64,000 nucleotides of DNA from Planctomycetota bacterium (GCA_050248855.1 JBFWRP010000001.1:59134-123133), one strand, 5' to 3'; counted from the first letter of the stretch, positions 1 through 64,000 are shown. Numbers and translations are program-made. Notes: a model not told the origin generated them from the letters alone.

Positions 1-39
1 CGCTCGTCCGGCCCCGATGCATCCGGGCCGCCCGGCGGG

Positions 40-1650
40 TCACCGGGGCGTCGCGTCCCGCAGCGCCCGCCAGGCCCGCCCCATGAGGAGGCGGTAGGGG
101 CTGGTGCGCTCGCCCCTGGCACGCGCCGAGGCCAGGGCGGCCTCCAGATGGCCCAGGGCCTCCCGCGGCCGACCGGCCTCGAGGTGGCGCCGCGCGGCGT
201 TCTGGTGCGCGGAGAGGTGCCCGGCGTCCAGCTCCAGCGCCTCCTGGAAGGCCGCAAGCGCACCGACCTCGTCACCCGCGGCCGAGCGGGCCAGGCCGCG
301 GTCCGAGCGGATGTCCGGGTCGTAGGGGTCCAGCTCGACCGCCCGGTCGTAGGCCGCCACGGCCTCGCTGGCCTGGCCGCCGACCCGGAGCGTGTTGCCC
401 AGGTTGGCCCATGCCGTCGGGTCGTCCTCGCGCGCCGCGACGAGGGCCTCCTGGGCGCGCAGGCAGCGCGCGAGCAGGCGCCCGTCCGGGGCGTCCCGGT
501 GCAGGTTCTCGTAGTCGGCGCCGGCGATGGCCCAGAGCAGGTCGCCCGCTGCCGTGGACTCCGGATCGCGCCCGAGCTCGGCGACGGCCAGCTCGACGGC
601 TTCGTCGAGATCACCGGGCTTGCCCCGGGCCGCCAAGCGCGTGGCCAGCGCGGCGTCCGCACCTGCAACCTGGGCATCGCGCCTCTTGAGCGCCCGCCAG
701 GCCTCGATGGCCTCTTCGTTGCGCCCGGCCATCCCCAGCGCCTCGGCCCGGGTCGCTTCCAGGCTCGCCGGGGCGGTCCCCGCGTGCACCAGCGGCGCCA
801 GCGCATCGGCCAAGGGGGCAGCGGCCTCGGCAAAGCGTGCGGCGCGCAGCGCCTCGGCCTGCAGCGCCGCATCGTCCGGGGAGGCCGCCAACAGCTGTCC
901 GTACAGGCGCGCCGTCTGCATGGCATCGCGTGCCGCCGCGTACGAAGCCGCCGCCCCATGCACGTTGCCGGCCTCGAGGAACGCCTCGGCCGCGCCGCGG
1001 GCGTCCCCGGCCGCGTGCCGGGCGCGGGCCAAGGCGTCGGCAACCGGCTGGCGCCAACGCTCCGGCAGGCTGCCGCGATCCACGCGACCCAGTCGTTGCG
1101 CGGCGCCTTCGGCGTCGCCCCGCAAGGTCCGCGCCCAGCCCTCGGTGAAGAGGGCGCGCGCCCGCAGCTCGCCATCCAGGCCCTCTCCGTCCACGTGCTG
1201 CGCCCAGAGAGGTGCCAAGGCGTCGAGGGCGTCGGCCAGGAGCGTCGTCACGCCAAGGCCCCGCGTCACGCCCGCGCTGATGCGACGCTGCGCTTGGCGC
1301 AGCAGGTTCTCCGCCAGCGCGATGCGGTCCGCCGGGTCGCCACGCTCGCGGACGAGCCAGCCGCGCGCGTCCAGCGCGGCGGCGTCCTCGCCGCGCGCTT
1401 CGAGTCGAGCTGCCCAGGCCGCCTCGACACGTGCAGCGTCCTCGCCGCCGATCGCGCCGCTCGCCACCTCGTCGACGAGCGCGCGCAGCGGGGCATCCTC
1501 GTTCGCCGCGACGGCCGCGTCGAAGCGCGCCGGGAAGTCGGCCGCCTCCTCGCCGGCGTGGACACGAGCCGAGGCGTGGAGCATCGCACCCAAGGCCAGA
1601 GCGGCAGCCCACAGGGGGTGGCAGCGCATCAGCGGAGTCCTCCTACTCAC
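40..1650 (-). CDS. Secreted TPR-repeat protein
   Basis: N-terminal signal peptide (MRCHPLWAAALALGAMLHASA). C-terminal TPR-like repeats (AWANLGNTLRVGGQASEAVAAYDRAVELDPYDP...). Its 5' end overlaps the stop of the upstream cytochrome gene by 8 nt. An alternative start at the second Met is near 1629. Confidence 0.6.
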   Translation of the reverse strand: MSRRTPLMRCHPLWAAALALGAMLHASARVHAGEEAADFPARFDAAVAANEDAPLRALVDEVASGAIGGEDAARVEAAWAARLEARGEDAAALDARGWLVRERGDPADRIALAENLLRQAQRRISAGVTRGLGVTTLLADALDALAPLWAQHVDGEGLDGELRARALFTEGWARTLRGDAEGAAQRLGRVDRGSLPERWRQPVADALARARHAAGDARGAAEAFLEAGNVHGAAASYAAARDAMQTARLYGQLLAASPDDAALQAEALRAARFAEAAAPLADALAPLVHAGTAPASLEATRAEALGMAGRNEEAIEAWRALKRRDAQVAGADAALATRLAARGKPGDLDEAVELAVAELGRDPESTAAGDLLWAIAGADYENLHRDAPDGRLLARCLRAQEALVAAREDDPTAWANLGNTLRVGGQASEAVAAYDRAVELDPYDPDIRSDRGLARSAAGDEVGALAAFQEALELDAGHLSAHQNAARRHLEAGRPREALGHLEAALASARARGERTSPYRLLMGRAWRALRDATPR

Positions 1651-2821
1651 CGAACGTGAACGTCACGCGATGCACGACGCGGGCGACGGTCGTGTCCTCC
1701 ACGTCGTCGGGTCCTTCGCCAGCCTTCAGGCTGTCCTCGACGAGCGCGTCGCGCGGCGTGAGCCGGTACACGAGCCAGGCCTCGCCCCGTCCCTTCGGAA
1801 GGTCCGTCACGAAGCGCCCCGGGCCCTCGCCAAGCGTCGACACACGCGCCAACGGCGGGATCTGCGTGTCGTTCTTGCCCGAGCCCCGATAGAACTTGCG
1901 GAACTTGGCGAGGAACGACCGTTCCTGGTCGGCACGCTTGAGCGGGTCCAGCACGACGCGCCCGTCGGCGTCCCACAGCTTGATGTACGTGTCGAACGAG
2001 CGGTGGCGTGCATCGGTCGGGATGGCGTGCCCGGCCCCGCGGTTGGTGACGAAGACCTCGATCTCGAACCCCCCGCCGTCGGCAGGTCGGACGTCGACGT
2101 CCAGCGCCGAGGCGCGCTGCAGCATCGCGAAGCTGTGCCCGCCGCGCCACGTGTGGCTCCGCCCCTTGCGTACCACGCCACCGGGAACCAGCGGACGCTC
2201 GACCTCCGGCATGTGGCACGTGATGCAGGTCTCGGCGGGCCGCTGGCGTGGGAGGGGCGCCTCGGGGGCATAGGGTCCGGCCAGCCACTCGTTGCCCGTG
2301 TCGTGCTGGTTGTGGCACGGGAAGCAGATCTTCACGACGTCCCGCTGGCGCGGGTCGCCCACCGGACGACACGCCCCCTCGAGGCCGCCGAACGGGCCGG
2401 CTACGTTCGCACCATCCTGATGGCACGAGAGGCACGAGATGGCATCCTCGCGCCGCGACGCGCGAGCGACCGGGGTCTCGAACTGCGCTTCACGCAGCGA
2501 CACGGGCGCGTGGCAGCGGATGCACTCCTCCTTGTTGACGACGTCCTCGGAGAGCTCGAGGAAGAGCGGGTCGGACATGGCCTGGCCGTGGAAGGACTGC
2601 TTCCACTCCTCGTAGATCGCGCCGTGGCAACGACCGCAGGCCTCGGCCGAGAGGAACGCGGGCTCCGCGGGCGCGGGGAGTCCATCGACGGGGCCCGCCG
2701 ACGGGTCGGACGGTGCGCTCTCGGGGGGTGCCTTCGGCGTGGGCTCGCCGCACGCGATGGGCAACGCGGCGAGGAGGATCACCAACGGCAGCAGATGGCG
2801 CGCGGCCCGACGGGGGGTCAT
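1643..2821 (-). CDS. Pentaheme c-type cytochrome, probable lipoprotein
   Basis: Five CxxCH haem-binding motifs: CGRCH, CIRCH, CLSCH, CFPCH, CITCH. Internal Met start MTPRRAARHLLPLVILLAALPIAC gives a signal peptide with a lipobox-like Cys. The ATG overlaps the upstream ABC ATPase stop as ATGA. The 5' part of track ORF 1643..3115 beyond this Met is R/G-rich and non-coding in appearance. Confidence 0.8.
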   Translation of the reverse strand: MTPRRAARHLLPLVILLAALPIACGEPTPKAPPESAPSDPSAGPVDGLPAPAEPAFLSAEACGRCHGAIYEEWKQSFHGQAMSDPLFLELSEDVVNKEECIRCHAPVSLREAQFETPVARASRREDAISCLSCHQDGANVAGPFGGLEGACRPVGDPRQRDVVKICFPCHNQHDTGNEWLAGPYAPEAPLPRQRPAETCITCHMPEVERPLVPGGVVRKGRSHTWRGGHSFAMLQRASALDVDVRPADGGGFEIEVFVTNRGAGHAIPTDARHRSFDTYIKLWDADGRVVLDPLKRADQERSFLAKFRKFYRGSGKNDTQIPPLARVSTLGEGPGRFVTDLPKGRGEAWLVYRLTPRDALVEDSLKAGEGPDDVEDTTVARVVHRVTFTFGE

Positions 2822-3867
2822 GCAGCCTCCAAGGGGGTGACACGCGAAACGACGACGAGACCGACGGGCGCACCGGGCCGCGCGTCGACATCGGCCAGGG
2901 CCTCGACGCGCGTCCCGGCGACATCCGCGACGACGTGCGTGCCGTGGGCCGTCTCGAAGCGGTCGACCACGGTCGCCGCCACGCCCTCGTGCGGCGCGCG
3001 CGCCCGCACGTCCGCAGGGCGCAGCGCAAGCCTGACCGCGCGACCGTCCGTGGCGCCGGGACCGCCTGCCGGCTCCAAGGGGCCGAGCACGGTATCGAGC
3101 GCGGTCCCGCGCCACGTTGCCGGCAGCAGCGTGACGGCGCCAAAGGCGCGCGCGGCGGCCTCGGTGCGCGGGGCCCGAAGGACGTCGCGCGGGACGCCCG
3201 ACTCGGCCACACGGCCTGCCTCGAGGACGGCGACCTGGTCCGCGATCTCCAGGGCGTCATCGGGATCGTGCGTCACGAGGACGGCCGTGTGACGGCGCTC
3301 GCGGGCCAGCTCGCGCAACAAGGCACGCAGGGCTTGACGCCGCGTCGGGTCGACGTGGGCCAGGGGCTCGTCGTAGAGGACGAGCCCGGGCTCGGCGGCC
3401 AGCGTCCGGGCGATGGCGACGCGCTGCCGCTCGCCACCGGACAGCGCGCCCGGCCGGCGTCGTGCAAGCGCGGGCGGCAAGCCGACGCGATCGAACCACG
3501 CCGCGACCTCCGCACGACGACCGCGACCCGTCCCCGAGGCGCGCAGCGCAAACGCCACGTGATCGCCGGCCGTGAGGTGCGGCCAGAGCTCCAGGCCTTG
3601 GAACACGACGCCCACGCGACGCGCCTCCGGGGCCACGTGTACACCCTCGCCGTCCAGCAGGCGGTCGCCCAGACGCACGGTCCCGCTTCGCGGGCGCACG
3701 AGACCGGCCAACGCCCGCAGCAGCGTCGTCTTGCCGGCGCCACTCGTGCCGAGGAGCGCCAGCGTCGTCTCCGCCTCGTGGTCGAACGTGATGCCATGGA
3801 GCACGGCCGGCGCAGCGGCGTGGGGCGCCACGACGAGCTCGCGTACGGAGAGGGACTGGCCGTTCAT
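2818..3867 (-). CDS. ABC transporter ATP-binding protein with C-terminal TOBE-like domain (ModC/FbpC/PotA-like)
   Basis: Walker A GTSGAGKTT, ABC signature LSGGERQRVAIAR, Walker B LVLYDEPLAHVD, H-loop VTHD. A C-terminal transport-associated OB-like extension of about 110 aa. Start MNGQSL at 3867 overlaps the HEAT protein stop (ATGA). Confidence 0.85.
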   Translation of the reverse strand: MNGQSLSVRELVVAPHAAAPAVLHGITFDHEAETTLALLGTSGAGKTTLLRALAGLVRPRSGTVRLGDRLLDGEGVHVAPEARRVGVVFQGLELWPHLTAGDHVAFALRASGTGRGRRAEVAAWFDRVGLPPALARRRPGALSGGERQRVAIARTLAAEPGLVLYDEPLAHVDPTRRQALRALLRELARERRHTAVLVTHDPDDALEIADQVAVLEAGRVAESGVPRDVLRAPRTEAAARAFGAVTLLPATWRGTALDTVLGPLEPAGGPGATDGRAVRLALRPADVRARAPHEGVAATVVDRFETAHGTHVVADVAGTRVEALADVDARPGAPVGLVVVSRVTPLEAA

Positions 3868-5840
3868 CGGGAACCTCGCTCGGCCAGCGCGTTCCACGCG
3901 GCGTCGACCTGCGCTCGCGTGACGTGGCGGGCCGTCTCGTCCCCCGGCTCCGACTGCGCGTCGTGGACGTGGGCCGGGAGGTCGAGGGCGCGCCGCAGCA
4001 GATCCCACCACGCGTGGCGCTGCTCGCGCGTCGGGGCCGCGAGGCCGGCCGCGACAACGCCCCACACCGCCTGCGGGCCCTCCTGCACCAGGCGCCCCAC
4101 GGTCCAGGCCCGCTGGGCGTCGCGTCCGTCCGGTGCAAGGTCCGCCAGGGCCTTCGCCACGCGCGCATCGCGCGGCGCGCCCACGAGACCGCCGAGCGCC
4201 GCGACGCGCACCTCCTCCAGGGGATCCTGCAGCAAGCGCAGCAACACCTCGAGGGCCGCGGGTACGGTGCGCGCGTAGGCCCCCAGGGCGACCGCCGCGC
4301 GCGCGCGGACCATCGGCCGTGCGTCCGTGGCCAGGTCGTCGAGCGCGGGCACGGCGCGCGGATCGCGGACGAGACCCAGCGCGAGGGCGATCTCGCTGCG
4401 GGCCACGGGGCGGACGGCCGTGGCGGCGGCCTCGACGAGTGCCGGCGTCATCGGCGGACCGATCAGCTCGATGGCGGCCTTCGAGATGATGAAGCGGCGC
4501 GCGTCGTTCTCGCGCAGGTTGTGGACGAGCTGGCGCGAAGCGGCCTGGAACGAGGGCGCCGTCTCGTCGAACGCCGTGCGCAGGAGGTCGCCCTGGTCCC
4601 GGCGCTCGTGCCACCAAGCGGCCAAGGCCTCGAACGCCGCCTGACGCTGCGGGATGCCCGCATCGGGCGTGAAGCCGTGGGCGGGAGCGCCCGGCAGATG
4701 CCGCTCGAGCGCATCCGTCGCCTCCTGCAGGACGCGGATGCGGAAACGCGCGCGACGTGGATCCAGCTGGCGCTCGATCAAGTAGCCCGCCGCACGCGGT
4801 ACGCCAAGGCGCAGCAAGGCTTCGCACGCCGCCGCATCGACGGCGAAGTAGTCGATGTTGGGCCACTCGCTCGCGGGGATGGGCGTGTCCGAGCTGCCGG
4901 GGTACTCCCAGCGATCGCGCGCGCGGATGCCGTCGCTCAGCACGCACAGGTGCCAGGCGAGGGCGGGTGCCGCCCCGGGGTCGCCGAGGTCGCCGAGCGC
5001 CGAAGCGGCCACCGTGCGCAGCCAGCCGTCGTCGGCGGCCAGCGCGCGCTCGAGATCCTCGCGCACGCGCGTGTCGCCCAGTCGACCCAGGGCCAGCGCC
5101 GCGCGGGCAGCGCGTGGCGTCCGACCGTCGGCGCCGGGGAGGTGGTTCGCCCTGCGCAGCGCGGCGAGGAGCACGTTGGCGGCGCGGCCCCGCAGCTCGT
5201 CGACGAGCCGATCGAGGCCGCGCGTCATGCGCTCGGCGTCGTCGGCCGACGCGTCGTCCAGCGCGGCGAGCGCCGGCGCCTCGCGCCGCAGGAGGTCGGT
5301 CACCGCCCCCACCGGCGAGGCGATCCCCTCCGCGAGGTCGGGGTGGAACGCCAAGTCCAGCATCAAGGCCTCCGCCACGGACGGCGAGGGGGGCCAGCGC
5401 CCCGTGATCCACGCGGGGTCGGTGTCGCGTGCGCCCAGCATCCACGCGGCGGTGGCGCGTGCGGCGCGTCGATCGGGGGCATCGACCTCGTCGGCGCGGG
5501 GCCAGGCGTCGCGGGCCGCGGCCGTCGCGAGCGATCCCACGTCCGCTTCGGTCAAGGCGCGGACCGCGAGGCCGAGCCCCACGTCGTCGTCAAACGCCGC
5601 CATGCGGGGCGCGACCTCCAGCGTGGCGACGGGGTCGGCAAGGCGCGGCTGCTCCAGGACGAGGGCCGCGGCTGCCAACCGCTCGGCGCGGCTTGCCGAC
5701 TCCCGTAGGAGGCGGTCGAGCGCGACGCGGGCCTGGGAGGCCGGAGCCTCGCCGGCCCACGCGGGAGCACGTGGTCCGCCCGCCACGGCGCATGTCACCG
5801 CCAGCAGGCCTGCTGTCACCCAAGCGCGACGGTCATGCAT
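3864..5840 (-). CDS. Secreted HEAT/PBS-lyase-repeat protein
   Basis: Internal Met MHDRRAWVTAGLLAVTCAVAGG looks like a signal peptide. Repeated ALG.LGD...A...L motifs typical of HEAT/PBS-lyase repeats. Start at 5840 overlaps the cca stop by 8 nt. Confidence 0.65.
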   Translation of the reverse strand: MHDRRAWVTAGLLAVTCAVAGGPRAPAWAGEAPASQARVALDRLLRESASRAERLAAAALVLEQPRLADPVATLEVAPRMAAFDDDVGLGLAVRALTEADVGSLATAAARDAWPRADEVDAPDRRAARATAAWMLGARDTDPAWITGRWPPSPSVAEALMLDLAFHPDLAEGIASPVGAVTDLLRREAPALAALDDASADDAERMTRGLDRLVDELRGRAANVLLAALRRANHLPGADGRTPRAARAALALGRLGDTRVREDLERALAADDGWLRTVAASALGDLGDPGAAPALAWHLCVLSDGIRARDRWEYPGSSDTPIPASEWPNIDYFAVDAAACEALLRLGVPRAAGYLIERQLDPRRARFRIRVLQEATDALERHLPGAPAHGFTPDAGIPQRQAAFEALAAWWHERRDQGDLLRTAFDETAPSFQAASRQLVHNLRENDARRFIISKAAIELIGPPMTPALVEAAATAVRPVARSEIALALGLVRDPRAVPALDDLATDARPMVRARAAVALGAYARTVPAALEVLLRLLQDPLEEVRVAALGGLVGAPRDARVAKALADLAPDGRDAQRAWTVGRLVQEGPQAVWGVVAAGLAAPTREQRHAWWDLLRRALDLPAHVHDAQSEPGDETARHVTRAQVDAAWNALAERGSR

Positions 5841-7245
5841 CGGTCGGCGGCTCCTGGTCAGGCACGGGGTACCGGTCCCGCACGGCGCGTACCGCGGCGT
5901 CGCGATCCACGAGGCGGCCCTCCAGCTGCTCGTCCTGGACCCAGGCGAGGATGCGTCCCATGTCGGGTCCCGGACGGTGGCCGAGCGCGAGCAGGTCCTT
6001 GCCCGTGAGCAGCGGCTCGGGGACGGCCGGCTCCGCGGCAAGCTCCGCGCGGGCGGCTTGCAGGAAGTCGAGCACGTCACGGGCTCCGTGCGAAGCGCCG
6101 CAGTCGGCGGCGTGGAGCCTGAGGTGCAGGTCGAAGTCCGGCTCGGCCAGGAAGCGACGCAGCGTGGCCCGGCGCATGTGCGGCGTGGCCGCAATGCGCA
6201 TGTGCTGTCCGATCAGCGCCGCCACGCGTTCGCGTGTGCGCCGGGGGAGGCGCAGTCGCTCGAGCAGCTGCTCGGCCGCGTCCACGCCCTGCGCATCGTG
6301 GCCGTGGAACACGATGCGCCCGTCGGGTTCGCGCCGGAACGTGGTGGGCTTGGCGACGTCGTGCAAGAGCGCGGCCCAGAGCAGGACCTCCTCGGCGCGA
6401 CGCGCCTCGGCCTCGGCCTCCACGTCGTCCTCGGCGGCGGCGGGTCGGGGCGGGAATCGCGTGCCGTCCAGCACCAAGGCGGTGTGCACGAACACGTCCC
6501 CCTCGGGATGCCAGCGCGGTGGCTGGGGCACGCCGCGCATGGCCTCGATCTCGGGCAGCACGACGGGCAGGAGGCGCAGGTCGCGAAGGAGCCGCAGCGC
6601 GCGGCCGCGACCGTGGCGCAGGATCTTCCCCAGCTCGTCGCGCACGCGCTCGGCCGACACCTCGGCGACACGCGGCGCCATGTCGCGCACCGCGGCTTGC
6701 GTACCGGGCTCCAGCGCGAACCCCAGCTGCAGGGCGAACCGCGCGGCGCGCAGGATCCGCAGGTGGTCCTCCTCGAAGCGATCGTGCGCGTCGCCGATGG
6801 CGCGCAGCAAGCGGGCTGCGAGGTCCGCGCGACCGCCGACGTGGTCGTGGATCGCGCCGGTCTCCGGGTCTTCGAACAACCCGTTGACCGTGAAGTCGCG
6901 GCGCGTGGCGTCCGTGGGCGCGTCGCTGAACGTGACGTCGTCCGGCCGGCGCCCGTCCACGTAGCAGCCGTCCGCGCGGAACGTCGCCACCTCGACGGGG
7001 CCGGCGGGCCGCGGGATCACGAGGACGCCGAACTTCGCGCCCACGGTCACCGCTTCGGGGAAGAGCGCCTCCCCCACCTCGGGGCGCGCACTGGTGGCGA
7101 TGTCCACGTCCAGCGGCGCTCGCCCGAGCAAGCGGTCGCGGACGGCGCCGCCGCAGAGGAGGGCCTCGTGCCCCGCGTCCCGCAGGCGACGGGCAACGCC
7201 CCGGGCTTCCTCCATGCGGCGATGGGCCAGCGGCTCGTGGCTCAT
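5833..7245 (-). CDS. cca: CCA-adding tRNA nucleotidyltransferase (class II, HD domain)
   Basis: Pol-beta nucleotidyltransferase head (LCGGAVRDRLLG, RRDFTVNGL) followed by HD-domain motifs (HDVAKP, HGHD). Confidence 0.8.
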   Translation of the reverse strand: MSHEPLAHRRMEEARGVARRLRDAGHEALLCGGAVRDRLLGRAPLDVDIATSARPEVGEALFPEAVTVGAKFGVLVIPRPAGPVEVATFRADGCYVDGRRPDDVTFSDAPTDATRRDFTVNGLFEDPETGAIHDHVGGRADLAARLLRAIGDAHDRFEEDHLRILRAARFALQLGFALEPGTQAAVRDMAPRVAEVSAERVRDELGKILRHGRGRALRLLRDLRLLPVVLPEIEAMRGVPQPPRWHPEGDVFVHTALVLDGTRFPPRPAAAEDDVEAEAEARRAEEVLLWAALLHDVAKPTTFRREPDGRIVFHGHDAQGVDAAEQLLERLRLPRRTRERVAALIGQHMRIAATPHMRRATLRRFLAEPDFDLHLRLHAADCGASHGARDVLDFLQAARAELAAEPAVPEPLLTGKDLLALGHRPGPDMGRILAWVQDEQLEGRLVDRDAAVRAVRDRYPVPDQEPPTDA

Positions 7246-7321
7246 GCCGCCTTCCGGCGGTCGATCGGTGGGAGGGTGGGCGCTCGCACGGGCCGATTGA
7301 ACCCCGCCGACGAGCCCGATC

Positions 7322-9574
7322 CTACGAGCCGGCCTGCTCCGGTGCGGTCGGCGTCAGGGCGTCCGCGAGCGCCTGGAGCTCGCTGCGCACCTCCGCGGGC
7401 CAGTGGCCGCCGCCGTAGCGGACGTGTTCCTCCCAGGCCGTCAGGCGACGCAGGGAGCGGGCAGCGCGCGGGTGGCGCGTTGCCGCCTGCGTCTCGAGCT
7501 CGCGCGGCGTGGCCGACGGGGCCCGGCGGACGCCACGAGCCCGCAGCAGGGCCAGCATCTCCGCGTACGGGCCCGTCGGGCCGGCGGCCTTCGTCGCGGG
7601 CGCACGCCGACCCGAACGCCGCCGGGCGAGGCGCAGCGCGACGAGGGCGAGGAGCACGACCAGGGGGACGCCGGCCCACGCGCTCTGCGGACCGAAGAGG
7701 AGGGCCAGCAGGCGCTCGCCGCGCTTGGCGACGCTCGTCCAGAGCCCTGTCCAGCCCTCGCGGTCCAAGTCGAACCAAGGGGCCTCGCCTCGTCCACCCT
7801 GGACTTCCACGGTGTGCGTCTGGGCGTCGACCGCGCGACGATCCGGAGGCGTGGGGTTGAGGGGAACCCAGCCGGCTCCATCGAGGTAGATCTCGGCCCA
7901 GGCGTGATAGTGCGTGCCGCGCATGACGAGGCTGCGCCGCTCGTCGCTGGTGGCGTCGCCGCCCCAGAACCCGCGCACGTAACGAGCGGGATGCCCCAGG
8001 CTGCGGAGCAGCACCACGAGGGACGTGGCGTAGCACTCGCAGTGCCCCTGCCGCACGCGGAACAGGAAGTCCGCCACGCGACGGCTGGGGTCGAGCGGCG
8101 GCTGCGCGAGGCTGTACACGAACTCGGGTCCGCGCAGCCACGCCTCCAGGCGCTGCGCCCGCAGCCACGGGTCCATCTCGCTCCCGACGACCTCGCGGGC
8201 CAACGGCAGTACCTCGGCCCGGAGGTCGTCGGGGAGCTGCAGCCACGCGCGCAACGGGCTGACCGCCGCGTCGCTCCTGCGTCCGCCAAGCCACGGCGTG
8301 TCTCGCGGCAGCGGTCGCGAGGTCTGGCGGATCTCGTCGCCTGCCTCGACGCGACGTGCAGCCGTCCACGTACCGTCGTCACGGCGGCGGACCCCTTCGC
8401 GCGTGATCGTGCGTCCGGCGCGATGGATCGAGACGTCCAGCACCTGCTCCTCGAGGAACAGGCGGCGGTGCCCGCCTTGCAGGACCTCGATCGAGAGCCG
8501 TCGGGGCGTACCGGGGCCCGGCCGCTCGTCCACCACGACCTCGCCCGCGGCGTTCGCGCGGTAGAGCAGCGGATCGCGCACGAGCGCTTCGGGTGCTCGC
8601 CAGCTGCCGTCGCTGGCCACCTGCGAGAGTGCGTTCTCGCGCAGCACGACGTCGCGCGGCGCGCCGATCTCGTCGAGGAGCCGGACTTCGAAGAACGGCC
8701 GCGCCGAGGCCTGGATCCGCGCAACGCCCCCGAACGGCACGACGGCCGCGTCGGCGTTGTCCCGTAGATCGGGACCCGTGACGCCCGTGCGCCCGCCCTC
8801 GCGCGAGCCGACGCGGGCATCTTCCTCCGCGAAGGGCGAGGGGCCCGTCTCGGCCGTGGCCACCTCGCGCACCCAGGTGGCGAGGCCGCGCGGTGCGAGC
8901 GCGTAGAGCAACAGCGTCAGGGGCAGCGCCACGACGAGGAAGCGGAGCGCGAACCCCGCGAGGGGACGGAGCCCCGGCGCCGCGCCCTCGGCGACGAGCC
9001 TGCGCACGCCCGGCACCTCGCGTCCGCGCACGGTGGCCGGGTCGCGTTCCAACAGCAGGACCGTCCAGCCGAGCGCACTTGCGAAGGCCAGCACGACGAG
9101 CAGGCCGAGGGCGCCCGGCCATGCGGCCACCGAGGCGACGACCTGCACGGCAGCAAGGAACAGGACGAGGTACGCCGCCGTCGGCCGCGGTGTACGCACG
9201 AGCAGGCCGATCTGCGCGACGCCGAGCAGCACCAGGAGCGTGGCGTAGGCGCGCTCGGGGACGTCGCGAAGCACGTGCAGCGCACCGAGCACGAGGACGG
9301 GCGCCAGCGCTGCGGCCAGGCGCGGCCCCCAGCGCCCGGCCAACAACGGCCCGTCGGCGCCCCTCCGTCGCAGCGCCCGGACCAGCACGGGCAGCGCGAC
9401 GAGCGCCGGGAGGGCCCGCGGCACGCCGGGCACGACCAGCCCGAGCGCCGTCGCCGCGACGGCCACGAGGTGCGCGCTGGTCCGTGCCGGTCCGGACAGG
9501 ACTCCGCGTACGAGGCGCGTCGCGCCGCGTTCCGCGTGTGCGGCGTGCGGGTGGGCCGGCGCGGAGACGCTCAC
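7322..9574 (-). CDS. Transglutaminase-like membrane protein (TgpA-like; DUF3488 / transglutaminase core / DUF4129 architecture)
   Basis: Several N-terminal TM helices, transglutaminase core (GHCECYATSLVVLLRSLGHPARYVRGF), and a C-terminal TM. Proposed GTG start at 9574 overlaps the DUF58 stop (GTGA). The N-terminal about 140 codons of track ORF 7322..10000 look non-coding. Confidence 0.75.
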   Translation of the reverse strand: MSVSAPAHPHAAHAERGATRLVRGVLSGPARTSAHLVAVAATALGLVVPGVPRALPALVALPVLVRALRRRGADGPLLAGRWGPRLAAALAPVLVLGALHVLRDVPERAYATLLVLLGVAQIGLLVRTPRPTAAYLVLFLAAVQVVASVAAWPGALGLLVVLAFASALGWTVLLLERDPATVRGREVPGVRRLVAEGAAPGLRPLAGFALRFLVVALPLTLLLYALAPRGLATWVREVATAETGPSPFAEEDARVGSREGGRTGVTGPDLRDNADAAVVPFGGVARIQASARPFFEVRLLDEIGAPRDVVLRENALSQVASDGSWRAPEALVRDPLLYRANAAGEVVVDERPGPGTPRRLSIEVLQGGHRRLFLEEQVLDVSIHRAGRTITREGVRRRDDGTWTAARRVEAGDEIRQTSRPLPRDTPWLGGRRSDAAVSPLRAWLQLPDDLRAEVLPLAREVVGSEMDPWLRAQRLEAWLRGPEFVYSLAQPPLDPSRRVADFLFRVRQGHCECYATSLVVLLRSLGHPARYVRGFWGGDATSDERRSLVMRGTHYHAWAEIYLDGAGWVPLNPTPPDRRAVDAQTHTVEVQGGRGEAPWFDLDREGWTGLWTSVAKRGERLLALLFGPQSAWAGVPLVVLLALVALRLARRRSGRRAPATKAAGPTGPYAEMLALLRARGVRRAPSATPRELETQAATRHPRAARSLRRLTAWEEHVRYGGGHWPAEVRSELQALADALTPTAPEQAGS

Positions 9575-10680
9575 GCGAGCCCCTCCACCCACGGCGCAAG
9601 GAGGGCAGCGTCCTCGCCCGGAACGACCAGCGAGCGGCCGTGCCGGCCCACCAGGCGCCTCAGCCCGTCTGCGAGACCCGGCTCCGGGCGGGAGGTGACG
9701 TAGACCACCGCGGTGCCCGGTCGCGGCGGCTGCGCCTTGAGGGCGCCGCGGGGGCGCCTTCCACCACGGGCCACGACGGCGAGCGCGTCCAGGCCCTGGG
9801 CGAGCGGGCGGGCCAGGGCTCCGTCCCGACGCCGTGTCACGCCGCTGCGGCCCCGGTCGAGGACGAGACGTGCAGGGCGACCGCTGGACAGCAACGCGCG
9901 CCACAACGTGGCGGTGGCGCGCACGGCGCGTTCGAAGTCCGAGCTGGTGCCTCCGGCGCCGAGCACGAGCGTGACCTCCTGGCCCTGGGCGCCGCGCCAC
10001 TCCGTGACGATGGGCTCGCCTCGACGCGCCGACGTGCGTGCGTGGACGCGACGAAGGTCATCGCCCTCGCGCCACGCCCGGACGCCGTGGAGCTCTTCCT
10101 CGGTGCGGGCACGCGCATCGAGAGCGAGCGGGTCCTGGGGGCCGCTGGCCAGCCACGCACGAAACCGCGGACCGGGACGTCCTTCGCTCGGTCGCACCAC
10201 GAGGCGATCCACGAGAGGCAGCGTCACGTTGCATCGGACCAAGCCCAACGGGAAGCGACTCGTGACGCGGGGGCCGCGCAAGGTGACGTGCCCGCGCTGG
10301 CGCCACGTCACGTTGGTCGTGATCGTCGTCGAGGCGCCGCCCGGGAGGTGCGGCACGTCGACCTCGATCGCGCGCGGCATCGAACCGCCGCCGGGGCGGT
10401 CCACCACCTTGAGGCCCAGCGCGCCGCGCCGGGCCTCGCGCTTCACCGTCCAGGCCAACGTCGCGGGTCGCCCCACCGTGGCGCGGGACGGCACGCTGCG
10501 GCGCACGCTGATGCCCTCGACGTTGGTACGTGCCAGCCGACGCGCCCACCAGGTCGCGGCCAGGATCGCGCAGGCCAGCAGCAGGAGCGGATTGCGCCCC
10601 AGCACCAGGGCCATCACCGCGAAGCCGAAGCCGCCCCACAGGTAGACCGCCCCCTCCTTCGTGAAGCGGCGCTCGAACAC
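9571..10680 (-). CDS. DUF58 family protein (vWA-like, usual MoxR/TgpA partner)
   Basis: It is the C-terminal 369 codons of the 1421-aa track ORF. N-terminal TM hairpin (LWGGFGFAVMALVLG...AILAATWWARRLA) then a DUF58-like body. GTG start at 10680 is inferred. Everything upstream in that ORF is S/R/P/A-rich shadow. Confidence 0.6.
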   Translation of the reverse strand: MFERRFTKEGAVYLWGGFGFAVMALVLGRNPLLLLACAILAATWWARRLARTNVEGISVRRSVPSRATVGRPATLAWTVKREARRGALGLKVVDRPGGGSMPRAIEVDVPHLPGGASTTITTNVTWRQRGHVTLRGPRVTSRFPLGLVRCNVTLPLVDRLVVRPSEGRPGPRFRAWLASGPQDPLALDARARTEEELHGVRAWREGDDLRRVHARTSARRGEPIVTEWRGAQGQEVTLVLGAGGTSSDFERAVRATATLWRALLSSGRPARLVLDRGRSGVTRRRDGALARPLAQGLDALAVVARGGRRPRGALKAQPPRPGTAVVYVTSRPEPGLADGLRRLVGRHGRSLVVPGEDAALLAPWVEGLA

Positions 10681-10792
10681 GGGCTCGAGGGGTCCGCTGG
10701 AGCGAGGTGCGCGCGACGACGCCGTCCCCCGGAGGGCGTCCGCGACCCGCCCGCGCCGGGCGCCCCTGCTGCGAGGCTCATCGCCTCCCGAG

Positions 10793-10837
10793 CCAGTGCC
10801 TCCGGGGCCAGTGCCTCCGGGGCCAGTGCCTCCCCGG
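10793..10837. repeat. 15-bp x3 perfect/near-perfect tandem repeat (CCAGTGCCTCCGGGG)
   Basis: Direct reading gives three head-to-tail copies, the third with one mismatch. It lies in the divergent region between the DUF58 start and the 11042 gene. Confidence 0.8.
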
Positions 10838-11041
10838 CTCGTGCGCGCCAGCCGCGGGCCGCGCAGGGGCAGCGCGTCGTGGCCGGGCGCTCGGTCGAGG
10901 GCGAGGGCGCACACGCGGATCGGTGCTCCACGGCCCGGTCCCGGGCCCGCCGGAGTATACGTCTCGACCAGCGCCGGGTTCGCCCGGCGGCCACATGCCC
11001 ACGTCGCGCCTGGCGGGCGTGCAGGGCGCGGGAGAGCACGG

Positions 11042-11708
11042 CATGGCGGTCGACGCACGGCGGCGAGAACGAACCTGGCCGTTCGTGCTCGTGCTGCTGG
11101 GCACGCTGGCCTACGCCGCCTGGCTGCTTCGAGGCCATGCCGCCGAGGGCCGCGCCCAGTCCTCTCGCGAGGACGCGGCCCACGAGGCCCTGGTGGCGTT
11201 GCGCGACGCCGAGCTGGAGCGTCGCGCTGCGCTCGGCCGCTTCGCGACGCTCGCGGAGCTGGCGTCGGAGTCGCGCCTGCCGAGCGGATTGGGCGTGACG
11301 GACGACGAGGGCGAGCCGCACGTTCTCGTGCCCGGATATCGGCTCGACGTCCTGCTGCCGTGGCGCCTGGAAGGCGGGCGACTCGTTCGCGTGGCGCGCC
11401 CTGCGCGACACGCCCCGGACCCGGAGCTGGCAGCTCGGCACATGATGGTCGTCGCACGGCCGCTACGTCCGGCTCGCGACGGGTATCGCACGTACGCCAC
11501 GGACGAGTCCGGGCTCGTCTGGGTATCCGAGGGCGTCTCGGACGACGTGACCGCGGCGCGCAACCCCCTGCCCGACGCCCATCTGTCGACATCGGCCATC
11601 GCCGACACCTCGGGCCGCGTCTGGCACCGCTTGGACCGCCTCGTTCCCTTCGGCGACGAGCGCGGCGAACGCGATGACCGCGACCACGGCGACGAGCGCG
11701 GCGAGTAG
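11042..11708 (+). CDS. Hypothetical membrane-anchored protein
   Basis: Start MAVDARRRERTWPFVLVLLGTLAYAAWLL gives one N-terminal TM helix. Its amino-acid composition is not shadow-like. An alternative start MPTSR is near 10996. Confidence 0.45.
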
Positions 11709-11828
11709 ACCCCCGGAGCCTGCGGGCGGCCCGAGGCCGGGCAGGGACCCGGGCTGGGCGGGGGGTGCGCGGGTGTGTGGCCTGCCTGGCCAGGCCGGCG
11801 CCCGAGCCGGGGATGCGTTCCCAGGCTC

Positions 11829-12863
11829 TCAGGCGTCGAGGAAGCGTACGCCCCGCGCACCGGCCGCCGTGTGACCCAGGCGCCAGGCGTCCTCGCCCGC
11901 TTCGCGCAGCACCGCGACGGCCTTGTCGGCCTGGGCCTCGTCCACGACCACGACGAGGCCGCAGCCCATGTTGAAGACGTGCCAGGCTTCGGCGGCGTCG
12001 ATGCCCGTGCGCTCGACGATCCAGCGGAAGACGGGGTTGGGCGCGAAGGACGAGCGATCGACCACCGCCTCGACGCCTTCGGGCAGCACACGCGGCACGT
12101 TGTCCTCGAGGCCGCCGCCGGTGATGTGGGCCAAGCCGCGGATCGCGACGACCTTGCGCAGCGCGCGGATGGGAGCCAGGTACGAGCGATGCGGTCGGCA
12201 CAGCGCGTCGGCGAGCGTCTCGTTCCAGCCTTCGGGCGTGGTCGCCAGGTCGATGGCGTCGCGTTCGATCAGGCGGTTGACCAGCGAGTAGCCGTTCGTG
12301 TGCAGGCCATTGGAGCGCACGCCGATCAGGGCCTGGCCCGGGGCGATGCCCCGCGGCCAGACCTCGTCGGCTTCGACCACGCCGACGAGGAAGCCCACCA
12401 GGTCCATCTCGCCGGGCAGGTAGGTCCCCGGCATCTCGGCGGTCTCGCCACCGAGCAAGGCGGCTCCCGCGGCGCGGCAGGCCTCGACCAGTCCGGTCAG
12501 CACGTCCTCGAACTGGTGCGGGTCCAGGTGGCTGGCCGCGAGGTAGTCCAGGAAGAACAGGGGCTCGGCGCCCTGCACGAGCACGTCGTTGACGCAGTGG
12601 TTGACGATGTCGTGGCCGAGCCCCTTCAGGCGGCCGGCTCGGAGCGCCAAGCGTGTCTTGGTCCCGACGCCGTCGTTGCTGGCCACCAGGATGGGATGGC
12701 GCATGCCCTCGAAGCGGCCGCTGAACATGCCGCCGAAGGCGCCGAGCTCGTGCCGGACCCCTGGCCCGAACGTGGTGCGCACGAGCGCGCCGATGTCGCG
12801 GAGCATGCGCCCCTTCTTGTCGATGTCCACGCCTGCGTCGCGATAGGTGAGCCGACTCGTCAT
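11829..12863 (-). CDS. purM: Phosphoribosylformylglycinamidine cyclo-ligase (AIR synthetase)
   Basis: MTSRLTYRDAGVDIDKKG... matches the conserved PurM N-terminus, with AIRS N and C domains. Start at 12863 is an internal Met of the track ORF. Confidence 0.9.
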   Translation of the reverse strand: MTSRLTYRDAGVDIDKKGRMLRDIGALVRTTFGPGVRHELGAFGGMFSGRFEGMRHPILVASNDGVGTKTRLALRAGRLKGLGHDIVNHCVNDVLVQGAEPLFFLDYLAASHLDPHQFEDVLTGLVEACRAAGAALLGGETAEMPGTYLPGEMDLVGFLVGVVEADEVWPRGIAPGQALIGVRSNGLHTNGYSLVNRLIERDAIDLATTPEGWNETLADALCRPHRSYLAPIRALRKVVAIRGLAHITGGGLEDNVPRVLPEGVEAVVDRSSFAPNPVFRWIVERTGIDAAEAWHVFNMGCGLVVVVDEAQADKAVAVLREAGEDAWRLGHTAAGARGVRFLDA

Positions 12864-13000
12864 GGGCCGGAAGGTAGCGCCGGGGACCCCGCTCGCCCCC
12901 CTTCGGACGCCTGATCGGGCCATGAGCGCACGGCGTGGCGTGCCCGGTCGTCGGGCCGACGAGGACGGGCGGGCCGGGAGTCCGGCGGTATCGTGGCCCG

Positions 13001-14206
13001 GTGCCCGAGCCCACCGCCCCCACCGCGGCCCGCGGGCCAAAGCTGCGCCAGCGCGTGGCCGTGCTCGGCGCCACGGGCTCCGTCGGGGGCGCGGCCCTGG
13101 ACGTGCTGGAGCAGGAGCGCGCCCGCTTCCGCACGATCGTGCTGGCGGCGTCCACGCAGGGCGACGCGCTGCTTGCCGCCGCCCGCCGCGTGGGCGCCCC
13201 CCGCATCGTCCTCGCGGATCCTGCCGCCGGCCAGGCGCTGGCCGCGCGCTTGCGCCCCGGCGATCCCGAGCTGTCCTTCGGTCCGGAGGCCGTGCGCGAC
13301 GCCGCGGCGGCCCCCGACATCGACGTCGTCGTGCAGGGCATCACGGGTGCGGCAGGGCTCGAAGCCAGCCTCGCCGCGGCACGCTCCGGCAAGCGCATCG
13401 CCCTGGCCAACAAGGAGAGCCTCGTCGTGGCGGGGCCCCTCCTCGTGCGCGCGGCGCGTGAAGGGGGAGCGACCCTGCTGCCGGTGGACAGCGAACACGC
13501 CGCGCTCCACCAGGCGCTGCGCGCCGGCCGCCCCGAGGAGGTGCGGCGCCTGGTCCTGACGGCGTCCGGCGGGCCCTTCCGCGGCAAGCGCCGCGAGGAC
13601 CTCCTCCACGTCACGCCGGCCCAAGCCCTCGCCCACCCGACCTGGACGATGGGCCCACGGATCACCGTCGACAGCGCCACCCTCATGAACAAGGCCCTCG
13701 AGGTCATCGAGGCCCGCTGGCTGTTCGACGTGGAGCCCGAGCGCATCGAGGTCGTGGTCCATCCGCAGAGCGTGGTCCACTCCCTGGTCGAGTTCGTGGA
13801 CGGCAGCGTGGTGGCCCAGATGGGACCGCCCGACATGCGCCTGCCGGTGCGCTACGCGCTGGGCTGGCCGGACCGCTTGGTCGCATCGGCGCCGCGCTTC
13901 GACCCGGCCGACTACGCCCGCCTGACCTTCGAGCCGCCCGACACGGAGACCTTCCCCGCCCTCGGGCTAGGATTCGAGGCCGCCCGTCGCGGCGGGACCG
14001 CCGGAGCCGCCCTCAACGCGGCCGACGAGGCCGCCGTTGCGCGGTTCCTGGCCGGCGACCTGGCCTTTCTCGACATCACCCGCGTCGTGGCCGACGTCCT
14101 GGCCCGCCACCCGTTCGTCGCCGAGCCCGACCTCGCCGACCTGCGTGCCGTGGACGCCTGGGCCCGCACGGAGACTGCTCTCGCATGCGAACGCGCCGTT
14201 CCCTGA
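13001..14206 (+). CDS. dxr: 1-deoxy-D-xylulose 5-phosphate reductoisomerase
   Basis: VAVLGATGSVG NADPH-binding motif, LANKESLV, and a conserved C-terminal domain. Start is uncertain (GTG 13001 or ATG 12935). Confidence 0.9.
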   Translation: MPEPTAPTAARGPKLRQRVAVLGATGSVGGAALDVLEQERARFRTIVLAASTQGDALLAAARRVGAPRIVLADPAAGQALAARLRPGDPELSFGPEAVRDAAAAPDIDVVVQGITGAAGLEASLAAARSGKRIALANKESLVVAGPLLVRAAREGGATLLPVDSEHAALHQALRAGRPEEVRRLVLTASGGPFRGKRREDLLHVTPAQALAHPTWTMGPRITVDSATLMNKALEVIEARWLFDVEPERIEVVVHPQSVVHSLVEFVDGSVVAQMGPPDMRLPVRYALGWPDRLVASAPRFDPADYARLTFEPPDTETFPALGLGFEAARRGGTAGAALNAADEAAVARFLAGDLAFLDITRVVADVLARHPFVAEPDLADLRAVDAWARTETALACERAVP

Positions 14207-14295
14207 CCCGCCGCCTCCCCCCCTACCGCGTGCTCACGCGGTGCGCCGTCGTGGCCACGGGCCTGCCGCTGGCGCTCTCGCTTCCGGGTGGGTCG

Positions 14296-16215
14296 ATGAT
14301 CCTCGCCATCCTCGGCATCGGGTTCCTGATCTTCGTGCACGAGTGGGGTCACTACGCCGCCTGTCGGCTCACGGGCACGCGCACGGAGACCTTCGCGATC
14401 GGCTTCGGCCCGCGCCTCTTCGGCTGGGAGAAGGACCGCGACGGCAAGCGCCGCTTCACGGTCGGCGAGCGCCAGCTGGACCCGGAAGACCACGCGATGG
14501 ACTTCCGCATCAGCGCGATCCCGCTCGGCGGCTACGTCAAGATGGCGGGCGAGATCCCGGGCGAGGGCACCACCGGGGCAGAGGACGAGTTCCCGCAGAA
14601 GACCGCTTCCCAGCGCGCCTTCATCATCAGCGCCGGCGTCATCATGAACCTGATCACGGCGGTCGTGTTCTACGCCCTCACCTACGGCATGGGTCGTCCG
14701 ACGCCGCCTCCCGTGATCGCGTCGGTCGAGTCGGGTGGCGGCGCCTGGGAGGCCGGGCTCCGGGCCGGCGACCGCGTGGTGAGCATCGATGGCAACGCCA
14801 TCGACAGCGACATCGACCTGCTCATGCAGGCGGCCCTGGCCAGCCACGAGCCGGCGCACATCGTCTACACGCGCGACGGCGAGCGCCGCGAGACACGCGT
14901 CCAGGCGCGCCACGACGCCGAGCTCGGCCGCATGCGCATGGGCTTCAGCCCGGCCCAGGTCGCGCTCGTCCTCGGCCGCGACGACCAGGCGCCGCGCATC
15001 GGCCCGGAGACGAAGGCCTTGGTCGGCGGCATTCCGGTCGTGGGCGGCCGCGAGGCGCTCGAGCAGCTGCACTTGCTGCTGGCACGCGGCATCGTGCCCG
15101 TCGTGGTCGAGGTGGACGGCCAGCGCGTGGAGCTCGCGCCTACGCCGCCCAAGAAGGGCGTGGAGCCCTCCGAGCCGGCGCCGCGCTTCCTCGGTCTCGA
15201 GCCGTTCCATCCGGTCGTGGTCGGCCAGGTGCTCGAGCCCGCGTCCGCCGTGTTGCGCACGGGGGATGTGCTGCTCGCTCCCGCCGCTGCCGACGGTGGC
15301 GCCACACGGCAGATCGGCTCGGCGGGCGCCTGGCTCGCCGCTGCCCAAGGCGACGCGGCGTGGACGGGGATCCGGGTCCGCCGCGGCGACACCGAGCAGA
15401 CCCTGGCGGTGAGCTTGCCCACGGTGGGCGAACGGCTGGCGTTCCTCCGCTCGGTCCACCTGGAGGACGAGGACGACGGCGGAGCCCGCGTGTCCGCCAC
15501 GCCGGGGCTCGTCCAGGTCGACGACGTCGAGGCCAACACCACTTGGTGGTACCAGGCGCCCGACTCCGCGGCCGCCGAAGGGGGCTGGCAGGACGGGGAT
15601 CGCCTCCGCCGGGTGGGCGAGATCGAGGTCGGTACGTTCGTGGGTGCGCAGGGCGTGATCCGCACGCTGCCCGCGGGCAAGGCCGTCGAGGTCGAGGTCG
15701 AGGGCGTCGATGGCACGCGCCGCACGCTCGCGATCGAGGCCCGCCCGGGCACGCTGGTGGGTCAGCTGCCCGTCGACCTGGTGCCGGCGCTCGAGACGCC
15801 GCCCGGCAAGCCCTTCCTCGGCGCGCTGGGCGCCGGTGCGCGCCGCACGTGGGTCGAGGTCGTCAACACGTTCCGCACGATCGGCGCCTTCTTCACGGGA
15901 CGGGTCTCGTTCGCGAAGAACGTGGGTGGCCCCATCATGATCGTGAAGGCGAGCAGCGATTTCGCCGACCGCGGGTTCCTGCAGCTGCTCTGGTTCCTCG
16001 CCTACGTCAGCGTGATGCTGGCCGTGCTGAACATCCTGCCCATCCCCGTCCTGGATGGCGGCCACCTGCTGTTCATCCTCATCGAGAAGATCAAGGGCTC
16101 TCCGCTCAAGGACAGCACGATGTTCAACCTCCAGAAGGTCGGCATGGTGTTGCTCCTGGCGTTGATGGTCTTCGCCTTCTGGAACGACATCCAGCGCATC
16201 ATCCTCCGTTCATGA
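14296..16215 (+). CDS. rseP: RIP zinc metalloprotease (site-2 protease)
   Basis: HEWGH zinc motif, PDZ domains, and LNILPIPVLDGGH C-terminal motif. The dxr-rseP order is a conserved neighbourhood. Confidence 0.9.
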   Translation: MILAILGIGFLIFVHEWGHYAACRLTGTRTETFAIGFGPRLFGWEKDRDGKRRFTVGERQLDPEDHAMDFRISAIPLGGYVKMAGEIPGEGTTGAEDEFPQKTASQRAFIISAGVIMNLITAVVFYALTYGMGRPTPPPVIASVESGGGAWEAGLRAGDRVVSIDGNAIDSDIDLLMQAALASHEPAHIVYTRDGERRETRVQARHDAELGRMRMGFSPAQVALVLGRDDQAPRIGPETKALVGGIPVVGGREALEQLHLLLARGIVPVVVEVDGQRVELAPTPPKKGVEPSEPAPRFLGLEPFHPVVVGQVLEPASAVLRTGDVLLAPAAADGGATRQIGSAGAWLAAAQGDAAWTGIRVRRGDTEQTLAVSLPTVGERLAFLRSVHLEDEDDGGARVSATPGLVQVDDVEANTTWWYQAPDSAAAEGGWQDGDRLRRVGEIEVGTFVGAQGVIRTLPAGKAVEVEVEGVDGTRRTLAIEARPGTLVGQLPVDLVPALETPPGKPFLGALGAGARRTWVEVVNTFRTIGAFFTGRVSFAKNVGGPIMIVKASSDFADRGFLQLLWFLAYVSVMLAVLNILPIPVLDGGHLLFILIEKIKGSPLKDSTMFNLQKVGMVLLLALMVFAFWNDIQRIILRS

Positions 16216-17096
16216 AGGCTTGGCTGCGCCTCGCGCGCGTCCCCTTCGCGTTCACGGCGGCGACCGACGCCTTGGCCGTGGGTCTCCTGGCGCACGCGGC
16301 GCTCGGCTCGGACGCGGCGAGCACGCGCTGGCCCGCCGTGCTCGGCGCGGCCGTCCTCGTCTACGCGTTCGGGATGATGCTCAACGACTGGGCAGACCGC
16401 GCGGAGGACGCCCTGGTGGCCCCGCGGCGCCCGCTTCCGTCCGGGGCGCTCCGTCCGGCCCCGGTCGCGGTCGCGATCCTGCTGGTCGCGCTGGGCGCTC
16501 TCGGCCTCGGCCATGTGGCGGGCACGTTGCCGGGCGTGGGCGCTGCGCTGGGTCTGGCGGCGCTGTACGACCTGGGCGCCAAGCGCTCCGTACGCGGGGG
16601 TGCGGTGGTGTTGGGCCTGGCGCGTGCGGCCAACGCGGCCCAGGTGCCACTGGCCGCTGCGCTGGCGGGCGCAGTCTCCTCCCCCGCGCTGCTCGCGGCC
16701 CTGGCCATCGGGACGTACGCGGCCGCGATCACGGTGCACAGTGCCCAGGCCGAAGTCGGCGTGCGGCACACGGTGCTCGTCCGCAGCCTGGTCGGCGTCG
16801 CCTTCGCCGGTGCGGCGATCCTCGCGTGGGTCGTGGCGGGCACGTTCACGTTGGCCACGATGTTCGCGTCCATGCTCGCCTTCGGCGTGGCCTCGAGCAC
16901 GGCGTTCGGACGCACCCCGCGTACGGGCCCCATCCCCAAGCAGGTCCGCGAGATGCTCTGCGGCCTGTACATGCTTGCGTACGTCGTCGCGAGCCCCGCC
17001 CTGGGCAGCAACGCCTTGCTTGCGCTGGGCGGTCTGTTCCTCGCCTGGGGCTTGGCCATCGCCAGCCAGCTTTTCGTTCGGGCGCTGGGCACCTGA
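16212..17096 (+). CDS. UbiA-family prenyltransferase
   Basis: NDWADRAEDA aspartate-rich motif and a polytopic membrane protein. ATG overlaps the rseP stop (ATGA). Confidence 0.75.
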   Translation: MKAWLRLARVPFAFTAATDALAVGLLAHAALGSDAASTRWPAVLGAAVLVYAFGMMLNDWADRAEDALVAPRRPLPSGALRPAPVAVAILLVALGALGLGHVAGTLPGVGAALGLAALYDLGAKRSVRGGAVVLGLARAANAAQVPLAAALAGAVSSPALLAALAIGTYAAAITVHSAQAEVGVRHTVLVRSLVGVAFAGAAILAWVVAGTFTLATMFASMLAFGVASSTAFGRTPRTGPIPKQVREMLCGLYMLAYVVASPALGSNALLALGGLFLAWGLAIASQLFVRALGT

Positions 17097-17222
17097 GAAG
17101 GAGTCGCAGGCTCTCGCGTCGGCCGGCGTGGCGGGGCCTGCGCGCGGCCCCGAGGCCGGCACGTTTGCGGTACGCTCGCCCCCCGGTGGTGCGGCGCGCG
17201 GTGCGCGGCCGGAGGAGCACGG

Positions 17223-18638
17223 ATGCCGTGGGCGCTGCTGGGCTTGGGCGTCGTGGTCGTGGCCGTCACGTCCGCGTTCCACGCGATCCTGCGCACGCGC
17301 ACCGCGCAGGGCGCCATGGCGTGGCTCGTGGCCCTGATCAGCATGCCGCTGCTGGCCATCCCGCTGTATTGGCTGTTCGGTCGCCGGCACTTCGCGGGCT
17401 ACACGCAGGCGTGGCGCGCCCACATGCACGAGCTGCGCCCCCTGGCCCGAGCGGCCCAGGCCAACCTCGAGGCCTTCCACGTGCCCGACGACGCCAAGCA
17501 TCCGGCCTACACGGGTCTGCAGGCGCTGGCGCACGGCCAGGTCACGCGGGGCAACGATGTCGAGCTGCTCGTGAACGGCGAGCCCACGTTCGCGAGCATC
17601 GTGGAGGGCATCGCGAAGGCCAGGAGCTATGTGCTCGTCGAGTTCTACATCGTGCGTGATGACGGCCTGGGGCGTCGCCTGCGCGATGCCCTGGTCGAGC
17701 GTGCCCGCGCGGGCGTCGACGTCTGGTTCGTCTACGACGAGCTCGGCAGCAGCAGCTTGAGCAGGCAGTACCGGAGGTCGCTCGAGGAGGCGGGCGTGCG
17801 CATCGTCGAGTTCGGAACGACGCGCGGCTGGACGAACCGCTTCCAGGTGAACTTCCGCAACCACCGCAAGATCGTCGTCGTGGACGGGGCCGTGGCCTGG
17901 ATCGGCGGGCACAACGTGGGCGACGAGTATGTCGGCCTGCACAGGAAGCTGACGCCCTGGCGCGACACGCACATCCGGCTGGAGGGACCGGCCGTGCTCG
18001 AGGCGCAAGCGGCCTTCCTCCTGGACTGGTGCTGGGCGACCGGTGAGCTGCTGGACCTCAGCTGGGAGGCCGTGCCCTCGACCACGGGCGACCGCCAGGC
18101 GTTGGTCGTGGCGACGGGCCCGGCCGACGACGTGGAGACCGGGAAGCTGCTCCACGCCCATCTCGTCAATCGCGCGCAGCATCGCCTGTGGATCGCCACG
18201 CCGTACTTCGTGCCGGAGCCCGCGGTGGCCGCGGCCCTCCAGCTCGCGGCGCTGCGCGGCGTGGACGTACGGGTCCTGGTACCGCTCCACAACGACAGCC
18301 AGCTCGTGCGCTTCGCCTCGTACTGGCATGTCCAGGAGCTGGGCGGCGTGGGCATCCGGTTCCTGCAGTACCCGCGGGGGTTCATGCACCAGAAGGTCGT
18401 GCTCGTGGACGAGGACCTCGTCTCGATCGGCACGCACAACTTCGACAACCGCTCGTTCCTGCTCAACTTCGAGGTCGCCGCCCTGGTCTTCGATCGCGAG
18501 GTCGCCAGCCGCGTGGAAGCCATGCTCGAGCGCGACATGGAGCATGCCGTGCGTCTCGACCCCGCCGCGATCGCCGCCCGCCCCCTTTGGTTCCGGCTCG
18601 CGACGCGCGCGGCGCGCCTCATGGCCCCGGTGCAGTAG
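17223..18638 (+). CDS. cls: Cardiolipin synthase (PLD superfamily)
   Basis: Two N-terminal TM helices and two HKD motifs (NHRKIVVVDG and MHQKVVLVDE). Confidence 0.9.
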   Translation: MPWALLGLGVVVVAVTSAFHAILRTRTAQGAMAWLVALISMPLLAIPLYWLFGRRHFAGYTQAWRAHMHELRPLARAAQANLEAFHVPDDAKHPAYTGLQALAHGQVTRGNDVELLVNGEPTFASIVEGIAKARSYVLVEFYIVRDDGLGRRLRDALVERARAGVDVWFVYDELGSSSLSRQYRRSLEEAGVRIVEFGTTRGWTNRFQVNFRNHRKIVVVDGAVAWIGGHNVGDEYVGLHRKLTPWRDTHIRLEGPAVLEAQAAFLLDWCWATGELLDLSWEAVPSTTGDRQALVVATGPADDVETGKLLHAHLVNRAQHRLWIATPYFVPEPAVAAALQLAALRGVDVRVLVPLHNDSQLVRFASYWHVQELGGVGIRFLQYPRGFMHQKVVLVDEDLVSIGTHNFDNRSFLLNFEVAALVFDREVASRVEAMLERDMEHAVRLDPAAIAARPLWFRLATRAARLMAPVQ

Positions 18639-18653
18639 TGACGACGGCGGGAT

Positions 18654-20138
18654 CTAGCGCGGCCTGCGACGCTCGGGCGCGACGGGCTCCCCGTCCTCGG
18701 GATCGGAGAGCAGGGCGTCCAGCTCGGCCTGCATGCGTGCGCGCAGCGCCTGGTAGCGCGGCGTGTCGCGGAGGGGGTCGAGGTCGCCGTCTTCCTCCAT
18801 CCACCCCAGGTCGCGCCATCCGGTCTCGTACGCGTTCTCGAGGCAGTCCAGGGCGTGGGTGCGCAGGACTTCGGCGTCGAGGGTTCCCGGGTCACGCGAC
18901 CAGCAGGCATAGGCGCAGGCTTGGTTGTACCAGTTGAGGGACGTGGTGGTGAACCCGAACCCGCGCAGCTCGCGCTTGTACTCGCGAATGGCCTCTGCAT
19001 AGCGGCCCGTCCGGATGAGGATCTGGGGCACCATGCCTTCCAGATCCAGGGGCCGCAGCGGGTGGTCCCACGACTCGATGATCTCGAGGAACTGGTCGAG
19101 GGCGTGTGACGTGCGCAGGGGTGCGATGTTGTAGATCGTCGTGAGCACGTCGGCCAAGAGCCCCATGCGCTCGCCCAGCGCATCCAAGCGCTCCTCGAAC
19201 CAGGATTCACGGCGCGCGTCGATGAAGCGGCGCAGATTCATGCGACGCAGACGCTCGTGGAGCTCCAGGGCCTCCACGAGATGCTGGCGGTACCAGATCT
19301 CGAGTCGGAAGAGCAGGGCCTCGTCGTCGGGTGTGGCGATCTCGCCCAGCGCGTTGAGGGCCATGTTGCGCCACTCGAAGAACCGCACGTCCTGGGGCAC
19401 CACGGGCGCGTACGCACCCAGGCCGACGGCGCGCGGCAGCGCGAGCTGTTCGTCCAGTCCGATGCCCGCCAGGACGTCCAACACGAGCTGCCGCTGCGGG
19501 TGGCTGGCCAAGACGGCGTACTGGCCGCGGTAGTAGCCCGTGTGACCTGTCGGCGACTTGCGCGACGTGAGGAGACCTTCGATCTCGGTGCGGTCCACGA
19601 GCTCGACCAGCGCGTCGAGCCGCTCGGCCTCCGCGCTGCTCCCGAGCCCCCACGCCAGGGGGTCGGCGAAGGCGCTTCGGTCGGCAGCCGCGAGCTGCGC
19701 CAAGACCGCCGAACTGGCCGGGTCCTGGGCCCAGGCCCGCAGGAGCGGATGGGCGGACGTGTCGGGCAGCGCGAGCGCCCCGCGCAGCACCTGCCGTCGG
19801 CTCTCGAGGTCCCCGTGCCGCAGGATCGCCATCCCCAGCGCCTCGCGTCCGAGATCCCCCGCCTCCGCCCAGGCCGCCAGGAGCGGGCGGGCCAGGGCGG
19901 CATCGTTTGCCAGGGCGTGTTCGAGGTCGCGACGCGCACGCTCGCGCACGGCGGCCAGGGGGCTTTCCACGCCGGAGCTCAGGGCCGCCACGCCCTCCGA
20001 CGGGGTGCTCTCGCCTTCCGCCCAGGCCACCGCCGGCGAGCGTGCCGGCGCGAGGGCGCCAACGACCACGAGGCATGCCGCCAGCAAGGCGGGCGCGCGG
20101 CGGAGGGCGGCCTTCGGCAACTTCCCCAGGGGGACCAT
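18654..20138 (-). CDS. Hypothetical secreted protein
   Basis: Signal peptide MVPLGKLPKAALRRAPALLAACLVVVGALA and coding-like composition. Convergent with cls. Confidence 0.5.
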   Translation of the reverse strand: MVPLGKLPKAALRRAPALLAACLVVVGALAPARSPAVAWAEGESTPSEGVAALSSGVESPLAAVRERARRDLEHALANDAALARPLLAAWAEAGDLGREALGMAILRHGDLESRRQVLRGALALPDTSAHPLLRAWAQDPASSAVLAQLAAADRSAFADPLAWGLGSSAEAERLDALVELVDRTEIEGLLTSRKSPTGHTGYYRGQYAVLASHPQRQLVLDVLAGIGLDEQLALPRAVGLGAYAPVVPQDVRFFEWRNMALNALGEIATPDDEALLFRLEIWYRQHLVEALELHERLRRMNLRRFIDARRESWFEERLDALGERMGLLADVLTTIYNIAPLRTSHALDQFLEIIESWDHPLRPLDLEGMVPQILIRTGRYAEAIREYKRELRGFGFTTTSLNWYNQACAYACWSRDPGTLDAEVLRTHALDCLENAYETGWRDLGWMEEDGDLDPLRDTPRYQALRARMQAELDALLSDPEDGEPVAPERRRPR

Positions 20139-20252
20139 GGGTGCATCCTACCCCCCGGCGGGCGGCCCGCCGAAAGCCGCCGGTCGGCGCGACCTGCGTC
20201 GTGGGAGCGGTTCGAGCCGATAGACAGGCGGGGGCGGGACGCACGGGAGCGG

Positions 20253-20681
20253 ATGGCGGCGAGCGAGCCGAGTGGCAGGACCTCCGAAGCGTTCGGCGCG
20301 GGCGCCGAACGGGCGACCGACCCGCGTTTCGAGGCCGAGCTGCGCCGCGGCGTCTTGCAGCTGGTCGCCCTCTTCCTGCTGGACCGGCCCCGCTACGGCT
20401 ACGACCTCGTGCGCTCGCTCACGGAGGCCGGGTTCGCCGTCGAGGAAGGCACGCTCTACCCCATCCTGCGACGCTTCGAGCAGCAGCGTTGGGTCACGTC
20501 GTCCTGGAGCACGGCGGGTGCGCGCCCGCGCAAGTACTACCGCCTGTCGGACGATGGGCGCGACGTACGCGACCGCATGGCGCACACCTGGGACCGTGTA
20601 CGCCACGCCACGGAAGCCGTGCTCGGCGCGGACGCCGCATCGCAAGCCCCCGAGGACGACGAGGAGCCGGGTGATGCATGA
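20253..20681 (+). CDS. PadR-family transcriptional regulator
   Basis: Winged-helix PadR signature (LYPILRRFEQQRWV...YYRLSDDGR). Start is an internal Met of the track ORF. Confidence 0.8.
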   Translation: MAASEPSGRTSEAFGAGAERATDPRFEAELRRGVLQLVALFLLDRPRYGYDLVRSLTEAGFAVEEGTLYPILRRFEQQRWVTSSWSTAGARPRKYYRLSDDGRDVRDRMAHTWDRVRHATEAVLGADAASQAPEDDEEPGDA

Positions 20682-21660
20682 ACCCCCTGCCAGCCCCGTG
20701 GGCCCCCAGAGCGCCGCGGCGCGCGCGTGGATCGCGCGCTTGACTGCGCTCCTGCCGGCGCCGGAGTCCGAGCGCGTGCGCGGCGACGTCGAGGCCATGA
20801 TCCTCGATCATGCCGAGGCCGCCCGCGAGGCGGATCCCGCGCTCGACGCCGACGAAGCGGAGCGCTTGGCGCTCGAGTCGCTGGGCACGCCCGAGGCCAT
20901 GGCCGACGCCTTGGTCGACCGGCCGGTCCGCATCACGTGGGCCACGTGGCGCTCCGTCCAGCGGATGCTGTGGGTCCTCGTTCCCTGCCACCTGCTGCTT
21001 TCCGTGCTGCTCACGGCGGCCGGCTCCACCACGCCGGCCTTGCCGGGCCTGCTGGGGCCGCTCCCGACCTCTTCGTGGGCGGCCACCGCCTTGGCCGTCT
21101 TCGGCGTGCTCGTGGTGGACGTCGGCTTGGTCGTGCTGCTCCACGCCGTGTTCGGCGCGCAGCTCGGACGGATCCGTCCGATCGGCGACCCGCGACTCTC
21201 GGTGACCCGCGGCGACGCCGTACGCCGCCTCGTGTTCCTCGGCCTGGTGGCCGTGCTCGTCAACGGGCTGCTGCGGCGCCTCTTCACCGTGGAGTTCGCG
21301 TCCGGCGAGGCGGCGTCGTTCCTGGTCGACGACCTGCTGGCCCTGGTGCCCTGGGCCAACGTCGTGCTGGTTTTGTTCGCCGTCCGGGATGTCGGCGCCC
21401 TGCTGCGTCCGTCGTCGGCGCGCACGCTCTGGACCGCCGACACGCTGGCGTCGGCGGCCGCCGCCGCGCTCATGGTCTTCGCCGCGGCTCGCCCCGAGCT
21501 GGTGCGGTTCCCGGCCGACCGCCTCGGCCCCGCGACGGCCAACGTCCTGACGAGCCTCGTCACGCGCCTCTTCGTGTTCCTCTTCGTGGTCGGTGCGCTG
21601 ATCAGCGCGCTGCGCGCGGTCGGCGGCGTCCGCCGCCTCCTCGCTGCCCGCCGCGGGTGA
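20674..21660 (+). CDS. HAAS/DUF1700-like membrane protein partnered with PadR
   Basis: An N-terminal soluble segment of about 80 aa (MILDHAEAAREAD...ESLGTPEAMADAL), then several TM helices. It overlaps the PadR stop by 8 nt. Confidence 0.6.
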   Translation: MHEPPASPVGPQSAAARAWIARLTALLPAPESERVRGDVEAMILDHAEAAREADPALDADEAERLALESLGTPEAMADALVDRPVRITWATWRSVQRMLWVLVPCHLLLSVLLTAAGSTTPALPGLLGPLPTSSWAATALAVFGVLVVDVGLVVLLHAVFGAQLGRIRPIGDPRLSVTRGDAVRRLVFLGLVAVLVNGLLRRLFTVEFASGEAASFLVDDLLALVPWANVVLVLFAVRDVGALLRPSSARTLWTADTLASAAAAALMVFAAARPELVRFPADRLGPATANVLTSLVTRLFVFLFVVGALISALRAVGGVRRLLAARRG

Positions 21661-22424
21661 GCGGGCGCAAGGCACCGGTCTGGACGTACCCCGGCCGCCT
21701 GGAGGAGGTCCGGCTCGTCGGACGTCGCAAGCGCTTCTTCGCGGACGTCGAGTGGCCGGACGGCCGCGCCCTCACCGTGCACTGCGCCAACCCGGGCCGC
21801 ATGACCAGCTGCGGGCGCCCGGGCGCCCGGGCGCGGATCAGCGACAGCGGCAATGCCAAGCGGACGCTGCGCTGGTCCTTGGAGCAGGTGGCCGAGCACG
21901 ACGCCTGGGTCCTGGTGAACACGGCGCGCACGAACGCCGTGGTCGAGGCCCTCGTGGCGACGGGGCGCCTACCCGCGGTGCCCGTCGACGCACCCCGGCG
22001 TCGCGAAGCGGCCGACGGCGCGGGCCATCGCTTCGACCTCCTGGTGGAACCGCCGGGCGCACCGCGCCTGTGGATCGAGGTGAAGAACGTGACGTGGCGT
22101 GTCGGCGACGAAGCACGCTTCCCCGATGCGGTCACCGCACGTGGGCGGCGCCATCTCGAGGGCCTGGCGGCTCGCGTGGAGGCCGGGGAGCGCGCCCTGC
22201 TCGTGTTCTACGTGGGGCGTGCCGACGTCCGTCGCGTGCGTCCGGCGCACGATGTGGACGCCGCCTACGCGACGGCACTCGTCGAAGCGGTCGCCCGGGG
22301 CGTCGAGGTGCTCGCGCTCGCCGGGGACATCACGGCCGAGGGCCTGGACGCGCGCGGAACGCTGCCGGTCGATCTGGGCGCCCCGCCCCCGATCCAGGAC
22401 GGCCAAGCGCCCTGCGTCCCGTAG
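21657..22424 (+). CDS. sfsA: Sugar fermentation stimulation protein A homolog
   Basis: RRKRFFADV N-terminal motif and overall SfsA-like sequence. GTG start overlaps the preceding stop (GTGA). Confidence 0.75.
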   Translation: MSGRKAPVWTYPGRLEEVRLVGRRKRFFADVEWPDGRALTVHCANPGRMTSCGRPGARARISDSGNAKRTLRWSLEQVAEHDAWVLVNTARTNAVVEALVATGRLPAVPVDAPRRREAADGAGHRFDLLVEPPGAPRLWIEVKNVTWRVGDEARFPDAVTARGRRHLEGLAARVEAGERALLVFYVGRADVRRVRPAHDVDAAYATALVEAVARGVEVLALAGDITAEGLDARGTLPVDLGAPPPIQDGQAPCVP

Positions 22425-22434
22425 CATCCGGCCC

Positions 22435-23130
22435 GTGAGCCCGACCCCGCCTGCGCTCCACGTTCGCGACCTGCGCCATGCCTTCCGCTCGCCGGAGGGG
22501 GGCGCACTGCCCGTGCTCGAGCTGCCCGAGCTCGACGTCCAAGCGGGCGAGCGCCTCGTCGTGCAGGGGGCCAGCGGCGGCGGCAAGACGACACTGCTGC
22601 ATCTGGTCGCGGGCATCTTGCCCGTCCAACACGGCACGCTGGAGGTCGCCGGCATCTCGCTGAAGGGCATGAGCGAGGCCGCGCGGGATCGCTTCCGCGC
22701 CCGACACGTCGGCTACCTCTTCCAGGCCTTCCACCTGCTGCCGCAGCTGACGGCGTTGGAGAACGTGGCCGTCGCGCTCACGTTCCAGGGCATCCGCCCG
22801 GCGGCCGCGCGCCAAGCGGCCGCCGCCTCGCTGCAGCGCGTGGGCCTGGCCGACCGTCGGGGGCACCGCCCCCACCAGCTCTCCGTCGGCCAGCAGCAGC
22901 GTGTCGCGATCGCGCGCGCGCTCGTGGGCCATCCGTCCATCGTGCTGGCCGACGAGCCGACGAGCAGCCTCGACCCACAGCGCGCCGAGGAGGCCCTTGC
23001 GCTGCTGGAGGCCTTCGCCGAGGAGCGCGGAGCGGCCCTCTTGATCGTCACCCACGACCCCGCGGTCGTGGCCCGGGCCTCGCGGGTGGTCAGGCTGGAA
23101 GCGCCGCGCCCGGCGGAGGCCGCACGATGA
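22435..23130 (+). CDS. ABC transporter ATP-binding protein (LolD/MacB-type)
   Basis: Walker A GASGGGKTT, signature LSVGQQQRVAIARAL, Walker B IVLADEPTSSLD. GTG start at 22435. Confidence 0.85.
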   Translation: MSPTPPALHVRDLRHAFRSPEGGALPVLELPELDVQAGERLVVQGASGGGKTTLLHLVAGILPVQHGTLEVAGISLKGMSEAARDRFRARHVGYLFQAFHLLPQLTALENVAVALTFQGIRPAAARQAAAASLQRVGLADRRGHRPHQLSVGQQQRVAIARALVGHPSIVLADEPTSSLDPQRAEEALALLEAFAEERGAALLIVTHDPAVVARASRVVRLEAPRPAEAAR

Positions 23131-24458
23131 GCCTGCTGGCCCTGGCGTGGCGCAGTGTGCGCGGTCGGCCCTTGGCCAGCACGCTTACGGTCGTTGCCGT
23201 GGCGCTGGGCGCGGCGCTCGTCATCGCCCTGCTCTCGCTTCGCGCTTCGACGCGCCGCTCGTTCCTGGAAGCTGCGCGCGGCTACGACGCGATCCTCGGC
23301 CCCACCGAGGGCTCGCCCCTGGACACGGTGCTCTCGACCCTCTTCCACGTCGGCGAGTCCAAGGGCACGATCCCGTGGGCGGCGTGGGATGCCGTGCAGA
23401 AGGACCCCCGCGTTGCCCTGGCCGTGCCGTATGCGCTGGGGGACAGCTTCCGCGGGCGCCACATCGTGGGTACCAGCAACGACCTCTTCCGTGCCCTGCA
23501 CGGGGCGGACGGCAAGCCCCTCGGCGAGGGCGTCGTCGGAGCCCTCTTCGAAGACGGGTCCTTCGAGGCCGTCGTCGGCAGCGCCGCAGCCGCTTCCACG
23601 GGGCTCCGCCGCGGCTCGCAGTTCCGTGCGGCGCATGGCGTCGAGGTGGTGACGCACGAGCACGAGGAGCTCTGGACGGTCGTCGGCATCCTGCGGCCCA
23701 CGGGCACCCCGGCCGACCGCGCCATCTTCATTCCCTGGAAGACGTTCTACGCCATCGGCGGGCACGAGGAAGGTGCCGAAGCCTTGCGCGCGCGCCGCGC
23801 CGCCCAAGCGGAGGCGGGCGGTGAGCCGCCCCCTGGCGCGGGCGCCCACGACGAGGACCCGGACGGTGGTCACGACCACGAGGCGGACGCTCCCACGGCC
23901 GAGGAAACGCTGGGGCTCTCGGCGATCGGCATCCGCCTCGTGAGCCCGGGTCTGCGCATCGCCTACTTGGCGGAGCTGCGCCAAGACCGCGACGACCTCG
24001 ACCCCGTGCAGCCGCTCGAGGTCATCCACGACCTGTTGCAGATCGTAGGCTCCGTCGACCAGGTGTTCGAGCTGCTCGCCTGGGCGGTCGTCGTCGTGTC
24101 GTCGCTCGGCATCCTCGTGGGCCTCTACAACACGATCCACGGGCGGCGCCGCGAGATCGCGATCCTGCGTGCCCTGGGGGCGCGCGCACGTCACGTGTTC
24201 GTCGTCATCGTGCTGGAGGCCGTGTTGCTCGTGCTGGCGGGAGGCGTCCTGGGTCTCTTGCTAGGCCACTTCGCGTTGGCGGCCGCCGCGCCCGAGCTGC
24301 TCCGTGAGTATGCGATCCGCGCCGACGTGGCACCGGGCATGCGCGACCTCGCGGTGCTCGGGGCGTTGCTCGGGCTCGGGCTGCTGGCCGGGTTGCTGCC
24401 GGCCCTCCGGGGTCTGCAGACCCCGGTGGCACGCAACCTGCAGCCGCAGGATGCGTGA
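23127..24458 (+). CDS. ABC transporter permease, FtsX/MacB-like
   Basis: N-terminal TM, a large periplasmic domain, and a C-terminal FtsX-type 3-TM bundle. Overlaps the ATPase stop by 4 nt. Confidence 0.8.
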   Translation: MSLLALAWRSVRGRPLASTLTVVAVALGAALVIALLSLRASTRRSFLEAARGYDAILGPTEGSPLDTVLSTLFHVGESKGTIPWAAWDAVQKDPRVALAVPYALGDSFRGRHIVGTSNDLFRALHGADGKPLGEGVVGALFEDGSFEAVVGSAAAASTGLRRGSQFRAAHGVEVVTHEHEELWTVVGILRPTGTPADRAIFIPWKTFYAIGGHEEGAEALRARRAAQAEAGGEPPPGAGAHDEDPDGGHDHEADAPTAEETLGLSAIGIRLVSPGLRIAYLAELRQDRDDLDPVQPLEVIHDLLQIVGSVDQVFELLAWAVVVVSSLGILVGLYNTIHGRRREIAILRALGARARHVFVVIVLEAVLLVLAGGVLGLLLGHFALAAAAPELLREYAIRADVAPGMRDLAVLGALLGLGLLAGLLPALRGLQTPVARNLQPQDA

Positions 24459-24467
24459 GCCCGGCCG

Positions 24468-25112
24468 ATGGGGCGCCTCGACAGCCTGCTGCTGGTGACG
24501 GCACTCCTCGTGGCGCTGGGCGCCGTCGGCTACGGCGTCATGGAGGCCGCGCGGCCCGCCGGCGAGGCGGGGTCGACGACCCTGCTCGGCGGCGTGCTGG
24601 GCGGGCAGCTGCACGCGGGCGTGGACCCCCTGCGGCCGCCTGGCCTGCCCGAGGGGGCCCGGATCGACCCGGCGACGGGCCGCTTGGTGGGCGTCCGGGC
24701 GGCTGACGGCGACGGCGCCCGGGGACTCGCGTGGGAGGACCTCGCGCTGCCAGACGGCCTCGTGGACATGGCCGAGATGCCGGCCGCCGTCCGGGCGCTC
24801 GAGGGTCAGCGCATCGCGCTGATCGGGTTCGTGTCGCCGGCGTTCGATCCCGTCGCGTTCCGCCATTTCTTCCTGGTGGCGTCCACCTTCGCCTGCTGCT
24901 TCGGTCAGCCACCGGGGCTCGACGGCCTGCTCGAGGTGCGCCTCGCGGAGTCGGCAAGCCCGCTCGACATGGACCCACGGCCCCACGTCGTCAGCGGCAT
25001 CCTGCGCATCGAGCCGCTGCGCCTGCGCGAGTCCCCCGACGCGCCGATCGTCCTGCTCTTCCATCTGGACGAGGCCCGGGCGTGGGCGCTCGGCGGTGAC
25101 TCCGGCGGGTAG
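24468..25112 (+). CDS. DUF3299 family protein (paralog 1)
   Basis: N-terminal TM anchor and a conserved CC motif (FACCFGQPPG). This family is typically encoded next to FtsX/MacB-like ABC systems. Confidence 0.7.
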   Translation: MGRLDSLLLVTALLVALGAVGYGVMEAARPAGEAGSTTLLGGVLGGQLHAGVDPLRPPGLPEGARIDPATGRLVGVRAADGDGARGLAWEDLALPDGLVDMAEMPAAVRALEGQRIALIGFVSPAFDPVAFRHFFLVASTFACCFGQPPGLDGLLEVRLAESASPLDMDPRPHVVSGILRIEPLRLRESPDAPIVLLFHLDEARAWALGGDSGG

Positions 25113-25121
25113 GGTAGGTCC

Positions 25122-25754
25122 GTGCCTCGCCGCCGTTTCGACGTGCTGTTCGTGCTCCTGGTGATCGGCGGTGTCATCGCCGCCTGGGGGCATGCCTTTG
25201 CGCGCACGGCGTCCGATCCCGCCGCACGCCTGCGCGCGGACGGACGGCTTCCACCGCGGCGCATCGTCATGGCCCAGGACCCGCTTGGCGGCATGAGCGC
25301 ACAGGCGCAGCTTCCCGAGGGCGTGTCCATCGACCCCGTCACCGGAGCGCTCGTCGGCTTGGCGCTGGAGGCCGAGCCCGGCGTGACGCCGCTGCCGTGG
25401 GAGGTGCTGCGCGCCTACGAGGTGCAGCCGGGCCTCGCCGGGCTCCCCGAGGACATCCGTGCGCTGGACGGCCAGCGCGTCGTGATGCTGGGCTTCCTGC
25501 AGCCCGAGTACGACTACGAGGACATCGCCCGGTTCACGCTCGTCGAGAGCCATTGGAGCTGCTGCTACGGCGTGCCCGCAGGACTCAACGGAAGCGTCTA
25601 CGTGCAGCTGGCCGACGAGGCCCCCCGTCTGCACCTGACCGTCCAGCCCGTGCGCGTGAAGGGCACCTTCCGGGTGCGCGAGCAGAAGGAGGGGCGCATC
25701 GTCTTCAGCGTGTTCGCCCTCGACGACGCCGAGGGGCAGATCCTGGGCTGGTGA
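25122..25754 (+). CDS. DUF3299 family protein (paralog 2)
   Basis: Same architecture with CC motif HWSCCYGVPAG. A tandem paralog of the 24468 gene. Confidence 0.7.
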   Translation: MPRRRFDVLFVLLVIGGVIAAWGHAFARTASDPAARLRADGRLPPRRIVMAQDPLGGMSAQAQLPEGVSIDPVTGALVGLALEAEPGVTPLPWEVLRAYEVQPGLAGLPEDIRALDGQRVVMLGFLQPEYDYEDIARFTLVESHWSCCYGVPAGLNGSVYVQLADEAPRLHLTVQPVRVKGTFRVREQKEGRIVFSVFALDDAEGQILGW

Positions 25755-25755
25755 C

Positions 25756-25857
25756 CCGTACGGAGGCGGGAAAACATGTTGCAGGCGGCTCGGGCGGCGC
25801 CGCGGGCGTCGGGCGTGCGCCTGGCAGCCTGCAACAAGATTTCCCGCCTCCGTACCC
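25756..25857. repeat. About 100-bp palindromic element, MITE/REP-like, copy 1
   Basis: Arms CCGTACGGAGGCGGGAAAACATGTTGCAGG and CCTGCAACAAGATTTCCCGCCTCCGTACC are near-perfect inverted repeats around a spacer of about 45 nt. It sits right after the DUF3299 stop and upstream of the tmRNA. Confidence 0.7.
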
Positions 25858-25978
25858 TCGCCTCCGCACTACCCTGCGCCGCTGCTCCTTGACAAACCGA
25901 CGACGACGCACGCTCCCGCGAGCCACGTCCCTGCCCACTTGGCGGGAGGTGTGGACCGCGGGACGCCACGGCCCTCGA

Positions 25979-26332
25979 GGGGGCGAACGGATTCGACCGG
26001 AAGCCGGTCGGTTCGGGTGGCGCGCCGGGGGGCCGGACGAACCCCGTCAACAAGCGCCCGGAAACCACAGTTGCCAACAGCAACTACGCTCTCGCCGCCT
26101 AGTCGCGGCGCGGCCCCTCCTCTCTGCCCACCAGGGGAGTCGGGCCGCCATACGGTGGGCTGGTCGAGGTGTCGCCGCGGGTCGGCAGCTTGACGAGACT
26201 CTACCCGCTGGCCTTCGGCGAAGCCTGTCCCGGGCGTTTCCGCGGGTGAGACCTGAAGTACACGGACTACGCGCGTAGAGGCTCGGCTCGGCCCTTCTCG
26301 GGACGGGGGTTCGATTCCCCCCGCCTCCACCA
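25979..26332 (+). ncRNA. ssrA: tmRNA (transfer-messenger RNA)
   Basis: 5' GGGGGCGAACGGATTCGAC. Tag reading frame GCCAACAGCAACTACGCTCTCGCCGCCTAG (ANSNYALAA-stop) at about 26073..26102. 3' tRNA-like T-arm and acceptor GGGGGTTCGATTCCCCCCGCCTCCACCA. Confidence 0.9.
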
Positions 26333-26413
26333 TCCTCGCGGTCCTTGCGTCGTCGTCGTTGCGGAGCCAGGGCTCCCTCGTGCGAACCGACCGGTTCGCT
26401 AGCGCTTGACGCT

Positions 26414-27256
26414 TCAGCCGAACGGCTGGGTCGTCGCCTCTTCGACGGGCTTGCCGGCACGCACTGCCGCGATCGCATCCTTGAGGTAGTCGCGGCGTTC
26501 GTCGCCCTCCAGGACCTCGTGCAGGTCGTTGTCGAGCGCGCCCCGGTAGCGGACCACACCGTCCTTGTCGACCAGGATGTAGTGGGGTGTGCTCGTTGCG
26601 CCCAGCGGCCCGCCCAGGGCGAAGTCGGGGTCCTGCAGCACGCGCAGCGGGAACCCGTAGCGCTCCTGGAACTTGCGGACGGCTTCCGCGTCATCGGGCT
26701 TGTTCACCAGGACGCCGAAGGCGCGAACGCCGGTGCTGGCCAAGGCGGCCTGCGTACGCTGGTTGAGCTTCTTGCACGTCGCACACTTGGGTGACCAGGC
26801 GATGTACACCGTCGGCTGGCCCGCGGCGCCGGCCACCCAGGACTTGAGGTCCTCGAGCGTCGTGAGGCTCGCGAGCTGCTCCTCCGTGGCGATCCGACCG
26901 ACATGCGAGCCCGCGCGGTTGACCAGGGCCAGGAGCCGGTCCTCGTCGACCGCCCCGTCCTCGTCCTTGACGCCCGCGAGATCGCGCAGGGGCGTGCTCC
27001 ACGGACAGTCGGCCCCCGCGCCGGCGTCGACAGCCACCTTGCGCACGAGGGCCTCCACGGCAGCGGCGGGAACATCGAGCGCGGCGCTGTCGAAGGCCTG
27101 GTCGTCGACGTCCTTGGTCTGGAGGCGGGGCAGCTTGTCCCCGATGGCCGTCGGCGCGGGCGGCGCCTCGGTGGCCGTCTCCTCCGCCGCGACGGGGGCA
27201 GCTCCGACGAGTGCCCAGACGAGGGCTGCGGCGAGCAGGTAGCGGATCGGCTTCAT
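26414..27256 (-). CDS. Secreted thioredoxin-fold protein (TlpA/redoxin-like)
   Basis: Signal peptide, then CATC (CxxC) in a thioredoxin-fold context (WSPKCATCKK). Confidence 0.75.
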   Translation of the reverse strand: MKPIRYLLAAALVWALVGAAPVAAEETATEAPPAPTAIGDKLPRLQTKDVDDQAFDSAALDVPAAAVEALVRKVAVDAGAGADCPWSTPLRDLAGVKDEDGAVDEDRLLALVNRAGSHVGRIATEEQLASLTTLEDLKSWVAGAAGQPTVYIAWSPKCATCKKLNQRTQAALASTGVRAFGVLVNKPDDAEAVRKFQERYGFPLRVLQDPDFALGGPLGATSTPHYILVDKDGVVRYRGALDNDLHEVLEGDERRDYLKDAIAAVRAGKPVEEATTQPFG

Positions 27257-27606
27257 GAATCACTCCTGGGAGGCGCATCGGCAACCCCGATTCCTGGGGG
27301 GGCGCCGTCAGCTGGGCCCCAGGGTACGCCCGGACCGCGGCCCGGCGGCAGTTCGGTGCGCCCCGCGGCCGTCGAGTCGTCCACCTGGGCGTCGGGCGCG
27401 CGGCGGACGGGCTTGGCCGCCCGCACCCACAGCACCATGACGGTGAGCAGCCCGAGGAAGGACCACAGCTCGACGTCGTTCCAGGCGAGGCGTCCGTGCG
27501 CCAAGCGATACAGCACGCGCAGCAACCAGAGCGTGCCGACGCCGGCCGCCACGTAGGCGATCGTCTTCCGTACCCGGTCCGCCGCTCGAGGAGAGAGGCC
27601 GCTCAT
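27253..27606 (-). CDS. Small membrane protein (2 TM), hypothetical
   Basis: Internal Met MSGLSPRAAD... of track ORF 27253..28437. Two hydrophobic helices. ATGA overlaps with rlmI upstream and the thioredoxin-like gene downstream. Confidence 0.5.
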   Translation of the reverse strand: MSGLSPRAADRVRKTIAYVAAGVGTLWLLRVLYRLAHGRLAWNDVELWSFLGLLTVMVLWVRAAKPVRRAPDAQVDDSTAAGRTELPPGRGPGVPWGPADGAPPGIGVADAPPRSDS

Positions 27607-28823
27607 GCCGAGTCGTCCTCGGGGTCCACGGCGAGCAGCCAGCCGGCCAGGTAGCGACCGACCTCGCCATCGCCCGCGCGCGGGTGATCGGGCCCGGCCT
27701 CCAAGGAACGCAGCACGCGGAAGCTGCGGCGGCAGTCGCGCGCCGCGCTGCGGACCGTCTCCAGCAGCTCGGCGGCGCCCATCCGTGCACTGCAGACGAA
27801 CGTGGCGAGGACGCCGCCCCGAGCCGCGATGCGCCCGAGCGCCTTCACGTTGAGCTCGCGGTACGCCTTCCACGCCGCACGCGCCTCCCCGCGTCGCGGG
27901 AAGAAGCTCGGCGGGTCCACGACCACCACGTCGAACCGCCGCCGCTGGTCGCGCAGCAGGGCCAGCGCTTCGCGGACGTCCGCTACGTGGACCTCGAAAC
28001 GATCGGCGGCGTCCGCCAGGGCGGCGTGCTCGCGGGCGCGCGCCACGCTGCGCTCGCTTGCATCGACCGCGATGCTGCTGTCCGCACCCGCGCGGAGGGC
28101 CTGGACGGAGAAGCCTCCGGTGCCGGCGTAAAGGTCCAGCAGGGTGCGCCCCGCGCAAAGCTCGGCCACGCGCAGGCGGTTCTCGCGTTGGTCCACGAAG
28201 TGACCGGTCTTCTGGCCGACGCGGGGCTCCACGACCAGGCGCATCCCCGCCTCCACGACGTCCACGCGCTCGGGGCACGGCTCGCCCAGCGCGAAGGCGG
28301 GGCCGCCCTCGTCCGCGTCGAGGCCCTCCTCGGCTTCGTAGCCCGAGGGCCTCGACACCAAGCAGCGGGCTCCGCTCGCACGCAGGAGGTGTGCACCGAG
28401 CGCCTCGCGCCGCGCCGCCATGGGCGCCGTCGCCCACTGCGCGACGAGCACGTCACCGTAGCGGTCCACGACGAGCCCCGGCAGCCGGTCGCCTTCCGCG
28501 TGGACCAAGCGGTACGCGCTCGTGACGTCGGGATCGGGGAACAGCCGGGCCCGGAGCGCCACCGCGGCGTCGATGCGCGCGGCGAGCAGCGTGTCCACGT
28601 CCGGCCGGCTGGAGCCCCAGCAGAGGAGCCGCACGCGCAGCGCGCTGCCCGGGCTCTCCAGCCCGTAGCCGATGACGCGTCCCTCTTCGTCGTCGACGCG
28701 GACGACGTCGTCGTCGCCCGCGGCGTCGTCGTCGCGTGCGCCGACGACGCTCTGCGCATGCACCCACGGGTGTCCATGCCAAAGGGGACGGGCATGTCCA
28801 CGGCCCACGGTCAGGATGCGCAC
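27603..28823 (-). CDS. rlmI: Class I SAM-dependent rRNA methyltransferase (RlmI-like, PUA+MTase)
   Basis: SAM-binding motif LDLYAGTGGFS, motif IV DPPSF, and an N-terminal PUA-like domain. Confidence 0.75.
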   Translation of the reverse strand: MRILTVGRGHARPLWHGHPWVHAQSVVGARDDDAAGDDDVVRVDDEEGRVIGYGLESPGSALRVRLLCWGSSRPDVDTLLAARIDAAVALRARLFPDPDVTSAYRLVHAEGDRLPGLVVDRYGDVLVAQWATAPMAARREALGAHLLRASGARCLVSRPSGYEAEEGLDADEGGPAFALGEPCPERVDVVEAGMRLVVEPRVGQKTGHFVDQRENRLRVAELCAGRTLLDLYAGTGGFSVQALRAGADSSIAVDASERSVARAREHAALADAADRFEVHVADVREALALLRDQRRRFDVVVVDPPSFFPRRGEARAAWKAYRELNVKALGRIAARGGVLATFVCSARMGAAELLETVRSAARDCRRSFRVLRSLEAGPDHPRAGDGEVGRYLAGWLLAVDPEDDSA

Positions 28824-28833
28824 GGCTCGCTCC

Positions 28834-29931
28834 TCATCGCGACCGCCGCCGCCCGAAGCGGGATCGCCAGGTCGCCAGCCACGCGGCCTCCTCGGCCTCG
28901 AGCGAACGCCCGAGGAGGCCCTCGACGGAGCCGGGCGAGCGGCCCGCCAACAGCTCGCGGACGGCGACGAGAACGCGCGCGGTGCGCTCGGGGTCCTCGG
29001 CGGTGAGCAGCACGCTCATCCAGCTGGCGGTCTGGTCGTAGTGCCGGCCCTCGAAGTCGCGGGCCTCCCGCGCCACGAGGTCGCGAAGCGGGGCCCACTG
29101 CCCCATGAGCAGGCGGCGACGAAAGCGGCCGTAACGCGCGATGTTCGTGGGCCGCGATCCGCTGTCGCCGAGCTGCTCGGCGTGGATGGCGATCCCCTCC
29201 CACAGCCAGAACCACGGCTGGCCGAACGCTTGCCCCCGACGCCCCGGCGGTCGCGCGAGGTCCAGCAGCTGATGCGTCATCTCGTGCCGGAGGTCCGCGA
29301 CCCACGGCAGCGCCCCACGCGGCGCGGGCTCCGCGCACACGTTCACGATGCCCGTGGAGGCGTCGTAGAAGGCGCCCCACCCGACCGGCCCGGCCACGCG
29401 ATGGGCGAGGTGCAACGCGAACTCGTCGCGGTCGGCCATCAGCAACACGACGACCGCATCGGCGGGAAAGCGCAGGTCCAGCGCATCGCCCCACGCCTCG
29501 TACACGCGCACGACGTGCTGCTCGGCCTCGCGTGCGACCGCGAGCGCGAAGTCGTACGCGACGTTGGTCCTGAGGACGACGTGGTCCGTCCGCACGACGT
29601 AGCCTGCCTCGACGGGCGTCTCGGGCGGGAGCGGCTGCTCTCGCGGCACGAGGTCGGGACCGACGCGCACGAGGCCCTGCGCGTACGCCTCCGCGTCGTC
29701 GCGAGCCACGTAGTGGAGGTCGTCCACGCGCACCCATCCCGCCTCCAACGGATCGGGAGCGGCACGTGCTGGCAGGCGCTCGCCCTCGGCCCGCCACGCC
29801 GGAAGACCCGGCGACACGCGGTCGGGGTGCAGACGGCCGAGCGGAAGGCCTCGGCAGCCCCCGGCAGCCAGCACGAGCAGCCACGCACCAAGTAGTGCGC
29901 GGCGCCAGACGGAGAGCAGGATCGCAGGCAC
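28834..29931 (-). CDS. Putative zinc metallopeptidase lipoprotein (HExxH; DUF1570-like)
   Basis: Lipoprotein signal LLVLAAGGC and an HEMTH zinc-binding motif. GTG start at 29931 is preferred. A longer ATG start at 30015 would share a CATG palindrome with the smpB start. Confidence 0.6.
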   Translation of the reverse strand: MPAILLSVWRRALLGAWLLVLAAGGCRGLPLGRLHPDRVSPGLPAWRAEGERLPARAAPDPLEAGWVRVDDLHYVARDDAEAYAQGLVRVGPDLVPREQPLPPETPVEAGYVVRTDHVVLRTNVAYDFALAVAREAEQHVVRVYEAWGDALDLRFPADAVVVLLMADRDEFALHLAHRVAGPVGWGAFYDASTGIVNVCAEPAPRGALPWVADLRHEMTHQLLDLARPPGRRGQAFGQPWFWLWEGIAIHAEQLGDSGSRPTNIARYGRFRRRLLMGQWAPLRDLVAREARDFEGRHYDQTASWMSVLLTAEDPERTARVLVAVRELLAGRSPGSVEGLLGRSLEAEEAAWLATWRSRFGRRRSR

Positions 29932-30013
29932 GAGCGGACGAGTCTCGCCCGATCCCGCGGTCGGGCCGCTGTTTCGTCCGCGCCCAGGCCCAAGGCCGTA
30001 CGATCTGCCGCCC

Positions 30014-30538
30014 ATGCCGGCCCGGCGCCCCCCCTCCCCCTCCGGTCGCGAGCGCCGGGCTGCCGACGCCGGAGGCGCCAAGGCGCCGAAGAAGGTCCTC
30101 CTCGCGACCAACCGCAAGGCGCGTCACACCTACGCGATCTCGCAGACGCTGGAGGCGGGCCTGGTGCTGCTGGGCAGCGAAGTGCGCTCGCTGCGCAATG
30201 GCCGCGCCAGCATTGCCGAGGGGTACGCGCAGCTCCGCGGCCAGGAGCTGTGGTTGCTCGGGATCCACATCCCGCCGCTGCCGCAGGCGGCCGGCTTCGG
30301 TCACGAGCCGCTGCGGCCGCGTCTGTGCCTCTTGCACAAGGCCGAGCTGCGCAAGTGGCACCGCCTGCTCGAGGCGCCGGGGACCACCGTGGTTCCGCTC
30401 TCGCTGTACTTCCTCGGGAGCAAGATCAAGGTCGAGCTGGGCTTGGCGACCGGTCGCGGCAAGGGGGACCGCCGCGAGCGCGAGAAGGAGAAGGAGGCGC
30501 GGCGCGAGATCCGCGACGCCAGCCGCCGGGACCGCTGA
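30014..30538 (+). CDS. smpB: SsrA-binding protein
   Basis: KVLLATNRKARHTYAI...GSEVRSLR...AWLLGIHIPP...HEPLRPRLCLLHK...LYFLGSKIKVELGLA closely follows the SmpB consensus. Start is uncertain, with a possible 20-aa N-terminal extension. Confidence 0.85.
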   Translation: MPARRPPSPSGRERRAADAGGAKAPKKVLLATNRKARHTYAISQTLEAGLVLLGSEVRSLRNGRASIAEGYAQLRGQELWLLGIHIPPLPQAAGFGHEPLRPRLCLLHKAELRKWHRLLEAPGTTVVPLSLYFLGSKIKVELGLATGRGKGDRREREKEKEARREIRDASRRDR

Positions 30539-30588
30539 CGCACCGACCGTCCCGCCTCCTGCAGAATGCGCCCAGGTTCCGTCGTCGT

Positions 30589-32097
30589 ATGCGCCGAAAG
30601 GTGTACGAGCGTCCCCGTCCCGCCATGACCCTGACACCGCGCTATCGCCTGGGCCTCGCCCTGCTCGCCGCCCTCGCGGTGACGGACCTCTTCGTGTGGC
30701 TGTTCGTGCTGCCGGCCCGCCGCGGAAGCGCGGTGGCCGCGTCCGACACGCGCTTTGCCGCTTGGGAGCCCGAGGCGCCCCCCGACGAGCCCCTACCGGG
30801 GGCCGCGACCGCCGCCGGCTCGGGCCTGCGCGGCAGCGGGGACGGTCGCCCGGCCTCCTCGCGTCCCGCCGACCGGGACGGCGGCCCGGCGCCGCGCATG
30901 GAGCTGGTCGGCGCGCGCGTGGAGCTTCGTGCTGCGCTGGGTCGCCAGCCGACGGACTGGAACCGGATCCGCGAGGTGCTCGCGGCTCGCCCCGACGCGC
31001 TCGACGACGAGCTCGTGGAGACGCTGCTCGAGCGCTTCGAGGAGGCACCGCTGGGGCGCGGACTGGTCGAAGCCTTCGCCGAGGCGCGCCATCCGAAGCT
31101 GTTCGACGAGCTGCTGGCGATCGCCGAGGAGCAGCTCGGCCGCGGCACGCTCGGCCAGATGGCCCTCGAGGCCCTCGGGGCCCTTCCCGACGTCGATCCT
31201 TCGCGCGCCGTCGATGCGATCGCGCCCCACTTGGGGGATGACCCCCGCGAGGACGCCCCCTGGCTGACCGCGCTCGCGCGCCTGGGCGGAGAGCCGGGGC
31301 TCGCCACGCTCGTGCAGTACCTGGCCCGTAGCGACCATCCGGAGCGCATTCCCCAGAGCGCGGTGCAGGGGCTTCGCGTCGCGGACCGCGCGGCGGCCGG
31401 GCGCGTGTTGGCGGAGGCGTTCGAAGCCGCGCGCTCGGACGACGAGCGCGCCGTGCTTGCTCTCGTGGCCGGTGCCGTGAAGGCCGAAGGGCTCGAGCCC
31501 CGCCTGGTGGAGCTGCTGACCTCGACGGAGCAGGCCCACGTCGCAACGAACAGCGCACGCGCCCTGGCCGAGCAGCGGACCGCATCTGCCGTGGACGCCC
31601 TGGTCCGCGTGGGGCGATCCGACGGACCTGGCGCGCCGCAAGCGCGCTCCGCCCTGAACCAGATGCGCGGTGGCGAGATCGAACCCGATGCGCTGGATCG
31701 CCTGCGCGATCTGCTGCGCGAGGATGCGCCGTCGGCCACCACGATCATGGTCCAAGGCATCGCCATGGGGGTCCTCGGTGCGCAAGGCGACCTCTCGTCC
31801 CTGCCCCTCGTGGGCGAGCGCGTGGCCGCCGACGACGAAGCCGTGGCCGCTCCGGCCATCACGGCACTCGGGGCCTATGGGGCGCACGCGCGCGGCGAGG
31901 TCGGCCGCCTCGTGGCGCGCTTCGATCGCTCGTCCGCGCCGGTGCAGGCCTCGATCGTGCAGGCCCTCGGGCGGATCGGAGGCGGAGACGCCGTCGAGGC
32001 GCTGCGCGGCTGGAGCGAGTCCAGCTCCACCCCTGCAACCCTGCGCAACCACATCCTGCATGCCTTGCGCGGAGCGCGTACGGTCGGCGGGCCGTAG
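30589..32097 (+). CDS. Membrane-anchored HEAT-repeat protein
   Basis: N-terminal TM helix (LGLALLAALAVTDLFVWLFVL), then repeated HEAT-like helical units. Alternative start near 30625. Confidence 0.55.
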   Translation: MRRKVYERPRPAMTLTPRYRLGLALLAALAVTDLFVWLFVLPARRGSAVAASDTRFAAWEPEAPPDEPLPGAATAAGSGLRGSGDGRPASSRPADRDGGPAPRMELVGARVELRAALGRQPTDWNRIREVLAARPDALDDELVETLLERFEEAPLGRGLVEAFAEARHPKLFDELLAIAEEQLGRGTLGQMALEALGALPDVDPSRAVDAIAPHLGDDPREDAPWLTALARLGGEPGLATLVQYLARSDHPERIPQSAVQGLRVADRAAAGRVLAEAFEAARSDDERAVLALVAGAVKAEGLEPRLVELLTSTEQAHVATNSARALAEQRTASAVDALVRVGRSDGPGAPQARSALNQMRGGEIEPDALDRLRDLLREDAPSATTIMVQGIAMGVLGAQGDLSSLPLVGERVAADDEAVAAPAITALGAYGAHARGEVGRLVARFDRSSAPVQASIVQALGRIGGGDAVEALRGWSESSSTPATLRNHILHALRGARTVGGP

Positions 32098-32121
32098 AGG
32101 CCGACGCCGCGGCGCACGGAC

Positions 32122-32442
32122 CTAGGGGAGGGGCCGGAAGTGCGGGAAGCGGCGCGTGGACTCGGCGAGGTCGGCGAGCGGGGGGAAATCGGCGACCTCC
32201 CCCATCTCGTTCCAGAGCGCCCCGACGACGGGGTGCTCATGGGCCTTCTGCGCCGCGTCGGCGTCCTTCCATTCGAAGATCTCGAGGATGGCGCCGTCGC
32301 TGCTGCGCGCCAACACGAACGGTCGATCGGTCACGAGCCCCGCCGCGACCAACGCGGGGCGGTGGCGCGCGACGAGGGCGTCCAGCGCGGCCTCGCGGCC
32401 ACGGCGCGGACGGTAGATGGCGATGACGATCTCGCTTCCCAT
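32122..32442 (-). CDS. ABM/Dabb-family small monooxygenase-like protein
   Basis: A 106-aa protein. IEIFEWKD...AHEHP fits the antibiotic-biosynthesis-monooxygenase fold. Confidence 0.5.
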   Translation of the reverse strand: MGSEIVIAIYRPRRGREAALDALVARHRPALVAAGLVTDRPFVLARSSDGAILEIFEWKDADAAQKAHEHPVVGALWNEMGEVADFPPLADLAESTRRFPHFRPLP

Positions 32443-32522
32443 GGGGTCGGGATGATACTCGACGGCGCCATGGCCTCCCGCTTCCGCGTTCGCGTCCCCA
32501 CCCGCCTCGGCCGAGCCTCGCC

Positions 32523-33314
32523 GTGAAGCGTGTCGTGGGCATCGACGTGGTCGAGGACCGCACCGACGGCGCGCGCTGCGACGAGGGCTTCCTGCACCTG
32601 CGCCGCCTGCGTCTTGCCAACGTCTACGCCGACGGCACCCGCTCGGCGCCCTACGCCTGCGACGTCGTGACGCGGCGCCATGCCGACGCGGTCGCCGTGG
32701 CGCTCTACGACCACGACTCGGCGGGCCAGGTCCTCGTGTTGCTCCGCGCGGGCCTCAGGCCGCCGGTCGCGCTGCGCGGGAAGCGCCACGATCTCGTCCA
32801 GCCGGACCCGCGGACCTGGTTGCTGGTGCCGGAGGTCGTGGCGGGTGTCCTGGAAGACGACGACCGGGGCGCCGACGGCTTGCTCCGCCGCGCCCGCCTG
32901 GAGATCGCGGAAGAGGCTGGCCTCGACGTGCCGTTGGAGGCCATCGCCGTCCTGGGAGGGGCCTTCTTCCCCATGCCCGGAGCCGCCGAGGAGCGCGTCC
33001 ACGTCGTGGCGGCGCCGTTCGACGCCGCGGCCCCGCGTGCGCCGACGGGTGACGGCAGTCCCATGGAGGAGGGCGGCCAGCTCATCGTGCTGCCGCTGGA
33101 CGAAGCGATCCGCCGCTGTCGGCGCGGTGACGTGCCGGACGCGAAGAGCGAGATCGCGCTGCTGCGCCTGGCCGACCGCCTGGGCTACAGCGTGCACCAC
33201 GGCCGACGCTGGTCGGACCTTCCCGCGGATGCGCAGCCCTCGGCAAGTCGGTGTGCGTGGCTGCTCGGCGACGACGTCAGGCAAACAGGTCCAGCTGCCC
33301 CGTCGGAAGCGTGA
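32523..33314 (+). CDS. NUDIX hydrolase
   Basis: Nudix-box-like RLEIAEEAGL. GTG start. Its 3' end overlaps the convergent DUF72 gene by about 38 nt. Confidence 0.6.
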   Translation: MKRVVGIDVVEDRTDGARCDEGFLHLRRLRLANVYADGTRSAPYACDVVTRRHADAVAVALYDHDSAGQVLVLLRAGLRPPVALRGKRHDLVQPDPRTWLLVPEVVAGVLEDDDRGADGLLRRARLEIAEEAGLDVPLEAIAVLGGAFFPMPGAAEERVHVVAAPFDAAAPRAPTGDGSPMEEGGQLIVLPLDEAIRRCRRGDVPDAKSEIALLRLADRLGYSVHHGRRWSDLPADAQPSASRCAWLLGDDVRQTGPAAPSEA

Positions 33315-34203
33315 TGGCGGCCAGCTCGGGGTAGTGCCGGACGAGGCTGGCCGGGACGGGGCGCTTCCTGCCGTCCGTCCGGAACGCCAGCTGCAACGAC
33401 GCGGCGATCGCCTGGCCCCGCGGGTGGTTGTTGGCGATCACGACGGTCCGTTCGCTCGACGCCGCGATGGCTCGGATGCGCGTGGCAAGCGCGTCGAGCG
33501 ACGACGCGTCGTAGTGGTGGTCGTAGCGTGCGTCGCGACCGATGCCCGGCGTGAACCACGTGCGGTCGTTGCGACCATGGAGGCGCAGGTACCCCCAGGT
33601 CCCGAACCCGGGGGTGTCGTCGGGCAGGTGGTCCGGGGAGGCCGGCCAGTCCAGATGGACCCGGGAAGCCCCCGTGGCCGCGAGCGCCTCGAGCACGTCG
33701 GGCTCGGCATGGCTTGCGTGTCGAAGCTCCAAGGCCACGGCGTGGGGCGCGAGGGCGTCGACGAGGTGGCGCAGGCGATCCACCTGCTGGCGCGTCGCGC
33801 GCGCGTGGGCGGGCAGCTGGACCAGGACGCCCGCCAGTCGTCCGATGGCGGCGAGCGGCGTCAACGACGCCACGAAGGGGGCCAGGTCCCGGGGCGTGAC
33901 GCCGGCACCCTCGTGGGAGACGTCCCGCGGCGCCTTGACGACGACGATCAGCCGGGGGTGGCGCGCCACGACCTCGGCCCAGCGGGCCACGACCTCGACC
34001 GGGACCGGGCGGTAGAAGGTCACGTTGACCTCGATCGCATCCACCAGACGGGCGACGGCGTCCAGCAACGGGGGCCCGCTGCGCAGCGTCGCCGGGTGCA
34101 CGATGCCGGCCCAGTCCGGATAGGACCACCCGGCGACGCCGACGTGGAGCGCGGCGCGCAGGGAGGCGGGAAACGTCGTCGCAGATGGCCGGTCCACGCC
34201 CAC
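33277..34203 (-). CDS. DUF72 (YecE/UPF0759) family protein
   Basis: GWSYPDW N-terminal motif and FYR motif. The true start is probably downstream of 34203, because the first about 14 codons overlie the palindromic element. Confidence 0.7.
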   Translation of the reverse strand: MGVDRPSATTFPASLRAALHVGVAGWSYPDWAGIVHPATLRSGPPLLDAVARLVDAIEVNVTFYRPVPVEVVARWAEVVARHPRLIVVVKAPRDVSHEGAGVTPRDLAPFVASLTPLAAIGRLAGVLVQLPAHARATRQQVDRLRHLVDALAPHAVALELRHASHAEPDVLEALAATGASRVHLDWPASPDHLPDDTPGFGTWGYLRLHGRNDRTWFTPGIGRDARYDHHYDASSLDALATRIRAIAASSERTVVIANNHPRGQAIAASLQLAFRTDGRKRPVPASLVRHYPELAAITLPTGQLDLFA

Positions 34204-34255
34204 CAGGGAACGGGCCCCAGGCGCGGCTGCAACAAGATTTCCCGCCTCCGTACCG
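34160..34255. repeat. About 100-bp palindromic element, copy 2
   Basis: GGGAGGCGGGAAA...(about 60 nt)...CTGCAACAAGATTTCCCGCCTCCGTACC. The right arm is 28/28 identical to 25829..25856. Confidence 0.7.
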
Positions 34256-34355
34256 CGTCCGTACCGCGTTCGGGGTCCAAGGCCCGGTTCCGCTTGCCTT
34301 GGGCGGCGGTGCCAGCCGATGGTGAAGCGCGGCTGCCTCGCGGCAGCGCTCGACC

Positions 34356-35510
34356 ATGGGCCCCTCCCGCACCCCCACCGCGTGGCATGTCGCCGCGATC
34401 GACGACCTGGACACGCTGGCGGCCTGGGGCCCGGCGTGGGACGACCTCGCCCTGCGTACGCGACCGGCGCAGCCGACGCTCTCCTACAGCTGGGTCCGCG
34501 CCCAGCTGGAGCACCTCCAGCCGGCCGGCACGCCGTGGTGCGTCACGTTCGCAAGCCGCGGTACGCGCGTCGTGGGTGTGTTGCCGTTGGTCCGCGCCGC
34601 CGGAGCGCGGGGAGTCGGCCGCTGGCTCCCCGTCCTGCGCTCCCTGGCCGACGACCACACACCCATCGCAGGACCGCTGCTGGGCGAGGTCGACGACCCG
34701 CACCATGTGCTGGAGCTGCTCGTCCGGGCCCACTTCCAGCGCCGCCCCCATCCCGCTTCCATCGTGCTCGAGGGTCTCACGGCGTGGTCGCCGGCCTCGA
34801 TCGCCTTGCGCGAGGGGCTCCCACCGTGGCGCGTCCAGCGCTTTGCCGACGTCGCCGAGGGCAGCACGGTCGACGCGCGCGTGCCCTACGCCGAGCACCT
34901 CGCGGCGCTGAGCGGCAACGCGCGCTCCCAGCTGCGCCGGGCGGCCAAGGCGATCGGCCGGCAGGGTCGCCTGCGCTTCGAGATCGAAGACGGTCGCGAA
35001 CGCTTCGCGGAGCGCTTCGAGGCGTACAAGGCGCTGGAAGCCAGCGGCTGGAAGGGGCGTGCCGGAACCGCGCTCGCCCATCGTCCGCGCGACGAGGCCT
35101 TCTTCCGCGCGCTCTACGGCCGTCTCGCGAATGCGGGCCACCTGCGCTGGCACCTGCTGTCGGCCGGTGAGCAGCCCGTGGCCATGGAGGTCATCGTGCG
35201 CTTCGGACGCCGCGTCGTCGTGCACAAGGTCGCCTACGACGAGATGTGGCGTTCTTCGAGCCCGGGCCACGTCGTGTGGTCCCACACGTTGGAGGCCGCC
35301 TGCGAGGACCCCGGCATCCGCACCGTGGACCTGCTCACCTACGACTCCCTGGCCGATCGCTGGAAGGCCGTGCCCTACCCGTACGACCGGGTCCTGATCC
35401 ACCGCACGGGACTCGTGCCCCTGCTCTTCGCGCACGCGCCCTCCAAGGCGCGTGCCGCGGTCCGCCGCTGGAGCGAACGTTGGCGCGAGCGCCAGGGGAA
35501 CGTGACGTGA
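34356..35510 (+). CDS. GNAT-fold acyltransferase, CelD/FemAB-like
   Basis: A protein of about 380 aa with BioF2/CelD-like acetyltransferase signatures in its C-terminal half. Confidence 0.5.
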   Translation: MGPSRTPTAWHVAAIDDLDTLAAWGPAWDDLALRTRPAQPTLSYSWVRAQLEHLQPAGTPWCVTFASRGTRVVGVLPLVRAAGARGVGRWLPVLRSLADDHTPIAGPLLGEVDDPHHVLELLVRAHFQRRPHPASIVLEGLTAWSPASIALREGLPPWRVQRFADVAEGSTVDARVPYAEHLAALSGNARSQLRRAAKAIGRQGRLRFEIEDGRERFAERFEAYKALEASGWKGRAGTALAHRPRDEAFFRALYGRLANAGHLRWHLLSAGEQPVAMEVIVRFGRRVVVHKVAYDEMWRSSSPGHVVWSHTLEAACEDPGIRTVDLLTYDSLADRWKAVPYPYDRVLIHRTGLVPLLFAHAPSKARAAVRRWSERWRERQGNVT

Positions 35511-35523
35511 TGCCGCGCGGCCG

Positions 35524-36078
35524 TCAGACGGCCCGGACTTCGAGCACCTCGGGAATCGTCTGGCGCAGGCGCGCCTCGATGCCCTGCTTGAGCGTGGCGA
35601 GCGACGAGGGGCAGCCCGCGCAGCTGCCCTTCATCCGCAGGTAGACGACGCCGTCGTCGAAGCGGTCGAACACGATGTCGCCGCCGTCACGGGCCACGGC
35701 GGGGCGGATCTGCGCGTCGAGGATCTCGATGACCTGCTGCGCCACGTCGTCGTAGTCGCCCGCGTGATCGCGGTCGGCCCAGGCGCTGGTCACCACCTCC
35801 ACGCCTTGCTCGAGCCAGGCGGGCAGGTCGCGCAGGACCGCGGCATGCACGTCCCCCATCACCGCGGGGTCGGAGACGGTCAGCGTGACGAAGTCGCGCC
35901 CGATCATCACCGCCGTGACGCCGCGGATGCCCAAGAGGCGCGCCCCCAGGGGCGACAGCGGCTCGGCCTCCGCCGCGCTGTCGAACGAGGCCGCACCGCG
36001 CTCGAGCAGGGGCCGCGAGACGGTGTACTTGAGCGTGTCGGGGTTGGGCGTGAACTCGAGCTGCACGTGGACGGTCAT
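35524..36078 (-). CDS. Nfu/NifU-type Fe-S cluster scaffold/carrier protein
   Basis: Nfu N-domain plus a NifU C-domain with the GSCAGCPSS CxxC motif. Start MTVHVQLEF at 36078 overlaps the acnA stop (ATGA). Confidence 0.8.
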   Translation of the reverse strand: MTVHVQLEFTPNPDTLKYTVSRPLLERGAASFDSAAEAEPLSPLGARLLGIRGVTAVMIGRDFVTLTVSDPAVMGDVHAAVLRDLPAWLEQGVEVVTSAWADRDHAGDYDDVAQQVIEILDAQIRPAVARDGGDIVFDRFDDGVVYLRMKGSCAGCPSSLATLKQGIEARLRQTIPEVLEVRAV

Positions 36079-38798
36079 GACGCGCTCCTTCCGGCGGCCC
36101 ACACCTGACGCAGCACGTAGGGCAGGATCCCGCCGTGTCGGTAGTACTCGACTTCGTCGGGGGTGTCGATGCGGCTGCGTACCTCGAACGAGGCGCGCGA
36201 GCCGTCCGCGCGATGGACGACCAGCTCCAGGCGCTGGCCGGGCGCGAGCCCCGCGGCGATGCCCGTCAGGTCGAACGTCTCCGTGCCCTCGAGCCCCAGG
36301 GCTTCCGCGGGGTCGCTGCCGTGGGCCATCTCCAGCGGCAGGACGCCCATGCCGATCAGGTTGCTGCGGTGGATCCGCTCGTAGGAGCGGGCCAGCACGG
36401 CACGCACGCCCAGCAGCAGGGTGCCCTTGGCCGCCCAGTCCCGGGACGAGCCCATGCCGTACCCTTCGCCGGCCACCAGCAGGGTCGGCACGCCTTCCTT
36501 CGCGTAGCGCAAGGACGCCTCGTAGATCGACATCACGTCGCCACCGGGCTGGTGCGTCGTGAAGCCGCCCTCCGTGCCCGGCGCCAAGCGGTTGCGCAAG
36601 CGCACGTTGCCGAACGTGCCGCGCACCATGACCTCGTGGTTGCCGCGGCGGCTGCCGTAGCTGTTGAAGTCCTTCGGCTCCACGCCGTGCTCGACGAGCC
36701 AGCGGCCTGCGGGACCCTTCGCTTGGATGGAGCCGGCCGGCGAGATGTGGTCCGTGGTGACGAAGTCCCCCAGCAGGGCGAGGAGGCGCGCACCGTGGAT
36801 GTCGCCCGGCTCGCTCGCCCCCGACGGCACGTCCTCGAGGAACGAGGGGCGGCGCACGTACGTGCTCTCCGGGTCCCAGGCGAAGCGATCCCCCTTCGGC
36901 ACGGGCAGGCCGCGCCACACGTCGTCGCCGTCGAACACCGAGGCGTACTCGTCGGCAAACTGCGCGGGCTTCACGGCGGTCCGCACGGCATCCGCGACCT
37001 CCTGCGGCGTGGGCCAGAGATCGGCCAGGTGCACGGGACGCCCCTCGGCGTCCTCGCCAAGCGGCTCCTTCACGAGGTCCAGGTCGACGGTGCCGGCGAG
37101 CGCGTAAGCCACGACCAACGGAGGCGAAGCGAGGTAGTTCGACTTGACCTGCGCGTTGACGCGGCCCTCGAAGTTGCGGTTGCCGGACAACACGGAGACC
37201 ACGTGCAAGTCCTCGTCGGCCACGCGCTTGCCCACGTGCGGGATGAGCGGGCCGCTGTTGCCGATGCACGTGGTGCAGCCGTAGCCCACCAGCGAGAAGC
37301 CGACAGCCGCCAGGTCGTCGAGCAGGCCGGCCTCCTCGAGGTAGCGCGTGACGACGCGCGATCCCGGCGCGAGGCTCGTCTTGACCCAGCTCTTGGCCTT
37401 CAGGCCGCGCGCGCGAGCCTTCCTGGCCACGAGCCCGGCGGCCAGCATCACGCTGGGGTTGCTCGTGTTCGTGCAGGACGTGATGGCGGCGATCACCACG
37501 CTTCCGTGCGTCAGCGTGTCCGGCGCCGTCGCGACGGCCATGGGCGCTGCGGTCGGGGCATCCGAGGTCATCGCGCCCGCCTCGCCCTGGACGTAGGCCG
37601 CGCGGAAGCTCTCCTGCATCGCGCCGAGCGGCACGCGGTCCTGGGGGCGCTTGGGACCCGCCAGGCTCGGCTCGACCGTGGCGAGGTCCAGCTCGATGAC
37701 CTCGCTGAAGACCGGCTCGTCCGTGGGACTCGCGAACAGCCCTTGCGCCTTGGCGTACGCCTCGACCCGGCGCACGTGCGCTTCGCTGCGACCCGTGAAG
37801 CGCAGGTAGGCCAGCGTCTCGCCGTCGATCGGGAAGAAGCCCATCGTGGCGCCGTACTCGGGCGCCATGTTGGCGAGCGTGGCGCGATCGGCCAGCGTGA
37901 GCGCAGGGAGGCCGGGGCCGAAGAACTCCACGAACTTGCCCACGACGCCCGCCTTGCGCAGGCGCTGCGTCACGGTGAGCACGAGGTCCGTGGCCGTCGT
38001 GCCGGCCGGAAGCGTGCCGACGAGGCGTAAGCCCACGACCTGCGGCACGAGCATCGTGACGGGCTGGCCCAGCATGGCCGCCTCGGCCTCGATGCCGCCC
38101 ACGCCCCAGCCCAGCACGCCGAGGCCGTTGACCATCGTCGTGTGGCTGTCGGTGCCGACGAGCGTGTCGGGCCACAGCGCGGGCTGGCCGTCCTGCCGGC
38201 CCTCGAACACCACGCTGGCCAGGTGTTCGAGGTTGATCTGGTGCACGATGCCCGTGCCCGGCGGCACCACGCGGAATCCGTCGAAGGCTCCGGCGGCCCA
38301 GCGCAGGAGCTCGTAGCGCTCGCGGTTGCGCTCGTACTCCAGCGCCACGTTCTGCGCGTAGGCCGTGGCGTCCCCGAAGTGATCCACCTGGACGCTGTGG
38401 TCGATCACCAGGTCGACGGGGATGTGCGGGTTGATGCGCCGCGGGTCGACGCCGCGCTCGGCGCTGGCGTCGCGCATGGCGGCGAGGTCCACGACACACG
38501 GCACCCCGGTGAAGTCCTGCAGCAGGACCCGGGCGGGCATGAAGGCGATCTCCGTCGTGGGATCGGCTTGGGGGTCCCAGCCGAGCAGGGCCTCGATGTG
38601 GTCCCGCGTCACGGTCCGGCCGTCCTCCCGCCGCAGCAGGTTCTCGAGCAGCACCTTCAGCGAGAAGGGCAGCCGTCGGACCTGCGGGTGCTTGCCCTCG
38701 GCCAGGGCCGCGAGGCTGGCCATGGCGTACGACGTGCCTTCGACCTCCAGGGTGGTCCGGGCGCCGAAGGAGTCGAGGAGGACAGGCGAGGAGCTCAT
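36075..38798 (-). CDS. acnA: Aconitate hydratase A
   Basis: 907 aa, with the three Fe-S ligand cysteines (SCTNTSNP, GCTTCIGNSG) and a swivel-domain SRRGNHEVMVRGTF motif. Confidence 0.95.
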   Translation of the reverse strand: MSSSPVLLDSFGARTTLEVEGTSYAMASLAALAEGKHPQVRRLPFSLKVLLENLLRREDGRTVTRDHIEALLGWDPQADPTTEIAFMPARVLLQDFTGVPCVVDLAAMRDASAERGVDPRRINPHIPVDLVIDHSVQVDHFGDATAYAQNVALEYERNRERYELLRWAAGAFDGFRVVPPGTGIVHQINLEHLASVVFEGRQDGQPALWPDTLVGTDSHTTMVNGLGVLGWGVGGIEAEAAMLGQPVTMLVPQVVGLRLVGTLPAGTTATDLVLTVTQRLRKAGVVGKFVEFFGPGLPALTLADRATLANMAPEYGATMGFFPIDGETLAYLRFTGRSEAHVRRVEAYAKAQGLFASPTDEPVFSEVIELDLATVEPSLAGPKRPQDRVPLGAMQESFRAAYVQGEAGAMTSDAPTAAPMAVATAPDTLTHGSVVIAAITSCTNTSNPSVMLAAGLVARKARARGLKAKSWVKTSLAPGSRVVTRYLEEAGLLDDLAAVGFSLVGYGCTTCIGNSGPLIPHVGKRVADEDLHVVSVLSGNRNFEGRVNAQVKSNYLASPPLVVAYALAGTVDLDLVKEPLGEDAEGRPVHLADLWPTPQEVADAVRTAVKPAQFADEYASVFDGDDVWRGLPVPKGDRFAWDPESTYVRRPSFLEDVPSGASEPGDIHGARLLALLGDFVTTDHISPAGSIQAKGPAGRWLVEHGVEPKDFNSYGSRRGNHEVMVRGTFGNVRLRNRLAPGTEGGFTTHQPGGDVMSIYEASLRYAKEGVPTLLVAGEGYGMGSSRDWAAKGTLLLGVRAVLARSYERIHRSNLIGMGVLPLEMAHGSDPAEALGLEGTETFDLTGIAAGLAPGQRLELVVHRADGSRASFEVRSRIDTPDEVEYYRHGGILPYVLRQVWAAGRSAS

Positions 38799-38953
38799 GG
38801 GTTCTCCGGGGGGACGGGCGCGGCCGCACCGCAGCGGCGGTCGCGCTCCCTTCCCCGGCAGGCTAGGACTGCGCTAGCCCCTTCCCAAGGGAAGGCGGCG
38901 CGACGGACGGGAACCCGCGCACCCTTCACGGGTCCAACCCGATCCGCCCGGAC

Positions 38954-38958
38954 GGAGG
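38954..38958 (+). promoter_or_regulatory. Shine-Dalgarno (GGAGG) for the giant ORF
   Basis: GGAGGAACCCCCTGATG places GGAGG 9 nt upstream of the ATG at 38968. Confidence 0.5.
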
Positions 38959-38967
38959 AACCCCCTG

Positions 38968-41900
38968 ATGCGCGCCCTGGGTCTCGTTTCGCTGGCCATC
39001 GTGCTGACTGCCGTCGTGCTGCCGCCGCTGCTGGCGGGCGGACGCATCGGCGAAGCCGGGGACGACGACCATCCCCCGGTGGCCGACGACGGTCGGGCCG
39101 GGACCGTGCGCACCGCGCAGGGCACCGTGCTGGTGCGCCCGGCCGGCAGCCTGCGCTTCACGCCGCTCGCCCGGGGCGACCTGCTCGCGGTCGGCGACTT
39201 CGTCCGCACGGCGGTGCCCGGCGCCCACCTCGCCGAGCTCGATCTCGTCGGCTCGCGCGTCGTCCTCGGCCCGGGAACGACCGTGCGGCTGGCGGCCCGC
39301 GATGCCGTGCACGTCGTCCAGGGCGAGCTCGAGGTCGTGCCCGCGCCCGGGGCCTCCGTCCAGGTGACGGGACCGGGGAGCTTCGCGCGGACCGTCACGG
39401 GGGCGCCTGCCGCCGAGGGCGGCCTCGCTCCCCGCCTGCAGCTCCGCTCCGACGGACGCGGCGTGGTCGAGCTCGAGAAGGAGCCGCGCTGGCTGACCAG
39501 CTGGCGGGCTGCGGCGGGTGCCGCGTGGGCCGGTGGCCTGACGGCGCAGATCGACGGTCGCGACGTGGACCTCGCCGTGGTCCGCCACGAGGTGACGGTC
39601 GAAGTCCGCGACCAGCTCGCGCGGACGACCATCGAGCAGGTCTTCCGCAACGCGACCGACGTTCGTACCGAAGGCACGTTCCGTTTCCCGCTTCCGGCCG
39701 GCGCCAGCATCAGCGGCTTCGCGATGTGGATCGGCGACGAGATGGTCGAAGCCGACATCGTCGAGCGCCAGCGCGCCCGGCAGATCTACGAGGACATCCT
39801 GCGTCGCAAGAAGGACCCGGGCCTCCTCGAGTGGGAGGGCGGCAACCTCTTCCAGGCTCGCGTGTTCCCGATCGAGGCACGTAGCACCAAGCGCGTCCGC
39901 GTGCGCTACACGCAAGTCCTGCCGCTCCAGGGCCAGGCCTACCGCTACCGCGTGCCGCTGACCAGCGAGCTGCTGCGCCAGAAGCCGCTCGAGCACCTCT
40001 CCGTCAAGCTGCGGCTGCAGAGCGAGACGCCGATTGCCCGCGTGACGTCCCCGACCCATCCGGTCAACGCGCGCACGACGGCCCACACGGCCGACGTCGA
40101 GTACATGCTCGAGGGTGCCTCGCCGGACCGCGATTTCGAGGTGGAGGTCGCCCTCACGTCACCGCCGGACTTGGTGCTGCTCCCCCACCGCCGTGGCGAC
40201 GATGGCTACTTCCTCGTCCAGCTGCGCCCGCCCACGCCGGAGGCCCAGGGGTTCGAGCGCACCTTGGTGCCCGAGGGCAAGCCTCTGGACGTCGTGCTCG
40301 TGGCCGACACGTCCGGCTCGATGTCCGCGTCGGCCCGTGAGGCGCAGGACCAGCTCTTCCGCGCGTTCGTGGCCCTGCTCGGCGCCGAGGACCGCGTGCG
40401 CCTGCTGGCCTACGACGTGAAGCCCGTGTGGCTCCTCGAGGAGCCGGCGGCTCCCGACGCCCAGGAGCTGGCCGGCGCGCTCGACGCACTGGCCGCGCGT
40501 CGCTCGCTCGGCTGGAGCGACGTGGACGCCGGCCTGGAAGCCGCGCTGGCGGCGGCCCCCGCAGGGGGCCTCGTGGTGCATGTCGGCGACGGCATCGTCA
40601 CCACGGGCGACGCCGATCCGCAGGCGGGGGCCGCGCGCTTGGCGGCGCTCGGCGAGCGCTTTCCGGGACGTGCGGTCCACGCCGTGGCGCCGTCCTCCAC
40701 GTACGAGGCGCCCGTGCTCGAGGCCCTGGCGCGCATCGGCGGCGGCTCGATGCGCACGACCGATCCCGCGGCGCCGGCCAGCACCGCGGCGGCCCTGCTG
40801 CGCGACGCGCTGCTGCCGCAGTGGAAGAACCTGAAGCTGCGCATCGAGGGCGTGCCGACGGCTCGCGTGTACCCCGAGGTGCTGCCCAACACGCCGGCGG
40901 GCACGCAGCTGATGGTGCTGGGGCGCTTCGCGCCCACCCAGGGCGACACGCAGGTCACCGTGCACGTCGAGGGGGACGGCCCCGAGGGTCCGGTCCGTGT
41001 CTCGACCCGGGCGGTGCTCCCCGGCACCGACGGCGGCAACGACTTCTTGCCGCGCCTCTGGGCCCGTCGTCACCTCGACGCCCTGCTCGAACAAGGGCCC
41101 GACGCGGAGACGCAGGCCGAGATCGTCGAGTTCAGCGAGCGCTTCGGCATCCTCACGCCGTACACCTCCCTGCTGGTGCTGGAGAGCGACGAGGACCGCG
41201 AGCGCTACGGCGTGGGTCGTCGTGTCCACATGCGCGACGGCGAGCGCTTTTTCGCCGAGGCCCGCGACACCGCCGTGCTCGAGGCGCGCCGCGCCGCGCT
41301 GCGCGAGGCGAGCGGCTGGCGCACGTGGCTGCGCGCGGCGGCGATGCAGGAGATCGCCGGACTGGGGCGTGACTTCGGCGTGCCGTTCCCGCCCCCGGAC
41401 CCGGGCGTCGTGACGCGGGGCGAGGGCGCCGACTCGGCGCTTGGCGAGCTCCTGGACGCCACGCTCGGCCTGCGCGACCAGCTGCAGGCCGGGAAGCTGC
41501 TCGAGCTGAAGCACGAGGGCGGCGAGTGGGCCGGCGGCTTGGAGGAAGAAGCCGAAGGGTCGTTCGGCCGCCGAGGGGGCGCGTCTCCCGGAAGCGGCGG
41601 CATGCCCCCGCCGGCGTCCGCCCCCAGGCCGAGGGCAGCCACGCGTGCCATGGACCAGGGCGACTCGGTCGATGGGCGGCTGGCCGACCGGGGCCTCTAC
41701 GCGAGCGAAGAGAGCGAGGAAGGCCTGGAGGCCGCAGCCGCCGAGCCCCAGCTCGCCGGCCCGTCCATCGAGGACCTCGACTTCGAAACGGACAACGACG
41801 ACTACGCCCCGGCCGACCGCCGTGCGTCGCTGCAGCGGGCCCGCAAGAGGCCGTCTGGGCGCCGCGAGGACCCGCGGCTGGCGCAGTCCAGCTCGCTCTG

Positions 41901-44900
41901 GGCCTCGCTGCGCACGAGCCCCTGGTGGGATGGCCTGGGGTGGCGCGAGCGCCCGGCACCGGGGCCGTCCGCGACGTCGCTCGGCTTCCCGCACGTACCG
42001 CCTGATCTGCCCGTGGCCGAGCCCGAGGCGCCCGAGACGCCCTGGCCCGCCGACCTCCGCGAACGCCTGGGTGCGCTGCTCCGTCGCGCTCGCTTCGTGC
42101 CCACCGCGGGCGCCTGGCACGTGACGGTGCTCGAGCGCACGATGCACCCGCTGCGTGGCATCCCCACACATGCCCGTCGCAGCGAGTCGTGGGTAGCGGC
42201 CGATGGCTGGTACCAGACGCTGCGCCAGGCAACGTCCGGCAGCGAGGCGGCCCAGTGGTGGCTGCTCGGCCGGCGCGGCGCCGTCGACGTGATCACGCGG
42301 CTGGCCATGACGCGCGCCGGCTCCGCGCGGGACGCGGGCGACTGGGGTCTTCCGCTCGCCGACCTCGAGAACGACCGCCTGGTGGCGGCGCTCGAGCACT
42401 CGCACGACGTCCGCATCACGAGCGACACCGAGGGCCGGGTGACGTTCCGGTTCACGCCGCGCGGTCCGCGCCCGGGGACCTGGCGCGAATGGGTCGTGGA
42501 CACGGCGCGCAAGGCCCTCGTGGAAGAGCGCATGGGCGACGAGCGCACGGGCCGCGTCCACTGGCGTCGCGTGCACGAGGGGCTCGTCGAGGTGGCCGGG
42601 GTCACGCTCCCGTCGCGCACGGTGAGCTACGACCGGGACGGTCGCGTCAACGCCGACCAGGCCTTCACGTGGGAGCTCGTGGATGCGACCGCGTGGACCG
42701 CCGCCGCGGCGCGCCTGGCGAACCCGGGCGAGGACGTGCTCGTGCTGGATGCGGAGCTGGCTTCGCTCGACGACGCCCGACTCGCCGTGGCCGAGGGCAA
42801 GGCCGGGCTCCGGGACCACCTCTCGTTGCTCGTGGACGCGGCCTCGCGGGCCGACGGCGACGCCGTGGCCACCCACCTTCGCGCCGCGCGCGGCGCGAAC
42901 CCCGCCACGCCGGAGGCCTTCGACGCGATTGCCCTGGGCGTGCTGGGCCGCGTGCGCCGGCCCGACGACATGGCCGCTCTCCGGCCGCGCTTGCTGGCCG
43001 ACGCCAAGGCCTCGCCGCCGTCCCGCGCCATCGCCCGGGCGCTTCGTGCGCTGCGCGGTCTGGGCGCGCAACTGGGCGCCAACGAGGTCCTCGCCCTGCT
43101 CGAGAGCGTGGCCGGCCTCTTGACGTCGGATCAGGACGTGGTCGTGGCCGAGGAGGCCGCGTGGCGCGACCTCGTCCACGACCGGGCCCGCCTGCAGGCG
43201 CTGGCGCGCGCCGAGCGGCGCCGCGAGGCCGTCGCGTTCCTGGCCGAGCTCGCGGAGCGCTGGCCCGCCGAGCTGGACCTCCAGCTCGCGTGGTCACGAG
43301 CGCTGCGCGAGCGCGGCGACCGGGCCGCTGCGCGTGCGTGGCTGACAGGAGCCCTCGAGCGTGGCGCACCGTGGCTGGACCACGAGCTGGACTCGCTCTA
43401 CACGACGATCACCGATGGCCTCTGGCAGGACCGCCTGCTGGACGACCTCGTCCAAGCCACGACGGCCTGGACCAGCAAGCGCCCGGACAACCCGGAGAGC
43501 TGGAAGCGCGCGGCCACCATCGCGTACTTGACCGGACGCGATGCCGAGACCGACGCCGAGCAGCTCGGGCTCCTGGCAGCACCTCCGGCCGGCCACGACG
43601 ACGACGTCCTCGCCGCGCGCCAGCAGACGGCCGTATGGCTCCTGCTGGGCGACGGCTGGCTCTTCGACGTGCAAGGCATCCTGCCGCAGCACGCCGAGGC
43701 GCTCGCACGCTTCGCGGCGGCTGCGTTCGCACAGGATGGCAGCCCTCCGCCCCGCATGTGGTCGCTGGCCGGGCGTATCGCCACCCACTGGCGCTTCCGC
43801 CGCACCGAAGGCAACCGCCTGCTCGAGGCCGCCCTGCGCGAGCAGCTGCTGGAGGGCGTCACGTCGGCGACCACCGAGCGTCTGCGCGTCCTCCTGGGGC
43901 GCGTCGTCCTTCGCGGCGACGCCCGCGGCGAAGACCGTGCTCGCGTCCTGGAGGCGCTGCGCGCGCGCCACGCTGCCGCCGAGGCACTCGACGAGCGCGA
44001 TGCGCTCGCGGACATGCTCCTTGGCTTGCTCGACCAGGCAGGAGAGGGCGAGGCCGCCCTGGACTTCCAGCGCGGGCGCCTGGCACGCCGTCGCGCGGCC
44101 GGGGAACCGGTCGAGGCAATCGTGCGCGACCTCGTGGAGCGCTTGCTGCGCACGGACGATGGCGACGCCGCCCGCGAAGACGAAGTCGTCGCCCTCGTGG
44201 GCACGTTCGCCGGCACCCAGGAAGACCACCGTGCCGCCACGGCCGATGCGGCCTCGTGGTCACGTCGCTTGGCGGGACGCTTCGAGGACTGGCGCGAGCG
44301 CACGGCGCTCGGTTCGCTCGAGGACCTCGCCAAGCTGTCGCGCGAGGCCCAGCGCGAAGCCCGGCGCGAAGCGCGGGATGCGGCACGGAGCCAGCTCGTG
44401 ACGCGCCTTCCCGCGTTGGCCCCGGCGCTGCCGGACGCCTTTGCCACGTGGCTCGAACTCGAGGCCCTGGCCGCAAGCGTCCAGTCCGGTACCGACATCG
44501 AGGCGCGCACGGCTGCGGCTCTTGGGCGCCTGGGCGCCGAGTGGGCGCGTGATCGGCGCCCGTCCGAACGGGTCCAGCGTGAGCGCTTGGCCACGGCGAT
44601 CGCGTTCGCCGCGCTGCGCAGGTCGCCGCCCGAAGGCTTGGCCGACCGCCTGCTGGCGGTCCTGGATGCGATCCACGAAGCCGATGCGTTCGCCCTCGAG
44701 GTCGGGGCCGACGAGGAGGTCGTCGAGATCCTCCTCGATGCCCGCTACCACGTGGCCCGACTCCTGGTGGCCCTGGATCGCGGGAGCGAGGTCCGCGAGC
44801 GCCTTGCCGCGTGGGTCGGCACCGAGGGCTCGTCGTCGCGTTGGACGGTGCTCTTGGCGCACCTCGAGGCCGAAGCCGGCGATCTCGCGGCGGCCGTCGC

Positions 44901-47775
44901 ACGTCTGGAGCCCCTGCGCACGAGCGGGGCACTCGGCGCGGACGTGCTCGCGCGCATCGGGACGTGGCAGCTCGCCCTTGGCGACGACTCCGCCCGCGAG
45001 CAGGCACGCCAAGCCGAGATCCAGGCCCTGCAGCCCTGGCAGCTGCGCAACCAGATCCGCTCGCACGCACGCAGCTTGTCGCGGCGGGGCGAGGCCGCCG
45101 GTGGCGAGCTCGAGCCCGCGGCGCTCCAGCTCGTGGAGGCCCTCCTGGCCCGCGTGCCGGACCCGGCTTCGTACACCGGCGACCTGCTCTCCCTCTACAT
45201 GCCCACCAAGGACCACCGCGTCGTGGCCATGCTCGCGCCGGGCCTCGTCGGGTTCACCACGGAACGGGCCTACAGCACGCTCGCAGCGCTGTCCGCCATC
45301 GTGGCGTCGGTCCACGAGGAGGCCACGATCGACGTCCTGCGCGAAGCGCTTGCCGGGCTTCGCGATCGGGCGCAGAGCCCCGTCGACCGCCGCGTGCTCG
45401 ATCTCGCCGAAGCCCGCGTGGCCGCGCGCGCGGCCGAGGTCCTGATGGCGGACCCGGCCCATGCGCGGGCCGCCGTGGCCGCGCTCGAGCGGGCGCTGGT
45501 CGCCGAACCGGTCGAGGGCGAGAGGTTGCTGCTCGCACGCCACCTCGTCAGCCTCGGGGCCCAGCGCGACCACGCGCTTGTCGACGTCGTCGTGCGCGGG
45601 CTCCGCGGGCTGATGGAGGGTCTGCCGGCGGCTGGCGAGGAGCGCCTGCGCATCGGCACGATGCTCGCGGGGCTGTTCGGCAACCTGAAGCGCTTCGACG
45701 CCCAGGAAGACCTCCTGGCCGGCCTGTGGGGCGAGGTCCGTGCGGCGCGGCCCGCGGAGCTCGATGTCGCGTCGAGCGAGTTGCTGCGCGCCCTCGTGGA
45801 CGCGCGGCTGGCGCGAGGACACGCGGAGCGCGCCGAAGCCGCCCTGCTGGCCGAGCTTGCCGAGCGCCCGGAAGCCCCGGCCGTCGACAGCTGGCGCGAG
45901 AAGCTCTTCGACGTGCGCGTGAACGCCCTGCAGCGCGGTCTCAGGACGAGACTCGGCGAGGGTGCCACCCTGTACCGCGCGCTGCGCGACGCACTCCGGT
46001 CGCGACTCGACGAGGAGGCCGACCGCGCCAGCGAGATCGCGTCGCGACTGGCCCAGGTGCACCAGGTCGCCGCGCTGCACGCGGCGTTGAAGGCCGTCGC
46101 CCGCGACGACCTGGAGGCCTGGTCGCAACAGGCGCTGCCGGCCGTACTGCGCCGCTTGCCCCAACAGGCCACGGGGGTAGCCGGCACGTTTGCGGGCGCC
46201 CTGGCCCAGCTCGGGGACCCGGCCGCGGGCCTCGCCCTGCTGCTGGATCGGGCCGAGGCCGAGCCGCGCTTCCTGGAGCGCGTGGAGTGGGACGTCGCGT
46301 CCCGTCAGCTGGATGCGATGGCCGTGTGGCGCCACGACGCGGGGGCCGTGGCCCGACCGCTGGTGGCGCGCCTCTTCGCGCTGGTGGAAGCCGCGCTCGA
46401 AGCGGCCCTCACGACCGGCGAGCGACACGGCAGTCGATTCTGGAACGCCCATGACCGGTACGGCTGGTCCGAGCGCTTCGACGACATGCAGGCGTTGATC
46501 GAGCGCGTCGTGGAGCGCGAGAGCGACAACGCCTCGGTGGCGTGGCGTGGCGCGCAGATCCTGCACGGCCCGATGCGCCGTCCGGGTGCCGGCATCGACG
46601 TGCTCGAGGCCGCCGTCGGTCGTCTGCCCGACGAGGACAACCTGCGCCGGTCGCTGGCGGGGTGGCTCCTGGAAGCGGGTCGCGCCTCGCGTGCGCGCCC
46701 GCATGCCGAGCTCCTCGTGAAGCAGCGCCCCGACCACTGGAACGACCGCGACCTGCTCGCGCGCGTCTTGATCGCCGTGCGCGACCAAGCGGCGCTCGGC
46801 GAGCTGCTCGACGAGACGGCGCGTCTCTGGCGGGAGAAGAAAGCCTTCCCCTCGGGCACGGCCCGGCACCTCGGGGAGCGCGCCACCGAGGGTGGCCTGG
46901 GCGATCGTGCCCTGGCCTGGCTGGACGAAGCCGTGCGGCTGAGGCGCGAGGAGCGCGGCGATGTGGGCGGCCAGGACCACTGGTTGGCCGACACCTACAC
47001 GTTGCTCGCCCGGGCCCGATCCGCTGCGGGCGACGACGCAGGGGCGTTCGAAGCCTCGCGGGCCGCGCTCGTGATGACGTCCGCGCGCGATGCCAACCGC
47101 GTCCGCGAGGCGCGTCAGGAGATCGAGAAGGTCCTCGCGGGCGCGCGGGACCTCGCCTCCTTGGACGCGGCCTACGAGGCGGAGGTCGCCGAGTCGGGCT
47201 TGGACGCGGCCGTCCTGCGGCAGGCGTTCGCCGCGGTCTGGCGCCAGCAGGGCAGGCTGGAGCGGGCGGAGCACCACCTGCTCGAGGCCCGCGACGTCGA
47301 GCCCGACGACGCCAGCGTGCACGGCGCGTTGGTGGCGCTGTACGACGAGATGAAGCGGCCGGCGGATGCGGTGGCCGCGCTCTACGGCTCGATCGAGCTG
47401 GCCCCGCTCGGCTACGACGCCTACGAAGACCTCGCGCGGCGTTTGGCGGCTCTCGGCGACGAGGCCGGGCGAGAACGCGCGCTCACGTCCCTGGCCGAGC
47501 CCGCGCCGCACCAGGCGGAAGGACATCGTCGTCTGGGCCGTGCGTTCACGGGCGACGGTCGGTTGGACGCCGCGCTCGTGCAGTGGGCGCAGGTCGTTCG
47601 CACCGAGCGCCTGGATCCCACCGGCTGGCTCGAGTACGCGGAGGCCGCCGTACGCGCGGGCGACACGGCCACGGCACGCAAGGCGTTGCAGCACGTCCTG
47701 GAAGGAAGCTGGGAAGAGCGCTTCGGCCCCGTCAAGCAACAGGCCGCCGCGCGACTCGCCCGCCTGCCCTCATGA
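38968..47775 (+). CDS. Giant secreted VIT-vWA protein with an alpha-helical (TPR/HEAT-like) C-terminal extension of about 2,100 aa
   Basis: 8,808-nt uninterrupted frame with a good SD. Signal peptide MRALGLVSLAIVLTAVVLPPLLAGG. VIT domain (FRFPLPAGASISGFAMWIGDEMVEADIVERQRARQIYEDIL...NLFQARVFPI...RVRYTQVLP). vWA domain with MIDAS (VVLVADTSGSMS). Then an acidic disordered linker and a helical region of about 2,100 aa with no P-loop. Confidence 0.85.
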   Translation: MRALGLVSLAIVLTAVVLPPLLAGGRIGEAGDDDHPPVADDGRAGTVRTAQGTVLVRPAGSLRFTPLARGDLLAVGDFVRTAVPGAHLAELDLVGSRVVLGPGTTVRLAARDAVHVVQGELEVVPAPGASVQVTGPGSFARTVTGAPAAEGGLAPRLQLRSDGRGVVELEKEPRWLTSWRAAAGAAWAGGLTAQIDGRDVDLAVVRHEVTVEVRDQLARTTIEQVFRNATDVRTEGTFRFPLPAGASISGFAMWIGDEMVEADIVERQRARQIYEDILRRKKDPGLLEWEGGNLFQARVFPIEARSTKRVRVRYTQVLPLQGQAYRYRVPLTSELLRQKPLEHLSVKLRLQSETPIARVTSPTHPVNARTTAHTADVEYMLEGASPDRDFEVEVALTSPPDLVLLPHRRGDDGYFLVQLRPPTPEAQGFERTLVPEGKPLDVVLVADTSGSMSASAREAQDQLFRAFVALLGAEDRVRLLAYDVKPVWLLEEPAAPDAQELAGALDALAARRSLGWSDVDAGLEAALAAAPAGGLVVHVGDGIVTTGDADPQAGAARLAALGERFPGRAVHAVAPSSTYEAPVLEALARIGGGSMRTTDPAAPASTAAALLRDALLPQWKNLKLRIEGVPTARVYPEVLPNTPAGTQLMVLGRFAPTQGDTQVTVHVEGDGPEGPVRVSTRAVLPGTDGGNDFLPRLWARRHLDALLEQGPDAETQAEIVEFSERFGILTPYTSLLVLESDEDRERYGVGRRVHMRDGERFFAEARDTAVLEARRAALREASGWRTWLRAAAMQEIAGLGRDFGVPFPPPDPGVVTRGEGADSALGELLDATLGLRDQLQAGKLLELKHEGGEWAGGLEEEAEGSFGRRGGASPGSGGMPPPASAPRPRAATRAMDQGDSVDGRLADRGLYASEESEEGLEAAAAEPQLAGPSIEDLDFETDNDDYAPADRRASLQRARKRPSGRREDPRLAQSSSLWASLRTSPWWDGLGWRERPAPGPSATSLGFPHVPPDLPVAEPEAPETPWPADLRERLGALLRRARFVPTAGAWHVTVLERTMHPLRGIPTHARRSESWVAADGWYQTLRQATSGSEAAQWWLLGRRGAVDVITRLAMTRAGSARDAGDWGLPLADLENDRLVAALEHSHDVRITSDTEGRVTFRFTPRGPRPGTWREWVVDTARKALVEERMGDERTGRVHWRRVHEGLVEVAGVTLPSRTVSYDRDGRVNADQAFTWELVDATAWTAAAARLANPGEDVLVLDAELASLDDARLAVAEGKAGLRDHLSLLVDAASRADGDAVATHLRAARGANPATPEAFDAIALGVLGRVRRPDDMAALRPRLLADAKASPPSRAIARALRALRGLGAQLGANEVLALLESVAGLLTSDQDVVVAEEAAWRDLVHDRARLQALARAERRREAVAFLAELAERWPAELDLQLAWSRALRERGDRAAARAWLTGALERGAPWLDHELDSLYTTITDGLWQDRLLDDLVQATTAWTSKRPDNPESWKRAATIAYLTGRDAETDAEQLGLLAAPPAGHDDDVLAARQQTAVWLLLGDGWLFDVQGILPQHAEALARFAAAAFAQDGSPPPRMWSLAGRIATHWRFRRTEGNRLLEAALREQLLEGVTSATTERLRVLLGRVVLRGDARGEDRARVLEALRARHAAAEALDERDALADMLLGLLDQAGEGEAALDFQRGRLARRRAAGEPVEAIVRDLVERLLRTDDGDAAREDEVVALVGTFAGTQEDHRAATADAASWSRRLAGRFEDWRERTALGSLEDLAKLSREAQREARREARDAARSQLVTRLPALAPALPDAFATWLELEALAASVQSGTDIEARTAAALGRLGAEWARDRRPSERVQRERLATAIAFAALRRSPPEGLADRLLAVLDAIHEADAFALEVGADEEVVEILLDARYHVARLLVALDRGSEVRERLAAWVGTEGSSSRWTVLLAHLEAEAGDLAAAVARLEPLRTSGALGADVLARIGTWQLALGDDSAREQARQAEIQALQPWQLRNQIRSHARSLSRRGEAAGGELEPAALQLVEALLARVPDPASYTGDLLSLYMPTKDHRVVAMLAPGLVGFTTERAYSTLAALSAIVASVHEEATIDVLREALAGLRDRAQSPVDRRVLDLAEARVAARAAEVLMADPAHARAAVAALERALVAEPVEGERLLLARHLVSLGAQRDHALVDVVVRGLRGLMEGLPAAGEERLRIGTMLAGLFGNLKRFDAQEDLLAGLWGEVRAARPAELDVASSELLRALVDARLARGHAERAEAALLAELAERPEAPAVDSWREKLFDVRVNALQRGLRTRLGEGATLYRALRDALRSRLDEEADRASEIASRLAQVHQVAALHAALKAVARDDLEAWSQQALPAVLRRLPQQATGVAGTFAGALAQLGDPAAGLALLLDRAEAEPRFLERVEWDVASRQLDAMAVWRHDAGAVARPLVARLFALVEAALEAALTTGERHGSRFWNAHDRYGWSERFDDMQALIERVVERESDNASVAWRGAQILHGPMRRPGAGIDVLEAAVGRLPDEDNLRRSLAGWLLEAGRASRARPHAELLVKQRPDHWNDRDLLARVLIAVRDQAALGELLDETARLWREKKAFPSGTARHLGERATEGGLGDRALAWLDEAVRLRREERGDVGGQDHWLADTYTLLARARSAAGDDAGAFEASRAALVMTSARDANRVREARQEIEKVLAGARDLASLDAAYEAEVAESGLDAAVLRQAFAAVWRQQGRLERAEHHLLEARDVEPDDASVHGALVALYDEMKRPADAVAALYGSIELAPLGYDAYEDLARRLAALGDEAGRERALTSLAEPAPHQAEGHRRLGRAFTGDGRLDAALVQWAQVVRTERLDPTGWLEYAEAAVRAGDTATARKALQHVLEGSWEERFGPVKQQAAARLARLPS

Positions 47776-47809
47776 CCCCTCCACGGCGGCGTCCGGCTAC
47801 CCTGGAGGC

Positions 47810-48115
47810 ATGCCCGAGGCCCCCGTCGTCGAACCGGAGCAGACGACCGACACCACGACGCAGGACGCGCCGCGGTGGAAGGTCCTGCTCCACGACGACG
47901 ACGTCACGACCATCGACTTCGTCGTGTGGCTCTTGATGCGCGTCTTTGCCAAGCCGGCGGAGGAAGCCGTGGAGCTGACGCTCAAGGTGCACCGCACGGG
48001 CGTGGCCATCGTGGCCGTCACCAGCTTCGAGCGCGCCGAGCTCTACGTGGAGCAGGTCCACTCGCTGGCCCGCCCCCGCGGCTATCCCCTCACCGCCACC
48101 CTCGAACAGGCCTAG
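47810..48115 (+). CDS. clpS: ATP-dependent Clp protease adaptor
   Basis: RWKVLLHDDDVTTIDFVVWLLMRVF...HRTGVAIVAVTSFERAELYVEQV matches the ClpS core. 35 nt downstream of the giant ORF. No clpA follows. Confidence 0.85.
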   Translation: MPEAPVVEPEQTTDTTTQDAPRWKVLLHDDDVTTIDFVVWLLMRVFAKPAEEAVELTLKVHRTGVAIVAVTSFERAELYVEQVHSLARPRGYPLTATLEQA

Positions 48116-48202
48116 GTGGGTGCACGATTTGGGGTGCGAGCGTGCGGCTCGCCAGATGCTTGGTCCCGCGCCTCCATCGGCTCCTCGAGTCCGTAGCACC
48201 TT

Positions 48203-48229
48203 GCGCGGCCGGCCAAGGCCGGCCGACGC
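48203..48229 (+). terminator. GC-rich hairpin (GGCCGGCC-AA-GGCCGGCC) downstream of clpS
   Basis: Perfect 8-bp stem with a 2-nt loop and flanking partial pairing. No U-tract, as expected in high-GC genomes. Confidence 0.35.
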
Positions 48230-48310
48230 AGACCACGAGTCGTCGCCGATGGAGGCGCGCTACCGTCGCCCTGGCGACCCGATGCGATGTCATTGCCCAT
48301 CCAGGAAACC

Positions 48311-48400
48311 GTGTGTACGGAGGCGGGGCTTCCTTCCGCAGCTTGCCGATCGGTGCCCGCGCCTGGGAGGGATTCCTTCGGCAGGCTGCGGAAGGATTCC
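48311..48400. repeat. Degenerate third copy of the palindromic element
   Basis: Left terminus TGTGTACGGAGGCGGGG and right terminus GGATTCCCCGCCACC resemble the GTACGGAGGCGGGAAA / TTTCCCGCCTCCGTAC ends. An internal CCTTCCGCAGC / GCTGCGGAAGG stem is also present. Confidence 0.45.
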
Positions 48401-48664
48401 CCGCCACCTGCTGCCTCTGGTCCGCGGGTTCATCCCCCGCGCCGAAGGCGCAACCTGGCTTCTCATCCCCATGCCCAGGCCCCGATTGTCCAAGGGGCCG
48501 CCTACGCCGGCGGGCGACATGTCGCTCGACTACGTGATCGGGGCGCCAGGGCGAGGGCCGCGGGCAGCCGCGCGGTCTGTCCACGCAAGGACCCAGCGCG
48601 GCAATCCGCGGCCCCGCACCTGACGCGCCGCACCTTCGCGCGACACGAGCTTCGACCGACCCAG

Positions 48665-48805
48665 CTAGCAGGGCTCGTCGAGGAGGTCGCACGGCTCGTA
48701 GCAGGACCACGGGTCGTTGCAGCGAGCCTTCATGCAGCCGGCCAGCGTGAGCGTGCCGAGCGCGAGGGCGAGAACGGCGAGGATGCGGAAGTTACGAGCG
48801 CGCAT
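48665..48805 (-). CDS. Tiny cysteine-rich lipoprotein (46 aa)
   Basis: MRARNFRILAVLALALGTLTLAGC lipobox, then a 23-aa mature peptide with 5 Cys (CMKARCNDPWSCYEPCDLLDEPC). Confidence 0.5.
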   Translation of the reverse strand: MRARNFRILAVLALALGTLTLAGCMKARCNDPWSCYEPCDLLDEPC

Positions 48806-48858
48806 GGAGACTCCAGGGGATGGGTGCCGGTAGGACGCGCCACCACGAAGCCCCTTGG

Positions 48859-49050
48859 TCAGGGGCAACAGCGATCCGGAGGCGGGTCCTGACACAGGGA
48901 CGGACAGACCGGGCCGAAGCGCCCCGGGGGCCACGCCTCGCACTCGCAGTCCACGGACCGGCTGGCACAGCCCCCCAGGCCCAGCAGGGCCAGGAGCAGC
49001 AGTGCCAGCACGGCGCGGCCAGGAAGCGAACGGTGGTCGACGGTACGCAC
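48859..49050 (-). CDS. Tiny cysteine-rich lipoprotein (63 aa)
   Basis: GTG start, signal and lipobox LLALLGLGGC, then a 36-aa mature peptide with 8 Cys (CASRSVDCECEAWPPGRFGPVCPSLCQDPPPDRCCP). Confidence 0.45.
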   Translation of the reverse strand: MRTVDHRSLPGRAVLALLLLALLGLGGCASRSVDCECEAWPPGRFGPVCPSLCQDPPPDRCCP

Positions 49051-49192
49051 GGACGAGCCCTCCCTCGCATCGGCTGTCAGGCCCTGGCGACTTTACCGCC
49101 CGGCGGATCGGACCGGTAGCGAAGAGGCTTCGCGGCCCTACGGCCTCTCCCCCACGCGATGGCCGGGTGGCGGGGCCACCGCGGAGCCCGCT

Positions 49193-50887
49193 ATGCTCCG
49201 CCCGATGCACCGCGCCTTCCTGCTGCTCACGCTTGCCTCGTGCCTCACGGCCGCTTCCGCCTGGGCGCGCGACGACGATGTCGAGGCCCTCGTCGCCCAG
49301 CTCGAGAAGAACGCGCGGGATCCCTTCGAGCAGCGCGAGCGCGAGGCGGCGATCCGCAAGCTGGCCGACGTGGCCACCCCTTCGGCGGCCGAGGCCCTGG
49401 TCCCGATCCTCGACGACCCCTTCGAGCACCTCCACGATCGCGTCGTGTCCGCATGGATCGAGATGCTGCGCACGAACCGTAGCGGCGACCTGCACACGAT
49501 GTTCGCCCAGCGCCTCCTGAAGCACCGCAACCCGGCGGTTCGCGCCGGAGCGGCCACTGCGCTCGGGCTGTCCAGCGGTGCGGAGATGGCCGAGGACTTC
49601 CGCGGCTCGCTTCGCTCCGAGAAGGACGCGAGCGTTCTCGTGCGCCTCTGCCAGGGCGCCCTGAAGCTGCGGGAGAAGCCGGATCTGGCGGGTGCCTTCG
49701 TGCCCTTGCTCGGCCACAAGGACGGCGCCGTCGTCGAGGCGGCCGCCCTGGCTTGCGTGCGGTACGAGCCCGGCGACGAGACGGACGCCGCCCTGCGCAA
49801 GGCGCTCGCGCGCCACAGGGACCCGCTGGCGCGCGCGGGCGCGCTGCAGGCACTGGCGGCACGCGGAACGCTGGCGGCGGCCGACTTCGGCGAAGGGTTC
49901 TCCGACGACGCGATCGAGACACGCGTGGCCCTTGCCCGTGCGTTGCCCTCCCCATCCCCCCATCTCGCGGTTCCCGGACCGGGGCGCGATGTGCTCGTGT
50001 CCCTCTTGGGCGACCCGTCGTGGCGTGTGCGGGTGGCGGCGGTGCAAGCAGCGCTTCGGCTCTGGCACGCGGACGTCGTCATGCCCCTGATCGCGCGTCT
50101 GGAGGTCGAGACCGGCCGCGTGCGCGACGACGTGCACCGGGCCCTGGTCACGCTGACGGGCGCCGATGTCGCCGCGGACGCGCAGCTGTGGACCGTGTGG
50201 TGGGCGGCGCGGGGCGAGACGTTCGACCCCGGCGAGCGCCCGGATGCGGACGCCGGGGGGCGGATCCGCTTCCGGGAGCCGCAGCACGGCAACGGCTCAC
50301 CCGGTACGAAGACGGTCGCCTTCTACGACCTGCCGCTCGCGAGCGAGAGGCTGGTCTTCGTGTTCGATCTCTCGGGCAGCATGGGCAAGGCGGACGGCGA
50401 TGCCGCGGGACGCAGCAAGCTCGACGTGCTGCGCGAGCGGTTTGCGACCGTCCTGGCCGAGCTCCCCGAGTCGACGCACTTCGACGTGTGGGTGTGGCGC
50501 TACCCCAGCTCCTACCCGCCCAAGCCGAAGCTGGAGCGCGCCTTCGACAAGCTCCAGCCGCTGACGGCAGGCAACCGTGCCAAGGCCCAGAAGTGGATGG
50601 CCAAGCAGGAAGCCAAGGGCTGGGGCGCGTTCTTCGAGCCCATCGAGGCCGCCCTCACCGAGGACATCGACACGCTGGTCCTCCTCTCGGACGGTGTACC
50701 CAGCCGAGGCCGCTACGAGCGCCGCGATCGCCTGCTCGTCGAAGTCGCCCAGGCCAACCGCTACGCGGGCCTTCGCGTGGACACGATCCTCGCCGGGACC
50801 AAGGGCACCGACCGCGCCTTCATGGACGACCTCGCCGCTTCGACGGGAGGCCGTTCCCGGGCCGTTGCCGGCCGCGAAGATCGCTGA
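49193..50887 (+). CDS. Secreted HEAT-repeat + vWA domain protein
   Basis: Signal peptide, an N-terminal HEAT/PBS-lyase repeat region of about 330 aa, and a C-terminal vWA with MIDAS (VFVFDLSGSMGK). Confidence 0.75.
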   Translation: MLRPMHRAFLLLTLASCLTAASAWARDDDVEALVAQLEKNARDPFEQREREAAIRKLADVATPSAAEALVPILDDPFEHLHDRVVSAWIEMLRTNRSGDLHTMFAQRLLKHRNPAVRAGAATALGLSSGAEMAEDFRGSLRSEKDASVLVRLCQGALKLREKPDLAGAFVPLLGHKDGAVVEAAALACVRYEPGDETDAALRKALARHRDPLARAGALQALAARGTLAAADFGEGFSDDAIETRVALARALPSPSPHLAVPGPGRDVLVSLLGDPSWRVRVAAVQAALRLWHADVVMPLIARLEVETGRVRDDVHRALVTLTGADVAADAQLWTVWWAARGETFDPGERPDADAGGRIRFREPQHGNGSPGTKTVAFYDLPLASERLVFVFDLSGSMGKADGDAAGRSKLDVLRERFATVLAELPESTHFDVWVWRYPSSYPPKPKLERAFDKLQPLTAGNRAKAQKWMAKQEAKGWGAFFEPIEAALTEDIDTLVLLSDGVPSRGRYERRDRLLVEVAQANRYAGLRVDTILAGTKGTDRAFMDDLAASTGGRSRAVAGREDR

Positions 50888-50956
50888 CGGGCGGGCATCG
50901 TGGACCTCGAGGTGGGCGGTGGTAGCGTGCCGCCCGCCGTTGGACGGGAGAACCGC

Positions 50957-52057
50957 ATGCGCCAGACGCCGCTCCGTGACCAGCATGTCGCCCTGGGGGC
51001 GCGCATGGTCGATTTCCACGGGTGGGAGATGCCCGTCCAGTACCGGGGCATCCTCGACGAGACCCGTTGCGTGCGCACGCGCGGCGGGATCTTCGACCTG
51101 TGCCACATGGGACGTCTCGAGATCACGGGGCCCGACCGCGAGCGTCTCGTCGAGCATGTCTTCAGCGCCAACCTCGGCAAGCTGAAGCATGGGCGTGCCA
51201 AGTACGGCTTCCTGCTCGACGAGGGCGGCTTCCCGCTCGATGACGTCCTCGTCTATCGCGACCACGACCTCGTCCACATGGTGATCAACGCCACCGGGCG
51301 CGGGCACGACGGCGCCTGGATCGAGTCCCGGCGCGACGCTGCGGGACTGGACGCGCACGTGCGCGAGGTCTCCGACCAGCAGGCGATGATCGCGTTGCAG
51401 GGCCCCGTCTCCGAGGCCGTGCTGCAGCCGCTCTGCGACGCGGACCTGGGCAAGCTCCGCTACTACGCGTTCACCAACGCCACGGTTCGCGACGTCCCGA
51501 CGCTGATCGCGCGCACGGGCTACACCGGGGAGGACGGCTTCGAGCTGTTCTTCGACCCGGCCGAGGCCGTGGCCACGTGGAAGGCCTTGCTGGCGACCGG
51601 CGCCGACCACGGGCTCGAGCCCATCGGCCTGGGCGCCCGGGACCTGCTGCGTCTCGAGGCCGGCATGCCTCTCTACGGTCAGGAGATCAACACGTCGATC
51701 GACCCGCTCGAGGCCGACTTGGCCTTCGGCGTGGACCTGGCCAAGACGGGCACCGTGGGCATTCCCGCGCTCGCCGACCGAAAGGCGCGGGGTCAGGCTC
51801 GCCACGCGGTCTCCCTCGCGGCCGAGGGTGGGCGCGTGCCGCGCACCGACACCGAGCTGTTCGATGCGCCCGAGAACGGCGAGCGCGTCGGGCGCGTCAC
51901 GAGCGGCGGCGTCAGCCCGACGCTCGGGCGCACGATCGCACGAGCCCTCGTCCAGACGGGCCACGAGAGCCTGGGCACGACGCTCTGGGCCGACGTACGC
52001 GGCAAGCGCTGGCCCCTGCAGGTCGTCCCCCACCCCTTCTACCGACGCGGCGCTTGA
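50957..52057 (+). CDS. gcvT: Glycine cleavage system T protein (aminomethyltransferase)
   Basis: MRQTPLRDQHVALGARMVDFHGWEMPVQY N-terminus and a full-length GcvT-like sequence. Confidence 0.9.
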   Translation: MRQTPLRDQHVALGARMVDFHGWEMPVQYRGILDETRCVRTRGGIFDLCHMGRLEITGPDRERLVEHVFSANLGKLKHGRAKYGFLLDEGGFPLDDVLVYRDHDLVHMVINATGRGHDGAWIESRRDAAGLDAHVREVSDQQAMIALQGPVSEAVLQPLCDADLGKLRYYAFTNATVRDVPTLIARTGYTGEDGFELFFDPAEAVATWKALLATGADHGLEPIGLGARDLLRLEAGMPLYGQEINTSIDPLEADLAFGVDLAKTGTVGIPALADRKARGQARHAVSLAAEGGRVPRTDTELFDAPENGERVGRVTSGGVSPTLGRTIARALVQTGHESLGTTLWADVRGKRWPLQVVPHPFYRRGA

Positions 52058-52181
52058 CACCCCCGGGGGGCGGCCTCGTCCCAGGCGCCGGGCACGGCTT
52101 CCGCGGCCCGTCCCGGACGCACGCGGAGCGCGAGGTCCGTGGCAGGATGTGCCGCTCGTCCAAGGCTCCCGGGAGGGTTCC

Positions 52182-52565
52182 ATGTCCGATCGTCCGAACG
52201 ACATCCGCTACACGTCGTCCCACGAGTGGGTCCGCAAGGAGGGCGGTGTCGCCACCATCGGCATCACCGACTTCGCCGTGGAGCACCTCGGCGACCTCGT
52301 GTTCGTCCAGCTCCCCGAGGTCGGTGACGAGGTCTCGGCCGGCGACAGCGTCTGCGAGGTGGAGAGCGTCAAGGCCGTTGGCGAGGTCTACAGCCCGGTC
52401 TCCGGAGAGGTCGTCGAAGTGAACGCGGCACTGGGCGACGACCAAGGCCCGCTCGCCGGCGACCCGTTTGGTGCGGGCTGGCTGTTCAAGGTGAAGACCG
52501 ACGACGACGTCTCCTCGCTGATGGACGTCGCCGCGTACGAGGCGCAGCTCGGCACGGCTTCCTGA
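52182..52565 (+). CDS. gcvH: Glycine cleavage system H protein
   Basis: YTSSHEWV...ESVKAV lipoyl-lysine motif context. Confidence 0.9.
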   Translation: MSDRPNDIRYTSSHEWVRKEGGVATIGITDFAVEHLGDLVFVQLPEVGDEVSAGDSVCEVESVKAVGEVYSPVSGEVVEVNAALGDDQGPLAGDPFGAGWLFKVKTDDDVSSLMDVAAYEAQLGTAS

Positions 52566-52615
52566 GAGGCGGACCAGCGTAGGGCGTTCCACGGGCGTCG
52601 CACGAAGGGGAAGGC

Positions 52616-53422
52616 ATGCACCCGGTCCTCGTCGACATCTCCGAGTCGATCAAGATCTACAGCTTCGGCACGTTCATCGTGCTCGCCTTCCTCGTGGCGT
52701 CGTGGTTCGCGCGTCGGCGCGCTTCCAAGCTGCTCGGCGTGGACAAGGAGCGCGTCTTCTCCGTCTGCTTCACGCTGCTCTTCATCGGGCTGCTCGGGGC
52801 GCGGATGGCCTACGTCTTCCTCAAGTACGAGGAGTTCGCCGCCCGACCGATGTCGTTCCTCGAGATCTGGAACGGCGGGCTCGTCTGGTACGGGGGGCTG
52901 ATCGCCTGCTTGCTGTGGCTCTCGTGGTACCTGCCTCGCAGGCCCGAGCTCAAGGGCTTCGCCCTTCTCGACATCCTGGCGCTTGCGGCCTGCTTGGCCA
53001 TCTTCGTGGGTCGCCAGGCAAGCTTCCTCAGCGGTGAGAACTACGGCAAGATTGCCCCCGGCCTCCCGTGGGCGGTCACCTTTCCCCCCGTCGCCTACAC
53101 GCAGGTTCCCGGCAGCCACATCGGCCAGCCGCTCCACCCGACGCAGCTCTACCACGCGTTGCATGGCCTCGTGCTGTTCGGGCTGCTGCTCGTGGTCGCC
53201 AAGCGCAAGCCCGGCCCCGGTGCGCTCACCGGCCTGTTCCTCGTGCTGTACGCCGTCGGGCGCGCCGTGATCGAGATCTGGCGCGATGACGATGTCGCGC
53301 GCGGCATGGCGTTCGGCGGTCGCGTCAGCACGAGCCAGCTGATCTCGATCCCCATCTTCTTCCTCGGCCTCGCCCTGCTGCTGTCGCGCTGGCGCAAGCG
53401 TGCCTCCCGGCAGGAGGCCTGA
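52616..53422 (+). CDS. lgt: Prolipoprotein diacylglyceryl transferase
   Basis: Lgt signature region (LGARMAYVF...WNGGLVWYGGLI...) in a polytopic membrane protein. Confidence 0.9.
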   Translation: MHPVLVDISESIKIYSFGTFIVLAFLVASWFARRRASKLLGVDKERVFSVCFTLLFIGLLGARMAYVFLKYEEFAARPMSFLEIWNGGLVWYGGLIACLLWLSWYLPRRPELKGFALLDILALAACLAIFVGRQASFLSGENYGKIAPGLPWAVTFPPVAYTQVPGSHIGQPLHPTQLYHALHGLVLFGLLLVVAKRKPGPGALTGLFLVLYAVGRAVIEIWRDDDVARGMAFGGRVSTSQLISIPIFFLGLALLLSRWRKRASRQEA

Positions 53423-53498
53423 TCCTCCGGTGGACGACGGGCGAGATCCTCGTCCCGCCAGCCAGGACCCGGCCAACGGCCCGGCAGCTGCGCCGCCC

Positions 53499-53930
53499 AT
53501 GTACCGCGGCCCCGACCGCCGCAAGCGGGCTACGCCCATGCTCTCGCGGTACTTGTTCCGCGGCCGCCGTCGCGCCGGCCGTCGCAAGGACGAACGCGAC
53601 CTCATCTACGTCGATCGGCCTGGCGGCTGGATCCTTGGCGCGTTCATCGGCGTGGTCGGCCTCTCCCTGCTCGACGCGTGGTACACGCTGGACCTCCTGA
53701 AGAGCGGCGCGACCGAGGCGAACCCCGTCATGCGGGCCGCGCTGCACCTAGGCGATCAGCACTTCGTCCTCATCAAGACGGTGGTCACCATCGTGGCAAC
53801 GTCGTTCCTGTGCCTGCACAAGAACTGGCCGCTCGGCCGCGTCTGCTTGGCCGCCGCGCTGCTCGGCTACAGCGCGCTCGTGCTCTACCACCTCCATGCC
53901 CAGGCCCTCGTCCGCGCCTTCGAGGGGTGA
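53499..53930 (+). CDS. Hypothetical small membrane protein (DUF5658-like)
   Basis: An Arg-rich N-terminus (YRGPDRRK, RGRRRAGRRKDER) followed by three hydrophobic helices. Start is uncertain (53499 or 53538). Confidence 0.45.
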   Translation: MYRGPDRRKRATPMLSRYLFRGRRRAGRRKDERDLIYVDRPGGWILGAFIGVVGLSLLDAWYTLDLLKSGATEANPVMRAALHLGDQHFVLIKTVVTIVATSFLCLHKNWPLGRVCLAAALLGYSALVLYHLHAQALVRAFEG

Positions 53931-53988
53931 TCGCACGCCACTGCCGATGCTCGCGGCCAGCGCTCCGTGGAACGCGCCGCCTGGCGTC

Positions 53989-55659
53989 TCAACGCCAGCT
54001 GGAGGGCGTGCAACGCGCGTAACGGGGTGCCGTCAGACGCAAGCGCTCCGACAGGCTGCCCGCCGCACGCCAGAGCTCGGCCTCGGCGACGCGCGTGTCG
54101 ATCTGGGCCCGGGCCAGCCGGGTCTGGGCCTCGGTCAGGAGCTCTTCCTGCTCGAGGACGCGGTACGGGGTGGACTTGCTCTCCGCGAGGCGCTGGCGCT
54201 CGCCGTCCAGTGACTCCCGGGCGGCCGCCACCTCGGCCTCGGCGGCGCGCCGCACGGCACTGGCCGTGCCCATCGCGCGGTGGGCGCGGCGCACGTCCTG
54301 CACGATCTGGTTCTCGAGCTGGCGCATCCTGAGCTGCGTCTGTTCGCGCGACCAGCCGGCCGCACGGAAGCGGGCCTTGGCGGCGCGCTGGCCCACGTAC
54401 AGCGAGACCTCGAGGCCCAAGCCCATGGAGAGCACCTCGCCGCCGGCGGCGTCCTTCACGCTGTCGAACCATCCCTCGCGAAAGCCGACCGTGCTGGCCG
54501 AGCCGACGAGGTCCACCGTCGGACGGAGCGCGTCGCGGGCTTCGAGCACCTCCACGCCGCGCGTGGCCAGCTCCGCTTGCAGCGCACGCAGCTCCGGCCG
54601 CGCCCCGAGAGCGAGGGCGACGGCCCGGGCCACGGGTAGCTGGTCGCCCGCCTGCAGCAGCGTGGCGGCGTCCGGATCGTCGACCGCCACGATGCGCGGC
54701 GCCGCCGTGGCATCCCGGAAGGGCCGAACCAGGGCCAGCAGGGCATCCGATGCATCGTCGAGGCTGCGCTCCGCCAAGAGCCGCTCGCTGCGGCGACGCT
54801 CCAGCCCCGCACGCGCCTCGGCGGCGTCCAGCGGCGTGGCCACCTCGGCTTGGATGCGGGCTTGGATGTCGTCGAGGAGCTCGGCGGCCACCGCCTCCGA
54901 GGCCACTCGCGCGGCCATGTCGCGCTGGGCGAACGCAAGCTCCCAGTAGGCGCGAAGGACGGCGAGGACGAGATCCTCGACGGCCGCGTCCTCGCCCGCG
55001 CGCGCGGCCGCCATGCCGTTGTGCGCCTTGAGGATCTCGCTCCGCGCGATGGAGCCGCCGCCTTGGCCCAGCGGCACGCGGAAGTCCACCGAGACACCAT
55101 GCCGCCACGCCGGGTCGACCGTGGACAGCGGGCGTGTGGTGTCGATGCGGTCCGCGCGATAGAGGAGGGAGATCTCGCCCCCCGTCGGGAGGCGTCGGCG
55201 GACACCGCCGTAGGCGGACCAGGTCGTGGTCCGGATCGCACCGCTGCCGAAGAAGGTCGAGGTGCTCGGTTCCTCGTCGCGACGCAGCTCGACGCCCGCC
55301 GTGAGCAGCCGATCGAAGCCGGCCTCGGCCTGCAGGCGCTGCTGGGCGGCAATCGGCGTGTCGAGGCGACGCTCGGCCAGCCCCAGGTCCGAGAGCAGGG
55401 CCTGCTCCAGGGCCTCGCGCAGCGTGAGCGGAAGCTCGTCGGCTGCGACCGACCCGGCCAGCGGGTCCGCGTCCGCCAGCGGGTCCGCGTCCGCCGGCGG
55501 GGCCACGTCCTGCCCGGCACCACCCTCCGCGCCGGTGGCCTCGCCGGCAACGCCTGCCGGCGGCGGCCCGTTCGGAGCCTGCGCCTCGTCCGCGACCGCG
55601 TCGGCAGCGAACAGGAGCGCCAGCACCGCGGCGGCAAGAAGCGGTCGGATGCCAGGCAT
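53989..55659 (-). CDS. TolC-family outer-membrane efflux protein
   Basis: Signal peptide, two-repeat OEP architecture with coiled-coil segments, and a DADPLA-DADPLA low-complexity insert. Confidence 0.75.
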   Translation of the reverse strand: MPGIRPLLAAAVLALLFAADAVADEAQAPNGPPPAGVAGEATGAEGGAGQDVAPPADADPLADADPLAGSVAADELPLTLREALEQALLSDLGLAERRLDTPIAAQQRLQAEAGFDRLLTAGVELRRDEEPSTSTFFGSGAIRTTTWSAYGGVRRRLPTGGEISLLYRADRIDTTRPLSTVDPAWRHGVSVDFRVPLGQGGGSIARSEILKAHNGMAAARAGEDAAVEDLVLAVLRAYWELAFAQRDMAARVASEAVAAELLDDIQARIQAEVATPLDAAEARAGLERRRSERLLAERSLDDASDALLALVRPFRDATAAPRIVAVDDPDAATLLQAGDQLPVARAVALALGARPELRALQAELATRGVEVLEARDALRPTVDLVGSASTVGFREGWFDSVKDAAGGEVLSMGLGLEVSLYVGQRAAKARFRAAGWSREQTQLRMRQLENQIVQDVRRAHRAMGTASAVRRAAEAEVAAARESLDGERQRLAESKSTPYRVLEQEELLTEAQTRLARAQIDTRVAEAELWRAAGSLSERLRLTAPRYARCTPSSWR

Positions 55660-55782
55660 GGGCCCTCCCGTGGGGCAGTCGGACGTCGGGCCCCTCTCGA
55701 ACCCGGCTCCTACCCGGTTGCGGATCGTACGCCGGGGCGCGAGGCCGCGGCAGGAACCTCCCCCGCGCCGGTACCTGCCTGT

Positions 55783-57084
55783 CTACCGGCCGTCCGCTTG
55801 GACGAAGAGCTCCGAGAGCAGGTGGTCGAGCCAGGCCAGCCGCTCGCCGTCCTCGCCCCGCGCCAGGCAGGCCGAACGCTCCCGCCGCAGCCAGCCGAGC
55901 GCATCGGCTGTCCGCACGCGCGCAAGCGCCAGCGTCGCCGCGTACCACAGGTCGGACCGTTCCAGACGCGCCGCCAACCAGGGCACGTCCTCGCCGCGGC
56001 GGGAGAGCCCCACGCCGCGCACGAGCGCCTCGAGCACGGGCAGGCTCTCCTCCCGGGCGTAGAAGGCCTGCCACTCCGCCGCGTCGGCGGGTGCCGCACG
56101 GGGCCCGAGCGTGCGCAGCCACGCCAGGCGGGCCTCGGGGCCCGCCGACCACCACCCCCAGCGCAAGTCGTCCCAGGCCGCACGTCGCCCTTCGCCACGT
56201 GCCTCGGCATGGCGCGCGGCCAAGAGGCGGGCCTGGGCGGCAGGGTCCTCCGCCCGCTCGAAGGCGGCCCTCCAGCGGTCCGAGGCGGTCCACGGCCCGC
56301 GCGGCGCGGGCGGGGGTGGGCTGGCACCCAGGTCGGCCAGCGCACGCGCCAGGTACTCGCGCTGGGGGCGACTCGTGGGGCCGGCCGCCACGCGGCGCAG
56401 CTCGAGCCGGGCTCGTTCGTCGAGGAGACGTGGGTGGTGGCGCGCGATCCACGCCATCTCGCGCGCCGCGTTCTCGCGCGTCCAGTGCCGCTCGTCGGCG
56501 AAGGCCCGGAACAGGCTTGCGAGCGTGGCGCGTACGCGCTCTGCGGGATCCTCGATGGCCAGCTGCACCTGGAGCCGCGACAGCGCCTCGACCTTCTGCT
56601 CGCCCTCGAGGCCGTCGGCGGAGAACAGGGCCAGCACCTCGTAGGCCCGGCCGCTCGCGGAGGCGGAAAGGAAGAGCGCGTGCCGGCCCCGGTCGGCGGG
56701 CGCCAGCATGGGAGCCGACGGAGCGCGCGGGTCCAGCGTGGGCTCGGGACCCGGCACCCACGCCACGATCGTGTCGCCAGCCGTGAGACCGGACTGGCCC
56801 GGCGGCGGCTCGGGACGCTTGAGCACGCGCTCGACATCGGCGCGCAGCAGCATCGGCCCCAGCGGGGCCCGACGGTCCTGGCGGATGTCGCGCACGCTCA
56901 CGACCACCACGACCGCGGCCGTGGACCAGGGCCCGGTCTCGGCCTCCAGCAGCGGCGGCCGGAAGGCCTCCGCCGCATCCGCGTCCGGCACCGCCACGAT
57001 GCTCGCGACGAGCAGCGCGGCGAGGAACGAGATGCGGCGCACGGCGCGCTGCCGCAGCGGCTCCTGGAGCTCCGGACGACCCAT
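55783..57084 (-). CDS. Hypothetical secreted protein
   Basis: Signal peptide, coding-like composition, about 430 aa. Confidence 0.45.
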   Translation of the reverse strand: MGRPELQEPLRQRAVRRISFLAALLVASIVAVPDADAAEAFRPPLLEAETGPWSTAAVVVVVSVRDIRQDRRAPLGPMLLRADVERVLKRPEPPPGQSGLTAGDTIVAWVPGPEPTLDPRAPSAPMLAPADRGRHALFLSASASGRAYEVLALFSADGLEGEQKVEALSRLQVQLAIEDPAERVRATLASLFRAFADERHWTRENAAREMAWIARHHPRLLDERARLELRRVAAGPTSRPQREYLARALADLGASPPPPAPRGPWTASDRWRAAFERAEDPAAQARLLAARHAEARGEGRRAAWDDLRWGWWSAGPEARLAWLRTLGPRAAPADAAEWQAFYAREESLPVLEALVRGVGLSRRGEDVPWLAARLERSDLWYAATLALARVRTADALGWLRRERSACLARGEDGERLAWLDHLLSELFVQADGR

Positions 57085-57132
57085 GGACCGAGGGTCGCTG
57101 CGCTACGTCACCGACCGACCATCGGCACGCGC

Positions 57133-57348
57133 CTAGCCTTGCATGCGCAGCGCGCGGTACGTCCGGACCGAGACCGGCCGGCCCCGCTGCGGGCGGAGGT
57201 CACCGAGGTGCTCCTCGCGGACCTTGGCGGCATGCACGTCGCGGTAGCGACGGCACTCCGACTCGGTGCCGACGAACAGCTCCTGGCCGTTCTGCCACAC
57301 CCCGTAGTAGCGCTTGCCATCGGCGAGACACTTGAAGACGAATTCCAT
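57133..57348 (-). CDS. Hypothetical small protein (71 aa)
   Basis: Internal Met MEFVFKCLADGKRYYGVWQNGQELFVGTESECRRY... has non-shadow composition. The upstream part of the track ORF is shadow-like. Confidence 0.35.
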   Translation of the reverse strand: MEFVFKCLADGKRYYGVWQNGQELFVGTESECRRYRDVHAAKVREEHLGDLRPQRGRPVSVRTYRALRMQG

Positions 57349-57615
57349 GGCGCGGGACTCCGGGCCGCGGGGGCCCTGGCGGTGGGAGGAGGAGGGGTGC
57401 GCGGGGCACCGCGCGCCGCTCGCGGCTCCCCCGAACCGCGCAAGCGACGTCCGGCCCGCCGCGCTCTCCATCGATCGTGATCGGCCGTCCACCGCGCGCG
57501 CATGAGCCCCAAGCCGCAAGAAGCGCGCAGCCGCTGGCAACCCGGTGGCGAAGTGCCCCGGGGAAGCGCTCGGGGCGCCGGCCTGCCTGGGCAGGCCGCG
57601 CCAGCAGGCACCTGG

Positions 57616-57644
57616 AGGCTGAGCCTGCAGTCCTGCTCAGCCTC
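57616..57644 (-). terminator. Hairpin immediately downstream of the anti-sigma stop
   Basis: GAGGCTGAG-(11 nt)-CTCAGCCTC is a perfect 9-bp stem. It abuts the stop codon at 57645..57647. Confidence 0.35.
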
Positions 57645-59033
57645 TCAGTAGGTGCGGTAGGCGGCCTGCCAGGCCAGCACGTCGAGGATGCGCGCCAGTG
57701 GCTGATCGGGGACGGCCACGGCCTGCGGCTGGGGCGGTGCCTGCGTGCCGTTCCCGGCGAGACGGCGCCATACACCCGCCGTGATGCCCTCGAGCGCGGC
57801 CAAGCCCGTGCTCGCAGCCGGCGTGGGGCTGGCCACCCCCGCCGCCCAGCTCGGGAAGCCCACCTCACCGGCGCGCAGCGGCCGGATGCCGGCGCGCGCC
57901 GCGGCGTCGGCCGCCCACACGCGCCAGGGGCTGGTCGCGTCGGCGGCGGCCGGCACCGCATCCAGCAAGGCGCGGATCTCCGCCGTGCGACGACGGACCT
58001 CCCCGACACCGAGCTGACCGTAGGCCAGCATGTAGTCCTCGGCGAGGGCCAACGCGGCCGGGGCAAGCGCGTCGCGCGGTGCCTCCTGCCGCACGTGGAG
58101 GCCGTTGCGGTCCGAGGCGAGCAGCGTGCGCCGGACGTGGTCCGCGGCGCGCGCCAGCCAAGCCGCGTCCGCGGCGTCGGCGCCGGCAGCGAGCGAGTGC
58201 CGCCCCTCGGCGAGGAACGGCAGCATGCCGAGCGCCGTCACGGCAGGGCTGCTCAGGGCCGCGGCGGCGTCGGCCGGCAGCGCCCCGTCTTCGTCCTGGT
58301 TCACGCGGAGCCAGGCCAGCGTCCGCTGGACGCGGCGGGCCGTGGCCGCGCCGTCCCAGCCAAGCCTCTCGAGGCGCGCCTGCCGCAGGCCATCGAGGCG
58401 ACGCACGAGCATCGGGATGGCCACCGCGGGCGGGTGCTCGGCGACCGCCGTACGCGCGCGCGGACCGATCACCTGCAACACGGCGGCGAGGTCCTCGTCG
58501 TGCGCGCCCCCGCGGTCGTCGTCGCGTCGCGCGATGCCCAGGCCGCCTCCCGTGATCGAGGAGGGCACTTCGGCGAGCCCTTCGGGCGTCGCAGCCCGGT
58601 CGCTCAACCACTCCGCGACCTCGAGCATCTCGAGCGCCGGAACCTCGCCGTCGCTCTCCGCCTCGATGCGCGCGGTCAGCGGCGCCTCGCGCTCCGCCGC
58701 TCCACGTCCCCCACCGTGTCCGGCCCACGCCGCGAGGAGAACGAGCGCCGCGGCGTGTGCGACCACCGACGCAGCCAGGAGCCGCGGCAAGAGGCGCCAG
58801 CGGCGTCCCGCGCGCCGACCCTCGACCCGGCCGCCACCCCGGGCGGGCGTGCGCTCTTCGGCCTCGACGTGGAGCCGCACGCTCCGCGCCACGGCGAACG
58901 CGTCGGCCTGGGCTTGGGCGAGCAAGGGAGCCAAGCGCGCCTCGTCCGCAGCACGCAGACGCTCGGCGTAGCGCTCGAGCTCGCGCTCGTCGGCGTCCGG
59001 GGCGGGCAGGTTGGGGTCGGCGGGTCGGCTCAC
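57645..59033 (-). CDS. Putative anti-sigma factor (single-pass membrane protein)
   Basis: Encoded directly downstream of the ECF sigma. A cytoplasmic N-terminus of about 75 aa, a single TM (LLPRLLAASVVAHAAALVLLAAWAG), and a large periplasmic domain. Confidence 0.5.
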   Translation of the reverse strand: MSRPADPNLPAPDADERELERYAERLRAADEARLAPLLAQAQADAFAVARSVRLHVEAEERTPARGGGRVEGRRAGRRWRLLPRLLAASVVAHAAALVLLAAWAGHGGGRGAAEREAPLTARIEAESDGEVPALEMLEVAEWLSDRAATPEGLAEVPSSITGGGLGIARRDDDRGGAHDEDLAAVLQVIGPRARTAVAEHPPAVAIPMLVRRLDGLRQARLERLGWDGAATARRVQRTLAWLRVNQDEDGALPADAAAALSSPAVTALGMLPFLAEGRHSLAAGADAADAAWLARAADHVRRTLLASDRNGLHVRQEAPRDALAPAALALAEDYMLAYGQLGVGEVRRRTAEIRALLDAVPAAADATSPWRVWAADAAARAGIRPLRAGEVGFPSWAAGVASPTPAASTGLAALEGITAGVWRRLAGNGTQAPPQPQAVAVPDQPLARILDVLAWQAAYRTY

Positions 59034-59142
59034 GGGTCCCGGGTTCGTACCTCGGCGGGTGGGAGGGTCACGGGAGCCGGCCGCGGGACGGTGGGTCCGC
59101 CCGGCCGGGCTCTCTCCGTGCCCTTGGAACGGGACACGGGGC

Positions 59143-59826
59143 TCATGGTTCGAACCCCCGCGCCGAAAGCCAGGCCCGCAGGCGTCGGACGGCCGCGTGG
59201 ACCCGCGACTTCACGGTGCCGACGGGGATCTCGAGGATCTCCCCGATCTCCTGGTAGCGCAGCCCCTCGACCTGGGACAGGGTCCAGACCTCCAGCAGGT
59301 CGGGCGGCAGGCTCGCGAGGGCCTCCTCCAAGGCCCGGCCAAGCTCCCCGCCGGCCAGGCTCTCCGGCGGAGGCGCCTCCGTCCCGGGCAGGCGCGAGGC
59401 CAGGGTGCTGCCCTCCTCGGCGTCGCCGCGCAGGTCCGCGGAGATCGTGTTCGGCTGGATGCCCTCGTGGCGCAACCGGTCGATCCAGTGGTTGCGCGCG
59501 ATGCGGAAGGCGTACGTCGTGAAACGGGCCTTCGCGACGTAGCTGCGCCGCGCCCGGTAGACCTTGACCAGGACCTCCTGCGCACCGTCCTCGGCCTCGT
59601 CCGGGCGTGCTCCCAAGCGGCGGAAGTAGCCGACGAGACGCGGGTAGACCAGCTCGACGAGCGGCGCGAACGCAGCTCGGTCGCCGGCGGCGACGCGGAG
59701 CATCAGCTCGGTCAGGGGGTCCTGCACGCTCGGGAGGATACGGAGGCCGTAGATGCGACGGCCGGAATCGTCGCTGGGGAGCTGGCGTGCAGGAGACTCG
59801 CGTCGACTCGCGTCGACTCGCGTCAA
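59143..59826 (-). CDS. ECF-subfamily RNA polymerase sigma-70 factor
   Basis: Region 2 (AQEVLVKVYR...FTTYAFRIARNHWIDRLR) and region 4 (LEVWTLSQVEGLRYQEIGEILEIPVGTVKSRVHAAVRRLR). The true start may be the internal MLRV near 59700. Confidence 0.85.
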   Translation of the reverse strand: MTRVDASRRESPARQLPSDDSGRRIYGLRILPSVQDPLTELMLRVAAGDRAAFAPLVELVYPRLVGYFRRLGARPDEAEDGAQEVLVKVYRARRSYVAKARFTTYAFRIARNHWIDRLRHEGIQPNTISADLRGDAEEGSTLASRLPGTEAPPPESLAGGELGRALEEALASLPPDLLEVWTLSQVEGLRYQEIGEILEIPVGTVKSRVHAAVRRLRAWLSARGFEP

Positions 59827-62800
59827 CGGGGAGCGGTCAGGTCGAACGGCACGACCAGGGGCTCGCCTTCCCCCACCTCGACCTCCATGCGGGAAGGTGC
59901 TTCGCGGGGCGCCGGAACGACTTCCACCGCGTAGGTCCCCGGCGCGAGGTCCGGGACGGCGACGATGCCGCTGCCTTCCTCGAGCTCGTCTTCACCGGGC
60001 CGCTGACGGCGCGGTCGCTCGCCCTCGGCCAGCACCGCCCCGTCGGCCAGCCGGACGACGGCAACGCGCACGGCCGCTACGGCCGCATCGCTTGGGCCCG
60101 TGACGAGCACGTGCAGCGCACCGGGTGCGACGAGCTCGATCTCGACCTCCGAGACCAGCCCCTCGCGCACCTGGACCGCGCGCGCCGGCGGGGAGCCCAA
60201 GCCCCGGCGAGCGACGAGCACGTACCACGTGCCTTCCGGCACGCCGCGTACCTCGACGCGTCCGAAGGCCGCCGTACGTCGCGGCCACGCAAGCAGTGCG
60301 CGTCCGGCGGCATCCACGATCTGCACCTGCGCGTAGGACACGCCCTGGCCCCACTCGTCGACGGCCGTGACGAGCACGCTGCCGCCGCGGCCCAGGGTGA
60401 TCACCGTCTCGCGCTCGCCGCTCGGCGGGTCGGGCCGTACCCCGTAGGCGCGCCCTGGCGGCATGCCGATCGCGGTGGCGCGAACGTCCACGTCTTCCAG
60501 CGCGAGACCCACGAGTCGGAAGCGGCCACGCGCGTCCGTCTTCCCTTGGGCCAGCGCAGGCACGCGATCGGGCGTGCCCGGTCGACGTGCCTCGACCCAC
60601 GCGCCCGTCACGGGTCGGCCGTCGAGATCCTGCACGCGGCCCACGATGCGACCATCGTGCACCTCGATGTCCACGACCTCCTCGTCGTGTTCCTCGAGGA
60701 GGAAGCGGCGCACGATGCGTGTCGCATCGACGGCGACCTCGAGGCGCGCACGACCCACGGCCACGCCCTCGAACCGGAACCGCCCATACGGGTCGGACGT
60801 GGCATGCCACGCACCGGGCGCCTCCTCGGCCTCCGACTCCTCGGCGCGTACCTCCAGGAGGACGCGCGCTCCCGCGACGGGCCGACCCGCGCGCACGATC
60901 TCGCCGCGGACGGCGGCCGTGCCCGCCGGGCCCAGCTCGACCTCGGTCTCCTCGTCGTGGCGCAGGGTCACCGTGACGGCTTGACGACCCTCTCCGCCCA
61001 GGCCCCGGGCGACTTCGACGATCCACGAGCCCGGCGCGAGATGCTCGACGCGAAAGCGACCGTCCGGCCCGGTGCGAACCCGCCGTGCCGAGGCGGTGCC
61101 CTCGAGCGGACGCACGATCACCAAGGAACCGTCCGAGCCGAGTCCCGATGCGTCGAGCACGGTGCCGAGGAGCGTCCCACCGGCTTCGACGACCCAGTCG
61201 TCCAGCACGCGTCGCTCGCCTTCCTCCAGCACCACGACGCGGTCGGTGGACGCCCGGCGCGGGTCATCGACGACGATGCGCCAGCGCCCGGCAGCCAGGC
61301 TGTCGAAGGCGACGTCGCCCGCGTCGTCCGCAAGCACGACGTGGATGTCCGACGCGGCCGGGCGGCGCGGCAGGTCCCGCAACGCGTCCCCCTCCTCGCC
61401 CTCGTCGGCCCAGGCCAGCACACGCAGGCCCGGCACGCCGACACCGGCCCCGTCGACGGCCCGGAACGCGAGCGACGCCTCGCCCGGCACATGCAGGCGT
61501 ACGTCCTGCACGTCGTCCTCGCGCACCACGACGATCTCCGGCGGGGAGGTACGACCGCCTTGCCGCGCGCGCAAGGCGTACACGCCGGAAGGCAGGCCGC
61601 CGACGCGGAACTCGGCTTCGACGACACGCGGCTCGAGGCGCAGACGCAGGACCGTGCGCCACGCCGGCGCCTGGACGTCGTCGTCGTCCGCCGGCACGGG
61701 CTGCGCGACCAACAGCTCGGTCGTGCCGCCGCGGCGCTCGAGGCCCGACACGCTGCCGGCGACGGCGGCGCGCGGCGCCAGGGCGATCTCCACTTCGTCT
61801 TCGGCACCGGGCACGACGCCGTCGAGCACGGCCAAGGGCAGTCCGGCGCCGCCCTCGTCCTCGTGGACTTCCAGGCGGTGCGTGACCCCGCGCAGCCCCG
61901 GGAAGCGGAAGCGACCATCGGCTCCCGTGCGCAGCCCCAGGTAGGCCGACGCGTCGTCGGCCGGGCGCGCGATCACGACCCACGGACCGCGGCGCGGATC
62001 GCGCGGGTCCGCCGTGAGGACGCGACCGGCCAAGGGCTCCGCGGGCACCAGGTCGATCTTGACCGGCCGGCCGCTCTTGACCGTGGCGGCGTCGACCACG
62101 ACACGGGCCGGTCGCCAGCCCGCCGCGCGGGCCACCACGACCAAGTCGACGAGGGGGACGGCCGCGAAGCGCGCCTCGCCGTCGGCATCGGCCACGGCGT
62201 GGGCCCGCAGGCCCTCCAGCGCGTCGTCGCCGAACGCCTGACGGCGGTCCCGCGGCGCGACCTCCATCTCGATACCGGGCGGAGCCCGACCATCGGGCCC
62301 CGTTGCGCGCACGCGGAGCGACGTGCTGCGATCGAGCTCGATGTCGCCCAGGTCGTCGTTGGTGTCGTTGGAGCGATCCTCGACCGGACCCAGCCAGGGC
62401 GGGGCCGTCGGTGCCATGACCAGCACGCGGAAGGGGCGATCCGGGCGCACGCCGGCAAGCACGAAGCGCCCGTCCTCCCCGCTGGTCGCACGTGCACGCA
62501 GCGGATCGTCCGGCGCCGGGTCGGCGCCCGCGTCCACGACTTCGATGCGCGCGTTGGCGACGGGCTTCCCCGCGGCATCCAGCACGCGTCCCCGATACGT
62601 ACGTCGGGGCACGACGACCCACGTCGCACTCACGACGCGGCCGGGGCGGTCGACGACGATGCGCGGCGGCGGACCGGACCAGATCCAACGCTCGTCGTCC
62701 AGACGTACGTCGTACGCGCCTTCCTCCAAGCGGGACACCAGCACGCGGCCTTCGTCGTCGGAAAGGCCCGTGGACACCGCGGCGCTCCCGTCGCGCGCCA

Positions 62801-63470
62801 CGACGCTCACGCGCACGCCGCGCACGGGTCCGTCCTCTTCGCGATCGGGCAAGAGGAGGGCCACGAGCTCCGCGGACGTGGAGATCTCGAAGTCGGCGGC
62901 CTCTCCCGAGCGGGCGAGGCCGATGGTCTGCCAGCGCGCGTCCGGGCGCAGGAACGACAGGCGCCATACGCCTGCATGGAGGCGGTCGAAGCGATAGCGC
63001 CCGGTCTCGTCCGTGCTCGTGCGGTGGGCGATCCCGCTGAGCGAGGGCACGGCGCGCGCTTCCACGACGGCGCCCGCCAGCGTGACGCCGTCCCGCGTCA
63101 GGCGGCCCCCCACCTCCGCGGCAGGCAGCAAGCGAACGACGTCGGAGCCGGACGCGGTCGCCCGCCAGCGCGCCGGGGCATGGCCCGGTGCCGACCAGAC
63201 GAACGCGCCCGCGCGGGCCCGGGCCGCGAGATCGCCGCGCATCACGAGGCGTCCTCCGGCGTCGGCTCGCGCGACTTCCTCCCCGGCGCCCGCGAGGACG
63301 AGCGCCTCGCGCTCGAGAGGCGGCGCGACGAGGACCGCGCCGGCCAGCGGCCGTCCGCGGGCGTCGAGCACCACGACGGACGCATCCTCGCCCTCGGCCC
63401 GGCCCGCGCGCAGGCCCCCCGCCACGCACGTGACGAACACCAGGAGCAGCCCGGCGCGGACGCGCGTCAT
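59823..63470 (-). CDS. Large secreted protein of tandem carboxypeptidase-regulatory-like / Ig-like beta-sandwich domains
   Basis: Signal peptide MTRVRAGLLLVFVTCVAGG. At least 8 repeats of a D(E/A)xGRFR(F)xx(L/V) motif: TDETGRYRFDRL, SGEDGRFVLAGV, TGADGRFRFPGL, TGPDGRFRVEHL, SDPYGRFRFEGV, TDARGRFRLVGL. Start at 63470 overlaps the tsaE stop (ATGA), and the stop overlaps the sigma start. Confidence 0.75.
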   Translation of the reverse strand: MTRVRAGLLLVFVTCVAGGLRAGRAEGEDASVVVLDARGRPLAGAVLVAPPLEREALVLAGAGEEVARADAGGRLVMRGDLAARARAGAFVWSAPGHAPARWRATASGSDVVRLLPAAEVGGRLTRDGVTLAGAVVEARAVPSLSGIAHRTSTDETGRYRFDRLHAGVWRLSFLRPDARWQTIGLARSGEAADFEISTSAELVALLLPDREEDGPVRGVRVSVVARDGSAAVSTGLSDDEGRVLVSRLEEGAYDVRLDDERWIWSGPPPRIVVDRPGRVVSATWVVVPRRTYRGRVLDAAGKPVANARIEVVDAGADPAPDDPLRARATSGEDGRFVLAGVRPDRPFRVLVMAPTAPPWLGPVEDRSNDTNDDLGDIELDRSTSLRVRATGPDGRAPPGIEMEVAPRDRRQAFGDDALEGLRAHAVADADGEARFAAVPLVDLVVVARAAGWRPARVVVDAATVKSGRPVKIDLVPAEPLAGRVLTADPRDPRRGPWVVIARPADDASAYLGLRTGADGRFRFPGLRGVTHRLEVHEDEGGAGLPLAVLDGVVPGAEDEVEIALAPRAAVAGSVSGLERRGGTTELLVAQPVPADDDDVQAPAWRTVLRLRLEPRVVEAEFRVGGLPSGVYALRARQGGRTSPPEIVVVREDDVQDVRLHVPGEASLAFRAVDGAGVGVPGLRVLAWADEGEEGDALRDLPRRPAASDIHVVLADDAGDVAFDSLAAGRWRIVVDDPRRASTDRVVVLEEGERRVLDDWVVEAGGTLLGTVLDASGLGSDGSLVIVRPLEGTASARRVRTGPDGRFRVEHLAPGSWIVEVARGLGGEGRQAVTVTLRHDEETEVELGPAGTAAVRGEIVRAGRPVAGARVLLEVRAEESEAEEAPGAWHATSDPYGRFRFEGVAVGRARLEVAVDATRIVRRFLLEEHDEEVVDIEVHDGRIVGRVQDLDGRPVTGAWVEARRPGTPDRVPALAQGKTDARGRFRLVGLALEDVDVRATAIGMPPGRAYGVRPDPPSGERETVITLGRGGSVLVTAVDEWGQGVSYAQVQIVDAAGRALLAWPRRTAAFGRVEVRGVPEGTWYVLVARRGLGSPPARAVQVREGLVSEVEIELVAPGALHVLVTGPSDAAVAAVRVAVVRLADGAVLAEGERPRRQRPGEDELEEGSGIVAVPDLAPGTYAVEVVPAPREAPSRMEVEVGEGEPLVVPFDLTAPR

Positions 63471-64000
63471 GCCGCCCCCCCGCACGTCTCGGCGAGCAGC
63501 CTCGACCACGCGGCGAGCACGCGGGCGGCTACGGGGCCTTGCGCTGCGGCCTCGAGGTGGCGGGGATCGCCGCGCTCCGGGTCCGCGGACGAGGCCAGGA
63601 GAGGCCCGCCGACCGGCTGGAGCTCGAGCACGAGGTGGTCCTCCCCCAGGGCGCCGGTCACGCGATCGCCCCATTCGACGGCAACGAGCGCTTCGTCCTG
63701 CAGCAGATCCGGGAATCCGATGGCTTCCAGGTCCTCGGCGCCCCCCAGGCGGTAGGCATCGAGGTGGTGCAAGGTCCATGGGCCCCCCGGACCGTCGGCG
63801 AGCGGGAGGGTGCGCAGCAGCGTGAACGTCGGACTGGTGACGCGAGCCCCGGGGGGCAGGCCGAGCGCGGTGGCCAGGGCGCGCACGAAGGCGGTCTTGC
63901 CGCTCCCCAGCGGCCCGCGCAGGTCGATCACGAAGCGTCGGCACGCGCTCGTGCGGAGTGCGGAAGCCAGTGCCGCGGCGACGCGGGCCGTCGTGGGGAG
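63467..64000 (-). CDS. tsaE: tRNA t6A37 threonylcarbamoyladenosine biosynthesis protein TsaE (5' end outside window)
   Basis: P-loop GPLGSGKTAF, SPTFTL, and YHLDAYRL motifs. The reading frame stays open to the window edge with a TsaE-like N-terminal segment (LASALRTSA). Confidence 0.8.
   Translation of the reverse strand, partial: LPTTARVAAALASALRTSACRRFVIDLRGPLGSGKTAFVRALATALGLPPGARVTSPTFTLLRTLPLADGPGGPWTLHHLDAYRLGGAEDLEAIGFPDLLQDEALVAVEWGDRVTGALGEDHLVLELQPVGGPLLASSADPERGDPRHLEAAAQGPVAARVLAAWSRLLAETCGGAA

Follow-up and report, generated by a model that had tools for sequence, protein, structure and literature searches.

Two predicted Cys-rich prolipoprotein genes beside clpS and a secreted HEAT-vWA gene in an uncultivated planctomycete

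We wondered what might be encoded by two very short open reading frames that lie between a clpS gene and the gene of a secreted protein in a planctomycete genome, and what their products might do there. The whole stretch of DNA analyzed, 64 kb in length, is referred to as the window. A first-pass annotation of it had placed the two ORFs, hereafter pep1 and pep2, at exactly the coordinates given below. The features of the locus are as follows (supporting evidence in brackets).

38968-47775, plus strand: giant VIT/vWA/TPR gene, 2935 aa (Pfam, NCBIfam, tblastn)
47810-48115, plus strand: clpS, 101 aa, homologue of the N-degron adaptor (Pfam ClpS, 1.9e-27)
48116-48664, no strand: non-coding spacer of 549 nt between the convergent clpS and pep1 (RNA fold z-score)
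48145-48281, no strand: hairpin A, imperfect palindrome of 137 nt (inverted repeat with 37-nt arms; fold z-score -9.5)
48315-48408, no strand: hairpin B, copy of a dispersed palindromic element (fold z-score -6.7)
48539-48630, no strand: hairpin D, imperfect palindrome of 92 nt (inverted repeats I3 and I4; fold z-score -6.4)
48665-48805, minus strand: pep1, predicted prolipoprotein of 46 aa (lipobox, GC3, homologues, dN/dS)
48859-49050, minus strand: pep2, predicted prolipoprotein of 63 aa with GTG start (lipobox, GC3, homologues, dN/dS)
49051-49192, no strand: divergent intergenic region of 142 nt between pep2 and the HEAT-vWA gene
49193-50887, plus strand: HEAT-vWA secreted protein, 564 aa (Pfam HEAT_2, 5.6e-16; AF2; Foldseek)
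50957-52057, plus strand: gcvT (Pfam GCV_T, 1.5e-84)
52182-52565, plus strand: gcvH (GCV_H annotation on the gene calls of a same-strain contig)
52616-53422, plus strand: lgt (Pfam LGT, 6.6e-56)

Coding evidence and lipoprotein signals

Pep1 and pep2 are very probably real lipoprotein genes. At a GC content of 73.8% the window holds numerous spurious ORFs, and the two could be chance ORFs in GC-rich non-coding DNA. Codon statistics and conservation argue against this. The GC content at the three codon positions of pep1 is 0.63/0.52/0.91 and GC3 of pep2 is 0.83, compared with 0.90-0.95 in the neighboring genes, and the GC3 peak falls in the correct frame for both. Shine-Dalgarno-like sequences precede both starts (GGAG 6-7 nt upstream of the ATG of pep1, GGGAGGG upstream of the GTG of pep2). 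Gene callers report both ORFs in the NCBI MAG and skip pep2 in most related contigs. Values of dN/dS are below 1 (0.36-0.39 for pep1 among close relatives, 0.11-0.19 for pep2). When the window was compared with the related locus L016, the alignment survived in the two ORFs only and the flanks were unalignable. Homologues, all with a lipobox and with family-wide motifs, come from about 20 Planctomycetota MAGs of species level; in these, too, the coding parts alone can be aligned. The conservation of the mini-ORFs in about 20 loci, the conserved Cys spacing and the codon statistics thus bear out the original proposal of translated-type lipobox genes. That proposal was to fall if the ORFs lacked conservation and had background codon statistics; the test was run, it fails clearly, and the genes stand. 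The chance-ORF reading is effectively refuted and retains next to no probability.

Lipoprotein (Sec/SPase-II) signals were assessed with a PROSITE PS51257-type rule, which combines K or R within the first 7 residues and an uncharged h-region with the pattern [LIVMFWSTAG]2-[LIVMFYSTAGCQ]-[AGS]-C, the Cys lying at position 15-35. Both peptides conform to it, pep1 with LAG-C (in LTLAG-C, Cys24) and pep2 with LGG-C (in GLGG-C, Cys28), and the signal was found in 17 of the 19 members of both families tested. A six-frame scan of the 64 kb yields six ORFs of 30-130 aa that pass the rule; pep1 and pep2, adjacent to each other, are the only ones whose mature part has 4 or more Cys. Mature pep1 (CMKARCNDPWSCYEPCDLLDEPC) has 23 aa and 5 Cys, as the first-pass annotation had it. 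Mature pep2 (CASRSVDCECEAWPPGRFGPVCPSLCQDPPPDRCCP) indeed has 36 aa, but 7 Cys rather than the 8 initially counted, together with 8 Pro. The mature peptides consist of 19-22% Cys, pep2 in addition of 22% Pro, and pep2 shows CC, CxC and Cx3C motifs (CEC, CPSLC, CCP). Its AF2 model, with a pLDDT of 51, is uninformative. The product of lgt is the enzyme that lipidates lipobox cysteines; lgt lies within the window and is conserved near the module.

Pep1 and pep2 represent two families that have no Pfam or NCBIfam model and are confined to a clade of uncultivated Planctomycetota, where they are rare. An HMM of the pep1 family matched 20 loci (E 1e-10 to 1e-28), with a lipobox in each. The core reads C-x2-3-W-x2-Y-x-P-C-D-L-x-E, and pep1 of the window is the minimal member of this W-x2-Y-x-P-C-D-L family. 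W, Y, the lipobox Cys and the Cys within P-C-D-L are invariant and the Cys upstream of W is nearly so; the most conserved feature is this short aromatic/acidic motif, not the Cys pattern. The Cys count ranges between 4 and 12, frequently an odd number, and is as compatible with cross-linking or metal binding as with a defined fold. The pep2 family (window, L006/L020, L016, L022, L024, L030, L047, L093 and L095, with P0002 and P0071 among the homologues) has the core C-W-P-x-G-R-I-G-P-x-C-P-x-L-C and five invariant non-lipid Cys. No Pfam model matched either window peptide (E<=0.01) or any of the seven longer relatives tested, for which the threshold was E<=1. The NCBIfam model LptM matched pep1 below threshold (E 0.032; 14.3 bits, cut-off 27.7) and only in the signal peptide and lipobox (residues 1-24).

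Neighborhood and gene order

Pep2 and pep1 follow each other in tandem on the minus strand, 53 nt apart, and are not convergent with each other as previously described. The two were also said to be divergent from the HEAT-vWA gene; this holds for pep2, across 142 nt, while the end of pep1 faces clpS, with which it is convergent. The region upstream of pep2 presumably holds the promoters of both pep2 and the HEAT-vWA gene. Its 70 nt next to pep2 are about 82% conserved in the sister lineage, and a search of the intergenic region for a sigma-70 consensus found none.

ClpS starts 35 nt past the last base of the giant ORF, and the two are probably co-transcribed. The product scores 95.3 bits against the Pfam ClpS model (PF02617; gathering cut-off 23), aligns over its full length with ClpS of Caulobacter and E. 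coli and matches ClpS structures in the PDB (1.4e-13). The pocket residues D-D, T and V-H are retained and the first residue of NDD is changed from N to H; dN/dS is 0.08-0.13 and GC3 is 0.95. A regex-level check of the 64 kb for a ClpA/ClpC-like double P-loop (double-Walker-A) protein found none, so the earlier statement that clpS follows the giant ORF by 35 nt and is not accompanied by clpA is borne out at that level. The label 'orphan' does not mark an oddity: in 16 of the relatives' loci examined, as well as in the window, clpS is conserved as the gene that follows the giant one, and tblastn placed giant homologues upstream of clpS in 15 relatives' loci.

The giant protein consists, from N to C terminus, of a hydrophobic anchor, a VIT domain (Pfam 2e-29), a vWA domain (VWA_3, 1.3e-9) with a DTSGSM MIDAS motif and about 2300 aa of helical/TPR repeats, with NCBIfam TPR-type matches in the C-terminal part. 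The protein on the other side of the pair was predicted early on to be a secreted HEAT+vWA protein, and we found HEAT repeats, a vWA fold and a MIDAS motif. It has a signal peptide, a HEAT solenoid (residues ~30-343) with PDB profile matches to alphaRep/HEAT proteins and a C-terminal domain (~375-557) that no Pfam VWA model matched at E<=0.01. The AF2 model of this domain (pLDDT 90) identifies it as a vWA fold with an intact MIDAS motif: Foldseek retrieved ITIH1, alpha2delta, TFIIH p44 and a bacterial vWA (E down to 1e-6), and the model matches the vWA domains of 6fpy, 9vlg and 4fx5. D392/S394/S396 (the D-x-S-x-S of the MIDAS) and S499-D500-G501 are invariant in the family. The family contains no invariant Cys, making a conserved disulfide to it unlikely.

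The spacer between clpS and pep1, noted at the outset as about 550 bp of structured non-coding DNA, is exceptionally structured, with an RNA fold z-score of -10.1. In a separate control it scored -8.3, whereas ten other stretches of 549 nt ranged from -2.3 to +1.6. It is made up of long palindromes, at least one of them a dispersed repeat. The hairpin B element (about 95 nt, termini GTACGGAGGCGGG...CCCGCC) has further copies at 25758-25855 and 34161-34253, and its 13-mer occurs four times compared with 0.24 expected; the left arm of hairpin D has a second pairing partner in the right arm of hairpin A. The spacer is specific to this strain: its counterpart in the sister lineage measures 199 nt, and no similarity to any related locus was found. 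Rfam gave no family at gathering score for the spacer, only sub-threshold matches to miRNA-like hairpins; the sole match at gathering score is a tmRNA elsewhere in the window. We found no evidence linking the spacer structure to the peptide genes.

Among relatives the conserved order is giant VIT/vWA/TPR gene, clpS, pep2, pep1, HEAT-vWA gene, gcvT, gcvH, lgt. The pep2-pep1 pair is intact through several lineage-specific inversions, of which the window carries one, and the order pep2 to pep1 is retained through four different local arrangements. In the lineage of the window the module was inverted as a unit and is therefore divergent from the HEAT-vWA gene and head-on to clpS. Could the cassette be an invertible, phase-variable DNA switch? 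Its orientation relative to clpS and the HEAT gene is indeed opposite between lineages, but each lineage shows one orientation over more than 10 independent assemblies, there are no inverted repeats flanking the cassette and no recombinase gene in the neighborhood, and the intergenic flanks of the two orientations cannot be aligned, just as inversions long past in evolution would leave them. A switch is exceedingly improbable. A pep1-like gene is present in every locus with clpS (16 relatives' loci and the window) and at L023, where the giant gene and clpS are not nearby. At eleven loci that have a HEAT-vWA homologue no pep1-like gene was detected; in two of these the upstream sequence is shorter than 2 kb, so that its absence there is not established. 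The cluster is conserved and does not look like housekeeping, with two vWA proteins in it, as had been remarked from the start. Since synteny in this clade is generally rigid and gcvT-gcvH-lgt is also kept, linkage alone is no proof of functional coupling.

Candidate roles of the peptide pair

The function of the peptides probably lies in the cell envelope. As their likeliest role we infer that of envelope peptides stapled by disulfides and anchored in a membrane, which may tether the neighboring vWA proteins. After export, the lipobox Cys would be diacylglycerol-modified by Lgt and the signal peptide cut, so that peptides of 23 and 36 aa would be anchored on the periplasmic face of a membrane. 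In pep1, the two invariant or nearly invariant non-lipid Cys (C-x9-C) may close a short disulfide loop that would display the invariant Trp and Tyr and be followed by the conserved acidic D-L-x-E. Pep2 would form a Pro-rich disulfide-stapled knob. Most likely the pair would then tether the neighboring secreted vWA proteins to the membrane or serve as their docking ligand; in a broader alternative, the two would be small disulfide-linked envelope components. The tether idea builds on the intact MIDAS sites of the vWA domains and on the typical capture by such sites of an acidic residue on an extended peptide (PMC7159879). We give the combined reading, real lipoprotein genes with a tether or ligand mechanism, a blended probability of roughly 0.4; the mechanism taken by itself is argued by analogy and tentative. 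A more specific version of it is rather unlikely: a planctomycete-specific lipid-anchored ligand whose pep1 loop and W-x2-Y-x-P-C-D-L-x-E might plug the MIDAS of the giant and/or the HEAT-vWA protein and pin the giant scaffold to the membrane.

Chlamydiae share the PVC superphylum with Planctomycetota. The peptides might, by analogy, be cross-linkers like OmcA, that is Cys/Pro-rich lipoproteins that form intermolecular disulfides with envelope proteins and stiffen the envelope. In Chlamydiae the lipoprotein OmcA is part of the disulfide-linked outer membrane complex (PMC2811131), and Cys-rich proteins are found in planctomycete wall preparations (PMC8567305). The high Cys and Pro content, the variable Cys number of the pep1 family and the odd number of conserved non-lipid Cys in pep2, which favors intermolecular bonds, fit this proposal. 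We nevertheless hold it to be unlikely, as the Pfam searches revealed no relation to OmcA or YTV proteins, no OmcB-like partner gene is nearby, pep1 is best conserved in its aromatic/acidic motif and not in its Cys, and rarity and clade restriction would be odd for a core wall component.

Metal binding, suggested along with the original description, would make the pair periplasmic lipopeptides akin to metallothioneins or copper chaperones, with a thiophilic metal to buffer or hand on. The Cys density and the CC, CxC and Cx3C motifs of pep2 are in keeping with it. Yet CxC is not conserved (C-A-S in L016), the peptides match no metallothionein or copper-chaperone family in Pfam/NCBIfam, the conserved neighborhood is devoid of metal-resistance and transport genes, W, Y, P and L, residues that usually mark a folded or binding epitope, are among the invariants of pep1, and the periplasm is normally oxidising. 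This role is improbable.

Still less probable are envelope-stress or redox sensors of the RcsF/NlpE kind, in which disulfide state or localisation signals damage to a partner. RcsF and NlpE depend on conserved Cys, and the predicted lipoproteins of the window are likewise small, have conserved Cys and are encoded in an envelope-related neighborhood. Against this, no histidine kinase, anti-sigma factor or other signaling gene adjoins them conservedly, Pfam and NCBIfam reveal no homology to RcsF or NlpE, and mature pep1 with its 23 aa is far below known sensors in size. Small size and Cys richness had also led to the suggestion of signals or toxins, but a secreted bioactive peptide, be it a RiPP, a bacteriocin, a toxin or a signal, is very improbable: the N-terminal region has the form of a classical SPase-II signal and not of a RiPP leader, the roughly 20 syntenic loci lack a modifying enzyme, dedicated exporter or immunity gene, RiPP precursor and toxin models of Pfam and NCBIfam gave no match, and conservation is vertical at a fixed chromosomal position, not patchy.

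Small proteins are routinely missed, and here two conserved mini-genes, in all likelihood real, define two unannotated lipoprotein families that are specific to a poorly known Planctomycetota clade and accompany two large secreted vWA proteins. As tethers or cross-linkers they would offer a handle on how these bacteria build a protein-rich envelope. Otherwise they would be two further small hypothetical lipoproteins, a solid result that is unsurprising to the specialist and opens no long-standing question.

Comparison with known systems

Compared with the clpS-clpA operon of Proteobacteria, the window encodes a genuine ClpS domain in which most residues of the N-degron pocket are kept, but the gene partners a giant extracytoplasmic VIT-vWA-TPR gene instead of a clpA/clpC, which the regex did not detect in the 64 kb. 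The small proteobacterial lipoproteins RcsF, NlpE and LptM/YifL resemble the peptides in being small and containing Cys, and in them conserved Cys or redox state matter; the peptides differ in lacking homology in the mature part and cognate partner genes nearby. The planctomycete YTV cell-wall proteins are likewise Cys/Pro-rich, restricted to Planctomycetota and associated with the envelope (PMC8567305), but are large and carry YTV repeats, whereas the window peptides are lipoproteins without YTV motif or Pfam match.

Chlamydial OmcA (9 kDa, Pfam Chlam_OMP3), for which an envelope function by way of disulfides is presumed (PMC2811131), is similar in being a tiny mature lipoprotein with a lipobox and very high Cys content from a PVC member. 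The window peptides show no detectable similarity to it, have no adjacent OmcB-like gene and are 2-4 times smaller, and pep1 is defined by its aromatic/acidic motif. Unlike MoxR-vWA systems, the window revealed no MoxR ATPase. With vWA/MIDAS receptor-ligand pairs (integrin I-domain, bacterial vWA) the locus shares, by analogy only, two neighboring secreted proteins with intact D-x-S-x-S and, in pep1, a conserved acidic D-L-x-E after a predicted disulfide loop. If the pep2-pep1 pair were such a ligand or tether system, the PVC superphylum would gain a new module of envelope architecture that parallels OmcA/OmcB in function and is evolutionarily independent of it.

Two tiny lipoprotein genes next to clpS

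The window has a GC content of 73.8%. In the Planctomycetota MAG GCA_050181445.1, it is matched by contig JBFXDE010000011. The genes of interest are arranged as follows:

Layout of the locus
38968-47775, plus strand: giant gene encoding a VIT+vWA+TPR protein of 2935 aa
47810-48115, plus strand: clpS
549 nt: spacer between clpS and pep1
48665-48805, minus strand: pep1
48859-49050, minus strand: pep2
142 nt: divergent gap between pep2 and the HEAT-vWA gene
49193-50887, plus strand: HEAT-vWA gene
3' of the HEAT-vWA gene: gcvT, gcvH, lgt (52616-53422) and a DUF5658 gene

The first-pass annotation had described an orphan clpS, structured non-coding DNA, two convergent mini-genes for Cys-rich lipoproteins and a secreted HEAT+vWA protein. 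This observation is real, with minor errors: pep1 and pep2 lie in tandem on the minus strand instead of being convergent, and mature pep2 carries 7 Cys and not 8. The clpS product matches Pfam ClpS at 1.9e-27, and its alignment with ClpS proteins of known crystal structure spans the full length and shows most pocket residues retained; judged by its sequence, it is a bona fide ClpS. As annotated, no clpA accompanies it: a P-loop regex found no ClpA/ClpC-type ATPase within the 64 kb. A literature search found nothing specific on ClpS in Planctomycetes. The secreted HEAT-vWA protein was equally borne out. It contains HEAT repeats, and its AF2 model (pLDDT 90) has a C-terminal alpha/beta domain for which Foldseek retrieved the vWA domains of ITIH1, alpha2delta-1, TFIIH p44 and one bacterial vWA protein. 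The D-x-S-x-S motif, the metal site of vWA domains (MIDAS), is invariant across 27 homologues. Elsewhere, the window encodes a second large HEAT-repeat protein (3864-6212, minus strand; Pfam HEAT_2 7.4e-23).

Several lines of evidence bear on the mini-ORFs. GC3 peaks in exactly the pep1 and pep2 frames, and their GC1/2/3 values (0.63/0.52/0.91 for pep1, 0.78/0.62/0.83 for pep2) resemble those of the flanking genes. GGAG-type sequences lie 6-9 nt 5' of both start codons. Both products follow the PROSITE-type lipobox rule. Over all six frames, no more than 6 short ORFs of the window do so, and among these only the adjacent pep1 and pep2 are Cys-rich. In the sister species (L006-L015, L020; HEAT-protein identity 84-86%) the two peptides are 83% and roughly 90% identical, and a more distant species (L016-L019; 68% HEAT-protein identity) also encodes both. 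When the window was compared with L016 by blastn, clpS and the two mini-ORFs aligned whereas the intergenic DNA did not. dN/dS was 0.11-0.19 for pep2, 0.36-0.39 for pep1 and 0.08-0.13 for clpS. Thus, the conservation check proposed in the annotation came out in favour of genes, with homologues in relatives and dN/dS <1. Codon composition, lipobox, conservation and dN/dS effectively exclude chance ORFs, and all lines of evidence agree that pep1 and pep2 are genes for two conserved tiny lipoproteins. A scan for sigma-70 promoters and intrinsic terminators gave uninformative output.

One pep2 copy, on a single Logan contig (L011, 5740-5960), carries two single-base homopolymer deletions. No such deletion occurs in any other contig of the species, all of them being intact and identical, and we read the deletions as a probable sequencing or assembly error instead of pseudogenisation. 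The gene caller left pep2 uncalled in most contigs of this species.

Reach and gene order of the two families

Taking the HEAT-vWA protein as anchor, we surveyed the families in 73 loci retrieved from species representatives of GTDB. Motif scan and HMM identified pep1-like genes in 17 of the surveyed species and also in L016, L093, L094 and L095, and each product has a lipobox. The family core is C-x2-3-W-x2-Y-x-[PK]-C-[DN]-L-[ILV]-E-G, in which W, Y and the Cys of P-C-D-L are invariant, as is the lipobox Cys, while the Cys N-terminal to W is nearly so. With 23 aa, mature pep1 of the window is the minimal family form; most relatives have 53-66 aa, and a few exceed this length and bear acidic, Pro-rich tails. 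The longer pep1-like lipoproteins of L026, L027, L028 and L031 end in (V)AD[YF]G[QL]PP[AT][GS]R, and a similar SAGLD[LS]PPAG ends other small lipoproteins (L025, 6291-6788, minus strand; L023, about 5380-5900, minus strand). This recurring motif may be a clade-specific sorting or binding tag.

The pep2 family core is C-W-P-x-G-[RQ]-I-G-P-x-C-P-x-[LR]-C. Its genes were found in L016, L020, L022, L024, L030, L047, L093 and L095, always directly 5' of pep1, and five non-lipid Cys are invariant within the close clade. An AF2 model of pep2 from a 3-sequence alignment reached pLDDT 51 and gave no usable fold. Word-indexed homologue searches with each peptide returned very close relatives only. When mature pep2 was searched exhaustively with HMMER among 1.84 billion representatives, no more than two true relatives emerged, besides one spurious repeat protein, and a degenerate motif of the pep1 family located only 2 contigs in JGI metagenomes, indicating that both families are rare and clade-restricted. 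The database check proposed earlier yielded no known family: neither Pfam (window peptides and seven longer relatives) nor NCBIfam (the two window peptides; LptM, TraV) gave matches beyond sub-threshold, signal-peptide level, and the literature search found nothing specific on small Cys-rich periplasmic lipoproteins. pep1 and pep2 represent two families of small lipoproteins that are new, encoded within a conserved gene cluster of envelope type in uncultivated Planctomycetota.

A tblastn map revealed a conserved order, down to ~39% HEAT-protein identity, of giant gene, clpS, (pep2), pep1, (0-2.5 kb), HEAT-vWA, gcvT, gcvH and lgt. A pep1-like gene is present in the window and in 16/16 relatives' loci with clpS, usually 100-230 nt 3' of clpS on the same strand. 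Between pep1 and the HEAT gene, L022, L023, L025-L030, L034 and L035 carry a variable block on the opposite strand, with genes for a TM protein, a YceI-like protein and an HExxH protein resembling Peptidase_M64; this block is absent throughout the window. The retained lgt encodes the enzyme that lipidates lipobox cysteines; its synteny beside lipoprotein genes is notable but may be coincidence. Four arrangements were seen:

Arrangements of the pep2-pep1 cassette
A: all genes co-directional; majority
B: cassette inverted; the window and its sister species
C: giant gene, pep2, pep1, inverted clpS; L030 (1937-2224)
D: cassette convergent with the giant gene, no clpS separating them; L093 (370-740)

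The internal pep2-pep1 order is kept in all of them, a constancy that favours a self-contained unit in which the two genes are co-transcribed. The interval from the giant gene to the HEAT gene looks like an inversion hot-spot. A phase switch is effectively excluded, since each lineage has one cassette orientation in every assembly, no inverted repeats were detected on either side of the cassette and no recombinase gene lies nearby. The inversions are evolutionary. A 27-nt repeat shared by pep1 and the HEAT gene simply reflects two similar signal-peptide codings.

Palindromic elements in the spacer

The annotated structured DNA 3' of clpS was confirmed, with a whole-spacer fold z-score of -8 to -10 versus -2.3 to +1.6 for controls. 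The spacer comprises three long imperfect palindromes (z-scores -9.5, -7.0 and -6.4) and is unique to the window's strain; its sister-lineage counterpart has 199 nt and a fold z-score of -2.1. Rfam, at gathering and E-value thresholds, returned no family and only generic miRNA-like hairpin matches, and thus no sign of a dedicated RNA gene. Comparing the spacer with all loci by tblastx yielded only compositional noise, which was discarded. Two further intergenic hairpins have the same termini, GTACGGAGGCGGG...CCCGCCTCC, and the same inner stem as hairpin B of the spacer:

Intergenic palindromic element (~95 nt; termini GTACGGAGGCGGG...CCCGCCTCCGTAC, conserved inner GCAG..GC stem)
25758-25855
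34161-34253
48315-48408 (hairpin B)

These common features place hairpin B in a dispersed family of REP/MITE-like palindromes. The element's 13-mer occurs 4 times versus 0.24 expected. Its absence from all related loci fetched suggests a strain- or species-specific repeat. One copy lies ~120 nt 5' of a tmRNA gene (25979-26332; Rfam 136.8 bits, ARAGORN tag peptide ANSNYALAA). Three contigs of this strain, L001, L002 and L005, which come from two Logan assemblies, all end at window position ~48257 inside hairpin A of the spacer, consistent with palindromes disrupting assembly. The best reading of the spacer is that palindromic insertions have accumulated between two convergent genes; these insertions may incidentally terminate or insulate transcription.

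Possible roles of pep1 and pep2

We tentatively favour, at a probability of about 0.3, that pep1 and pep2 serve as membrane tether or ligand for the vWA proteins. Following export and lipidation, the two conserved non-lipid Cys of pep1 would close a C-x9-C loop that displays the invariant W and Y, with the acidic D-L-x-E coming after the loop. Intact MIDAS sites on two neighbouring secreted proteins would be candidate partners for the acidic residue, given that a MIDAS site binds an extended peptide through an acidic residue (PMC7159879). The five invariant non-lipid Cys of pep2 also enter this reading.

The main rival is a role as disulfide cross-linker resembling OmcA, a small Cys-rich lipoprotein of chlamydiae, which would fit the Cys/Pro richness of the peptides and the PVC kinship of their host (PMC2811131, PMC8567305). 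Metal binding or sensing are possible roles that lack support. The exotic lipopeptide (signal or toxin) suggested in the first-pass annotation found no support, and a RiPP or toxin is effectively excluded. When tested by sequence, pep1 and pep2 belonged neither to the OmcA family nor to that of the planctomycete YTV wall proteins, which speaks against the cross-linker.
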